From: Macrostomum hystrix
Lineage: Eukaryota; Animalia; Platyhelminthes
Direction: 5' to 3'
Assembly (NCBI GenBank): GCA_950097015.1
Contig: CATNEN010000029.1
Coordinates: forward strand, 5,146,001 to 5,210,000
Length of the DNA: 64,000 nucleotides
The notes beneath the pieces were generated by a model. The model was not told where the DNA came from. It saw only the letters and a program-made list of their open reading frames with translations, and did no database searches. Numbering within the stretch: the first letter of the stretch is position 1; every line of letters begins with the position of its first letter. Below are positions 1 to 64,000 of the stretch, piece after piece. Made by a program: the position numbers and the translations under genes.

Positions 1-346
1 GTAGTTCAGTTATTAACCAGCTGGTGAGTCGCGTGACTGATAGGGATGACTCACTAAGAGATTCCGCCTAACCCTCGTTGGGTAGTTCAGTTATTAACCA
101 GCTGGTGAGTCGCGTGACTGATAGGGATGACTCACTAGGAGATTCCGCCTAACCCTCGTTGGGTAGTTCAGTTATTAACCAGCTGGTGAGTCGCGTGACT
201 GATAGGGATGACTCACTAAGAGATTCCGCCTAACCCTCGTTGGGTAGTTCAGTTATTAACCAGCTGGTGAGTCGCGTGACTGATAGGGATGACTCACTAG
301 GAGATTCCACCTAACCCTAGTTGGGTAGTTTAGTTATTAACCAGCT
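1..346. repeat. 81-bp tandem repeat (at least 4.3 copies, cut by window start) directly 3' of the KEAP1 stop codon
   Basis: gtagttcagttattaaccagctggtgagtcgcgtgactgatagggatgactcacta... restarts at 1, 82, 163, 244 and 325. Units alternate ctaagag/ctaggag. Confidence 0.97.
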
Positions 347-350
347 ACAG

Positions 351-870
351 CTACACCGAGGGTGCCACACCCAGGCAGACACCATGGCCGCTCTTGCCGC
401 AGGTCATGGGTTCGCGCTCAATCCAGGTATCTGTGCGCGGACAGTAGACCTCGACAGAGGACACAAATTCGTAGCCGTCGTAGCCACCGAATACCCAAAC
501 GCAGTCGTCAACGGCGACAGCTGCTAGGGCGCTACGTGGTCGCAGCATAGGGGCGCAGGGCTGCCACTGGTTGGCCTCGGTGTCCAATCGTTCAACTGTG
601 CGCAATTGTTGACGCGAGTCGTAGCCGCCGATGGCGTAGATATACTTGCCAACGGCGACTACACCGGCGCCGCTGCGGGGTTGCGTCATGGCGGCGGCCG
701 GCTCCCAACGATCGTCTTCCGGCCAGTAGCGCTCAACCGAGCTCAACCTTTGGCAGCCGTCGAAGCCGCCGACGGCGTACAGAAGACGATCGACGACTGC
801 AACGCCAAGGCCGATGCGAGCCTGGCGCATTGGGGCGATCGGTAGCCACTGGTCCGAGTCGGGATCATAC
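351..870 (-). CDS. KEAP1: KEAP1 coding exon 4 (Kelch 3-6, stop)
   Basis: Acceptor tcgcag|G TAT GAT CCC (YDPDSDQWLPIAPMRQARIG...); TAG at 353-351. Confidence 0.92.
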
Positions 871-3854
871 CTGCGATGGAAAGGTTAATGAGCAGGGCGA
901 GTTATTGGGGATTTGCGAGGGAATAGCTTCTCGTTAGGGATCTGGGATACTCGTTGTGGATCTGGGATACTCGTTGGGGATCTGGGATACTCGTTGGGAA
1001 TCTGGAATACTCGTTGTGGATCTGGGATACTCGTTGGGAATCTGAGATACTCGTTGGGGATCTGGGATACTCGTTGTGGATCTGGGATACTCGTTGGGAA
1101 TCTGGGATACTCGTTGTGGATCTGGGATACTCGTTGGGAATCTGGGATACTCGTTGGGAATCTGGGATACTCGTTGGGGATCTGGGATACTTTTGGGGAT
1201 ATGGGATCCTAACTGAGGATCTGGAATCTGTGGGGTTAGCTACTTTAGTGGGGATCTGGGGGGATAACAAGGAAGGGAAGGTTCACCTCTCGGCGCTGCA
1301 GTGGGACTGCGACTGGGAGGCACCGCCGACCGCGTAGATTTTATCGTCGATAACGCCGACGGCGACGCGGTTGCGCGACACGGACATTGGGGCGCAGCGA
1401 TGCCAGCGAGAAGAAGAAGCCGCAGCGCCGGAGCCGGAGCCGCTACCGCATCCGGCAGACAGGGAGGAGGGATCGAAGACTTCCAGACAGGCGGCGTCCG
1501 AGTTGCCGCTTTCGTGGTTATTTCGGCCCCCTATTAAATAGACGCATCCGCGTACAGACACAGCGGCCAGGCCGGATCTGGGATTAGCCAAATCCGGCAG
1601 CCGCTCCCAGCGCATTGTGTCCAAGCTGAGGCATTCGAAGGTGCGCAGTGAATAGCGATAATAACCGCCGGCTGCGTAGATGACGGAGTTCAGAGGCGAC
1701 TGACGCCTATTTGGATCTACGCGGCGATGCGATAGCAGGCTGGCGTGCGCCGACGCCAGCAAATCGCGAGCTCGCGGCTGTTCGCGGAGCAGAGCGCAAT
1801 TGCGCAATTGACGATCGATAAAGTCGGGCGATAGGGCGTGACAACGGACCAGTGCTAGCAGGTCTGGCAGCAGCGGCGACCTGCCCGCGAAGGATCAACA
1901 GAAACTAAGTTAATAGTCTTTTCTAAGAAACTTTTTATATATTTATTATTTCTAAAAAACAGTTTCCGTTTTTGTCTAAGAAACTGTCTTATAAATTTTT
2001 TAAAGAAACAGTTCATGTCCTTTTTAGGAGATAATTAATGATTTATTAGAAGGGCTTAGTGATATTGATAGTTATATTTTAAAACATAAGTAACATTTTA
2101 AAACCTTTTCTAAGAAATCATTGATGTCCTTATCCAAGAGACAATATATGATTCTTTCTATAAAACAATTAATTCTGACTTAAAAAAAACTGTTTGATTT
2201 GGGAGATCCAGGCTCAGTGATCCCAAGGTAAACGGAAATTCGCACGCAATTTTATTAGCTATTGAACAAACCTGGCAGCCCTGTTGTGGTGCACCCATCG
2301 CACTAAAGCGCTAAAAACGTCAGCCTCCGTGCGCACGTGCAGCCGGTCGCAGGCCAGAATGCGAGCCAGAGATCTGTCGGACAGTTCCAGAAATTCTTCG
2401 TGCCCAGCCAGCTCGCAGAAGTGTCGCTCAATAAAACTGTCTGCTTCTCGAGCCAAATCAGTGGCGCCGTGGGTGACGGCAAACTGGTGAATGCCCAGAC
2501 AGTTGGTCGGGTGCAGCTGGGCCAGCAGATACTGACAGCAGGCCCGGGTGACGCAGGCCAGCTGCAGCATGGTTGCCGCCGGTAGCAAGTCGCACACATT
2601 TGAAGGCGTCAGCCGGACTTCGCCGGTGTAGATGAAGCTTAGAAGCTGCCGGAGTACGGAAGCTTTGACGCCGTGGAGACGGACCTGGGATTTTGTAAGA
2701 TTTTCCATTCATTCGAATTATCATGGTTGTTTTTTCAATGACTTGGATTTCCCTGAAAGCTCGAAGCGTCGATAGGTTTTCCCAGTAGCTATCGAGATTT
2801 TCCAGAAACTTTGAAGCGTCCTTGACGTTTTTTTCTAGTAGCTATCAGGAATTCCCCGAAGGCTCAAAGCTTTCCAGTAGCTATCGGGATCTGGATTTTC
2901 GCGAAGTTTCGAAGCGTCCTAGTGGTTTTCCAGTAGCTATCGGGAATTCCCGAAAGTTCGAAGCGTCCATGACCCTGTCCAGTAGCTATCGGGAATTCCC
3001 TGAAGGCTCGAAGCGTCCTTGAGGCTTTCCAGTAGCTATCGGGAATTCCCGAAAGTTCGAAGCGTCCTTGAGCCTTTCCAGTAGCTATCGGGAATTCCCT
3101 GAAGGCTCGAAGCGTCCTTGAGGCTTTCCAGTAGCTATCGGGAATTCCCTGAAGGCTCGAAGCGTCCTTGAGCCTTTCCAGTAGCTATCGGGAATTCCCG
3201 AAAACTTGAAGCGTCCTTGAGGTTTTAAGGATTACCCAAAAAGTTCGGTGCGTCCTTTGGAATTCGGCTTCAAGGACCAAGATTTCCATGAAAATTCAAT
3301 GCGTTCAATTGCTTTTAATGAATAGGGATTTCTAGGAAAGTTTAGCATGTCTGTGTTTCTCGATAGCGGTTTTCTTTTAATTTTAGTATCTCCTATGTCT
3401 TCTAGTGTCTGATCTTATCTTTAGAACGATCGGAGTTATCCAGAAATTTTGCAACGCAGTTAGTTAATTAAGTAGGTAAGGACATATACACAGCCGCTTT
3501 CAAGCTCAGAGTCGCAATCAATAACAGTACAGTCAGTCTCACCTCGGACATAGCAGCTTCGCGAAGACCGCCGGTGAACATGGCGCGAAAGTAGGGCGAC
3601 GCCGAGGCCAGCACAATCTTGTGGCAGGGCAGGCGTTCTCCCTCCACTAGCAGTGCAACATCGCTCAGCTGGCCAGACTCGTACAGTGCGTGCATTGCCG
3701 CGAAAGTCTCAGCCAGGTGTTCCTTGTGCTGCTGGAAGATGGCGCCGCCACCACCACCGTGATTGGCTGCGGCTGCAGCAGCAGTATTGGCTGCTGTTAA
3801 ATTAGGCACAGTAGAACCGCCAGCGATGGACTGTGGATAGTCCTCGCCATCCAT
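351..3854 (-). CDS. KEAP1: Kelch-like ECH-associated protein 1 (BTB-BACK-6xKelch), 4 coding exons, ~612 aa
   Basis: Exons 3854-3543, 2684-2272, 1880-1287 and 870-351 join via GT-AG introns in phases 0/2/2 (1839 nt, one open frame). BTB: DVALLVEGERLPCHKIVLASASPYFRAMFTGGLRE. IVR: LVRCHALSPDF. Kelch motifs GGYYRYSL, RSGLA, GGRNN, RNRVAVGVID, GGFDGCQRL, RSGAGV, GGYDSRQQL, RSALA, GGYDG and KSGHG match KEAP1 specifically. Confidence 0.93.
938..1195. repeat. 20-bp minisatellite in KEAP1 intron 3
   Basis: Unit gatctgggatactcgttggg, ~12 copies. Confidence 0.95.
1287..1880 (-). CDS. KEAP1: KEAP1 coding exon 3 (IVR and Kelch 1-3)
   Basis: Acceptor gggcag|G TCG CCG (SPLLPDLLALVRCHALSPDF...); donor GAGAG|GTGAAC. 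Confidence 0.9.
2272..2684 (-). CDS. KEAP1: KEAP1 coding exon 2 (BTB end and BACK)
   Basis: Acceptor tcccag|GTC (VRLHGVKASVLRQLLSFIYTG...); donor GCCAG|GTTTGT. Confidence 0.9.
2750..3230. repeat. ~49-50-bp minisatellite in KEAP1 intron 1
   Basis: Unit ~tcgaagcgtccttgaggctttccagtagctatcgggaattccctgaaggc, degenerate at the edges. Confidence 0.9.
3543..3854 (-). CDS. KEAP1: KEAP1 coding exon 1 (N-terminus and first half of BTB)
   Basis: ATG at 3854; ends GAG|GTGAGA (phase 0). Confidence 0.9.
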
Positions 3855-5903
3855 TTTTGGCTATTTTTAGATTTTAGTCTTCAAAAATGGAAGCTTGCTA
3901 TGAAGCAAATAAGACTTTCTAAAAATTGGTTTAATAAAAATTGATCAGCAAACAATGGCAATTGTCTAATTATTATGCAGTCTGAAACTGCCAATAAGTC
4001 AGTTCAATACTGTAGTTATAAATACCCTCAATTTATTTGAGCACTACACACAATGCCAAGCTAAAATCCAGACACAAGTAAAGCTTTTGGTAGACAATGA
4101 AATATAAATAATTTTCCAGGAAACAAAATAGAAAAATCTAAAAAATATAAGTTTATGCAATAATAATTATAATATTATTATTTTTATTATCATTATATAA
4201 TTAGCCTTAAATAACTAAAATTTTGCTATACACAAAATACTAGAAAGACATTACTTAAGAAGAAATGCAAAAAAATTAATTTATTTAGTAATACATATTT
4301 ATTACAAATAAATAACACTTATTAGGCCCCTAAATAAAACATTTTAAAATTATATATAATTAATTTTTTTACATAGTAGAATACACAAATTATCAAACTA
4401 ATGTTTTTAGTTTAGTCAAATATAAGTACAATATTTATCCATTGTAAGTATGTATCCTGCCTAATATTAAAGGATAAAAAACAAAGGGCTACTGTGGAGG
4501 CTATATATATTGTTGGATAGTTAGATTGGATAGATAAGATGGATAACTATGAATAAAAATGTATACACTTCTTTTTTAATCAAGAAAGTAATTTTTTTAA
4601 TTGGCTCAACTAACTAATATGTAGGACTTTTGTTGTTTTTTTCTCATTTTTATATAGCTACTATTAAGTATTGTTAAAGAAAAACTGCACCAGAAATTAT
4701 ACCTAGCCTATCCTATAGGCCTATTCTATATATATAGTCAAGTGGCATATGCCATATAGCTGCCACTATTTTGCATTGCTTAAAAAACAATTGTCTGTTT
4801 AGTCTATGGACAGAAGAGGCCACTGTACCCCCTTATTACTTGTAGTTACCAGTTTATTTGCTCAACTTAAGTAATGGGAGATTAAGAGTCCTCCTGAACA
4901 ACATAAATTATCTCCTTTGGATAAAATTAGGGCCTATAACTACCAACAAAGATCATAAGTTGCTCACACAATATAGCTAAATTACAAGTTTAACTGACTA
5001 TAAAATGCTATACTTTTTTAGCGCAAAGTCATATTTTGCTATAAGTAAGTAAGTAAGTAAGTAACTAAGTAATAAAAATCGTGACTGTCAATTCTATCAG
5101 GTCAATTCTGTCAATAGTTGATCAATAATAGACTTTGTATATTAGACTTGCTAATAAGTAAAAATACTAGTCTACACAACCGTCACAACACAACACACGT
5201 GATGGACATGGCCCCATTGCCTAAAAATCTAAATTTGGTCAAATACTATCTCTTTTCACAGCTACATTTCTAATTGAGTATGGAAATGTCAGTTCTTTAC
5301 TAAAAACTTTAGAGCTGAAAAATGAAAACTGAATACTCAATAAAGTAAAGGTAGATGGGGGAAGTAGCATAAGTCCAACTTGAGAAACTAAAAACTAAAT
5401 AATATGCATTATATTAGAGCTTACTGGTCTTGGGTTAGGTTAGAACCATGAAGTCAACTCTAAATTAAAAGAAATTATATTTAAACTACCGCCCTTTTTT
5501 CGGATTTCAGTTACGCTCGTCAAACAATAATTTGATTATTAGAAAGTTGAGGTGTATATATTTTTATATAGCATAGGAACTAAACAATGAATAACATAAA
5601 GAAGAGACGCAAGAATAACTTGAGATTTTGTTCCTTTTGTTGCTTTAATTAATATGGATTTCTATTTAGATAGCGCATCAAACGTATAGCAACTAGCGGT
5701 CAAATGTAGATCTTAGGAAAATTAACAAATGTATATCATCGGAGAAGCTAGGACAACTAGTGGTCTACTTTAGTAGTCCTTGTGAAGAAGTAGGGAATAA
5801 AGCAGTCTTCTGACTTTAAAAAACCGAAGAGTTAAGTCAATTCTTTTTCATTCTGGGACCAAAACAGCTCCAATTAAATATGTACGGTCCCACTCAGTCT
5901 TGC

Positions 5904-6283
5904 TTAGTTTCCACGATCTCGAGCTCTTCGCACGGCAACGACAGCTTCCTCGCCCATTGAAGCCATGACTGTGACTATTACGGCGCAATAATCACCACTA
6001 CTGGTGTACAGTCGAGTAGCCTCTAGCAGTTGCGACGCCTTGTCCTGAGACAGACGAACGCTGGTTGTGGAACCCGACTTCTCCTCGACTAGAAGCTCCA
6101 CTGCCGGCTCCGGGACTCGGTTCATGCCGTCATCGCTGTACTCAACAATGCGCACAAGTCGGCATTCTCGTTTCTCGACAAGCGGCACTTGCACCACGTC
6201 GCTGCTGGTGTGCGCTGTCACACGCTTCTTTCCGGTGAAGGCGTCAATAGCTGTGAGATGAATCTTGCAGCTGCCGTGCTTGC
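5904..6283 (-). CDS. eIF5A: eIF5A-like exon 2
   Basis: (G)[19 protein letters not shown]...RRARDRGN; TAA at 5906-5904. Confidence 0.88.
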
Positions 6284-6550
6284 CTAAAAGTAATTTGTTC
6301 AGACAGTCTTACAGCTTCCAATAGATACTGCTTCATCGCGACCAAGACAAATTTATAAATGTCTGCACTCACCAGTTTTGGAGTTGCTCATCTCAACAAT
6401 CTTGCACGGCCTGCCGCCGATGAGCACATAGCCCTTCACGCGCAGCTCCGAGCAGCGCACGTTTTCATATTGAAGTCCATCAGCTGAGTCGGCGCTCGTT
6501 GTCGGCTTCATTTCAGAATGCACAGTCTTTGAACGCCGACTAGATGCCAT
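5904..6550 (-). CDS. eIF5A: Divergent eukaryotic translation factor 5A-like protein, 2 exons, 185 aa
   Basis: Exon 1 is 6550-6373 (donor ACT G|GTGAGT); 89-bp intron; exon 2 is 6283-5904 (acceptor ttttag|GC AAG CAC GGC). The spliced product contains [48 protein letters not shown] and the C-terminal VIVTVMASMGEEAVVA, both typical of eIF5A. Confidence 0.9.
6373..6550 (-). CDS. eIF5A: eIF5A-like exon 1
   Basis: ATG 6550; [14 protein letters not shown] then a phase-1 donor. Confidence 0.88.
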
Positions 6551-7267
6551 TGGCTGATTCCGCGCATGAAAATGTTGGTAAAGGGATGAAAGAAAAGCCC
6601 AGGAGGAAATGGGTTGATTAAAAGCAGTATATAGGAAAACCCGCGAATATATATAACATTACTTGGCCTGTGTGTTGCGCTTACATGTTGCAATTTTTAA
6701 CATAAAAATAAATAAGGTAGAGCGTTTACTGTCTTATCTACTTTAAGTAGAATTTATAGTGTTTTATATTCCAAACAAACGCTGTAATGTACGCCCGTAC
6801 TTAAGCGCTTGAAATATACTGCTGCATCTCTGCATGCGTAGCTTTTGTCTGAATCTATTTTTAGAAACAATTCTTGGGAGATTTCTGTCATTATGTTATA
6901 TTTCACCATAGCCTGAAATGCATTCACTAAGGTATGCCATCCATTAGGCCTTCAAATGTCTTGAATGCATGTCCATTAATCACTAAGTACGCATAGTGCT
7001 TTACAGACTGCAACATCAAATTCTACTCTAATATCATAGAATGCGACCCGGGTTCTAACTGATAAATATTGAATTGTGCAGCTTGTTAAGAAATCATGAA
7101 TACACAGTTTAGACAGATCCTATATGGGTTGGTTAGTTCGGAATCAATGTCGGCGCTCTTCTACAGTATACGAGATAGAATTATAGAGTAGCCTAGTCTA
7201 AAGAGAAAGTAACCAAGTTAAACTGAATTTTTAACTGTCAGAAAACTTACACTTTTTACATAGAATC

Positions 7268-10200
7268 TCTGTTAGACAGAACTATCTCCTGTTAGACAGA
7301 ACTATCTCCTGTTAGACAGAACTATCTCCTGTTAGACAGAACTATATTCTGTTAGACAGAACTATATTCTGTTAGACAGAACTATATTCTGTTAGACAGA
7401 ACTATCTCCTGTTAGACAGAACTATCTCCTGTTAGACAGAACTGTCTCCTGTTAGACAGAACTATCTCCTGTTAGACAGAACTATCTCCTGTTAGACAGA
7501 ACTGTCTCCTGTTAGACAGAACTATCTCCTGTTAGACAGAACTATATTCTGTTAGACAGAACTATCTCCTGTTAGACAGAACTGTCTCCTGTTAGACAGA
7601 ACTATATTCTGTTAGACAGAACTATATTCTGTTAGACAGAACTATATTCTGTTAGACAGAACTATCTCCTGTTAGACAGAACTATATTCTGTTAGACAGA
7701 ACTATCTCCTGTTAGACAGAACTATCTCCTGTTAGACAGAACTATCTCCTGTTAGACAGAACTATCTCCTGTTAGACAGAACTATATTCTGTTAGACAGA
7801 ACTATATTCTGTTAGACAGAACTATATTCTGTTAGACAGAACTATCTCCTGTTAGACAGAACTATCTCCTGTTAGACAGAACTATCTCCTGTTAGACAGA
7901 ACTATCTCCTGTTAGACAGAACTATCTCCTGTTAGACAGAACTATCTCCTGTTAGACAGAACTGTCTCCTGTTAGACAGAACTATCTCCTGTTAGACAGA
8001 ACTATATTCTGTTAGACAGAACTATCTCCTGTTAGACAGAACTGTCTCCTGTTAGACAGAACTATATTCTGTTAGACAGAACTATATTCTGTTAGACAGA
8101 ACTATCTCCTGTTAGACAGAACTATCTCATGTTAGACAGAACTATCTCCTGTTAGACAGAACTATCTCCTGTTAGACAGAACTATCTCCTGTTAGACAGA
8201 ACTATCTCCTGTTAGACAGAACTATCTCCTGTTAGACAGAACTATCTCCTGTTAGACAGAACTATCTCCTATTAGACAGAACTATATTCTGTTAGACAGA
8301 ACTATCTCCTGTTAGACAGAACTGTCTCCTGTTAGACAGAACTATATTCTGTTAGACAGAACTATATTCTGTTAGACAGAACTATATTCTGTTAGACAGA
8401 ACTATCTCCTGTTAGACAGAACTATCTCCTGTTAGACAGAACTATCTCCTGTTAGACAGAACTATCTCCTGTTAGACAGAACTATCTCCTGTTAGACAGA
8501 ACTATATTCTGTTAGACAGAACTATATTCTGTTAGACAGAACTATCTCCTGTTAGACAGAACTATATTCTGTTAGACAGAACTATCTCCTGTTAGACAGA
8601 ACTATCTCCTGTTAGACAGAACTGTCTCCTGTTAGACAGAACTATATTCTGTTAGACAGAACTATATTCTGTTAGACAGAACTATATTCTGTTAGACAGA
8701 ACTATCTCCTGTTAGACAGAACTATCTCCTGTTAGACAGAACTATCTCCTGTTAGACAGAACTATCTCCTGTTAGACAGAACTATCTCCTGTTAGACAGA
8801 ACTATCTCCTGTTAGACAGAACTATCTCCTGTTAGACAGAACTATCTCCTATTAGACAGAACTATATTCTGTTAGACAGAACTATCTCCTGTTAGACAGA
8901 ACTATCTCCTGTTAGACAGAACTATCTCCTGTTAGACAGAACTATCTCCTGTTAGACAGAACTATCTCCTGTTAGACAGAACTATATTCTGTTAGACAGA
9001 ACTATATTCTGTTAGACAGAACTATATTCTGTTAGACAGAACTATCTCCTGTTAGACAGAACTATCTCCTGTTAGACAGAACTGTCTCCTGTTAGACAGA
9101 ACTATCTCCTGTTAGACAGAACTATCTCCTGTTAGACAGAACTGTCTCCTGTTAGACAGAACTATCTCCTGTTAGACAGAACTATATTCTGTTAGACAGA
9201 ACTATCTCCTGTTAGACAGAACTGTCTCCTGTTAGACAGAACTATATTCTGTTAGACAGAACTATATTCTGTTAGACAGAACTATCTCCTGTTAGACAGA
9301 ACTATCTCCTGTTAGACAGAACTATCTCCTGTTAGACAGAACTGTCTCCTGTTAGACAGAACTATATTCTGTTAGACAGAACTATATTCTGTTAGACAGA
9401 ACTATATTCTGTTAGACAGAACTATCTCCTGTTAGACAGAACTATCTCCTGTTAGACAGAACTATCTCCTGTTAGACAGAACTATCTCCTGTTAGACAGA
9501 ACTATCTCCTATTAGACAGAACTATATTCTGTTAGACAGAACTATCTCCTGTTAGACAGAACTATCTCCTGTTAGACAGAACTATCTCCTGTTAGACAGA
9601 ACTATCTCCTGTTAGACAGAACTATCTCCTGTTAGACAGAACTATCTCCTGTTAGACAGAACTATCTCCTGTTAGACAGAACTATCTCCTGTTAGACAGA
9701 ACTATATTCTGTTAGACAGAACTATATTCTGTTAGACAGAACTGTCTCCTGTTAGACAGAACTATCTCCTGTTAGACAGAACTATCTCCTGTTAGACAGA
9801 ACTATCTCCTGTTAGACAGAACTATCTCCTGTTAGACAGAACTATCTCCTGTTAGACAGAACTATCTCCTGTTAGACAGAACTATCTCCTGTTAGACAGA
9901 ACTATCTCCTGTTAGACAGAACTATCTCCTGTTAGACAGAACTATATTCTGTTAGACAGAACTATCTCCTGTTAGACAGAACTATCTCCTGTTAGACAGA
10001 ACTATCTCCTGTTAGACAGAACTATATTCTGTTAGACAGAACTATCTCCTGTTAGACAGAACTATCTCCTGTTAGACAGAACTATCTCCTGTTAGACAGA
10101 ACTATATTCTGTTAGACAGAACTATATTCTGTTAGACAGAACTATCTCCTGGTAGACAGAACTATCTCCTGTTAGACAGAACTATATTCTGTTAGACAGA

Positions 10201-10335
10201 ACTATCTCCTGTTAGACAGAACTATCTCCTGTTAGACAGAACTATCTCCTGTTAGACAGAACTATATTCTGTTAGACAGAACTATCTCCTGTTAGACAGA
10301 ACTATATTCTGTTAGACAGAACTATCTCCTGTTAG
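7268..10335. repeat. 20-bp minisatellite, ~150 copies
   Basis: Unit gttagacagaactatctcct with recurrent variants ...actatattct and ...actgtctcct. Confidence 0.99.
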
Positions 10336-10809
10336 TCTCCGTTTCGCGGCATACATGGTAGTAAGTAGTAACTGGTACTATGTTTTGTTCAGTCAGTGTT
10401 CATTTACAGGTAAGAATAAAGATAACAACAATTGAGCATGGATTTAATTTCTCAAAAATATAAAATAACGATATAGTTATAACTATAGTTGATATATTTG
10501 TGGCTGCTACTAGGGTTTTCTTTTTTCGTTCTTCATTTTCGCTTCGCTCTCACGATCTTACTAAACAGAATCTGCACAGCAGTCTAGGGAATGATCCTTT
10601 TCCAATTCAAAGCGTGAGAACAAAAATCTCGTTGTGTGGCTTACTCTGCTCAACTAATTATTAAGTACAAAATATAGCGTGTTAAATACGGCATTTTTGG
10701 CCAGTTTGGCAAAAATATCTGTTTTCTATTTTGTCTGCCAAAATTTTGGAAACACGGCTTTCTTGTTTTACAGCTGCAAAAGTACTCATAAAAACTACAT
10801 ATGCACTAG

Positions 10810-11045
10810 TAGTATCTCTCCCATACCTAGTCTCCCCAGTGTCTCATCTCACCCATGTCTTATCTCTCTTCTATCTCATCTCTCCCCTTGTCTCATCTCA
10901 CCCTTGTCTCATCTCTCCTTTGTCTCATCTCTCCCCTACCTCATCTCTCCTATGTCTCCTGACTCCCCTATCTCATGTCTTCCCTATCTCGTCTCTCCCC
11001 TATCTCATCTCTCCTATGTCTCATGTCTCCCCTATCTCATCCCTC
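10810..11045. repeat. Pyrimidine-rich degenerate (TCTCA/TCTCC) repeat
   Basis: atctcatctctcccc-type units; reverse complement of the array at 11785-12475. Confidence 0.85.
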
Positions 11046-11291
11046 CTCCCGGTTGAATCTCGCTACCAAATTTTGGGTTCTCTCTTTGGCTCACAATTAG
11101 AACCCAATCAGAAAAAAATGATGCTCGACTACAGAAAGAGAACAGAGAAGGCCAAGAAAATAGAAAAGGAGATAAATTGTCGATTGGAGCCATCAAGCAG
11201 ATTGATTTACCTACCTATTGAGCGAAAAAATCTGGAAGTCAGAGCTTACATTTTTTCCTTAGAACTTTATAATCAATGAGTAAAGTAGAAG

Positions 11292-11295
<4 letters not shown>

Positions 11296-11343
<48 letters not shown>
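11296..11343. repeat. (GACA)n microsatellite
   Basis: Perfect run of gaca units. Confidence 0.95.
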
Positions 11344-11784
11344 TGCAACCCAATGCCCATACTGTCATTGTCTGTCATCTCAGCTGCGCTGAATTATTAA
11401 CCCAACTGAACATTGTAATTTAGAGCACAGATGATGGTCTGAGCTATCCTGAGAGTCACGATACACTGATAAGGATTTCAGCTTCGATTATACTCGAAAC
11501 AATTGCATGTAGCAAATTAGTGACAATTCCTTCTTACATTCCTGCAATGCGATGTATATATTACCTGCCTTGTAATTCAGAATAGCCTATTCTGCCTCAT
11601 TTTCTGAATAATAATTATAAATAATATAATAATATATGCCAAACTAGAAAACACGCGAACAAAAGAAAGCTACATGATTTTAAAATCTGTGGGAAGTAGC
11701 CAGGCAACAGTTTCTAATGAAAGCAGTGTCATGCAACAAAAACATGTGATCAGCTTACAAATTAGTGCTATGAAGAAGATGCAA

Positions 11785-12475
11785 GACGGGGATGGAGACA
11801 CGGGAGAGATGAGATGTTAGAGAGATGAGACAAAGAAGAGATGGGGTAGTGGAGAGATGAGACACGGGAGAGATGAGATATTAGAGAGATGAGACACAGG
11901 AAAGATGAGACGATGAGACACAGGAGAGATGACACAGGAAAGATGAGACGATGAGACACAGGAGAGATGAGACACAGGAGAGATGAGACACAGGAGAGAT
12001 GAGACACAGGAGAGATGAGACACAGGAGAGATGAGACACAGGAGAGATGAGACACAGGAGAGATGAGACACAGGAGAGATGAGACACAGTAAAGATGAGA
12101 TATTGGAGAGACAAGATAGTGGGGAGATAGATACTGGAGGAATAGGATACGGGAGAGATAATATAGTGAAGAGATGAGATATTGAAAAGATAGGACACGG
12201 GAGAAATGAGACATGGGTGAGATGAGATACAGGTGAGATAAGACGCGCGAGAGATGAGAGACGGGTGAGATTAGATATTGGAGAGATGAGACACGGGAGA
12301 GATGGGACACGGGAGAGATGAGACACGGGAGAGATGAGATATTGGAGAGATGAGACACAGGAGACATGAGACACGGGAGAGATGAGATATTGGAGAGATG
12401 AGACACGGGAGAGATGATATAGTGGAGAGATGAGATAGTAGATATGTGAGATATTGGAGAGATGAGACACGGGAA
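11785..12475. repeat. Purine-rich ~17-bp GAGAT minisatellite
   Basis: Unit gagacacaggagagat(g) plus degenerate variants. Confidence 0.9.
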
Positions 12476-13079
12476 ATTCCAAAATGTTAGTGTCTTTTTA
12501 GCCGATCGGAACTGTTTCGTTTTTCTAACCCGTCTCAAACTTGTAGGCGTATTGCTTGTACCACTTGCACAAAATTGGTTTATAATGCATCAGAGGTGCG
12601 CTACAGTCACAGCGACAGAGAATCATTCGGGCTGCATGATTGTGTTTGATTTACCGGCTAGATAAGCCAGGCTGAAGTGCCAGGGTCGGTGCTTTTGTCT
12701 AGCCGTAAGTTAACAATATATGAATATAATTTTGCCACGCAGCCTTGGGGGAAGCAGGTGGACTGGTTTTTGTTTGCTCACGTGCGTGTCAAAACTAGGA
12801 AATCAAAAAAATGTATCAACAATGTTTTACACTATTGCGAATGTGGCATACGGTTTTGGCAGTTTATTGCTTGTTAACAAAAAATTCTTCCATATTTGGT
12901 CTAAGTCGGTCTAAGTCTTAAATCTGACTGTAAAATACAACTTTTGAGCAAATAATTGCAAGCTGAACAAGACTCTCCAGCTCGGTGAATCGTTAGAAAA
13001 TTTAGAATCGTTAATTAAAAAATCCTGACAATACTTGAAAAATAAATTAACTGGTAGAATCTTAGACTCGAAGAATAGA

Positions 13080-13720
13080 TTAACTTTTAAGAATCGGTAA
13101 CTTTTGAGAATCGTTAACTTTTGAGAATCGGTAACTTTTGAGAATCGTTAACTTTTAAGAATCGTTAACTTTAAAGAACCGTTAACTTTTGAAAATCGTT
13201 AACTTTTAAGAATCATTAAACTTGAAGAGTCTCATTAATTTTTGAGAATCGTTAACTTTTGAGAATCTTTTACTTTTCGGAATCTTTAACTTTTAAGAAT
13301 CGTTAACTTTTGAAAATCGTTAACTTTTGAGAATCGTCAAACATTGAGAAACGTTATACTTTGAGAATTGTTAACTTCTGAGAATCGTTTAACTTTAAGA
13401 ATCGTTAACTTTAAAAAATCGTTAACTTTTAAGAATCGTTAACTTTTGAGAATCGTTAACTTTTGAGAATCGTTAACTTTTGAGAATCGTTAACTTTTAA
13501 GAATCGTTAACTTTAAAGAACCGTTAACTTTTGAAAATCGTTAACTTTTAAGAATAATTAAACTTGAAGAGTCTCATTAATTTTTAAGAATCGTTAAACT
13601 TTGAAAATCGTTTACTTTTGAAAATCGTTAACTTTTGAGAATCATTAAACTTTTAAAAATCGTTAACTTTTAAGAATCGTTAGCTTATGAGAATTTTTAC
13701 CCTGAACAATCGTTAACTTA
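13080..13720. repeat. 17-bp AT-rich minisatellite
   Basis: Unit gttaacttttgagaatc with a GTTAAC palindrome. Confidence 0.92.
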
Positions 13721-14612
13721 AAAAATCGTAATATTGATCTCGTGTTATGATTATCTTGCGGAGTTATTGCTGTTCCAGATCTCCAGTCGGAACAGGTATA
13801 TCACATGTGTCCGGCAAGTAACCAGACCCATTGTTGCTATGGCTGAGGGCCGCAGAAGTGAATGTAACAAAAGCAACTGCCAATATAGGAATGCAATTTG
13901 CATTCAACAATCAGCCCCTATTCAACCATGTCACACGCGCGCGCGCACAACAGACCGTCTTTTTTAGGGATCGATTTCACAAAGTTTGCCTGCCTCTTCA
14001 TTTGCTCACCCTGAGCGCCAGTGCACGCTCTCTCTCTCAATGTTTTCACAGCCAATAAATTATTCATTAGCCTGCGCTATTCCATACACGACTGGGCATT
14101 GTTGGAAGAAAAAGGCATTGTGAAACCGACTAAGAAAGTAACTGAAATAATAGAATAGAAGTTAGTGGAGAGAGATACAGTATGAGCAGCTACAGTTGCT
14201 GCGCAGTGAACAAGTTTTTTGGGGATTCGTTGATTTTTTTTAAAGCTAGCATTTAACCGCCTCCGTGGCAGTAGCTAAAAGAAGAACTCGTTGCCTATTT
14301 CTATGGTGAATACCCTCAGGATAAGGAGAGAGAGAGTAGTATTGTGCCGTGTTATCGAGACTTGGCATGCATTTGTTTCATTGGTCCCTCCAGCTGATTG
14401 GACCAAATCGGAGCAGTCTGTCCGGCAGTTAGTTGACAGGGTTAAAATGGGAAACTCATGCATGCAGTACAGCTCACCCCTCAGTCACTGTCTTCTCACT
14501 GTCTCTCCGCATGCATGCATTGGCGAGCTTGTGACTGCAAATTCTCTGATTTATTCTCTTATAGCAACTTAATCGATACGATCTTTGGTTCAGCTCCGGC
14601 AATGACGACAGG

Positions 14613-14699
14613 ATGATCCACATTTGGCAGCGACAGGCGCGGTTGTCAGTGCCTACCGTTGGACTGATTATTCTGCTGTATCTAACGACCGACAGTCAG
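14613..14699 (+). CDS. Delta: Delta exon 1 (signal peptide MIHIWQRQARLSVPTVGLIILLYLTTDSQ)
   Basis: Hydrophobic core; phase-0 donor CAG|GTGCGT fits the phase-0 exon 2. Confidence 0.7.
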
Positions 14700-17600
14700 G
14701 TGCGTCGCAAGCGGAACAGACACTGTAGGCAGAGAGAAAAACAGAACATCAGAAGGATGAACAGACACTGTTGGCAGAGAGAAACATAGAACATCAGAAG
14801 GATGAACAGACACTGTTGGCAGAGAGAAACATAGAACATCAGAAGGATGAACAGACACTGTTGGCAGAGAGAAACATAGAACATCAGAAGGATGAACAGA
14901 CACTGTAGGCAGGGAGACAGACAGAACATCAGAAGGATGTACAGAAACTGTAGGCAGACAGACAGACAGAACATCAGAAGGATGGACAGCCACTGCAGGC
15001 AGAGAGACAGACAGAACATGAGAAGCATGTACAGACACTGTAGGCAGACAGAAACACAGAACATGAGAAGCATGTACAGACACTGTAGGCAGACAGAAAC
15101 ACAGAACATGAGAAGCATGTACAGACACTGTAGGCAGACAGAAACACAGAACATCAGAAGGATGAACAGACACTGTTGGCAGAGAGAAACATAGAACATC
15201 AGAAGGATGTACAGACACTGTAGGCAGGGAGACAGACAGAACATCAGAAGGATGTACAGACACTGTAGGCAGACAGACAGACAGAACATCAGAAGGATGG
15301 ACAGCCACTGCAGGCAGAGAGACAGACAGAACATGAGAAGCATGTACAGACACTGTAGGCAGACAGAAACACAGAACATGAGAAGCATGTACAGACACTG
15401 TAGGCAGACAGAAACACAGAACATCAGAAGGATGGACAGACACTGTAGGCAGACAGAAACACAGAATATCAGAAGCATGTACAGACACTGCAGGCAGACA
15501 GAAACACAGAACATGAGAAGCATGTACAGACACTGTAGGCAGACAGAAACACAGAACATCAGAAGGATGGACAGACACTGTAGGCAGACAGAAACACAGA
15601 ACATGAGAAGCATGTACAGACACTGTAGGCAGACAGAAACACAGAACATCAGAAGGATGGACAGACACTGTAGGCAGACAGAAACACAGAACATCAGAAG
15701 GATGGACAGACACTGCAGGCAGAGAGACAGACAGAACATCAGAAGGATGAACAGACACTGTTGGCAGACAGAAACACAGAACATCAGAAGGATGGACAGA
15801 CACTGTAGGCAGACAGAAACACAGAACATGAGAAGCATGTACAGACACTGTAGGCAGACAGAAACACAGAACATGAGAAGCATGTACAGACACTGTAGGC
15901 AGACAGAAACACAGAACATGAGAAGCATGTACAGACACTGTAGACAGACAGAAACACAGAACATCAGAAGCATGTACAGACACTGTAGACAGACAGAAAC
16001 ACAGAACATCAGAAGGATGTACAGACACTGTAGGCAGGGAGACAGACAGAACATAAAAAGGATTTACAGACACTGTAGGCAGGAAGACAGACAGAACATC
16101 AGAAGGATGGGCAGCCACTGTAGGCAGACAGACAGACAGACAGACATTGCAGCACAAGTAACACCCAATCAACTCATGCGAAACCTTGTAAACACAGTAA
16201 GATTGTTTTCTATTTAATTTAAGCGCAAGGCAATAAAATGATCTGTCGCAGGCCGGATATTAGCTATGCTATGACATTAGCTATGCCGCCAACAGCATTT
16301 GTCCCTTTGTCTTTGTTAATTTACCTCAACTGTCAGATGCTTTGATTGTGATAAGCCCAACCAATATTCCCACAGGGATCTTTACATGACAACCTCCCAG
16401 TCCAATCTTTCGCATCCCTCATTAGAGCTTGAGACCGACCTTGTGAGTCTAGCGTTTCAAATCCCCATTTTCCAAAATCAGAGTATCGTGCAGCCAGAGA
16501 GGGAAGTCAGTGAAGTCGCGGGTTCAGGTGGAGGTTGAGCGCTGCTCATTCTTTGAGCTGCTCAAACCAGACACGCCCGGCAGCCTCTTGGAGACGCTTT
16601 CAGCTCAACTCTGCCTGCTCAAACTCCCCTGCCTGTCTATTGCCCTGTCTCTCCCCCCAGACCGCTCTTATCAACGGTGAATTGAGCAGTGCTCACGCGT
16701 TAGACACTTTGCCTCCCTACTTTATATAATCATCCCTTTCTATACTCTAGTCATCTTCTCAGCCTCAGACTCAAGCTCAAGCGGTTCCAGGTGGAATTAG
16801 GATAGAAAAGGATACACATGAGTACTCTGAGTATGAGCAAGGTACGTATTGCGCAGGTTCTGATGATTAATTCAAATTATTTTCTTAGCCCCAATAGAAA
16901 TTTTAGATACTAAATTCATTGACAGTAATATGTTGACTTTGACAGTTAACTTTATTTTATCATGAAATAGACGGGCGTATAATTATTACCTGACACCCGA
17001 ACACACCTGACACCCGAAGACACCTGACACCCGAACACACCTGACACCCGAACACACCTGAAACCCGAAGACACCTGAAACCCGAACACACCTGACACCC
17101 GAACACACCTGAAACCCGAAGACACCTGACACCCGAACACACCTGACACCCGAAGACACCTGAAACCCGAACACACCTGAAACCCGAAGACACCTGACAC
17201 CCGAACACACCTGACACCCGAAGACACCTGACACCCGAACACACCTGACACCCGAAGACACCTGAAACCCGAAGACACCTGAAACCCGAACACACCTGAA
17301 ACCCGAACACACCTGACACCCGAACACACCTGACACCCGAACACACCTGAAACCCGAACACACCTGAAACCCGAAGACACCTGAAACCCGAACACACCTG
17401 AAACCCGAACACACCTGACACCCGAACACACCTGACACCCGAACACACCTGAAACCCGAAGACACCTGAAACCCGAACACACCTGAAACCCGAACACACC
17501 TGAAACCCGAACACACCTGACACCCGAACACACCTGAAACCCGAAGACACCTGAAACCCGAACACACCTGAAACCCGAACACACCTGAAACCCGAACACA

Positions 17601-20600
17601 CCTGACACCCGAACACACCTGAAACCCGAACACACCTGAAACCCGAACACACCTGAAACCCGAAAACACCTGAAACCCGAACACACCTGAAACCCGAACA
17701 CACCTGACACCCGAACACACCTGAAACCCGAACACACCTGAAACCCGAACACACCTGACACCCGAACACACCTGACACCCGAACACACCTGAAACCCGAA
17801 GACACCTGACACCCGAACACACCTGAAACCCGAAGACACCTGAAACCCGAACACACCTGACACCCGAACACACCTGAAACCCGAAGACACCTGAAACCCG
17901 AACACACCTGACACCCGAATCTTCAGGCCGGCAGCAACCTAGAATTCCAGCTGAGCCTGCGAGGCTTCAGCAATCCGGCTGGCCAATTAGCCGACGGTCG
18001 CTGCTGCTCGCCCACCGGCTCTTGTCCCGGCGACTGCCGAACATTCGTCCGAGTCTGCGTCACAGTCAGGCGTGACATTCTCGTCAGCGGCGGCGGTGGC
18101 GGCGGCGGCGGCGGCGTCACAGGCGGTTTCCCGGGGCCTCGAGATGCTTGCATAATAGTGGATCACCTAACCGGAGTTCTCGGAGGAAACAATCTGACCC
18201 GGCCTCTGCAAGACCTTCGCGTCGATCCGAAGGCGTGGGTGGTGAGTCAGCAAATTTAAATTGAAACTGCATTTACTATTCACTGGCGTAGGTGGAAAAA
18301 AACTAAAAATAGAAGATTTCCTGATAATTGCCCATCCTTTTTTACGCATTTTCTAAAATCCGGAAACGCGACGTATTCTTACTTTTTTACGATTTTTTTC
18401 GCGATAATAGCTTTTCTGTGCCAGAAAATAGAATTTTTATTCCTACATTATTCTCTCCGTCAATCTCGTGACGACTAAATCCAAATTTGACAATAGGGAC
18501 ATGAGAAAAATTAGATTACCAATCCTCTTTACTTATTCTAACTACGACTATAATTTTCTACTTTTCTTTTGTTCTCCTAAAATCTATATTTGTATAGTTC
18601 TGTTTCTGCTTTGTGCCCATACAAAGCCGAACGATGACTAAATACACATAGCTGCCTTGTTAATCTACCGTATATACTGACTATTGTATTGATATTTATT
18701 AGGCGCCGAAAGTTGAGAAGCACGGAATAGGAGCCTAGTAAGGTCGAGTTTCACTAGCTCTAACAGTGTCAGACTAACACCGCCTCCTCAAACTGTAGGC
18801 TGATCGCGCATTCGCAGTGGTATTCGACCTGCTGCACCTGCCCCAACCGCATCACGTGACCAACAGGACCCTGGGTGAGTGCGGCTTGAAAACACAAAAC
18901 TTTCACTCTTCTGGTCTGCCTCCTTACGCGCATCTGCTCGGTCTAAACCTTTTTTTGTCTTTCCGTGTCTCATTAGAGAGAAAGAAGCTGATATGAGATT
19001 AAATAATGGGGATTGGAGAAGAGACAGGAGGGATAGAGAAGAGAGAATAGAGAATAGATAAGAGAGAATAGAGAATAGATAAGAGAGAATAGAGAATAGA
19101 TAAGAGAGAATAGAGAATAGATAAGAGAGAATAGAGAATAGATAAGAGAGAATAGAGAATAGATAAGAGAGAATAGAGAATAGATAAGAGAGAATAGAGA
19201 CTAGATAAGATAGAATAGAGAATAGATAAGAGAGAATAGAGAATAGATAAGAGAGAATAGAGACTAGATAAGATAGAATAGAGAATAGATAAGAGAGAAT
19301 AGAGAATAGGTAAGAGAGAATAGAGAATAGAGAATAGAGAATAGGTAAGAGAGAATAGAGAATAGAGAATAGAGAATAGGTAAGAGAGAATAGAGAATAT
19401 AGAATAGATGAGAGAGAATAGAGAATAGAAAATAGATGAGAGAGAATAGAGAATAGAGAATAGATGAGAGAGAATAGATGAGAGAGAATAGAGAATAGAG
19501 ACTAGATAAGAGAGAATAGAGAATAGATGAGAGAGAATAGAGAATAGATAAGAGAGAAGAGATAAGCGGAAATTGAGACTAGAACAGAGATAGGAGGGAA
19601 GATAAGAGATGGGAGGGGATAGAAGAGGAGACGAGAGAATTGGTGGAAGAGTAGTTAAAAATATATATTTTTTCCCGTTTCTCATTTTTTATTTTTTCCA
19701 TAATCCCTACTACATTGTCTGTAATTCCTGATCTCTTAACCTTTGTCAGTCGTCATATGATTCCCCATATGAAAGCGGCATAAGGATTCAGTTTTAACTA
19801 GCTCGTAGCTTCTTATTTCCGCAAATGTCGCTTATTTCTGCAAGGAAACCTGCCTTTATTTTTCTGATTGAGACAGCTATAGGCGTCACAAAGCAATAAT
19901 ACTCGTACTAGGCAGGGAATATGCTATCCAATAGATGGATAGAGAATTGATGGAAATTTCTAGATAGAGAATTGATAGAAATAGATGGATAGAGAATTGA
20001 TAGAAATAGATGCATAGAGAATTGATGGAAATTTCTAGATAGAGAATTGATAGAAATAGATGGATAGAGAATTGATGGAAATTTCTAGATAGAGAATTGA
20101 TAGAAATAGATGGATAGAGAATTGATAGAAATAGATGGATAGAGAATTGATAGAAATAGATGGATAGAGAATTGATAGAAATAGATGGATAGAGAATTAA
20201 TATAAATAGATGGATAGAGAATTGATAGAAATAGATGGATAGAGAATTGATATAAATAGATGGATAGAGAATTGATATAAATAGATGGATAGAGAATTAA
20301 TAGAAATAGATGGTTAGAGAATTGATAGAAATAGATGGATAGAGAATTAATAGAAATAGATGGAAAGAGAATTGATAGAAATAGATGGATAGAGAATTGA
20401 TAGAAATAGATGGATAGAGAATTGATAGAAATAGATGGATAGAGAATTGATAGAAATAGATGGATAGAGAATTGATAGAAATAGATAGATAGAGAATTGA
20501 TAGAAATAGATGAGAAAGAGAATTGATAGAAATAGATGGATAGAGAATTGATAGAAATAGATGGATAGAGAATTGATAGAAATAGATGGATAGAGAATTT

Positions 20601-23600
20601 GATAGAAATAGATTGATAGAGAATTGATAGAAATAGATGGGTAGAGAATTGATAGAAATAGATGGATAGAGAATTGATAGAAATAGATGGATAGAGAATT
20701 GATAGAAATAGATTGATAGAGAATTGATAGAAATAGATAGATAGAGAATTTGATAGAAATAGATGGATAGAGAATTGATAGAAATAGATTAATAGAGAAT
20801 TGATAGAAATATATGGATAGAGAATTTGATATAAATAGATGGATAGAGAATTGATAGAAATAGATTGATAGAGAATTGATAGAAATATATGGATAGAGAA
20901 TTGATAGAAATAGATGGATAGAGAATTGATAGAAATAGATTGATAGAGAATTGATAGAAATAGATGGATAGAGAATATGATAGAAATAGATGGATAGAGA
21001 ATTGATAGAAATAGATTGACAGAGAATTGATAGAAATAGATGGATAGAGAATTGATAGAAATAGATGGATAGAGAATTGATAGAAATAGATGGGTAGAGA
21101 ATTGATAGAAATAGATGGATAGAGAATTGATATAAATAGATGGATAGAGAATTGATAGAAATATATGGAAAGAGAATTGATAGAAATAGATGGATAGAGA
21201 ATTGATAGAAATAGATGGATAGAGAATTGATAGAAATAGATGGATAGAGAATTGATAGAAATAGATGGATAGAGAATTGATAGAAATAGATGGGTAGAGA
21301 ATTGATAGAAATAGATGGATAGAGAATTGATAGAAATAGATGGATAGAGAATTGATAGAAATAGATTGATAGAGAATTGATAGAAATAGATAGATAGAGA
21401 ATTTGATAGAAATAGATGGATAGAGAATTGATAGAAATAGATTAATAGATAATTGATAGAAATAGATGGATAGAGAATTGATAGAAATAGATGAGAAAGA
21501 GAATTGATAGAAATAGATGGATAGAGAATTGATAGAAATAGATGGATAGAGAATTGATAGAAATAGATGGATAGAGAATTGATATAAATAGATGGGTAGA
21601 GAATTGATAGAAATAGATGGATAGAGAATTGAAAGAAATAGATGGATAGAGAATTGATAGAAATAGATGGATAGAGAATTGATATAAATAGATGGATAGA
21701 GAATTGATAGAAATAGATTGATAGAGAATTGATAGAAATAGATGGATAGAGAATTGATAGAAATAGATGGATAGAGAATTGATAGAAATAGATTGATAGA
21801 GAATTGATAGAAATAGATAGATAGAGAATTTGATAGAAATAGATGGATAGAGAATTGATAGAAATAGATTAATAGATAATTGATAGAAATATATTGATAG
21901 AGAATTGATAGAAATAGATGGATAGAGAATTTGATAGAAATAGATTGATAGAGAATTGATAGAAATAGATGGATAGAGAATTTGATAATAATAGATGGAT
22001 AGAGAATTGATAGAAATAGATGGATAGAGAATTGATATAAATAGATGGATAGAGAATTTGATATAAATAGATGGATAGAGAATTGATAGAAATAGATGCA
22101 TAGAGAATTGATAGAAATAGATGGATAGAGAATTGATAGAAATAGATGGATAGAGAATTTGATATAAATAGATGGATAGAGAATTGATAGAAATAGATGG
22201 ATAGAGAATTCATAGAAATAGATGGATAGAGAATTGATAGAAATAGATGGATAGAGAATTGATAGAAATAGATGGATAGAGAATTTGATATAAATATATG
22301 GATAGAGAATTGATAGAAATAGATGGATAGAGAATTGATAGAAATAGATGGATAGAGAATTGATAGAAATAGATGGATAGAGAATTGATAGAAATAGATG
22401 GATAGAGAATTGATAGAAATAGATGGATAGAGAATTGATAGAAATAGATGGATAGAGAATTTGATAGAAATAGATGGATAGAGAATTCATAGAAATAGAT
22501 GGATAGAGAATTGATAGAAATAGATGGATAGAGAATTGATAGAAATAGATGGATAGAGAATTTGATAGAAATAGATGGATAGAGAATTGATAGAAATAGA
22601 TGGATAGAGAATTTGATATAAATAGATGGATAGAGAATTGATAGAAATAGATGGATAGAGAATTGATAGAAATAGATGGATAGAGAATTGATAGAAATAG
22701 ATGGATAGAGAATTGATAGAAATAGATGGATAGAGAATTGATAGAAATAGATGGATAGAGAATTGATAGAAATAGATGGATAGAGAATTGATAGAAATAG
22801 ATGGATAGAGAATTGATAGAAATAGATGGATAGAGAATTGATAGAAATAGATGGATAGAGAATTGATAGAAATAGATTGATAGAGAATTGATAGAAATAG
22901 ATGGATAGAGAATTGATAGAATAGATTGATAGAGAATTGATAGAAATAGATGGATAGAGAATTGATAGAATAGATTGATAGAGAATTGATAGAATAGATG
23001 GATAGAGAATTGATAGAATAGATTGATAGAGAATTGATAGAATAGATTGATAGAGAATTGATAGAAATTATCTATCAGATCTACAAAAATGTTTTTTTCG
23101 GCCATTGTTTCTCAGTTTCTCGGCTCATGGCCCGGTACATACGCACACCCTTAACCTCAAACGCCTGTCAATTACTGTCAATCAACTTGCATACATTTAG
23201 AAAGCAGGTAAGAACCAGTTGTTTAAATTTCATGAATATCTGAGAAGAGGGCCAATCAATTGATCAATATTTCTTCTTCTGGACAGTGAGTTAAGTCACC
23301 ACCTAAGACTATGACAGAAGAACTACTGAGGAGTTAATGCTATGCGATAAAAACATTTTCAAGTCATTTCTCTTTTCCTGAAGATAAGTTTTCGCTCTCA
23401 AAGATCTCGTCATCTCAAAAGCATCCCTAATTCTCACAATGATCCCTAATTCTCACAATGATCCCTAATCTCACAACCATCCCTAATCTGACAATGATCC
23501 CTAATCTCACAATGATCCCTAATCTGACAATGATCCCTAATCTCACAACCATCCCTAATCTGACAATGATCCCTAATCTCACAACCATCCCTAATCTGAC

Positions 23601-26600
23601 AATGATCCCTAATCTCACAACCATCCCTAATCTGACAATGATCCCTAATCTCACAAGGATCCATAATTTCACAAGGATCCCTGATTTCACAATGATCCTT
23701 AATTTCACAATGATCCCTAATCTCACAATGATCCCTAATCTGACAATGATCCCTAATCTGACAATGATCCCTAATCTGACAATGATCCCTAATCTCACAA
23801 TGATCCCTAATCTGACAATGATCCCTAATTTCACAAGGATCCCTAATTTCACAAGGATCCTTAATTTCACAAGGATCCCTAATCTCGCAATGATCCCTAA
23901 TCTCAAAGTTATCCCTCATCTCACAATGATCCCTCATCTCACAATCATCCCTAATCTCCTAATGATTATATAACCCCTGTATATTGAATTTATCCCACAA
24001 TAACTAGACGCTAATCCCAATCCTTGAATCCCACAGGCCTGCTTATCTCTCGCCGAGTGGTTAGGGAAGAAAATTACCTGCCCACCGGAAACTGGACTGT
24101 ACACAGCAGAGCTATCGGTGGCATTGGCCTGGAATTCGGCTACCGGTTCCGCTGCCGCCTCGGATTCTATGGCCACAGCTGTCAGAAGCAGTGCATGCCG
24201 CGAGATGACTTACTGGGACACTACTCATGCTCAGCAGCTGGGGAGATGCGCTGCCTGCCCGGCTACTCCGGTGACCGATGCACAACACGTAAGGGAAGAG
24301 AGCTCTAGAGATAGGGAAGAGAGCTCTAGTGATAGGGCAGAGAGATCTAGAGATAGGGAAGAGAGCTCTAGAGATAGGGAAGAGAGCTCTAGTGATAGGG
24401 CAGAGAGATCTAGAGATAGGGAAGAGAGCTCTAGTGATAGGGCAGAGAGATCTAGTGATAGGGAAGTGAGATCTAGTGATAGGGAAGTGAGATCTAGTTA
24501 TAGGGAAGAGAGATCTAGTGATAGTAGGGACAAATGTAGACGAAGGAGAGATCTAAAGATCTTAAATAGGCGAAAAAGAGAGAGAGAAGATATATCAAGG
24601 AGGAAGAGGATGTATCTAGAGAAGATTCGCTTGTAGATGACAAGTAAATAATAGCTCGTATTTAATGTAGTTTTACTGCCTCTGCCCCGCAGCCACTTGC
24701 CAGCCAGCTTGCGTTCAGGGCACGTGCACTGGACCAAATCGCTGCAGGTGAGTTTTTTAGGGATTTCCCATAGATATTCTCCCAGATCTCATTGGGATTT
24801 TCTGAAAGATCTTCCTCAAGATTTCGTTAGATCCCCCTTCCACCTGAGATTTCCAATAGAAAAATTCTAGGAGTTTTCCGAGATCCAATTTAACCTTTCC
24901 CGTCAAACTGTGTAAAACATTTTCCAAGATCCCATTCCACAAGTGACTTCCCAACGATTATCTCCCCGACTTTGCAAAACCAATCCCAATTTTCCCATTG
25001 GGATTTGCCATAGACATTTCACGAGATCCCATTCTATCTATTGTTTCGGACAGATAGTCACCTATTTCTCCTAAAATTGCATGGATCCCATTTAAAAATT
25101 ACGAGCTGTAATCCCATAATCCCATTCCTGGAAAGAGGATGCTCCGAATAATTATTGTTCAAACCGCAGCTGTTTCACTGGCTGGCGCGGCGCCAACTGC
25201 TCAGCTTGCATCCCGATGCCGCAGTGCTCAAGTCGCGGCTACTGCAACAAACCGTTGGAGTGCCTCTGCCCGCCCGGATACGGCGGCCTATTCTGCGATA
25301 TTGGTCAGTCCTTCGACTTGGCTTTTCATTGCGAGTAAAAGGGGAAAACAGACCGCTTTGTGTCTGCGTTTGTGCAAACTTCAGTCGCTGAGAATAGGGG
25401 AAAAAGCAACTGCTCAAAGGATAGGCAAAAAACGGCAGAAAATGAGACGACCAAATGAGTGAAAGGGAAAATGAGGACAGACAAGAAATCCCTAGGCGGA
25501 GGGCAGGGCGCCGGGACAGACGGGTTGAGGTGGGCAAATCGTCTCTGATTTCTTCCCGTTCAATCCTCATTCTCATCTGCCTCTCTCCATCTCTCTACTC
25601 GGGGGTGGGGGGGGCATCGATTGACGCCCGCCTCCGAAATTTTACAAAGGCTCAAAATCCTTTATCTTTCTCACCTGTCTGTCGCTTGTACTTTTCATCC
25701 TAAGATGAGATTGACTCTTTGGGACTTGTAGACTAGAGCCGGGTGTGTAATGCGATATCAGGCTAGTCTTCCAACTAATGAGGTGTACTCGCACAATCAC
25801 ACAATCACACAATCAGACAATCACACACAGATGACCACAATCGCACACAGATGACTACAATCGCACACAGATGACTACAATCACACACAGATGACCACAA
25901 TCACACACAGATGACCACAATCACACACAGACGACCACAATCACACACAGATGACCACAATCACACACAGATGACTACAATCGCACACAGATGACTACAA
26001 TCGCACACAGATGAGAACAATCACACACACAGATGACCACAATCACACACAGATGACCACAATCACACACACAGATGACCACAATCACACACAGATGACC
26101 ACAATCACACACAGATGACCACAATCACACACAGATGACCACAATCACACACAGACGACCACAATCACACACAGACGACCACAATCACACACAGATGACC
26201 ACAATCACACACAGATGACCACAATCACACACAATCCTTTATCTTTCTCACCTGTCTGTCGCTTGTACTTTTCATCCTAAGATGAGATTGACTCTTTGGG
26301 ACTTGTAGACTAGAGCCGGGTCTGTAATGCGATATCTGGCTAGTCTTCCAACTAATGAGGTGTACATCATTTGCTACTCTTGATCCCCTCATTCAATAGA
26401 TCTGCGCTGGTGTCAACACAATCCGAATCCCTGCTTGCATGGCGGCCAGTGCAAGAATCTGGACAGGCAGGGCTACAATTACACCTGCCAGTGCCGGCCG
26501 GGCTATACCGGCTTTCACTGCGAGAGACAGCTCACCAACTGCAGCGAGCCTTGGGGCTCCTGCCTCAATGGCGGCCTCTGCCTGACGGTGAGGCTGGGTT

Positions 26601-29038
26601 GTGGAGAGCGGGCGAAGGAGAGAATGCGGAGGTGTGAAGTTTGGTGGGTGCGAGTGAAAGGGGGAATGCGGAGGTGTGAAGTTTGGTGGCTGCGAGTGAA
26701 AGGGGGAATGCGGAGGTGTGAAGTTTGGTGGGTGCGAGTGAAAGGGGGAATGCGGAGGTGTGAAGTTTGGTGGCTGTGAGTGAAAGGGGGAATGCGGACG
26801 TGTGAAGTTTGGTGGCTGCGAGTGAAAGGGGGAATGCGGAGGTGTGAAGTTTGGTGGGTGCGAGTGAAAGGGGGAATGCGGAGGTGTGAAGTTTGGTGGC
26901 TGCGAGTGAAAGGGGGAATGCGGAGGTGTGAAGTTTAGTGGCTGCGAGAGAAAGGGGAATGCGGAGGTGTGAAGACTGACGGCGTAGTTCAGCTCACAAA
27001 TGTTATTGCTATCGCAGTCAAAAAAATGTTGCCTTTGGCTATGTTGACTCTTATTATCAATAACATCTGTTATCTCAGCTCATCACTCAATCCACAAGTA
27101 ACTCACTTGGACGCCCCAAAAACCTACAAGAAAATATCATAATTAGCGAAAAACTTTTATCGCATTTTTTCAGAAAATGTTCTCAACATTCAATTGCATG
27201 TGGGGCAACGAAATATTTACAATAATTCAAGTCCTGACTCTCTCATACGGTATCATGACACTGAGTTTCGCCCTTTGACGATCAAAGTTCTCACACCCAC
27301 TCAAATATTAGACCATGAATAATTTATTAGCATGCAACAAAAGAAACAGAGAAAAATCTATATTGAGACACATTTCTGTCATTAAAGTATATTTTAAGCC
27401 TGAGTTCTCACGAGTGACTCACAATTGCTTTCTGGGCTTGGATTGCGAATCAAGCTTGTTAGCTAAATCTAATTATATAAGTTAACATATTTACTTAAAA
27501 AACGCACTTTAATACAGGCCTCTAAATAGATTTGTATTTCTGTCTCCCTCACGATGTCTATAAGGTCGTTCTCCTTTGCCCCCCCGTTTGTAAATCTCAT
27601 TTGCCTCCCACCCTGACTGTAAATCTCATTTGCCCCCGTCCGTAAATCTCATTCGCCCCCTGTCTGTAAATCTCATTTGCCCCCTCTCTGTAAATCTCAT
27701 TTCCCCTGTCCGTAAATCTCATTTGTCCCCCTGTCTATAAATCTAATTTGCCCCCCTGTCTGTAAATCTCATTTGCCCCCTGTCTGTAAATCTAATTTGT
27801 CCCCCTGTCTATAAATCTCATTTGCCCCCTGTCTGTAAATCTCATTTGGCCCCTGTCTGTAAATCTCATTTGCCCCCCCTGTCTGTAAATCTCATTTGCC
27901 CCCTGTCTGTAAATCTCATTTGGCCCCTGTCTGTAAATCTCATTTGCCCCCCCCTGTCTGTAAATTTCATTTGCCCCCCTGTCTGTAAAACTCTTTTGCT
28001 CCTGTCTGTAAAACTCTTGCTGCTGTCTGTATAACTCTTTTGGATGGCTGTAAACTTTCTCACCGTATCTATGAATATCCTTATCCCCTGTCTGTAGTCT
28101 ATTCTCAATATCCTGGAATCCCTTTACTACTGACTGAGTTTAGCTTCAGTTCAGAAAAATAAAATAAGAAAAAGGACTGCCTGGCGCTCAATGACAGGTG
28201 CTCGGGTGGCATGGCTTTGTCCCAGTGGCCTATTCCCCTGTCAAACAGGGGTAACACTGAGCCAAATAGTCAAACAAAACTTTGAGACACGCATTGAGGG
28301 AAGAGAGACGTGCCCTGCCAACGATTTCATTGCTTGAATGTAGTTTATTTCTTGCCCAATCACGCCCACTTCCCTCACTCGCTCTCAGTCTCGCCTTCCT
28401 CAAACACTCGCGGAGAAAACAGGTGAGTAGGGCAGAACTGATTCCTCCTCATCTTAGTCATCTTAGTTGAAAATCGTCGTCCAATTTTCCAAGGCTCGAG
28501 AAGCCAAACACGAACTAGAACCGAACCTAAGCCGTGCCTCATTAGCTCACAATTAGCAGGTTGGTCTGATTCTGCTGATCAGTTGATGCGCATAAGAGAT
28601 TCATTAGGTATGGTTTAACATAACCATTTTTTGAGCGTCAATGGGTTTAGTGTTATCGTGAAAATATTATGTGCCTTAATTAGGACTTCACGAACAGGAA
28701 ACACTGCCATGCATTTTTATCTAATTACTGTTGTTTTGAGAGTGGGACAGACAGGTAGGGAGAGTGGGACAGACAGGTAGGGAGAGTGGGACAGACAGGT
28801 AGGGAGAGTGGGACAGACAGGTAGGGAGAGTGGGACAGACAGCTATCCAGCATGTTATTCTTGTGCCGCCTCTCCGCATCCATCCAGAACTCCTCCGGCA
28901 GTTCCACATCGTCCAATGTCTGCGCCTGTCCAATCGGCTTCTACGGCAGCAGGTGCCAGTTTAATTACACCACCTGCGCCGACAATCCGTGCGGCGACCG
29001 GGGCGTCTGCCGCGACCTGCCGGCGAAGGACGGCGTCA

Positions 29039-29069
<31 letters not shown>

Positions 29070-31213
29070 AGGTCGCTTCATCTGCAGCTGCCATCCCGGC
29101 TGGTCTGGCCGCGGCTGCGAGGTGAATCTAAACGACTGCCCGGAGGACTACTGTGACAATGGTGAGTCGGCTGGCAAAAATCATATTCTTGCACGAATGA
29201 GCTTCACCTGCGAATGACCAGCTTCATCTGCAGATAGCCAAACTAACATACAGATGAACAAAAATTCACTGAAAAATGACCAAAATCACACACAGATGAC
29301 TACAATCACACACAGATGACCACAATCACACACACAGATGACCACAATCACACACACAGATGACCACAATCACACACACAGATGACCACAATCACACACA
29401 CAGATGACCACAATCACACACACAGATGACCACAATCACACACACAGATGACCACAATCACACACAGATGACCACAATCACACACACAGATGACCACAAT
29501 CACGCACAGATGACCACAATCACACACAGATGAGAACAATCACACACACAGATGACCACAATCACGCACAGATGACCACAATCACACACACAGATGACCA
29601 CAATCACACACAGATGACCAAAATCACACACAGATGACCACAATCACACACAGATGACCACAATCACACACAGATGACCACAATCACACACAGATGACCA
29701 AAATCACACACAGATGAGAACAATCACACACATATGACCAAAATCACACACAGATGACCACAATCACACACAGATGAGAACAATCACACACAGATGACCA
29801 CGATCACACACAGATGACCACAATCACACACAGATGAGAACAATCACACACAGATGACCACAATCACACACATATGACCAAAATCACACACAGATGACCA
29901 AAATCACACACAGATGACCACAATCACACACAGATGAGAACAATCACACACAGATGACCAAAATCACACACAGATGACCACAATCACACACAGATGACCA
30001 CAATCACACACAGATGAGAACAATCACACACAGATGACCACAATCACACACATATGACCAAAATCACACACAGATGACCAAAATCACACACAGATGAGAA
30101 CACAGGCAGGTTGGCACAATAATCTGCAGATATGAACTCTCAATTGACACCTCACCGATCATCTAATGAGGTTTCGACCAAAAAACTTTTTGAAATCCCT
30201 GGCCCGGGTCGATGTTGATTAGTTCTAGCAGCTGTTAATCACGTCTAAGAAACCTCGAAAAAATTGACACTCATAACTTTCGCAGCCGCCCATTACAACG
30301 CATTTCTCGCCCCTCTATTTTTTTAATCTACTGAGGTGTGCTCAAATTTCTTCTCGCCCCAGCTTCGTCCCTCATCAAGCAGCACGTGTTTATCTCACCC
30401 ACCCAAATTTTTCCTACTCGGTGAATATTCACACACCTTTCCCTGCTCTCTCATTTGCAAAATTTCATTTCACACCTACTCAAACCTAGCCTACTCAAAT
30501 ATCTTCCACAGCCATACTGCGGAGTATGTATCTTCTATTGGCTGTTGGGAAAAACTGCCTATAGGCAATAAAGCCACATGGTTAGAGCTTTTGAGAGGCC
30601 TGAAGAAGCCACTCAGATACATTGCCCGAACTCAGCTAGGGGTGAGAGAGACAGAGACAGAGGGCGGGGGGGGGGTAAGCAGGGAGAAAGCGGACCAGCT
30701 CAAGGCGGATAAGACAGGGCGGTCTCAAGCGCACTGAGCAACTCCGCCCCTGAACCCAATTGCTGTTGGTAGGTGTCAGTTTGTGAGGGCGTGAGTGAGG
30801 CGGGGCTTGTTGGAGGATTAAGGCAACGGCACGCCCTGTGAGGTCTTGTTAGTCGTCGCAGTTGCAAAGGCGGGCAAGGGGTTGGGGAGGGTGCATTGTG
30901 TCGTTTGTAATTTTTCAGGCCTCAAGTTTGGCCGGCTGACAACAGCCACGAGAAGAGAAAGTGAGAAGGGCTTCGCATTGAGGAAATGGAAGGCCAACAG
31001 CACTCCAGAGGGTGGGGGGAGTGTTTGCAGCTTTCAGTTGCATTTTCCGTTCCAAAATAGCATATTCTTCTTTAGACTGCCACTGCTTGCTGCAAATAAT
31101 GCTTTTACTCAGCAAAGCATTTGCTACCTGTAGATATGGATTTTTGGCGGCTTTTCATTTGCTTTGCTAAAAGCATTCACTGGCTTTTGGCAAGTACCGG
31201 TTCAGTTGCTCTT

Positions 31214-31264
<51 letters not shown>

Positions 31265-33548
31265 AATGTGTGTGTGCAACTGCAAGCACTTGTTCAGCCA
31301 CTTGTTTATTAGTAACAAAATTATTAACGAAATTAAGAGCAGCAACAATTATTTATTCTAATATGAAAACCAGACTCTCACTATCGGACCCAAACTCTCA
31401 CACTCGGTCCCAGACTCTCACACTCGCTCCCAGACTCTCACACTCGCTCCCAGACTCTCACACTCGCACCCAGACTCTCACACTCGCACCCAGACTCTCA
31501 CACTCGCTCCCAGACTCTAACACTCGCTCCCAGACTCTAACACTCGCTCCCAGACTCTCACACTCGCTCCCAGACTCTCACACTCGCTCCCAGACTCTCA
31601 CACTCGCTCCCAGACTCTCACACTCTCTCCCAGACTCTCACACTCGCACCCAGACTCTCACACTCGCTCCCAGACTCTCACACTCGCTCCCAGACTCTCA
31701 CACTCGCTCCCAGACTCTCACACTCGCTCCCAGACTCTCACACTCGCTCCAAGACTCTCACACTCGCTCCCAGACTCTCACACTCGCACCCAGACTCTAA
31801 CACTCAACACTCGCTCCCAGACTCTCACACTCGCTCCCAGACTCTCACACTCGCTCCCAGACTCTCACACTCGCACCCAGACTCTCACAATCGCTCCCAG
31901 ACTCTCACACTCGCTCCCAGACTCTAAAACTCGCTCCCAGACTCTCACACTCGCTCCAAGACTCTCAAACTCGCTCCTAGACTCTCAAACTCGCACCCAG
32001 ACTCTCACACTCGCACCCAGACTCTCACACTCGCTCCCAGACTCTCACACTCGCTCCCAGACTCTAAAACTCGCTCCCAGACTCTCACACTCGCTCCAAG
32101 ACTCTCAAACTCGCTCCTAGACTCTCAAACTCGCACCCAGACTCTCACACTCGCTCCCAGACTCTCACACTCGCTCCCAGACTCTAAAACTCGCTCCCAG
32201 ACTCTCACACTCGCTCCCAGACTCTCACACTCGCACCCAGACTCTCACACTCGCTCCCAGACTCTCACACTCGCTCCCAGACTAAAAAACTCGCTCCCAG
32301 ACTCTCACACTCGCTCCCAGACTCTCACACTCGCTCCCAGACTCTCACACTCGCTCCCAGACTCTCACACTTGTATCTAGTCTCTCAAACTCGCATCTAG
32401 TCTCTCAAAGTCGCATCTAGTCTCTCAAACACGCATCTAGTCTAGTCTCTCAAACTCGCATCTAGTCTAGTCTCTCAAACTCGCATCTAGTCTCTCAAAG
32501 TCGCATCTAGTCTCTCAAAGTCGCATCTAGTCTCTCAAACTCGCATGTAGTCTCTCAAACTCGCATCTAGTCTCTCAAACTCGCATCTAGTCTTTCAAAC
32601 TCGCATCTAGTCTCTCAAACTCGCATCTAGTCTCTCAAACTCGCCTCTAGTCTCTCAAACTCGCATCTAGTCTCTCAAACTCGCATCTAGTCTCTCACAC
32701 TGTGGTAGAAATTCGGGTGGCTGTACGCGGCTGTAAGCTCTGGTCCAACAGGGCCAGGCTAAATGCCTATGTCTAACTAGGTGTTAAACAAATGAAATAT
32801 TGCAGGCGGCCAATGTGTCGATCTGGTGAACAGATTCCAGTGCATCTGCCGGCTGAATTACCGCGGCCCCAGGTGCTCGGTAAATCTTCGCGACTGTCGC
32901 AATCTTACCTGCCTCAACGGTGGAGTCTGTCGCGACCTGGCCGACGGCCTCGGCTGCGACTGTCCGGCCGGACTCAGTGGCAAATTCTGCGAACTCGGCC
33001 TGCCTCCGGCCGACGTGTCCACGATAGAACGGCCGATGCAGAGCGAGCAGGGTCAGCAGCCAGCCATGGCCTTGCTGCTCCTGGCGGCCGCAGTTCTGCT
33101 CCTCCTCCTGCTGCTCCTGGCGTCGGTCGGCTTCGCCTTCGCCTGGCGGCGCAGGAAGCGCAGAAGCGCTCAGCAGCAGCCGGGGCTCTCCGCTGCGGTT
33201 GCTATGGGAACCGCCGAACCAGTTTATGACGACAATGACGACTTGGCAGACGAAGACAACAGCGCCAGGCACCGACAGAAGCTTGGCAGCTTCGGTGAGA
33301 CAACCAAACTGCGCAGCTTCGAAGACTTTTACCTCGTTAGTGGCGGAGGCGGCGGCGGCGGCGGCGCAGGCGGCGGTCGAGACGCCCCAATGAACAACAG
33401 CCGACGAAACCTGCTACATCGGTCTGGCCCAGCCGACAGCAAGATGGACTACTTTGCGCACAAACAGATTAACAACCTGCTCAGCGCTAGCCAAGGCTGC
33501 CTGAGTCCAAGGGACCGGCGACTCACAATGGCCTACTCGCATGGGTAA
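14613..33548 (+). CDS. Delta: Delta-like Notch ligand (signal peptide, MNNL/C2, DSL, DOS EGF1-2, 7 EGF in total, TM, ICD); ~707 aa if it ends at 33548, ~763 aa with the extra exon 34204-34375
   Basis: Phase-consistent GT-AG exons: 14613-14699, 17927-18241, 18799-18874, 24037-24288, 24693-24747, 25170-25303, 26400-26587, 28888-29161 and 32806-33548. DSL motif CQKQCMPRDDLLGHYSCSAAGEMRCLPGYSGDRC. TM ALLLLAAAVLLLLLLLLASVGFAFAW followed by RRRKRR. ICD has MNN and QINNL motifs. No cysteine-rich vWC-like region after the EGFs, so Delta rather than Serrate/Jagged. Confidence 0.9.
14745..16130. repeat. 45-bp minisatellite in Delta intron 1
   Basis: Unit tacagacactgtaggcagacagaaacacagaacatgagaagcatg (15-aa periodicity in the ORF track). 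Confidence 0.97.
16988..17918. repeat. 17-bp minisatellite ending ~8 nt before Delta exon 2
   Basis: Unit cacctga(c/a)acccgaa(c/g)a, ~54 copies. Confidence 0.98.
17927..18241 (+). CDS. Delta: Delta exon 2 (MNNL/C2 domain with Gly9 insert)
   Basis: AGSNLEFQLSLRGFSNPAGQLADGRCC...CRTFVRVC...W; ttcag|GCC, GTG|GTGAGT. Confidence 0.88.
18799..18874 (+). CDS. Delta: Delta exon 3 (MNNL, ADRAFAVVFDLLH...)
   Basis: tgtag|GCT ... CTG G|GTGAGT; bridges phase 0 to phase 1 as required. Confidence 0.75.
19030..19560. repeat. Purine-rich (AGAGAAT/AGAT) minisatellite in Delta intron 3
   Basis: agagaatagagaatagata units. Confidence 0.93.
19930..23068. repeat. 25-bp purine-rich minisatellite (~125 copies) in Delta intron 3
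   Basis: Unit gatagagaattgatagaaatagatg. Confidence 0.98.
23425..23960. repeat. 18-bp minisatellite
   Basis: Unit atccctaatct(c/g)acaatg. Confidence 0.96.
24037..24288 (+). CDS. Delta: Delta exon 4 (DSL domain)
   Basis: ccacag|GC CTG ...; YRFRCRLGFYGHSCQKQCMPRDDLLGHYSC; C|GTAAGG. Confidence 0.93.
24293..24525. repeat. 21-bp minisatellite starting at the exon-4 donor
   Basis: Unit agagctctagagatagggaag / agagatctagtgatagggaag. Confidence 0.9.
24693..24747 (+). CDS. Delta: Delta exon 5 (EGF1, first half)
   Basis: ccgcag|CC ACT TGC: PTCQPACVQGTCTGPNRC; AG|GTGAGT. Confidence 0.85.
25170..25303 (+). CDS. Delta: Delta exon 6 (EGF1 end and EGF2, DOS motif)
   Basis: CFTGWRGANCSACIPMPQCSSRGYCNKPLECLCPPGYGGLFCDI; G|GTCAGT. 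Confidence 0.88.
25795..26232. repeat. 20-bp minisatellite flanked by a 133-bp direct repeat
   Basis: Unit cacacacagatgaccacaat; flanks 25656-25788 and 26233-26365 are nearly identical. Confidence 0.95.
26400..26587 (+). CDS. Delta: Delta exon 7 (EGF3, start of EGF4)
   Basis: DLRWCQHNPNPCLHGGQC...CLNGGLCLT; ACG|GTGAGG. Confidence 0.9.
26620..26972. repeat. 42-bp minisatellite after the exon-7 donor
   Basis: Unit gaatgcggaggtgtgaagtttggtgg(g/c)tgcgagtgaaagggg, ~8 copies. Confidence 0.95.
27575..28060. repeat. ~24-bp minisatellite
   Basis: Unit ccccctgtctgtaaatctcatttg. Confidence 0.9.
28740..28840. repeat. 22-bp repeat, ~4.5 copies
   Basis: Unit gtgggacagacaggtagggaga. Confidence 0.93.
28888..29161 (+). 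CDS. Delta: Delta exon 8 (EGF4 end, EGF5 with poly-Gly insert, EGF6 start)
   Basis: atccag|AAC TCC ...CACPIGFYGSRC...CSCHPGWSGRGC...CDN; G|GTGAGT. Confidence 0.88.
29275..30100. repeat. 20-bp minisatellite, same family as 25795-26232
   Basis: Unit cacacacagatgaccacaat. Confidence 0.96.
31217..31262. repeat. (TG)n microsatellite
   Basis: Perfect TG run. Confidence 0.98.
31372..32700. repeat. Composite 20-bp minisatellite
   Basis: cagactctcacactcgctcc up to ~32370, then tagtctctcaaactcgcatc. Confidence 0.96.
32806..33548 (+). CDS. Delta: Delta exon 9 (EGF6-7, TM, ICD)
   Basis: tgcag|GC GGC CAA TGT; in-frame TAA at 33546-33548 overlaps a strong donor GG|GTAAGA at 33545. Confidence 0.9.
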
Positions 33549-34203
33549 GATTCCAACTTTCCTATTTAGTTCTGGGTGGTAGGATAAATTCAAATTATTG
33601 AGCAAGATCCCATGATAATCTTGGATTGAACAAAATCCTTCTTTTCTGCAGAAAAATTTTCCAAATTCTCACTGTCAATCATTTTAAATATGTAAATTAG
33701 CTTCTCAGTGCGCAATCGTTGCCATGGTGACCACCCTGTGGAGTCAATTGGGACTCAGCCTGAACGGAAATTAGCTTTTTGTTTCCAGTTCCGTTGATAT
33801 TACACTTTCGATCGAAGGACTTACTGAAGTAAATGGATTCAATACAATTGATTTGTGGAACATTGCTGAAGACAGATTTTAAGTGAAAAATGCATTAAGG
33901 AGATGATAAGGTGAAAAATTAAACATACAATATAGCCATTTACTCAACGCGTTCTTTCGTTTAATATTGGTCCTCAACAATGATCTCAACCGTGTTTCTT
34001 AAATTTTCCCATTTCAATCGACCGGAAATAGTCCTTTTTCAAGTACATTCAACACCAAAAGCTAAGTTTTGAAGCCCGTGTCTGCCATTGAAATGTTCTC
34101 AGAAAATTCCATTTTGACTACTCCCAATTAACAACTCAGTAGTATCTATCGCACTTTTATCAAAATCCTCATCATAATGAAAAAATACATGCAATTCCTC
34201 CAG

Positions 34204-34375
34204 AATGCAGCCGGGACAGTCGAGGCCGCTACAGTCATCGGCGTCCATGCAGTTCCACCAGGGCCGCGTGGCAACCGTCAGCCGGGCTGGCCTCGGCTCC
34301 GCCTCCGTGCACAGCGCCATGCGGCACACGAGAATTCCCAGTTGCGAGTTCGGCTGCGGCCCGGACTGGGCCTGA
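34204..34375 (+). CDS. Delta: Probable Delta terminal exon 10 (MQPGQSRPLQSSASMQFHQGRVATVS...GPDWA*)
   Basis: Acceptor ttcctccag|A; phase 2 matches the donor at 33545; GC-rich block with mostly G/C-ending codons in this frame. Confidence 0.5.
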
Positions 34376-34471
34376 CAACCTGGGCGAATGCCATCAATCA
34401 CTTCCCGGCTTCTATCGCCAGCAATGCTCTGACTACCATCACCTGGCTCCTCCGAGCCAACCCATCCAAGT

Positions 34472-35222
34472 CTACCCCTCCTCCGAGACAACCCCTCCTC
34501 CGAGACAACCCCTCCTCCGAGACAACCCCTCCTCCGAGACAACCCCTCCTCCGAGACAACCCCTCCTCCGAGACAACCCCTCCTCCGAGACAACCCCTCC
34601 TCCGAGACAACCCCTCCTCCGAGACAACCCCTCCTCCGAGACAACCCCTCCTCCGAGACAACCCCTCCTCCGAGACAACCCCTCCTCCGAGACAACCCCT
34701 CCTCCGAGACAACCCCTCCTCCGAGACAACCCCTCCTCCGAGACAACCCCTCCTCCGAGACAACCCCTCCTCCGAGACAACCCCTCCTCCGAGACAACCC
34801 CTCCTCCGAGACAACCCCTCCTCTGCACTCAACCCCTACTCCGCGCCCAACCACCCCTCCTCCACACCCAACCCCTCCTCAGAGACAACCCTCCTCCAAG
34901 TCAACCCTCCTACAAGCCAACCCCTCCTCCAAGCCAACCCTCCTCCGCACCCAACCCCTTCTCCGCACCCAACCCCTTCTCCGCACCCAACCCCTTCTCC
35001 GCACCCAACCCCTTCTCCGCACCCAACCCCTTCTCCGCACCCAACCCCGCATCCGCACCCAACCACTCCTCCGCACTCAACCCCACCTCCGCACCCAACA
35101 CCACCTCCGCACCCAACCCCTTCTCCGCACCCAACCCCGCATCCGCACCCAACCACTCCTCCGCACTCAACCCCACCTCCGCACTCAACCCCACCTCCGC
35201 ACCCAAACCCTCCTCCGCACCC
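34472..35222. repeat. C-rich 17-bp (ccgagacaacccctcct) then 18-bp (ccgcacccaaccccttct) arrays at the Delta 3' end
   Basis: Perfect 17-bp units 34472-34822; degenerate 18-bp units thereafter. Confidence 0.96.
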
Positions 35223-36069
35223 ACAACGCCTCCGCCCAGTTCTACCTACTCGAAAGGCATCGCTGCAGACGCTGACAAGCAGACGCTGGTCGTTATAGCC
35301 GGCTTCTGATCTAAAACCAAGCCAGACACATCGAAACCTTTAGAAAAACTAGTCGCGAGCAGCTCCTCACTCTCTATTTTTCTTCGACTTTGGCTTAGCC
35401 ATAAAAAATTGGAACACGCGCGCACACGCAGAACAATCAATATGCAATGTCGCACTTCGCACTCCCCCATATTATGAGTATAGAGCATAAAATGCTAATA
35501 GAAATGTTTTATTAAAGAACTGGCTTACGGCTTTCTTGTCCTCAACTACCTCCAGTGAGTTCTCTGACTGGCCCAGCTTCAGATTCACAAAATTTATTTA
35601 TATTTTCTATATTTTAACAATAGACTTTTAAAGTCTAATTAGAAAACTGATAATTTTATACCAATGTGAGTGTTTACAATACTGATCAATATTTAATCTC
35701 CCCATTTACCAACCAGTTACATTGCTCCGCATAGATACATGCTTTATATAGATAAATATGCGGGGAAAAATATCGAATGTCAGCTTGTTCATGTACTGCA
35801 ATGCTTATCCAGGTGTGTTTAAGTATTTTATGTCGAAATTGTAAGATCCGGTTATATATGAAATAATTGTAAGCCTTGGCACATGACCCTTGAACGCCCT
35901 AACAGTACACTGTCATAATAATCATAATAAATAATTAATCAAGTGACACTTCGTTTTAGTGGCAGTCGACCCACAACCAGTCTGAGTTACACAGAAACAC
36001 ACTCAGGCAGGGTGTGTACATACTCGTATGCCGTGACTTTCTCATTGTCAGTTGTTGAATTTATTAAAA

Positions 36070-36262
36070 ACTGATTGATCAGTCCGTGGACTGGGGGGGG
36101 ACGCCACACCCACCCTCAATTACCCCAGCTAATGCTGGTACCCATTTAACAGCTGGGTGATCTGAAGCAATGCTTCAATGATTCGAATTTATCCATGGGG
36201 TATGGGAATCGAACCATTGACCTTCAAGTCGTCTATCAACTAGGCTACAGGCCCTAGCACTG
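36070..36262 (-). mobile_element. Degenerate tRNA-derived SINE-like element
   Basis: Minus strand: A-box-like TAGCCTAGTTGATAGA (36247-36232), B-box GGTTCGATTCCC (36215-36204), then cacccagctgttaaatgggtaccagc, which resembles CORE-type SINE bodies. There is no complete tRNA cloverleaf. Confidence 0.5.
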
Positions 36263-37561
36263 CATAGAATGACACAGCAGAAATGTTAGCAGAAGTTTGT
36301 TTGTTTCGAAATTTCTCACTTGTCACCTCGTCACAGATCCAGTCAAACTGGAATATTCCCACCAGAAATAGCTAGAGAACATAAACTCACACGCAATCAC
36401 TGCTACCCAAAGTCTACTAGCGTTGATAAAGTCATTTTGTTTATGAATTCTCTCGTCTTAATTGTTGCTTCTTCTCCAATAAAGAAAAAGTACTATTATA
36501 TTATATATCTCATAAAGTGTTAGTTGATAAAAATATTAATATGGATTGTCTTAAACTTTAACGGCGCTTAAAGTACATAAAAAAAGGCTGAAAGCCGCCA
36601 GTGAGAGAGTTCACTTCAGGACAGACAAACAATCAGATAAGGCCTATTTTAGCGTCACTTGTGCGCCCATTGATAAACACTTTAAACAGAAACTGTTCTG
36701 CCAAAAGGACATAAAAACTGTTTATCTAAAAGAAAAATATTCTAAAAGGCCTAGAACTAGAAGTTTCCTGATTAAGCCACTATCCAGGTTGAAGCAAATT
36801 AGCTGAGTTAGCAAATTGGCAATAGAGCTAGCTCTACTGAATAAATTATAGAACACTCTATTTTTTTACAAAATAACGCTTCACAGTGCTTAAGTACTGA
36901 TGCATCATCTTAGCGAGAGAAGCTAGCCTACACACGGAAACTTGTACATTAGTTTAGACTTTCATCATTTTTTGCCGGAAGGCAGTGTACAGTCTTGAAG
37001 CTATTTATAGAAGCTAGGAATCGCTTTCTATTTTTAGCTCTAGCCAACTTCAGCACAGAGCCGAATGCCTGGCGGGGTCAGGTCGAGAGCCTGAGAGATG
37101 ACGCGCATCTTGTTGAAAATGCAGAATGCTGAAATTACAAAACGCGTTTCTATACTAGATTGTCTAAAGTGGATTGGAATGCAAGCAAACACTTTTTTGT
37201 TCTGCATTGAACAATAGAATATTCTGGAATGCGAACTGCTTCCACGTTAAAACAAATATTTTTTTCTCCATCTTCGTTTGTTTATAAATGAAAATTGCAT
37301 TTATTAGCGCAAGGCAACACCAATGTCCAGCAATTGTGTTTTTGTCTGCTAGTAGAAAGTAGCCATAGCTAATATAGTAAATGCAAAAAGCTAAAGCAAT
37401 TCTCAAACAAAGACTAGAAATGTGTTATTAAATACTAGTGATTATTAAACGGAGCTCGTAATTAATAGTCAAACAGAAGTTGTTAGTCAACTTCTTTAGA
37501 AATTTCTGTCATTGCTTGTAATTTTCATTAAAAAGCCAGTAAATGCCATTGAAACGTAATA

Positions 37562-37935
37562 GTAGCCAGAAAAAAGTTAGTAATTGCTAGTGAAACCTAG
37601 TAATCGCCAGTAAAAGCTAGTAATTGCCAGTAAAAGCTAGTAATTGCTAGTGAAACCTAGTAATCGCCAGTAAAAGCTAGTAATTGCTAGTGAAACCTAG
37701 TAATCGCCAGTAAAAGCTAGTAATTGCCAGTAAAAGCTAGTAATTGCTAGTGAAACCTAGTAATCGCCAGTAAAAGCTAGTAATTGCCAGTAAAAGCTAG
37801 TAATTGCTAGTGAAACCTAGTAATCGCCAGTAAAAGCTAGTAATTGCCAGTAAAAGCTAGTAATTGCTAGTGAAACCTAGTAATCGCCAGTAAAAGCTAG
37901 TAATTGCCAGTAAAAGCTAGTAATTGCTAGTGAAA
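37562..37935. repeat. 20-bp minisatellite organised as a 60-bp trimer
   Basis: agtaatcgccagtaaaagct + agtaattgccagtaaaagct + agtaattgctagtgaaacct repeating. Confidence 0.96.
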
Positions 37936-38199
37936 GCAAGTGAAAATTGAAATCCATGGTCTTAATGTTGATGTCCTTCTTCCAAGCCAACCCTTTGACT
38001 TGCGTGGGTGTCTGTAACACGTGGTGTCAGGTTTAGTCTAAGTTCAAATTTGCCTCGCATTACAACATACCCAGTCAAGAATAAATTTGAATTCGTTAAA
38101 GAACTACGAGTACTTCCAGATCTATTTCCTTTTATTTTCCTGAAAAAAACTGGTCATCAGTACCGAAATTTCTAGCTCCAAAGTCCTTTTTTAAGTCCG

Positions 38200-38985
38200 A
38201 AAGTTCTTTAGTCTCAAAGTTCTTTAGTCCCAAAGTTCTTTAGTCTCAAAGTTCTTTAGTCCCAAAGTTCTTTAGTCCTGAAGTTCTTTAGTCCCAAAGT
38301 TCTTTAGTCCCAAAGTTCTTTAGTCCCAAAGTTATTTAGTCCCAAAGTTCTTTAGTCCCAAAGTTCTTTAGTCCCAAAGTTCTTTAGTCCCAAAGTTCTT
38401 TAGTCCCAAAGTTCTTTAGTCCCAAAGTTCTTTAGTCCCAAAGTTCTTTAGTCCCAAAGTTATTTAGTCCCAAAGTTCTTTAGTCCTGAAGTTCTTTAGT
38501 CCCAAAGTTATTTAGTCCCAAAGTTCTTTAGTCCTGAAGTTCTTTAGTCCCAAAGTTATTTAGTCCCAAAGTTCTTTAGTCCCAAAGTTATTTAGTCCCA
38601 AAGTTCTTTAGTCCCAAAGTTATTTAGTCCTGAAGTTCTTTAGTCCCAAAGTTCTTTAGTCCCAAAGTTCTTTAGTCCCAAAGTTCTTTAGTCCCAAAGT
38701 TCTTTAGTCCCAAAGTTATTTAGTCCCAAAGTTCTTTAGTCCTGAAGTTCTTTAGTCCCAAAGTTATTTAGTCCCAAAGTTCTTTAGTCCTGAAGTTCTT
38801 TAGTCCCAAAGTTATTTAGTCCCAAAGTTATTTAGTCCCAAAGTTATTTAGTCCCAAAGTTATTTAGTCCCAAAGTTATTTAGTCCCAAAGTTATTTAGT
38901 CCCAAAGTTCTTTAGTCCCAAAGTTATTTAGTCCCAAATTTCTTTAGTCCCAAAGTTCTTTAGTCCCAAAGTTCTTTAGTCCCGA
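38200..38985. repeat. 16-bp minisatellite
   Basis: Unit agtcccaaagtt(c/a)ttt. Confidence 0.97.
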
Positions 38986-39477
38986 AGAAAAAAGCTGCGA
39001 ATGATGAAACTAATGTCAGACCGAGTTTATCCATTCGTGTTATCTCAAATGACGCAATTGCTCAGACAAATATCGCAGAAGGTTAAAACGGTGCTTTTAA
39101 AGTAGGAAGGATCTATCTAGCTAGCTAGCCAAGTCATAGGTTGAGAGGTCAGAGTTCAAAGTCAATGCCTACAGCTGGCAGTGCAAGTTATAAAATTCTG
39201 ACTCGACTGTGCCTCGGGTGTGACGGCCCTACGACACTTATTTTCACCTCTCAAGACAAAAGTCTTGATCCCAATCAAGACTTATTGCTTTGATTTATTC
39301 ACAGGAAAATTGCTTTTCCTGAAATTCTTATTAGAAATCCTACTTGAAGTATAAACATCATCACGCAGAATCCCAATCCATATCTCAACTTCTCTTCCCA
39401 GTAGAACCGCAGTCCCTACTCAATGGAGTTTTAATGCATCATTCATTATCGATGACATCTCAATTTAAATCCCAAAT

Positions 39478-39740
39478 CGATCGAATCCTGATTCTAATCC
39501 CAAATCTATCAAATCCTGATTCTAATCCCAAGTCTATCAATTCCTGATTCTAATCCCAAATCTATCAGATCCTGATTCTAATCCCAAATCTATCAGATCC
39601 TGATTCTAATCCCAAATCTATCAGATCCTGATTCTAATCCCAAATCTATCAAATCCTGATTAAAACTCCAAATCTATCAAATCCTGATTCTAATCCCAAA
39701 TCTATCAAATCCTGATTCAAACTCCAAATCTACCAAATCC
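39478..39740. repeat. 28-bp minisatellite
   Basis: Unit tctaatcccaaatctatcagatcctgat. Confidence 0.92.
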
Positions 39741-40134
39741 CAGTTCACATCCCCAATTCATAAATACCAACGCAAATCCCAAATCTGGAAAAACCCGATT
39801 CCTGAGGCATCAGCCTTAAAAAAATTGTGCCTTTTTCAAGCCATTTTTGTCAGCGATCTTTTTAAAATATGCAGCCTTGCCCCTAAATGGACTATTTTAG
39901 TGGTTTTTCGCTCGCTTTGACTGACAACTGCGGCTGCCGCGACTACGTATTGCCGGACATTCATCAGGCTTTCACTTTCAGCTGTCGCTGTCCTTTTTTA
40001 GGGAAATGAAAGTGCAGATGAGGCATTCTAAATTATCGCACCTAAGGTCCACGTTAAATTGGGAACTAATATATACCAGCTGTACCAAAATGTTTAAATT
40101 GGCGCTAAATGGAACTTCTATTCCTCCACTACAA

Positions 40135-41915
40135 TCTCCTGAATCTTTGTCTCCTGAATCTCTCCCTCATGAATCTCTCTCCTGAATCTCGCTCTCCTGA
40201 ATCTCTCTCTCCTGAATCTCTCTCTCCTGAAACTCTCTCCTTATCCCTGTCCTGAATCTCTCTCTCCTGAATCTCTCTCTCCTGAATCTCTCTCTCCTAA
40301 ATCTCTCTCTCCTGAATCTCTCTCTCCTGAATCTCTCTCCTGAATCTCTCTCCTGAATCTCTCTCCTGAATCTCCTTCCTGAATCCGTGTCCTGAATTTC
40401 TCTCTCCTGAATCTCTGTCTCCTGAAACTCTCTCCTTATCCCTGTCCTGAATCTCTCTCTCCTGAATCTCTCTCCTGAATCTCTCTCTCCTGAAACTCTC
40501 TCCTGAATCTCTCTCCTTATCCCTGTCCTGAATCTCTGTCTCCTGAATCTCTCTCTCCTGAATCTCTGTCTCCTGAATCTCTCTCTCCTGAATCTCTGTC
40601 TCCTGAATATCTGTCTCCTGAATCTCTCTCTCCTGAAACTCTCTCCTGAATCTCTCTCCTTATCCCTGTCCTGAATCTCTGTCTCCTGAATCTCTCTCTC
40701 CTGAATCTCTGTCTCCTGAATCTCTCTCTCCTGAATCTCTGTCTCCTGAATATCTGTCTCCTGAATCTCTGTCTCCTGAATCTCTCTCTCCTGAATCTCT
40801 CTCCTGAATCTCTCTCCTGAATCTCTTTCCTGAATCCGTGTCCTGAATCTCTGTCTCCTGAATCTCTGTCTCCTGAATCCCTGTCCTGAAAATCTCTCTC
40901 CTGAATCTCTCTCTCCTGAATCTCTCTCTCCTGAATCTCTCCCTCCTGAATCTCTCTCCTTATCCCTGTCCTGAATCTCTCTCTCCTGAATCTCTCTCTC
41001 CGGAATCTCTCTCTCCTGAAACTCTCTCCTGAATCTCTCTCTCCAGAACCTCTCTTATGTATCCCTGTCCTGAATCTCTCTCCTTATCCCTGTCCTGAAT
41101 CTCTCTCTCCAGAACCTCTCTCATGTATCCCTGTCCTGAATCTCTCTCCTTATCCCTGTCCTGAATCTCTCTCTCCTGAATCTCTCTCTCCTGAATCTCT
41201 CTCTCCTAAATCTCTCTCTCCTGAATCTCTCTCCTGAATCTCCTTCCTGAATCCGTGTCCTGAATTTCTCTCTCCTGAATCTTTGTCTCCTGAATATCGG
41301 TCTCCTGAATCTCTCTCTCCTGAATCTCTCTCCTGAATCTCTTTCCTGAATCCGTGTCCTGAATCTCTGTCTCCTGAATCTCTGTCTCCTAAATCCCTGT
41401 CCTGAAAATCTCTCTCCTGAATCTCTTTCCTGAATCCAAGTCCTGTATCTCTGTCTCCTGAATCATTGTCTCCTGAATCTCGGTCTCCTGAATTTCTCTC
41501 CCGAATCTCTGTCTCCTGAATCCCTCTCCTGAATCTCTCTCCTGAAAATCTCTCTCCTGAATCTCTCTCTCCTGAATCTCTTTCCTGAATCCGCGTCCTG
41601 AATCTATGTCTTGAATCTCTTTCCTGAATCCGCGTCCTCAATCCCTGTCCTGAATCTCTCTCCTGAATCCTTGTTCTGAATCTCTCTCTTGAATCCCTGT
41701 CCTGAATCTCTTTCCTGAATACGTGTCCTGAATCTCTCTCTCCTGAATCTCTCTCTCCTGAATCTCTCTCTCCTGAATCCCTGTCCTGAATCTCTGTCTC
41801 CTGAATATCTTTCCTGAATCCGTGTCCTGAATCTCTCTCTCCTGAGTCCCTGTCCTGAATCTCTGTCTCCTGAATATCTTTCCTGAATCCGTGTCCTGAA
41901 TCTCTCTCTCCTGAA
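40135..41915. repeat. ~15-bp pyrimidine-rich minisatellite
   Basis: Unit cctgaatctctctct with variable (CT)n. Confidence 0.96.
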
Positions 41916-42351
41916 TCTCTCTTGTGAAAGTCTTTCTCCTGATAACTTACTCACTAAACTGTTTAGAATCCGGATCAAACCAGTTTTAGACAGACTTGAG
42001 GTCAAGCGGCACTCAAAATTGCTCAAATATAGTTCGGAATTCTTTTTTTTGAACTTTTTCTTGCTTAAACACATTTTTGGTCTTATGTAACTGAAATATC
42101 GGTTGTCGTGTCAAAAACTGTTTATATCGAGCTGATCGTATAGATAATAGCAAACAGACCAGAGTATTAAAGAACGTGTAACAGGGATGCTCACATACTC
42201 ATTATAGAAAATAGTTGGCACAAGCAGGTCCATGCAACGTGCTTCAGTATCATTCTGTATCGTGTTTTTAACAAGCTGTTTGTACCGACAGAATGAAACA
42301 AAGTCTAAGTGCAATGTCGCTTTTCATTTCAATTCTAATCTCTTTAAATTC

Positions 42352-43200
42352 CCAATCCATTCTCATTAGAACCCCAATCCATTCTCATTTGAATCCCAAT
42401 CCATTCTCATTAGAACCCCAATCCATTCTCATTTGAATCCCAATCCATTCTCATTAGAGTCCCAATCCATTTCCATTAGAGTCCCAATCCATTCCTATTA
42501 GAATCCCAATCCATTTCCATTAGAATCCCAATCCATTTCCATTAGAATCCCAATCCATTCCCATTAGAGTCCCAATCCATTCCTATTAGAGTCCCAATCC
42601 ATTCCCATTAGAGTCCCAATCCATTTCCATTAGAGTCCCAATCCATTCCTATTAGAATCCCAATCCATTCCCATTAGAATCCCAATCCATTTCCATTAGA
42701 GTCCCAATCCATTCCCATTAGAATCCCAATCCATTCCCATTAGAATCCCAATCCATTTCCATTAGAATCCCAATCCATTCCGATTAGAATCCCAATCCAT
42801 TCCCATTAGAATCCCAATCCATTCCCATTAGAATCCCAATCCATTTCCATTGGAATCCCAATCCATTCCCATTAGAGTCCCAATCCGTTCCCATTAGAGT
42901 CCCAATCCATTCCCATTGGAATCCCAATCCATTCCCATTAGAGTCCCAATCCATTCCCATTAGAATCCCAATCCATTCCCATTAGAGTCCCAATCCATTC
43001 CCATTAGAGTCCCAATCCGTTCCCATTAGAGTCCCAATCCATTCCCATTAGAATCCCAATCCATTCCCATTGGAATCCCAATCCATTCCCATTAGAGTCC
43101 CAATCCATTCCCATTAGAGTCCCAATCCGTTCCCATTAGAGTCCCAATCCATTCCCATTAGAGTCCCAATCCATTCCTATAAGAATCCCAATCCCCAATC
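42352..43200. repeat. 22-bp minisatellite
   Basis: Unit aatcccaatccattcccattag. Confidence 0.97.
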
Positions 43201-43761
43201 GAAGTCCCCTCTGACTAGAGCCCTGGCATCAGTCAAAGTTCAATTCAAATTAACAGTAAGCAATCTATAAGCCTCCAACCAACTGCGCAACAGACGCGCA
43301 GCAGGGAGTAAAAACTATTTAAGCGAGCACTCAATAATTCAAGCTGGGTGAAAAAGAAAATTCTAGAATTTCATTTCTGGCGCAATGCTAGCAGGTGACG
43401 TCACTCGCGGGTCCCCAGCCAGCATTCCAGGCGCTGATTTTGGGCTTCCGAGCTAAAAATAGCATCAGCTCAGTGGGCCGCACCCACCCCACCGCCGCAA
43501 CCCGTGCGACCTCGCAGTTTTTTTCGCCTCTTGCGTGGATATTGGGTGAAATGAAACTGGCGTTGCCAACGACGCGGTAGCTAAGGGCAATAAAGAATGC
43601 CGAAGTAGATTGGAATGCGAATTAGTCTATCAATCCGCTAGTTGTGAAAATGACTCTAGACTAAAAATTGGAGTTAATGAAAGCCACACAAATTGCTCTC
43701 TGCCAGCGATTTGAAAGTAGTTAGCCCCTAGTGCTAAATGCTAATTATTAACTTGATTTCT

Positions 43762-43910
43762 CTAAATATACTAAAATTCACGTGTTGTTTGTCTGTCTGT
43801 CTGTCTGTTGGTTATCTCCTCCTAGAATACTGACAAGTCAACTTTGAAACTTATATGGGAAAATGGGAAATTTTCCTGGTCAGGCTATAGGCTATTTTAA
43901 TTCTGAAATT
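43762..43910 (+). mobile_element. Possible 5' part of a non-autonomous Helitron/Helentron-type element
   Basis: tctaaatatactaaaa...(GTCT)n...ttatctcc...gaaactt...ggctatttt resembles the AT-rich head plus tetranucleotide microsatellite of invertebrate Helitron-N/DINE-like elements. A similar head (aatatactaaaa...(GCTT)n...ccgaacggctcaaccgattttcacca) starts at ~45564. Confidence 0.35.
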
Positions 43911-44401
43911 TCAAATTCTAAGATCCTCAAAAAAGCAGAAAAATGATTTCGTAACCTTCTCTGGACACTTTTTTCTTTTGAGCTGAGAAAACTGGAGTCG
44001 GTTAAAGTGGTTGCGCTATCATTTCGGCCTATCTGTTCAGTGTATTTTCTCTCCAGTGGAGGGTTGGCAGTCGGTTTGAAAATGGGGCGGAGAGGTGGCC
44101 GTACGCACATTCTAACTGTCCCTGTGTATTGGCGGAGAGAGGGTGCCGCGAGTTATTTCTATTGAGGGGTCTGATTTGTTCAATATTGAAGTGCGTACAA
44201 TGGGCAGGGCAGAGTTGGCTGGGTTAAAATATAATTTTAAAATTTGCGGGCCTCTCAGTGTAGGCGGAGAAGAATGTACTTATTACTAAAAAACTGGCTG
44301 CCCTTTGCGCTAAAGGCAATGAAATTTCAACTGTGAATTGTGCTTTTGCTTTTTAACATTTGAAAAGAACTGAGTCGATTTGAGATCAGGCGATCGGAGC
44401 C

Positions 44402-45520
44402 GCGATGGGAGATGAGGCGATGGGAGATTAGGCGATGGGAGATCAGCCGATGGGAGATCAGGCGATGGGAGATTAGGCGATGGGAGATTAGGCGACGGGA
44501 GATGAGGCGATGGGAGATGAGGCGATGGGAGATGAGGCGATTGGAGATGAGGCGATGGGAGATCAGCCGATGGGAGATCAGCCGATGGGAGATCAGCCGA
44601 TGGGAGATTAGGCGATGGGAGATGAGGCGATGGGAGATCAGGCGATGGGAGATGAGGCGATGGGAGATGAGGCGATGGGAGATGAGGCGATGGGAGATGT
44701 GGCGACGGGAGATGAGGTGATGGGTGATCAGGTGAAGGGAGATGAGGCGATGGGAGATGAGGCGATGGGAGATTAGGCGATGGGAGATGAGGCAATAGGA
44801 GATGAGGCGATGGGACATCAGGCGATAGGAGATGAGGCGATGGGAGATGAGGCGATGGGAGATGAGACGGTGGGAGATCAGGCGGAGGAAGATCAGGCGA
44901 GGGGAGATCAGGCGATGGGAGATCAGGCGATGGGAGATCGGGCGATGGGAGATGAGGCGATGGGAGATCAGGCGATGGGAGATGAGGGGATGGGAGATCA
45001 GGCGATAGGAGATGAGGCGATGGGAGATGAGGTGATGGGAGATGAGACAGTGGGAGATCAGGCGGGGGAAGATCAGGCGATGGGAGATCAGGCGATGGGA
45101 GATGAGGCGATGGGAGATTAGGCGATGGGAGATCAGGCGATAGGAGATGAGGCGATGGGAGATGAGACGATGGGAGATGATGCGATGGGAGATTAGGCGA
45201 TGGGAGATGAGGTGATGGGTGATCAGGTGATGGGAGATGAGGCGATGGGAGTTGAAGCGATGGGAGATGAGGCGATGGGAGATCAGGCGATGGGAGATCA
45301 GGCGATGGGAGATCAGGCGATGGGAGATGAGGGGATGGGAGATCAGGCGACGGGAGATGAGGCGATGGGAGATGAGGCGATGGGAGATGAGGCGATGGGA
45401 GATGAGGCGATGGGAGATGAGGCGATGGGAGATGAGGCGATGGGAGATTAGGCGATGGGAGATTAGGCGATGGGAGATCAGGCGATAGGAGATGACGCGA
45501 TGGGAGATCAGGCGATGGGA
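44402..45520. repeat. 15-bp minisatellite
   Basis: Unit ggcgatgggagat(g/c/t)a. Confidence 0.97.
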
Positions 45521-46207
45521 GTTCTCTCCTCTCAACCTCCTCCGGAGGAGGAGTTTAGCTCGTAATATACTAAAAATGAAATGCTTGCTTGCTTGCTTGG
45601 TTGCTTGCTTGTAATTGATTTTCTTCCGAACGGCTCAACCGATTTTCACCATTTCTTCACCAAAAGATGCCAAATATGGGGACAATTTTACACGTATTTT
45701 TATTAAGCTTAACTTTATTGCTAAGGGGATTAAATATTCGAAAAACATGTTTTTTGACCATTTCAAAGGTCAAACTATCTTGGCCTATTGAGAATTTCAT
45801 TCACTGACTGCCACTGAATTGGAATTGCATCGTCAAATTGCGCAACAACCCCTAGCTGATTGAATTTAAAGCCTGCACTCTGGAGACAAATTGGAAATAA
45901 ATGTACACAACCAACCGCGAGACTGAGTGTACTCTATTTTCTCACTTCATTGTACAAAGCCAGAACTTTGAGAATTCATTTTATAAGGCTGATTTCTGCA
46001 CCCACTAACCAACAGTCGGAATAGCCGATGTGTAGGCACTAGGAATAGGTTATAGGCTAGGCTAGGGTTCGATTCTGCACTGCGTCAAATCATTTAGACT
46101 AATTTTCAGCCAGTAGTGATTGAAGACTATTTTAATTTATTTTTTTCATTTCGTAAATAAAATATCATAAATCATAGCACACCTGAGTTTGAATCATTGC
46201 AAAAATA

Positions 46208-47500
46208 GAGTTTGAATCATGGCTAAACCAGAGTCTGAATCATGGCTAAACCAGAGTCTGAATCATGGCTAAACTAGAGTCTGAATCATGGCTAAACCTG
46301 AGTCTGAATCATGGCTACACCAGAGTTTCGATCATGGCTAAACCAGAGTCTGAATCATGGCTACACCAGAGTTTGAATCATGGCTAAACCAGAGTCTGAA
46401 TCATGGCTACACCAGAGTTTGAATCATGGCTAAACCAGAGTCTGAATCATGGCTAAACCAGAGTTTGAATCATGGCTAAACCAGAGTCTGAATCATGGCT
46501 AAACTAGAGTCTGAATCATGGCTAAACCAGAGTCTGAATCATGGCTACACCAGAGTTTCGATCATGGCTAAACCAGAGTCTGAATCATGGCTACACCAGA
46601 GTTTGAATCATGGCTAAACCAGAGTCTGAATCATGGCTACACCAGAGTTTGAATCATGGCTAAACCAGAGTCTGAATCATGGCTAAACCAGAGTTTGAAT
46701 CATGGCTAAACCAGAGTTTCAATCATGGCTAAACCAGAGTCTGAATCATGGCTAAACCAGAGTCTGAATCATGGCTAAACTAGAGTCTGAATCATGGCTA
46801 AACCAGAGTCTGAATCATGGCTACACCAGAGTTTGAATCATGGCTAAACCAGAGTCTGAATCATGGCTACACCAGAGTTTCAATCATGGCTAAACCAGAG
46901 TCTGAATCATGGCTACACCAGAGTTTGAATCATGGCTAAACAAGCGTCTGAATCATGGCTAAAACCAGCGTTTGAATCATGGCTACACCAGAGTTTGAAT
47001 CATGGCTAAACCAGAGTCTGAATCATGGCTACACCAGAGTTTGAATCATGGCTAAACCAGAGTCTGAATCATGGCTACACCAGAGTTTGAATCATGGCTA
47101 AACAAGCGTCTGAATCATGGCTAAAACCAGCGTTTGAATCATGGCTACACCAGAGTTTGAATCATGGCTAAACCAGAGTCTGAATCATGGCTACACCAGA
47201 GTTTGAATCATGGCTAAACCAGAGTCTGAATCATGGCTACACCAGAGTTTGAATCATGGCTAAACCAGAGTCTGAATCATGGCTAAACCAGAGTTTGAAT
47301 CATGGCTAAACCAGAGTTTGAATCATGGCTAAACCAGAGTTTGAATCATGGCTAAACCAGAGTTTGAATCATGGCTGAACCAGAGTTTGAATCATGGCTA
47401 AACCAGAGTTTGAATCATGGCTGAACCAAAGTCTGAATCATGGCTAAACCAGAGTTTGAATCATGGCTAAACCAGAGTTTGAATCATGGTAAAACGAGAG
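46208..47500. repeat. 23-bp minisatellite
   Basis: Unit gaatcatggcta(a/c)accagagt(t/c)t. Confidence 0.97.
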
Positions 47501-47579
47501 TTTGAATTATAGCCCACCAGGGTTTAAAACATGGCGAAACCTGAGTTTGAATCTTGGCTAACCCAGCGTTTGAAAAATC

Positions 47580-50500
47580 AACGTCAACTGGGGAGTCATC
47601 ATCAAAATGGGGATCAAGGTAAACTGGGGGATAATCGTCAACTGGAGGATCTTGGTAAACTGGGGGATCATTGTCAACTGGGGGATAATTGTCAACTGGG
47701 GAATCATCATCAAATGGGGGATCATGGTCAACTTGGGGATCATTGTCAACTAGGGGGATCATTGTCAACTGGGGGATCATTCTCAACTGGGGGATCATGG
47801 TCAACTTGGGAATCATTGTCAACTGGGGGATCTTTGTCAACTGTGGGATCATTGTCAACTGGGGGATCATTGTCAACTGGGGGATCGTTGTCAACCTGGG
47901 GGTTCATTGTCAACTGGGGGATCATTGTCAACTGGGGGATCATTGTCAACTGGGGGATCATCATCAACTGGGGGATCATTGTCAACTGGGGGTTCATTGT
48001 CAACCGGCGGGATCATTGTCAACTGGGGGATCATTGTCAACTGGGGGATCATTGTCAACTTGGGGATCATTCTCAACTAGGGGATCATTGTCAACTGGGG
48101 GATCATTCTCAACTAGGGGATCATTCTCAACTGGGGGATCATTGTCAACTGGGGGATCATTGTCAACTGGGGGATCATTGTCAACTGGGGGATCATTGTC
48201 AACTGGGGGAACATTGTCAACTGGAGGAACATTTTTAACTGGGGATCATCATCAATAGGGAGACTTCATCAACTGGGGGATCATTGTGAACTGGGGGATC
48301 TTTGTTAACTGGGGGCTCATTGTCAACTGGGGGATCATTCTCAACTGGGGGATCATTGTCAACTGGGTGATCATTCTCAACTGGAGGATCATTGTCAACT
48401 GGGGGATCATTCTCAACTGGGGGGAATTGTGTTCAACTGGGGGATCATTGTCAACTGGGGGATCATCATCAACTGGGGGATTATTGTCAACTGGGGGATC
48501 ATTGTCAACTGGGGGATCATTGTCAACTGGGGGATCATTCTCAACTGGGGGATCATTGTCAACTGGGGGATCATTTTCAACTGGGGGATCATCATCAACT
48601 GGGGGATCATCATCAACCGGCGGGATCATTGTCAACTGGGGGATCATTGTCAACTGGGGGGAATTGTGTTCAACTGGGGGATCATTGTGAACTGGGGGAT
48701 CTTTGTTAACTGGGGGATCATTGTGAACTGGGGGATCTTTGTTAACTGGGGGATCATTGTCAACTGGGGGATCATTCTCAACTGGGGGATCATTGTCAAC
48801 TGGGTGATCATCATCAACTGGGGGATTATTGTCAACTGGGGGAACATTGTCAACTGGAGGAACATTTTTAACTGGGGATCATCATCAATGGTGAGACTTC
48901 ATCAACTGGGGATCATTGTGAACTGGGGGATCTTTGTTAACTGGGGGATTATTGTCAACTGGGGGATCATTCTCAACTGGGGGATCATTGTCAACTGGGT
49001 GATCATTCTCAACTGGAGGATCATTGTCAACTGGGGGATCATTGTCAACTGGGGGGAATTGTGTTCAACTGGGGGATCATTGTCAACTGGGGGATCATTG
49101 TCAACTGGGGGATCATTGTAAACTGGGGGATCATTGTCAACTGGGGGATCATTGTCAACTGGGGGATCATTCTCAACTGGGGGATCATTGTCAACTGGGG
49201 GATCATTTTCAACTGGGGGATCATCATCAACTGGGGGATCATCATCAACCGGCGGGATCATTGTCAACTGGGGGATCATTGTCAACTTGGGGATCATTGT
49301 CAACTGGGGGATCATTGTCAACTGGGGGATCATTCTCAACTGGGGGATCATTCTCAACTGGGGGATCATTGTCAACTGGGGGGAATTGTGTTCAACTGGG
49401 GGATCATTGTGAACTGGGGGATCTTTGTTAACGGGGGGATCATTGTGAACTGGGGGATCTTTGTTAACTGGGTGATCATCATCAACTGGGGGATTATTGT
49501 CAACTGGGGGAACATTGTCAACTGGAGGAACATTTTTAACTGGGGATCATCATCAATGGTGAGACTTCATCAACTGGGGATCATTGTGAACTGGGGGATC
49601 TTTGTTAACTGGGGGATCATTGTCAACTGGGGGATCATTCTCAACTGGGGGATCATTGTCAACTGGGTGATCATCATCAACTGGGGGATTATTGTCAACT
49701 GGGGGAACATTGTCAACTGGAGGAACATTTTTAACTGGGGATCATCATCAATGGTGAGACTTCATCAACTGGGGATCATTGTGAACTGGGGGATCTTTGT
49801 TAACTGGGGGATTATTGTCAACTGGGGGATCATTCTCAACTGGGGGATCATTGTCAACTGGGTGATCATTCTCAACTGGAGGATCATTGTCAACTGGGGG
49901 ATCATTGTCAACTGGGGGGAATTGTGTTCAACTGGGGGATCATTGTCAACTGGGGGATCATTGTCAACTGGGGGATCATTGTAAACTGGGGGATCATTGT
50001 CAACTGGGGGATCATTGTCAACTGGGGGATCATTCTCAACTGGGGGATCATTGTCAACTGGGGGATCATTTTCAACTGGGGGATCATCATCAACTGGGGG
50101 ATCATCATCAACCGGCGGGATCATTGTCAACTGGGGGATCATTGTCAACTTGGGGATCATTGTCAACTGGGGGATCATTGTCAACTGGGGGATCATTCTC
50201 AACTGGGGGATCATTCTCAACTGGGGGATCATTGTCAACTGGGGGGAATTGTGTTCAACTGGGGGATCATTGTGAACTGGGGGATCTTTGTTAACGGGGG
50301 GATCATTGTGAACTGGGGGATCTTTGTTAACTGGGTGATCATCATCAACTGGGGGATTATTGTCAACTGGGGGAACATTGTCAACTGGAGGAACATTTTT
50401 AACTGGGGATCATCATCAATGGTGAGACTTCATCAACTGGGGATCATTGTGAACTGGGGGATCTTTGTTAACTGGGGGATTATTGTCAACTGGGGGATCA

Positions 50501-50630
50501 TTCTCAACTGGGGGATCATTGTCAACTGGGGGGTCATTTTCAACTGGGGGATCATTGTCAACTGGGGGATCATTCTCAACTGGGGGATCATTCTCAACTG
50601 GGGGATCATTGTCAACTGTGGGTTCATTGT
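47580..50630. repeat. 18-bp G-tract minisatellite with an internal 863-bp duplication
   Basis: Unit gggggatcattgtcaact; identical ORF-track entries offset by 863 bp (48902/49765, 49024/49887). Confidence 0.97.
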
Positions 50631-51443
50631 AGCTTTAAAAAGCTGTAAATTCAGCTGCTAAAAAGTATATACTAGACGAATTAAAAGTATTTCTGCTCCC
50701 CGAAGGGGGGCAAAACTTGCTAGTCATTTACTCAAACTTCACCGAGGAAGCATTTGAGTACAGTGTGAGATTGAAATCAAACTGATAAGTCCGAGGGTTC
50801 ATAGCAGTTGCACTGCATAGCAGCAAAAGACAGAACACATTTTATTTGGCCGCATTAAAAAAATTGCAGCTTAAAGAAAATGCTTTGTGTTTTCATATTC
50901 AGTAGTTTGAGGCAGAATGTTTTCGCATGCGTTACGTTAAAGTACAGCGTAGGTAACTGCTTCGGAATCGGCCTGAGGCTCAACTAGAAAGCAAGCAAAA
51001 ATTAAAACAAATCAACGATCATATAGTGCAAGAAGTAGTGCTCAAATTGGCGAGCATTAAAATCAGGCATAGACTAAAATTAATCGAAAGTAGAACTTCA
51101 AGGCAGCTGTGCAGAGAGCAAAAGTGCACAATTTTGAGGTCGGCAGGCAGTTTATGTTACGCGATTAATATGCATATGAGAAGGAAAAACAACATGGAAT
51201 TTGATTTAATGAAAACAAAAAATAACCAAGAATAAATCACATTTTTGCTGCGAGTTTTGCATATAGAGAGACTGCGCGACAACTGCGCCACGGAGGCTTC
51301 GTTGTAGTTTGGATTTTCAATTCTCGATCACACTGGCTTGATCAAATCGACTTTTATAGTGACACATCGTTAAAATTGTCCTTCGGTCATGACTTTGAGC
51401 AGGTTGGCAACCAATCAATCATTGGGATCTGGGACTACTGGAA

Positions 51444-51746
51444 TCAGCACTTCAGCCAGGCTGGCGGAGTCTTGCCCTGCTTCCTATACCTGTTGCACTC
51501 GTACGCTCGCATGAGCACATTCTCAGGTCCGCGCCGCTTCCGGTTGAGCACGGCCTCGCCGACATCCGGGCGCTGCCTCATCAGGTAGGTCAGCGATTGC
51601 GCAACAGCCAGACGATTGTCTTCAATCGGTTCGGCGTTCAAATCGAGTAGCAACGCTTTCGAAGGCGACAGGGCGACGGCGTCCAGGACTGGTAGGAGGA
51701 CCATCGATAGCGCCAGACAGAATTGAAGGCCTGTGTTGAGTAGCAT
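51444..51746 (-). CDS. Secreted prepropeptide, copy 1 (100 aa; signal peptide, RKRR, 28-aa two-Cys mature peptide GPENVLMRAYECNRYRKQGKTPPAWLKC)
   Basis: Intronless ORF with a hydrophobic N-terminus, an acidic pro region and a furin-type R-K-R-R at residues 69-72. A paralogue lies 2.96 kb away, and TATA plus Inr lie upstream. Confidence 0.8.
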   Translation of the reverse strand: MLLNTGLQFCLALSMVLLPVLDAVALSPSKALLLDLNAEPIEDNRLAVAQSLTYLMRQRPDVGEAVLNRKRRGPENVLMRAYECNRYRKQGKTPPAWLKC

Positions 51747-51820
51747 AGCTTCGTCAAATAGCTGTCAGTGTTCTCTTGGCTGTGTCTCTAATTGTCTCTC
51801 TCTCTCTCGGTCAAGTGAAG

Positions 51821-51853
51821 TGAACTGGGACTGCCGCCGCTGGCCTATTTATA
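51821..51853 (-). promoter_or_regulatory. Core promoter of peptide gene copy 1 (TATA box and initiator)
   Basis: Minus-strand TATAAATA at 51853-51846; Inr-like CCAGTT with its A at 51825, 28 nt downstream. Confidence 0.7.
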
Positions 51854-52063
51854 ACCGGCTCCGGGCGGCGGCTGGGGTGTCTGCGCCGGCTTGGAATCGC
51901 CTTCTATTTTTAGCTCCTCCCCCGCCGCCGCCGCCGCCCCCAGTCCGGAGCAGCTGAGGGGCGTGGGAATAGAGCCTTCTAGTCTGACGCATTTCGCGGC
52001 CAATCGACCCGCTGCAGCGGCAGACTGGACAATCTGGCCCAAGTTTTCAAATGAATGAACCAA

Positions 52064-52460
52064 TGACTCAGGCCCGAAAATGGACTTTGCCAATGCAGGC
52101 GTAGGGGAACCAATAGCGGATAAGTGTGTAGGCAGTCTGCTTTGAAGAAGAGGCTGTGCCTTGTTTACAAAATATAGCTTTCACAAATAAAAAAGCAGTG
52201 CATTCCAACCTAACAAACTGAAATAAAATACTATGGAGAATGCTAAGCGCGGCCACTGATGTCTGCCCCCCCCCACTCCGCAACACAGACTTGCGAATTC
52301 CACACGGCTTTACAATTTTACAATTTACAACCTAGACCAGCCTCGACTTTCTTAATAAGGGCCTTTTTGCTCTCCGCTCAGACAGACAATGCTTTAATTA
52401 ATGCATCCAAACTCCCAAGTGAGGTTTTGGGTGAGTCAGGCTTTAGTCAGGCCTGACTCA
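52064..52460. promoter_or_regulatory. Cluster of three AP-1 (TGA[C/G]TCA) sites upstream of peptide gene copy 1
   Basis: TGACTCA 52064-52070, TGAGTCA 52432-52438, TGACTCA 52454-52460. Confidence 0.45.
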
Positions 52461-52994
52461 TGTCTCACTTCAGCTGCTCATAAGTGTCTAGGGAAGTGTC
52501 TAGTGTTTACATTTTTTTCAGGGAAAATTCAACGTTGTTAGAGAATCAGGCGGAGTGTTGGGAGAACGCCCACAACTTCCTTGGCTAACAGAAATGGGAC
52601 AGGGCTCTACCAACAGGCCGCGCCGCCCACGCAGTCCTCCATTTGTCCGATAGCTCCTAGCTGTAGCTAATACCCAAGTTCCAGCGAGTATTAAGCAGCT
52701 TTTTTATGTCGGAAGATTTGCCCAAGCTTTCTCCCGCAAGTGAGTACAATTTGATTCTAAACTGTTGGTGCATGCAAACAGCAGGTGTCTCAAGGTCCGC
52801 CTACCTCCTGTGCAAACACTGCACTAGCGGAGCTGCATTCTGAGTGCGAGTAAACGTCGCCATTGTCACTGACTGCTCAAATTTTAATTCAATGTCAAAT
52901 AATGCTTTCGGTGCATGGAATGCTCTTATCTGTCTTCTCTAGCTTGTCAGCAGGGTAGGATAGTGCCGATAGCACACCAAAAGCCGCATTCCAC

Positions 52995-54025
52995 ACTTTG
53001 CTCTTCCACAGATCTCACTGTTTCCTTTATAGATCTCACCCGCTCTACTATGGATCTCACCGTCTCCTTTATAGATCTCACCCGCTCTACTATGGATCTC
53101 ACTGACTCCTTTATAGATCTCACCCGCTCTACTATGGATCTCACCGTCTCCTTTATAGATCTCACCCACTCTACTATGGATCTCACTGTCTCCTTTATAG
53201 ATCTCACCCGCTCTACTATGGATCTCACTGACTCCTTTATAGATCTCACCCGCTCTACTATGGATCTCACCGTCTCCTTTATAGATCTCACCCGCTCTAC
53301 TATGGATCTCACCGTCTCCTTTATAGATCTCACCCGCTCTACTATGGATCTCACTGACTCCTTTATAGATCTCACCCGCTCTTCCATGGATCTCCCCTAT
53401 CTTCTCTGAATCTCACCCTCTCTTCTCAGAATCTCACCTTCTCTTTTCTAAATATCATCCTGTCTTCTCTGGATCTCACCCTGTCCTCTATTGATCTCAA
53501 CCTCTCTTCTATTGATCTCACCCTCTCTTCTATTGATCTGACCCCCTCTTCTATTGATCTCACCCTGTCCTCTATTGATCTCACCCTCTCTTCTATTGAT
53601 CTGACCCCCTCTTCTATTGATCTCACCCTGACTTCTCTGAATATCATCCTCTCTTCTCTGGATCTCACCCTCTCTTCTATGGATCTCACCCTCTCTTCTC
53701 TGGATCTCACCCTGTCTTCTCTGGATTTCACCCTGTCTTCTCTGGATCTCAACCTCTCTTCTATGGATCTCACACTGTCTTCTATGGATCTCAACCTCTC
53801 TTCTATGGATCTCACCCTGTCTTCTATGGATCTCACCCTGTCTTCTCTGGATCTCACCCTCTCTTCTCTGGATCTCACCCTCTATTCTCTGGACCTCACC
53901 TATCTTCTATGGATCTCATCCTGTCTTCTCTGAATCTCACCCTCTCTTCAATAGATCTCACCCTCTCTTCTCTGAATCTCACCCTCTCTTCAATAGATCT
54001 CACCCTCTCTTCTCTGAATCTCACT
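52995..54025. repeat. 21-bp minisatellite (42-bp dimer in its first half) between the two peptide genes
   Basis: Unit gatctcaccctctcttctatg; dimer atggatctcaccgtctcctttatagatctcacccgctctact. Confidence 0.95.
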
Positions 54026-54031
54026 AAAATC

Positions 54032-54809
54032 GACTAAAATTAATTGACAGTAGAACTTCAAGGCAGCTGTGCAGAGAGCAAAAGTGCACAATTTTGAGGT
54101 CGGCAGGCAGTTTATGTAACGCGATTAATATGCATATGAGAATCAATATGGAATTTGATTGAAGGAAAACAAAAAGAAAAAATATCCAAGAATAAATCAC
54201 ATTTTTGCTGCGAGTTTTGCATATAGAGAGACTGCGCGACAACTGCTCCACGGAGGCTTCGTTGTAGTTTGGATTTTCAATTCTCGATCACACTGGTTTG
54301 ATCAAATCAACTTTTATAGTGTCACATCGTTAAAATTGTCCTTCGGTCATGACTTTGAGCAGGTTGGCAACCAGTCAATCATTGGGATCTGGGACTACTG
54401 GAACCAGCACCTCAGCCAGGCTGGCGGAGTCTTGCCCTGCTTCCTATACCAGTTGCACTCGTACCATCGCATGAGCACATACTCAGGTGCTCGCCGCTTC
54501 CGGTTGAGCACGGCCTCGCTGACATCCGGGCGCTGCCTCATCAGGTAGGTCAGCAGTTGCGCAACAGCCAGACGATTGTCTTCAATCGGCTCGGCGTTCA
54601 AATCGAGTAACAACGCTTTCGAAGGCGACAGGGCGACGGCGTCCATGACTGGTAGGAGGACCATCGATAGCGCCAGACAGAATTGAAGGCCTGTGTTGAG
54701 TAGCATAGCTTCGTCAAATAGCTGTCAGTGTTCTCTTGGCTGTGTCTCTAATTGTCTCTCTCTCTCGGTCAAGTGAAGTGAACTGGGACTGCCGCCGCTG
54801 GCCTATTTA
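54032..54809. repeat. ~780-bp segmental duplication of 51072-51851 carrying peptide gene copy 2
   Basis: Colinear near-identity from gactaaaattaat to gcctattta. Confidence 0.95.
54395..54706 (-). CDS. Secreted prepropeptide, copy 2 (103 aa; mature APEYVLMRWYECNWYRKQGKTPPAWLRCWFQ)
   Basis: Same architecture as copy 1 with an intact ORF, but the TATA box is interrupted by a mariner element. Confidence 0.75.
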   Translation of the reverse strand: MLLNTGLQFCLALSMVLLPVMDAVALSPSKALLLDLNAEPIEDNRLAVAQLLTYLMRQRPDVSEAVLNRKRRAPEYVLMRWYECNWYRKQGKTPPAWLRCWFQ

Positions 54810-55400
54810 CGAGGGTTGTGTGATAAATTCGCTGACATACTTTCATAGCGTCTGTTTCTTTTGTACTTCGGGGCAGAATTTTTCGATGCTCGTACAGACT
54901 AAGGTACCATCGATCTTATTGTCTATGGAAAATGTTCCCTCTGGCTTTTGAGACAAGGCAGAAATCGAGTGGCATTCAAACCACCCTTTTATCCAGTATG
55001 GAGAAAAGTGAAGCTACCAAGCGCAGTGCACTGTCTTTTCGTCGTTGTGGAAGCAGCAGAAGAAGCAGGCTGATATTTACCCCGAGCTGCTGCAAATCTT
55101 TAGCGAGGATGCACCTTCGAAACAAACTGTGTCAAACTAAACTGCTGACTCCTGTCCAACTGCAAGAGAGGGTCCAGATGTGCCGCCACCTACTCAACGC
55201 CTATCAAAACGAGCACGACTTTCTTGGCCGCCTGGTGACTGGTGATGAAACACGTGGTTTCACTTCTACGAACCAGAAACGAAACGGCAGAGCAGCGTCT
55301 GGAAGGCTACTCACGAACCCCCACCGGTCAAGGCCAAGGCGGTGCAGTCAGCAGGTAAGCGCATGGCCACCGTGTTCTGGGACAGAGAAGGCATCTTGCT
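54810..55400 (+). mobile_element. Degenerate mariner (Tc1/mariner superfamily) DNA transposon, left part
   Basis: Starts after TA (54808-54809) with CGAGGGTTGTGTGATAAATTCGC, where homology to copy 1 ends abruptly; transposase fragments follow. The right TIR is not inside the window. Confidence 0.88.
54998..55400 (+). pseudogene. Mariner transposase pseudogene
   Basis: Fragments in shifting frames: MEKSE; LWKQQKKQADIYPELLQIFSEDAPSKQTVS (HTH); KLLTPVQLQERVQMCRHLL...FLGRLVTGDET; WFHFYEPETKRQSSVW...KAKAVQSAGKRMATVFWDREGILL. There is an internal deletion, a 2-bp duplication after GDET, and truncation by the satellite. Confidence 0.9.
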
Positions 55401-58400
55401 GCAGTCAATTTAAAGTTGCAGTCTATTTACAGTTGCAGTCTATTTACAGTTGCAGTCTATTTACAGTTGCAGTCTATTTACAGTTGCAGTCTATTTAAAG
55501 TTGCAGTCTATTTACAGTTGCAGTCTATTTAAAGTTGCAGTCTATTTAAAGTTGCAGTCTATTTACAGTTGCAGTCTATTTAAAGTTGCAGTCTATTTAA
55601 AGTTGCAGTCAATTTAAAGTTGCAGTCTATTTACAGTTGCAGTCTATTTAAAGTTGCAGTCTATTTAAAGTTGCAGTCTATTTAAAGCTGCAGTCAATTT
55701 AAAGTTGCAGTCTATTTAAAGTTGCAGTCTATTTAAAGTTGCCGTCTATTTAAAGTTGCAGTCTATTTAAAGTTGCAGTCTATTTACAGTTGCCGTCTAT
55801 TTAAAGTTGCAGTCTATTTACAGTTGCAGTCTATTTACAGTTGCCGTCTATTTAAAGTTGCAGTCTATTTACAGTTGCAGTCTATTTAAAGTTGCAGTCT
55901 ATTTACAGTTGCAGTCTATTTAAAGTTGCAGTCTATTTACAGTTGCAGTCTATTTACAGTTGCAGTCTATTTAAAGTTGCAGTCTATTTACAGTTGCAGT
56001 CTATTTAAAGTTGCAGTCTATTTACAGTTGCAGTCTATTTAAAGTTGCAGTCTATTTAAAGTTGCAGTCTATTTACAGTTGCAGTCTATTTACAGTTGCC
56101 GTCTATTTAAAGTTGCAGTCTATTTACAGTTGCAGTCTATTTACAGTTGCAGTCTATTTACAGTTGCAGTCTATTTAAAGTTGCAGTCTATTTACAGTTG
56201 CAGTCTATTTACAGTTGCCGTCTATTTAAAGTTGCAGTCTATTTACAGTTGCAGTCTATTTACAGTTGCAGTCTATTTAAAGTTGCAGTCTATTTAAAGT
56301 TGCAGTCTATTTACAGTTGCCGTCTATTTAAAGTTGCAGTCTATTTACAGTTGCAGTCTATTTAAAGTTGCAGTCTATTTAAAGTTGCAGTCTATTTAAA
56401 GTTGCAGTCTATTTACAGTTGCAGTCTATTTACAGTTGCCGTCTATTTAAAGTTGCAGTCTATTTACAGTTGCAGTCTATTTAAAGTTGCAGTCTATTTA
56501 CAGTTGCAGTCTATTTACAGTTGCAGTCTATTTAAAGTTGCAGTCTATTTAAAGTTGCAGTCTATTTACAGTTGCAGTCTATTTAAAGTTGCAGTCTATT
56601 TACAGTTGCAGTCTATTTACAGTTGCAGTCTATTTACAGTTGCAGTCTATTTACAGTTGCAGTCTATTTACAGTTGCAGTCTATTTAAAGTTGCAGTCTA
56701 TTTACAGTTGCCGTCTATTTAAAGTTGCAGTCTATTTACAGTTGCAGTCTATTTACAGTTGCCGTCTATTTAAAGTTGCAGTCTATTTAAAGTTGCAGTC
56801 TATTTACAGTTGCAGTCTATTTACAGTTGCAGTCTATTTAAAGTTGCAGTCTATTTACAGTTGCAGTCTATTTAAAGTTGCAGTCTATTTAAAGTTGCAG
56901 TCTATTTACAGTTGCAGTCTATTTACAGTTGCAGTCTATTTACATTTGCAGTCTATTTAAAGTTGCAGTCTATTTACAGTTGCAGTCTATTTACAGTTGT
57001 AGTCTATTTAAAGTTGTAGTCTATTTAAAGTTGCGGTCTATTTACAGCTGCAGTCTATTTAAAGTTGCAGTCTATTTAAAGTTGCAGTCTATTTAAAGTT
57101 GCAGTCTATTTAAAGTTGCAGTCTATTTACAGTTGCCGTCTATTTAAAGTTGCAGTCTATTTAAAGTTGCAGTCTATTTAAAGTTGCAGTCTATTTACAG
57201 TTGCAGTCTATTTACAGTTGCAGTCTATTTACAGTTGCAGTCTATTTAAAGTTGCAGTCTATTTACAGTTGCAGTCTATTTAAAGTTGCAGTCTATTTAC
57301 AGTTGCAGTCTATTTAAAGTTGCAGTCTATTTAAAGTTGCAGTCTATTTACAGTTGCAGTCTATTTACAGTTGCAGTCTATTTAAAGTTGCAGTCTATTT
57401 ACAGTTGCAGTCTATTTACAGTTGCAGTCTATTTACAGTTGCAGTCTATTTACAGTTGCCGTCTATTTAAAGTTGCAGTCTATTTACAGTTGCCGTCTAT
57501 TTAAAGTTGCAGTCTATTTACAGTTGCAGTCTATTTAAAGTTGCAGTCTATTTAAAGTTGCAGTCTATTTACAGTTGCCGTCTATTTAAAGTTGCAGTCT
57601 ATTTACAGTTGCAGTCTATTTAAAGTTGCAGTCTATTTAAAGTTGCAGTCTATTTACAGTTGCAGTCTATTTACAGTTGCAGTCTATTTACAGTTGCAGT
57701 CTATTTAAAGTTGCAGTCTATTTACAGTTGCCGTCTATTTAAAGTTGCAGTCTATTTACAGTTGCAGTCTATTTACAGTTGCCGTCTATTTAAAGTTGCA
57801 GTCTATTTAAAGTTGCAGTCTATTTACAGTTGCAGTCTATTTACAGTTGCAGTCTATTTAAAGTTGCAGTCTATTTAAAGTTGCAGTCTATTTACAGTTG
57901 CAGTCTATTTAAAGTTGCAGTCTATTTACAGTTGCCGTCTATTTAAAGTTGCAGTCTATTTAAAATTGCAGTCTATTTACAGTTGCAGTCTATTTACAGT
58001 TGCAGTCTATTTACAGTTGCAGTCTATTTAAAGTTGCAGTCTATTTACAGTTGCCGTCTATTTAAAGTTGCCGTCTATTTACAGTTGCAGTCTATTTACA
58101 GTTGCAGTCTATTTACAGTTGCAGTCTATTTACAGTTGCAGTCTATTTACAGTTGCCGTCTATTTAAAGTTGCAGTCTATTTACAGTTGCAGTCTATTTA
58201 CAGTTGCAGTCTATTTAAAGTTGCAGTCTATTTACAGTTGCAGTCTATTTACAGTTGCAGTCTATTTACAGTTGCAGTCTATTTACAGTTGCAGTCTATT
58301 TACAGTTGCAGTCTATTTACAGTTGCAGTCTATTTAAAGTTGCAGTCTATTTACAGTTGCAGTCTATTTACAGTTGCAGTCTATTTACAGTTGCCGTCTA

Positions 58401-61400
58401 TTTAAAGTTGCAGTCTATTTAAGGTTGCAGTCTATTTACAGTTGCAGTCTATTTACAGTTGCAGTCTATTTAAAGTTGCAGTCTATTTACAGTTGCAGTC
58501 TATTTAAAGTTGCAGTCTATTTAAAGTTGCAGTCTATTTACAGTTGCAGTCTATTTACAGTTGCAGTCTATTTAAAGTTGCAGTCTACTAACAGTTGCCG
58601 TCTATTTAAAGTTGCAGTCTATTTAAAGTTGCAGTCTATTTACAGTTGCAGTCTATTTAAAGTTGCAGTCTATTTACAGTTGCCGTCTATTTAAAGTTGC
58701 AGTCTATTTAAAATTGCAGTCTATTTACAGTTGCAGTCTATTTACAGTTGCCGTCTATTTAAAATTGCAGTCTATTTAAAGTTGCAGTCTATTTAAAGTT
58801 GCAGTCTATTTAAAGTTGCAGTCTATTTAAAGTTGCAGTCTATTTAAAGTTGCAGTCTATTTAAAGCTGCAGTCAATTTAAAGTTGCAGTCTATTTACAG
58901 TTGCAGTCTATTTAAAGTTGCCGTCTATTTAAAGTTGCAGTCTATTTAAAGTTGCAGTCTATTTACAGTTGCCGTCTATTTAAAGTTGCAGTCTATTTAC
59001 AGTTGCAGTCTATTTACAGTTGCCGTCTATTTAAAGTTGCAGTCTATTTACAGTTGCAGTCTATTTAAAGTTGCAGTCTATTTACAGTTGCAGTCTATTT
59101 AAAGTTGCAGTCTATTTACAGTTGCAGTCTATTTACAGTTGCAGTCTATTTAAAGTTGCAGTCTATTTACAGTTGCAGTCTATTTAAAGTTGCAGTCTAT
59201 TTACAGTTGCAGTCTATTTAAAGTTGCAGTCTATTTAAAGTTGCAGTCTATTTACAGTTGCAGTCTATTTACAGTTGCCGTCTATTTAAAGTTGCAGTCT
59301 ATTTACAGTTGCAGTCTATTTACAGTTGCAGTCTATTTACAGTTGCAGTCTATTTAAAGTTGCAGTCTATTTACAGTTGCAGTCTATTTACAGTTGCCGT
59401 CTATTTAAAGTTGCAGTCTATTTACAGTTGCAGTCTATTTACAGTTGCAGTCTATTTAAAGTTGCAGTCTATTTAAAGTTGCAGTCTATTTACAGTTGCC
59501 GTCTATTTAAAGTTGCAGTCTATTTACAGTTGCAGTCTATTTAAAGTTGCAGTCTATTTAAAGTTGCAGTCTATTTAAAGTTGCAGTCTATTTACAGTTG
59601 CAGTCTATTTACAGTTGCCGTCTATTTAAAGTTGCAGTCTATTTACAGTTGCAGTCTATTTAAAGTTGCAGTCTATTTACAGTTGCAGTCTATTTACAGT
59701 TGCAGTCTATTTAAAGTTGCAGTCTATTTAAAGTTGCAGTCTATTTACAGTTGCAGTCTATTTAAAGTTGCAGTCTATTTACAGTTGCAGTCTATTTAAA
59801 GTTGCAGTCTATTTACAGTTGCAGTCTATTTACAGTTGCAGTCTATTTACAGTTGCAGTCTATTTAAAGTTGCAGTCTATTTACAGTTGCCGTCTATTTA
59901 AAGTTGCAGTCTATTTACAGTTGCAGTCTATTTACAGTTGCCGTCTATTTAAAGTTGCAGTCTATTTAAAGTTGCAGTCTATTTACAGTTGCAGTCTATT
60001 TACAGTTGCAGTCTATTTAAAGTTGCAGTCTATTTACAGTTGCAGTCTATTTAAAGTTGCAGTCTATTTAAAGTTGCAGTCTATTTACAGTTGCAGTCTA
60101 TTTACAGTTGCAGTCTATTTACATTTGCCGTCTATTTAAAGTTGCAGTCTATTTACAGTTGCAGTCTATTTACAGTTGTAGTCTATTTAAAGTTGTAGTC
60201 TATTTAAAGTTGCGGTCTATTTACAGCTGCAGTCTATTTAAAGTTGCAGTCTATTTAAAGTTGCAGTCTATTTAAAGTTGCAGTCTATTTAAAGTTGCAG
60301 TCTATTTACAGTTGCCGTCTATTTAAAGTTGCAGTCTATTTAAAGTTGCAGTCTATTTAAAGTTGCAGTCTATTTACAGTTGCAGTCTATTTACAGTTGC
60401 AGTCTATTTACAGTTGCAGTCTATTTAAAGTTGCAGTCTATTTACAGTTGCAGTCTATTTAAAGTTGCAGTCTATTTACAGTTGCAGTCTATTTACAGTT
60501 GCAGTCTATTTAAAGTTGCAGTCTATTTACAGTTGCAGTCTATTTAAAGTTGCAGTCTATTTAAAGTTGCAGTCTATTTACAGTTGCAGTCTATTTACAG
60601 TTGCCGTCTATTTAAAGTTGCAGTCTACTTACAGTTGCCGTCTATTTAAAGTTGCAGTCTATTTAAAGTTGCAGTCTATTTACAGTTGCAGTCTATTTAA
60701 AGTTGCAGTCTATTTAAAGTTGCAGTCTATTTACAGTTGCCGTCTATTTAAAGTTGCAGTCTATTTACAGTTGCAGTCTATTTAAAGTTGCAGTCTATTT
60801 AAAGTTGCAGTCTATTTACAGTTGCAGTCTATTTACAGTTGCAGTCTATTTACAGTTGCAGTCTTTTTAAAGTTGCAGTCTATTTACAGTTGCCGTCTAT
60901 TTAAAGTTGCAGTCTATTTACAGTTGCAGTCTATTTACAGTTGCCGTCTATTTAAAGTTGCAGTCTATTTAAAGTTGCAGTCTATTTACAGTTGCAGTCT
61001 ATTTACAGTTGCAGTCTATTTAAAGTTGCAGTCTATTTAAAGTTGCAGTCTATTTACAGTTGCAGTCTATTTAAAGTTGCAGTCTATTTACAGTTGCCGT
61101 CTATTTAAAGTTGCAGTCTATTTAAAATTGCAGTCTATTTACAGTTGCAGTCTATTTACAGTTGCAGTCTATTTACAGTTGCAGTCTATTTAAAGTTGCA
61201 GTCTATTTACAGTTGCCGTCTATTTAAAGTTGCCGTCTATTTACAGTTGCAGTCTATTTAAAGTTGCAGTCTACTAACAGTTGCCGTCTATTTAAAGTTG
61301 CAGTCTATTTAAAGTTGCAGTCTATTTACAGTTGCAGTCTATTTAAAGTTGCAGTCTATTTACAGTTGCCGTCTATTTAAAGTTGCAGTCTATTTAAAAT

Positions 61401-64000
61401 TGCAGTCTATTTACAGTTGCAGTCTATTTACAGTTGCCGTCTATTTAAAATTGCAGTCTATTTAAAGTTGCAGTCTATTTAAAGTTGCAGTCTATTTAAA
61501 GTTGCAGTCTATTTAAAGTTGCAGTCTATTTAAAGTTGCAGTCTATTTAAAGCTGCAGTCAATTTAAAGTTGCAGTCTATTTACAGTTGCAGTCTATTTA
61601 AAGTTGCCGTCTATTTAAAGTTGCAGTCTATTTAAAGTTGCAGTCTATTTACAGTTGCCGTCTATTTAAAGTTGCAGTCTATTTACAGTTGCAGTCTATT
61701 TACAGTTGCCGTCTATTTAAAGTTGCAGTCTATTTACAGTTGCAGTCTATTTAAAGTTGCAGTCTATTTACAGTTGCAGTCTATTTAAAGTTGCAGTCTA
61801 TTTACAGTTGCAGTCTATTTACAGTTGCAGTCTATTTAAAGTTGCAGTCTATTTACAGTTGCAGTCTATTTAAAGTTGCAGTCTATTTACAGTTGCAGTC
61901 TATTTAAAGTTGCAGTCTATTTAAAGTTGCAGTCTATTTACAGTTGCAGTCTATTTACAGTTGCCGTCTATTTAAAGTTGCAGTCTATTTACAGTTGCAG
62001 TCTATTTACAGTTGCAGTCTATTTACAGTTGCAGTCTATTTAAAGTTGCAGTCTATTTACAGTTGCAGTCTATTTACAGTTGCCGTCTATTTAAAGTTGC
62101 AGTCTATTTACAGTTGCAGTCTATTTACAGTTGCAGTCTATTTAAAGTTGCAGTCTATTTAAAGTTGCAGTCTATTTACAGTTGCCGTCTATTTAAAGTT
62201 GCAGTCTATTTACAGTTGCAGTCTATTTAAAGTTGCAGTCTATTTAAAGTTGCAGTCTATTTAAAGTTGCAGTCTATTTACAGTTGCAGTCTATTTACAG
62301 TTGCCGTCTATTTAAAGTTGCAGTCTATTTACAGTTGCAGTCTATTTAAAGTTGCAGTCTATTTACAGTTGCAGTCTATTTACAGTTGCAGTCTATTTAA
62401 AGTTGCAGTCTATTTAAAGTTGCAGTCTATTTACAGTTGCAGTCTATTTAAAGTTGCAGTCTATTTACAGTTGCAGTCTATTTAAAGTTGCAGTCTATTT
62501 ACAGTTGCAGTCTATTTACAGTTGCAGTCTATTTACAGTTGCAGTCTATTTAAAGTTGCAGTCTATTTACAGTTGCCGTCTATTTAAAGTTGCAGTCTAT
62601 TTACAGTTGCAGTCTATTTACAGTTGCCGTCTATTTAAAGTTGCAGTCTATTTAAAGTTGCAGTCTATTTACAGTTGCAGTCTATTTACAGTTGCAGTCT
62701 ATTTAAAGTTGCAGTCTATTTACAGTTGCCGTCTATTTAAAGTTGCAGTCTATTTAAAGTTGCAGTCTATTTAAAGTTGCAGTCTATTTACAGTTGCAGT
62801 CTATTTACAGTTGCAGTCTATTTACAGTTGCAGTCTATTTAAAGTTGCAGTCTATTTACAGTTGCAGTCTATTTAAAGTTGCAGTCTATTTACAGTTGCA
62901 GTCTATTTACAGTTGCAGTCTATTTAAAGTTGCAGTCTATTTACAGTTGCAGTCTATTTAAAGTTGCAGTCTATTTAAAGTTGCAGTCTATTTACAGTTG
63001 CAGTCTATTTACAGTTGCCGTCTATTTAAAGTTGCAGTCTACTTACAGTTGCCGTCTATTTAAAGTTGCAGTCTATTTAAAGTTGCAGTCTATTTACAGT
63101 TGCAGTCTATTTAAAGTTGCAGTCTATTTAAAGTTGCAGTCTATTTACAGTTGCCGTCTATTTAAAGTTGCAGTCTATTTACAGTTGCAGTCTATTTAAA
63201 GTTGCAGTCTATTTAAAGTTGCAGTCTATTTACAGTTGCAGTCTATTTACAGTTGCAGTCTATTTACAGTTGCAGTCTTTTTAAAGTTGCAGTCTATTTA
63301 CAGTTGCCGTCTATTTAAAGTTGCAGTCTATTTACAGTTGCAGTCTATTTACAGTTGCCGTCTATTTAAAGTTGCAGTCTATTTAAAGTTGCAGTCTATT
63401 TACAGTTGCAGTCTATTTACAGTTGCAGTCTATTTAAAGTTGCAGTCTATTTAAAGTTGCAGTCTATTTACAGTTGCAGTCTATTTAAAGTTGCAGTCTA
63501 TTTACAGTTGCCGTCTATTTAAAGTTGCAGTCTATTTAAAATTGCAGTCTATTTACAGTTGCAGTCTATTTACAGTTGCAGTCTATTTACAGTTGCAGTC
63601 TATTTAAAGTTGCAGTCTATTTACAGTTGCCGTCTATTTAAAGTTGCCGTCTATTTACAGTTGCAGTCTATTTACAGTTGCAGTCTATTTACAGTTGCAG
63701 TCTATTTACAGTTGCAGTCTATTTAAAGTTGCAGTCTATTTACAGTTGCAGTCTATTTACAGTTGCAGTCTATTTACAGTTGCAGTCTATTTACAGTTGC
63801 AGTCTATTTACAGTTGCAGTCTATTTAAAGTTGCAGTCTATTTACAGTTGCAGTCTATTTACAGTTGCAGTCTATTTACAGTTGCCGTCTATTTAAAGTT
63901 GCAGTCTATTTAAGGTTGCAGTCTATTTACAGTTGCAGTCTATTTACAGTTGCAGTCTATTTAAAGTTGCAGTCTATTTACAGTTGCAGTCTATTTAAAG
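55398..64000. repeat. 17-bp satellite, ~500 copies, continuing beyond the window, with kb-scale higher-order repeats
   Basis: Unit (c/a)agttgc(a/c)gtctattta; rare variant gctgcagtcaattta at ~55687, 58866 and 61552. Confidence 0.99.

Follow-up and report, generated by a model that had tools for sequence, protein, structure and literature searches.

Two similar open reading frames (ORFs) lie in a repeat-rich stretch of the Macrostomum hystrix genome (64,000 nucleotides, hereafter the window). The question is whether these ORFs are genes and, if so, what kind of peptide they encode. Minisatellites, in 30 arrays, occupy 56% of the window and long spurious ORFs are abundant, so the argument must rest on conservation and not on ORF length. 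A preliminary description, made from the letters of the DNA, had read the two ORFs as a tandem pair of genes for secreted cationic peptides with a single disulfide.

Anatomy of the two predicted precursors

The ORF list contained both intronless frames where the preliminary description had placed them, one of 100 aa and one of 103 aa (Table 1). The anatomy that it had proposed, with a leader of ~25 aa, an acidic pro-segment, RKRR and a cationic end of 28 or 31 aa with two Cys, was borne out by translation and by rule. In both copies the leader is a hydrophobic stretch 25 residues long with a small-x-small site at residues 23-25 (by rule); this site and the hydrophobic core recur in M. lignano. 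For copy 1 the maximum 15-residue Kyte-Doolittle mean of the core was 2.29. Translation of copies 1 and 2 gave a pro-segment of 43 residues with a net charge of -2 and a pI of 4.6. RKRR did not vary between the window copies or among the M. lignano loci. A conserved internal basic pair is present as well.

We observed exactly two Cys in the mature part of every copy, 15 residues apart, which would give a 17-membered ring if paired. The single Cys outside the mature part lies within the leader. The mature part of copy 1 differs from that of copy 2 in length (28 vs 31 residues), net charge (+4 vs +3) and Trp content (1 vs 4), and the net charge of the mature peptides ranged from +3 to +5. No amidation signal was found in the precursor. 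The AF2 model, built on an alignment of three sequences, was weak overall (pLDDT 61). Its best-predicted region was the mature part (pLDDT 80-84), modelled as a helix and then a loop that contains Pro and folds back. The predicted helix was not amphipathic (hydrophobic moment 0.12-0.16, mean hydrophobicity negative).

Table 1. Positions of the features of the locus, numbered within the window.
Feature	Position	Strand	Description or basis
Copy 1 CDS	51444..51746	(-)	Intronless, 100 codons + stop; end-to-end alignment with the single-block Mlig013743 CDS
Copy 1 signal peptide (predicted), residues 1-25	51672..51746	(-)	Translation, by rule
Copy 1 pro-segment, residues 26-68	51543..51671	(-)	Mildly acidic
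Copy 1 RKRR basic cleavage site (putative)	51531..51542	(-)	Fits furin/proprotein-convertase motif
Copy 1 mature peptide (predicted)	51447..51530	(-)	28 residues, net charge +4, ~3.3 kDa
Copy 1 mature-peptide Cys pair	51495-51497 and 51447-51449	(-)	Would close a 17-membered ring
Copy 1 TATA box	51846..51853	(-)	Alignment with M. lignano promoters
Copy 1 upstream promoter box	51902..51929	(-)	A/T-rich core with G-rich flanks; conserved
Duplication unit 1	51069..51851		3' flank, CDS, 5' UTR and part of TATA box; blastn vs unit 2
Duplication unit 2	54029..54809		blastn; homology ends inside TATA box
21-bp minisatellite between units	53028..54024		TRF
Copy 2 CDS	54395..54706	(-)	103 codons + stop
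Copy 2 mature part (predicted)	54398-54490	(-)	31 residues, 4 Trp
Degenerate mariner-like transposase fragment	54810..55399	(+)	Pfam, stop-free stretches
17-bp-based satellite	55400..64000		Higher-order periods 51 and 85; runs to window end

Conservation of copy 1 in Macrostomum lignano

We searched 5.8 billion proteins with a word-indexed method and 1.84 billion representatives in a full phmmer pass. The sole true relative was Mlig013743g1, annotated as a hypothetical protein of M. lignano (E 1e-20; 59% identical along the entire precursor). The 90% cluster of this protein includes a second protein, found on two further contigs; the relatives (PAA64917, PAA47625 and PAA73750) are three M. lignano loci of one gene (BOX15_Mlig013743g1/g3). 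The second phmmer match, a low-complexity protein of 2458 residues (P0002), was rejected, its resemblance to the pro-segment being compositional. A profile search returned nothing beyond the M. lignano relative, and a search restricted to residues 61-100 returned no candidate, with even the known M. lignano relative missed by that query. Exact-sequence look-ups found no database record for either window protein. Because relatives were found in Macrostomum alone, the gene is lineage-restricted in these searches, as the preliminary description had supposed. Its word "unrecognised" is half right, since GenBank already lists the orthologue, under the name hypothetical protein.

Copy 1 was compared with this orthologue along the whole precursor. 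We observed a dS of 0.85 and a dN of 0.27 (dN/dS ~0.3, at 0.32; P = 4e-5, Fisher test), and every indel comprised whole codons. The M. lignano pro-segment is 8 codons shorter at one place and 3 longer at another, and it is neutral whereas that of the window is acidic. Conservation was blockwise, covering the leader cleavage region (51660-51686, identical in M. lignano), a nine-residue block of the pro-segment (51564-51590, invariant across species), RKRR and the mature peptide; the remainder was about half identical. The mature peptide was identical at 23 of 28 residues vs 37 of 77 in the rest of the precursor (P = 0.002), with a dN of 0.115 vs 0.36 in the prepro part and a dN/dS of 0.27 in the mature part. 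The spacing of the Cys and the C-terminal position of the second are shared as well.

The genomic setting is also alike. In M. lignano each copy is 5-7 kb away from a Delta-like gene in convergent orientation, which has MNNL, DSL and EGF domains, and the Delta-like EGF exons of the window (32803-33548) showed 82-88% DNA identity to the M. lignano loci, in the same relative orientation. On this match the window is Macrostomum DNA that is distinct from the three sequenced loci. Each of the three M. lignano loci carries one copy, and the window carries a tandem pair. With dN well below dS and only in-frame indels relative to M. lignano, copy 1 is a genuine coding gene, under constraint and syntenic. 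It is the orthologue of the expressed, uncharacterised Mlig013743.

For the M. lignano annotation in GenBank, gene models were built from RNA-seq and assembled transcripts, and those that were non-coding or overlapped repeats were discarded (PMC5730564). Because the gene model of the orthologue comes from this transcript-based annotation, the orthologue is transcribed. The model is labelled "partial" because its ORF stays open as far as the 5' limit of the transcript. Transcription, whose absence the preliminary description had named as evidence against its own reading, is found here at the level of the family, in a transcript-derived model. A literature search found no publication for the Mlig013743 identifier, and the identifier was absent from the searched supplements of Macrostomum studies.

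Promoter and duplication

The preliminary description had assigned a TATA box and an initiator to copy 1. We observed that the TATA box is conserved in M. lignano, as is an initiator-like motif. Transcription of copy 1 would start near 51816-51826, inside this conserved motif; the transcript-derived M. lignano models start ~40 nt downstream of their own TATA box. In BLAST, the upstream promoter box aligned at 96.6% over 29 nt with each of the three M. lignano loci, and no other non-coding part of the window matched them. We take its A/T-rich core to resemble a MEF2-type site. The box was absent 5' of copy 2, and within the pair the promoter is confined to copy 1.

Units 1 and 2 form a direct duplication of ~785 bp (94.7% identity over 789 columns, blastn), separated by unique DNA and the 21-bp minisatellite. 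The two precursors share 92% protein identity, with 13 substitutions in 300 nt. Copy 2 ceases to match copy 1 two bases into the TATA box, immediately behind a TA, and keeps six of the eight TATA bases. The mariner-like fragment starts right after this TA, next to what is left of the TATA box. It matched the Pfam family Transposase_1 (E 1.2e-9) and, weakly, HTH_48 (E 0.025). At least two frameshifts and at least two in-frame stops interrupt it, and the satellite cuts off its 3' side. We found no inverted repeat, the other end being lost in the satellite, and no second copy of the fragment in the window or the M. lignano loci. Beyond the break, transposon fragment and satellite continue for at least 9 kb. 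Copy 2 has a disrupted promoter.

M. lignano served as outgroup to polarize the differences between the copies. Of eight replacements, six arose on the copy 2 lineage and none on that of copy 1, the other two being ambiguous (P = 0.03). Where the ancestral stop stood, copy 2 has a sense codon, and its frame gains three residues. The pairwise dN/dS between the copies was ~0.9. The leader and pro-segment had a dN of 0.02 vs 0.096 in the mature part, where we counted six replacement changes and no silent change (2.1 expected from non-coding divergence; P = 0.02). The ORF of copy 2 is intact. Because of the homology break at the mariner-like insertion, the lost stop and the asymmetrically fast evolution, copy 2 may be dying. 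These data suggest that copy 2 is probably decaying, that a new function is less probable, and that loss of constraint would explain most of its features. One working gene and a second, doubtful copy make up the locus. The description of a "tandem pair of genes" did not stand, copy 2 being a ~5%-diverged duplicate with its TATA box cut at the mariner-like insertion and its ancestral stop lost.

A candidate signalling peptide and its alternatives

We compared the precursors with known peptide families. Pfam returned no family at E<=10 for either precursor, and the profiles of the Sex_peptide, MCH and somatostatin families did not match at that threshold. The preliminary description had noted echoes of Drosophila sex peptide and of MCH, for which these searches gave no support. 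When the profile and each mature peptide were run against PDB sequences, only chance matches resulted (all E>=0.1); among these, a POU homeodomain, ribosomal uS15 and an antibody chain were rejected on that ground. Foldseek found no fold match in the PDB with a model that is weak outside the mature part. Scans of viral contigs, metagenomes and Rfam gave no match, and the precursor shared no short words with the planarian prohormone table. The earlier statement that no family can be assigned agrees with the Pfam, PDB sequence, fold, viral-contig and metagenome searches.

Two generic features of prohormones were found, namely the conserved RKRR convertase site and a mature peptide that is conserved above the pro-region. 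The layout of an extreme C-terminal peptide, a furin-type site and a 17-membered ring ending at the last residue is one that we take to be shared with C-type natriuretic peptide precursors; the likeness is of architecture only, and neither the Pfam family nor the PDB natriuretic peptides were returned at E<=10. Peptides of the somatostatin, allatostatin-C, urotensin and MCH types presumably share the non-amidated, disulfide-cyclised C-terminal peptide after a basic site in a small precursor, as well as a mature part conserved above the pro-part. The predicted ring of the window peptide is larger than theirs, and there was no Pfam or PDB match. Because every profile-based membership test failed, these resemblances to hormones are of architecture and are not a family assignment.

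Conservation of the mature part above the pro-part is a signature of hormone and neuropeptide precursors, and defence peptides and toxins usually show the opposite. Because the mature part is the most conserved and the predicted helix is not amphipathic, the mature peptide is probably a secreted signalling peptide (a neuropeptide or hormone-like ligand) and not membrane-active. With moderate confidence, we favor the reading of copy 1 as an orphan prohormone-like gene for a signalling peptide and of copy 2 as a young, promoter-split duplicate that is drifting. From the sequence we infer secretion, cleavage, a disulfide and a signalling role, as follows. The leader would direct the precursor into the secretory pathway, and a proprotein convertase would cut after RKRR, a furin-type site that is as typical of constitutive secretion as of neuropeptides. 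The released C-terminal 28 residues would be a basic, non-amidated peptide, in which one disulfide would close a ring of 17 residues reaching to the C-terminal residue. A mariner-type insertion would have split the core promoter of copy 2, which most likely drifts without constraint. Neurons of M. lignano express a homologue of the PC2 convertase (PMC4490696).

The other readings concern either the role of the peptide or the status of the two ORFs. There is a small but appreciable probability that the peptide is a host-defence (antimicrobial) or toxin-like product of gland or epidermal cells, diversifying via tandem duplication. Its net charge and predicted C-terminal disulfide loop would suit such a role, as would the three additional Trp of copy 2 and the excess of replacements in the mature part between the copies. 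We take cationic, disulfide-looped host-defence peptides to be similar in their basic charge, single C-terminal loop, aromatic residues, tandem duplication and fast-changing mature part. The pattern is reversed across species, however, where the mature part is the most conserved. The charge is that of cationic alpha-helical antimicrobial peptides, yet the helix lacks their amphipathicity; each M. lignano locus has a single copy, and no defence or toxin family matched in Pfam or the PDB. Macrostomum is a hermaphrodite with strong sexual conflict, and a seminal-fluid peptide (allohormone) passed at mating under that conflict is a further reading, which we regard as very unlikely. It is consistent with a small, predicted secreted peptide with a C-terminal loop, with the asymmetric acceleration of the derived copy and with the many lineage-specific prostate transcripts of Macrostomum (PMC5977470). 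Against it, the mature peptide is conserved at a dS of 0.85 and the Pfam Sex_peptide profile did not match; Mlig013743 was also absent from the searched supplements of a seminal-fluid screen, a weak test in that the identifiers of the screen differ.

That both copies work, copy 2 being a positively selected paralogue that has taken on a new function, with a promoter from or beyond the inserted DNA, is unlikely. The intact ORF, the retained TATA bases and a mature part whose 28 codons show six replacements but no silent change, at threefold the non-coding rate, argue for it. Yet copy 2 lacks the conserved upstream box and its ancestral stop, and the DNA past its promoter break is transposon fragment and satellite. 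The overall dN/dS of ~0.9 fits neutrality, and with so few substitutions an open frame is expected by chance. A bolder form of this idea, in which copy 2 is a newborn, Trp-enriched and positively selected ligand paralogue that uses transposon-borne regulatory DNA and might act between mates, is quite unlikely. It is hardly credible that the ORFs are chance frames in repeated DNA and not genes. The minisatellite content of the window and its plentiful spurious ORFs would allow for such frames, but the conserved frame across species, the dN below dS, the synteny and the transcript-derived orthologue model refute this.

Peptide signalling in flatworms has been catalogued mainly from amidated peptides. 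Neither an orphan ligand nor a transposon-hit duplicate alters any general principle. If copy 2 were the newborn ligand, it would be a peptide ligand caught diversifying after tandem duplication. The locus offers a clean natural case of a duplicate that a transposon in its TATA box either disabled from the outset or rewired. If the favored reading of copy 1 is true, this Macrostomum-restricted, non-amidated cyclic peptide would add one orphan ligand in a transgenic model flatworm.

Flanking genes and minisatellite content

The Delta-like Notch-ligand gene of the window is represented by its terminal exons, which show 82-88% DNA identity to the neighbour of Mlig013743, the M. lignano orthologue of copy 1. 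The synteny span, comprising the Delta-like gene and the peptide gene, covers ~18 kb in the window compared to 5-7 kb in M. lignano. The difference between these spans is satellite DNA. Across the window (1-64000), thirty minisatellite arrays with periods of 15-99 bp cover 56% of the sequence, and most long ORFs in its six-frame list are generated by these arrays. The exons of a KLHL-type gene are also present (see table).

Coordinates of flanking genes, arrays and conserved elements in the window
Feature	Position	Strand	Counterpart or domains
BTB-BACK-Kelch (KLHL-type) gene, exons	351-2708	-	Pfam BTB, BACK, Kelch_1
Delta-like Notch-ligand gene, terminal exons	32803-33548	+	M. lignano locus L001, 15477-20381
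Largest minisatellite arrays	55400-64000; 19930-23068; 7265-10335; 47583-50630
Residues 91-96 region	51459-51476	-
Pro-segment block	51564-51590	-
Promoter box	51902-51929	-

Conserved elements of the promoter and pro-segment

We observed a promoter box that is conserved between copy 1 and its M. lignano orthologue at a dS of 0.85. Its A/T-rich core resembles a MEF2-type site, a candidate likeness. Within the pro-segment, a nine-residue block adjoining an 8-codon indel is invariant among the window copies and M. lignano. This block may be a second functional element, for example a signal for sorting or processing, or a further peptide.

Internal basic pair of the mature peptide

Within residues 61-100 of the precursor lies a long identical run common to P0001, an M. 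lignano relative found in protein searches. Inside the disulfide ring, we observed a conserved internal basic pair (residues 88-89) followed by Gln-Gly-Lys. If this pair were cut, the predicted product would be a two-chain peptide, its chains joined by the disulfide.

Follow-up and report, generated by a model that had tools for sequence, protein, structure and literature searches.

In a tandem pair of peptide genes of the flatworm Macrostomum hystrix, the TATA box of one gene (copy 2) was found to be interrupted at a TA by the end of a mariner transposon, while the corresponding box of the other gene (copy 1) is intact. The DNA analysed, hereafter the window, is a stretch of 64,000 nucleotides of contig C29 (G000:C29:5146001-5210000). 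The exact terminus of the element adjoins the TA, and the box TATAAATA has become CGTAAATA, in agreement with the preliminary description of this DNA, which had placed the insertion there. A LINE is nested in the mariner, the right side of the mariner is absent, and a minisatellite specific to this locus lies on both sides of the junction (Table 1). The history that would connect these features, namely duplication of the gene, insertion of the mariner, nesting of the LINE, a deletion and copying of the whole locus, has in our estimation a probability of about 0.7.

Table 1. Features of the peptide gene pair and the inserted elements, in window positions
Feature	Position	Strand	Remarks
Peptide gene copy 1, ORF	51444-51746	minus	100-aa precursor: signal peptide, KRR cleavage site, 28-aa two-Cys mature peptide
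Intact TATAAATA of copy 1	51846-51853	minus	unoccupied target TA at 51850-51851
B0, upstream block of copy 1	51852-53027		1176 bp; three AP-1-like TGASTCA sites (52064, 52432, 52454)
21-bp minisatellite, locus-specific	53028-54024		junction of the tandem duplication; the 18 units proximal to B0 form a 42-bp higher-order variant
Block A', holding copy 2	54025-54809	minus	3' flank, ORF, 5' UTR, Inr-like site, TATA remnant ..TAAATA
Peptide gene copy 2, ORF	54395-54706	minus	103-aa precursor, derived Trp-rich mature peptide, stop-to-Trp change adding WFQ
Target TA at the insertion junction	54808-54809		last dinucleotide shared with copy 1
Left part of non-autonomous mariner	54810-55401	+	element positions 1-321 and 555-817 of 1288; last 2 nt ambiguous with the array
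17-bp tandem-repeat 5' head of a LINE (APE and RT family)	55400-64000, on to window-equivalent 64511	+	nested in the mariner at element position 817

The gene pair and the junction at the TA

Alignment of the two genes showed a common block of about 785 bp (about 51065-51851 for copy 1), which is about 95% identical in the two copies up to the TA. Copy 1 reads ...GGCCTATTTATAACCGG across this site, and copy 2 reads ...GGCCTATTTA up to the TA and CGAGGGTTGTG immediately after it. Past the shared TA, copy 1 continues into TAACCGG, copy 2 continues into the transposon, and the two sequences are unrelated. The earlier statement that homology between the copies ends at the TA was thus borne out by the alignment.

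On the gene strand, both copies have an Inr-like CCAGTT, with its A (51826 in copy 1, 54784 in copy 2) 27 nt downstream of the T that opens the TATA box. In copy 1 this A precedes the ATG by 80 nt, and a TATA consensus stands at the proper distance (about 25-32 nt) from the Inr-like site. Outside one satellite, the window has few occurrences of TATAAATA. The TATA box and the Inr-like site of copy 1 together form a putative core promoter. In copy 2, CG has replaced the first two bases of the box, TAAATA is kept, and everything upstream is transposon. The genome paper of M. lignano (PMC5730564) does not mention TATA or initiator motifs.

The Inr-like site, the 5' UTR and the ORF of copy 2 had been described as intact, and this holds: between the TA and the ATG there is no substitution in 103 nt relative to copy 1, with a single length difference (TC), and the ORFs of both copies are open. 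The 3' flank and the coding sequence each differ by 4.6%. The 5' UTR and core promoter (51747-51851 versus 54707-54809) are thus free of substitutions, whereas the DNA alongside differs by 4.6%, which could reflect either constraint or a short gene-conversion tract.

In both precursors the N-terminus is hydrophobic; there is also a KRR site, and the mature peptide is 28-31 aa long and contains two Cys. A Pfam search of both precursors and a word-based protein search with the precursor gave no match. In an exhaustive search, the only protein relatives of the precursor were two hypothetical proteins of Macrostomum lignano (E 3e-17, 60% identity), whose mature peptide closely matches that of copy 1 and likewise ends at the second Cys; a literature search on the M. 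lignano gene id found nothing. A distant paralog of 101 aa on contig C38 (L055:1366-1671, equal to G000:C38:20613545-20613850) has the same layout of signal, dibasic site and two-Cys mature peptide, and has a TATAAAT of its own, 70 nt ahead of the ATG. From copy 1 and this one distant paralog only, we infer that the ancestral gene probably had a TATA box.

The mariner fragment and the LINE nested in it

A search of the genome (220,453,370 bases in 42 contigs) with positions 54809-55399 matched dozens of copies. At more than 20 other termini the sequence reads NN-TA-CGAGGGTTGTGTCATAAATTCGCTGAC, in which the bases before the TA are variable. Since the TA is followed at all these termini by a constant CGAGGG, the element starts at CGAGGG and duplicates the TA. 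A full copy (L012:1502-2789) has a length of 1288 bp, inverted ends and a TA on both sides. The terminal inverted repeats (TIRs) are about 29 bp long, and the inverted arms are 94-97% complementary. The 335-aa ORF of this copy matched Pfam Transposase_1 (E 2e-22) and the Mos1-type HTH_48 (E 1e-7). By hand count in this ORF, the D of LQQD is separated from that of APSD by 34 residues, and the first catalytic D was assigned, by analogy, to the GDET motif. The family is therefore a DD34D mariner, and position 54810 of the window is its first base. A homology break that falls on the first base of an element directly after a TA is a signature of transposition and not of random rearrangement.

The copy in the window carries frameshifts and an internal deletion of 233 bp (element positions 322-554). 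Its transposase direction points away from the peptide gene, and the 5' end of the element faces the gene. Because copies on C38 and at C29:7.30 Mb, two further and independent loci, have the same deletion, the deleted derivative was mobilised in trans. The window copy stops at element position 817, so that its right end and the second TA are absent; this concerns the copy and not the family. The copy is a dead mariner fragment that has the characters of its family although the right end is missing.

The family resembles the DD34D group that includes Mos1, Himar1 and Hsmar1 in its TA target with duplication, its TIRs of about 29 bp, its length of about 1.3 kb, its Transposase_1 domain with a Mos1-type HTH and its DD34D triad, and also in having internally deleted, non-autonomous derivatives mobilised in trans. 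Classic mariner TIRs begin with YYAGGT, whereas that of the M. hystrix element starts with CGAGGG. The window copy differs further in being a dead fragment truncated by a nested LINE.

The mariner gives way at position 817 to an array of 17-bp repeats, which ends 511 bp past the window and is followed by about 0.83-0.96 kb of LINE body and then by a second array of the 21-bp minisatellite. Arrays of the 17-bp repeat were also found on contigs C1 (3.94 Mb), C7 (6.79 Mb) and C24 (2.33 Mb). The same LINE sequence follows each of them, and the junction between array and body is the same at these three sites and at both loci on C29, while the left flanks differ. The LINE at C1 (L048) encodes an APE endonuclease and a reverse transcriptase (Exo_endo_phos, E 7e-17; RVT_1, E 5e-30). 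Since the same array heads the same LINE sequence at unrelated loci, what the preliminary description had taken for a satellite beyond the mariner is the 5' head, built of tandem repeats, of a LINE that lies within the mariner. For the same reason, a satellite grown from the mariner itself was rejected as an origin of the array.

Mouse L1 is known for the tandemly repeated monomers of its 5' UTR. The M. hystrix LINE is similar in that an array of variable length forms the 5' head of a retrotransposon with APE and RT. It differs in that the unit is only 17 bp and that the array has expanded to 9.1 kb at the window locus, compared with 0.24-0.8 kb at the other copies.

Positions 1-50630 of the window contain more than 25 different minisatellite arrays with units of 15-81 bp, each up to 3 kb long, at intervals of 1-2 kb. 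Such a density is in line with the load of tandem repeats reported in M. lignano (PMC5730564). One of the crowding satellites is now seen to be the expanded 5' head of a LINE, and this may explain part of the minisatellite load of Macrostomum; some of the many minisatellites of the genome may likewise be heads of transposable elements.

The missing right side and the proposed order of events

The whole arrangement is present twice on contig C29. The second locus, at C29:124-131 kb, contains both gene copies, the same mariner junction, the same junction between mariner and LINE, the LINE fragment and the two 21-bp arrays. Over at least 85 kb, the window is collinear with C29:80.5-148 kb, 5 Mb away; this large repeat would be a segmental duplication or, alternatively, a duplicate made in the assembly. 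From window position 188 to 64000 and beyond, the blocks aligned with G000:C29:80475-148000 are roughly 91-99% identical, and differ mainly in the length of minisatellites.

The insertion is documented from one side only. No right half and no right TIR of the mariner was found within 29 kb beyond the end of the window. The preliminary description had named the lack of a right TIR, a second TA and a resumed promoter past the supposed satellite as evidence against an insertion, and in the assembly all three are indeed lacking. The missing right side leaves the insertion unrefuted, because the nested LINE and a later deletion would account for the absence. The upstream block B0, like its first 28 nt alone, occurs genome-wide only beside copy 1, in the two large locus copies, and is not found next to copy 2. 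The earlier claim that copy 2 is separated from its AP-1 cluster by more than 9 kb must therefore be revised: copy 2 has lost its cluster, and the only one nearby is that of copy 1, which lies 3' of copy 2.

The 21-bp minisatellite was informative in this respect. All 48 matches to its repeat in the genome fall in four arrays of this pair of loci, one between B0 and copy 2, one after the LINE fragment, and the counterparts of both in the second locus. Since an array also follows the B0 of copy 1, the duplicated unit consisted of the gene, the upstream block and the array; and since this unit included the upstream block, copy 2 once had an upstream block of its own, hereafter B0'. The array beyond the LINE lacks the 42-bp higher-order variant of the 18 units proximal to B0. 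A single deletion extending from the LINE across the right side of the mariner and B0' into the array would leave the array in just this state.

On the basis of these observations, the locus would have arisen as follows. A unit of gene block A, upstream block B0 and 21-bp minisatellite would have been duplicated in tandem. A non-autonomous, internally deleted mariner would then have inserted into the first TA of the TATAAATA of copy 2, leaving the box as CGTAAATA, and a LINE with its 17-bp tandem-repeat head would later have inserted into the mariner at element position 817. One deletion would have taken out what else there was of the LINE, the right-hand 471 bp of the mariner, including the TIR and the duplicated TA, the whole upstream block of copy 2 and the proximal part of the 21-bp array. 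The finished arrangement would then have been copied within a larger block (at least 85 kb), unless it is doubled only in the assembly. The order of these events and the singleness of the deletion are what we infer from the arrangement, and the same applies to any effect on transcription; a LINE insertion followed by one deletion is the simplest history.

It is worth considering two other origins of the junction. One is that a breakpoint of the duplication, or of another rearrangement, chanced on the end of a pre-existing mariner. The presence of only one side of the insertion, in a region rich in rearrangements and minisatellites, is what such an event might leave. The break, however, matches the terminus of the element and the TA to the base, and the 21-bp array on both sides indicates that the duplicated unit ran well past the junction. 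We therefore regard a chance breakpoint as very improbable. The other is that the mariner inserted into the ancestral single gene and that the TATA box of copy 1 (TA plus TA) is the footprint of its excision, so that the box was made by the transposon. Copy 1 does read TT-TA-TA-AC, as two target TAs would without element bases between them. Excision of mariner, however, normally leaves element bases between the TAs; there are none here, and TACGAGTA is absent at the copy 1 site. In addition, the distant paralog has a TATA motif of its own, and an extra step would be needed. This origin is hardly credible, and the sequence argues that the site in copy 1 was probably never occupied by a mariner. 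Elsewhere in the window, TACGAGTA occurs three times (19900, 36021 and 38105) against 0.8 expected, a mild enrichment that is compatible with scars of mariner excision.

Copy 2 with its altered TATA box

In the reading preferred here, copy 2 has lost both the intact TATA box and its own upstream block to the insertion and the later deletion. It is possible that this loss ended transcription, so that copy 2 is a silenced, decaying duplicate whose changes are neutral drift; we hold this tentatively, at somewhat below even odds. The change from TATAAATA to CGTAAATA and the disappearance of B0' would fit such a fate. The two copies differ at 12 coding nucleotides with an overall pN/pS of 0.91, and the protein changes fall nearly all on copy 2 where the outgroup can polarise them. 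In the second locus, moreover, the Inr-like motif of copy 2 is broken by an insertion of 2 bp. Against silencing, copy 2 has an open ORF in each locus, and its coding sequences in the two loci are identical (0/312), compared with 17/1056 differences (1.6%) in the adjacent non-coding and mariner DNA; the probability of this contrast is about 0.006 if the local rate is applied, and about 0.06 with the locus-wide rate. The changes between copies 1 and 2 are also uneven: pN/pS is 0.37 in the prepro part, whereas the mature peptide has six nonsynonymous changes, no synonymous change and the loss of the stop. The absence of substitutions between the TA and the ATG is likewise not what drift would lead us to expect. 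Taken together, the sequence comparisons lean slightly towards copy 2 being still under constraint, against a long-dead gene.

If copy 2 is transcribed, it would most likely use the Inr-like site and the weakened AT-rich remnant of the box, possibly together with the upstream block of copy 1. This block lies about 1.4-2.9 kb downstream of the start site of copy 2, and its three AP-1-like heptamers would have to work as a downstream enhancer to affect copy 2. A further step would be that copy 2 is expressed from a TATA-weakened promoter remodelled by the transposon, that it borrows the AP-1-like block of copy 1, and that its mature peptide, rich in Trp and longer at the C-terminus, is an adaptive new function that arose with this rewiring. 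We consider this extended reading unlikely, if by no means negligible.

It is well established that transposons insert into promoters, and the TA-rich elements of a core promoter offer mariner natural targets; the event is of an ordinary kind, and nothing in it overturns known mariner or promoter biology. Gene expression is altered, for example, by P-element insertions in promoters and by the mariner of the white-peach allele of Drosophila mauritiana. The M. hystrix case is the same in that a DNA transposon lies in the promoter or 5' region and the coding sequence is untouched. It is different in that it was read from sequence alone and in that the target is a member of a recent tandem pair whose upstream promoter half was later deleted. 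What it offers is a resolved natural case of a TA-targeting transposon in a TATA box, and it comes with an internal control, the untouched paralog at a distance of 3 kb. RNA-seq data for M. hystrix have been published (Wiberg et al. 2023, PMC10468722). Mapping of such reads could measure the effect of losing the TATA box and all upstream sequence on a flatworm promoter, and could also tell drift from new function for the fast-changing mature peptide of copy 2.

The C-terminus of this peptide deserves a separate remark. In copy 1, the frame past the TGA stop (51435-51443) reads TTC CAG TAG, as in the WFQ tail of copy 2, and the stop codon of copy 1 is one base apart from the Trp codon of copy 2. 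The paralog on C38 has a tail of three residues, SFD, after its last Cys, which resembles WFQ. The direction of the change between stop and Trp is ambiguous on this comparison, since the M. lignano peptide ends at the Cys and the C38 paralog has a tail.
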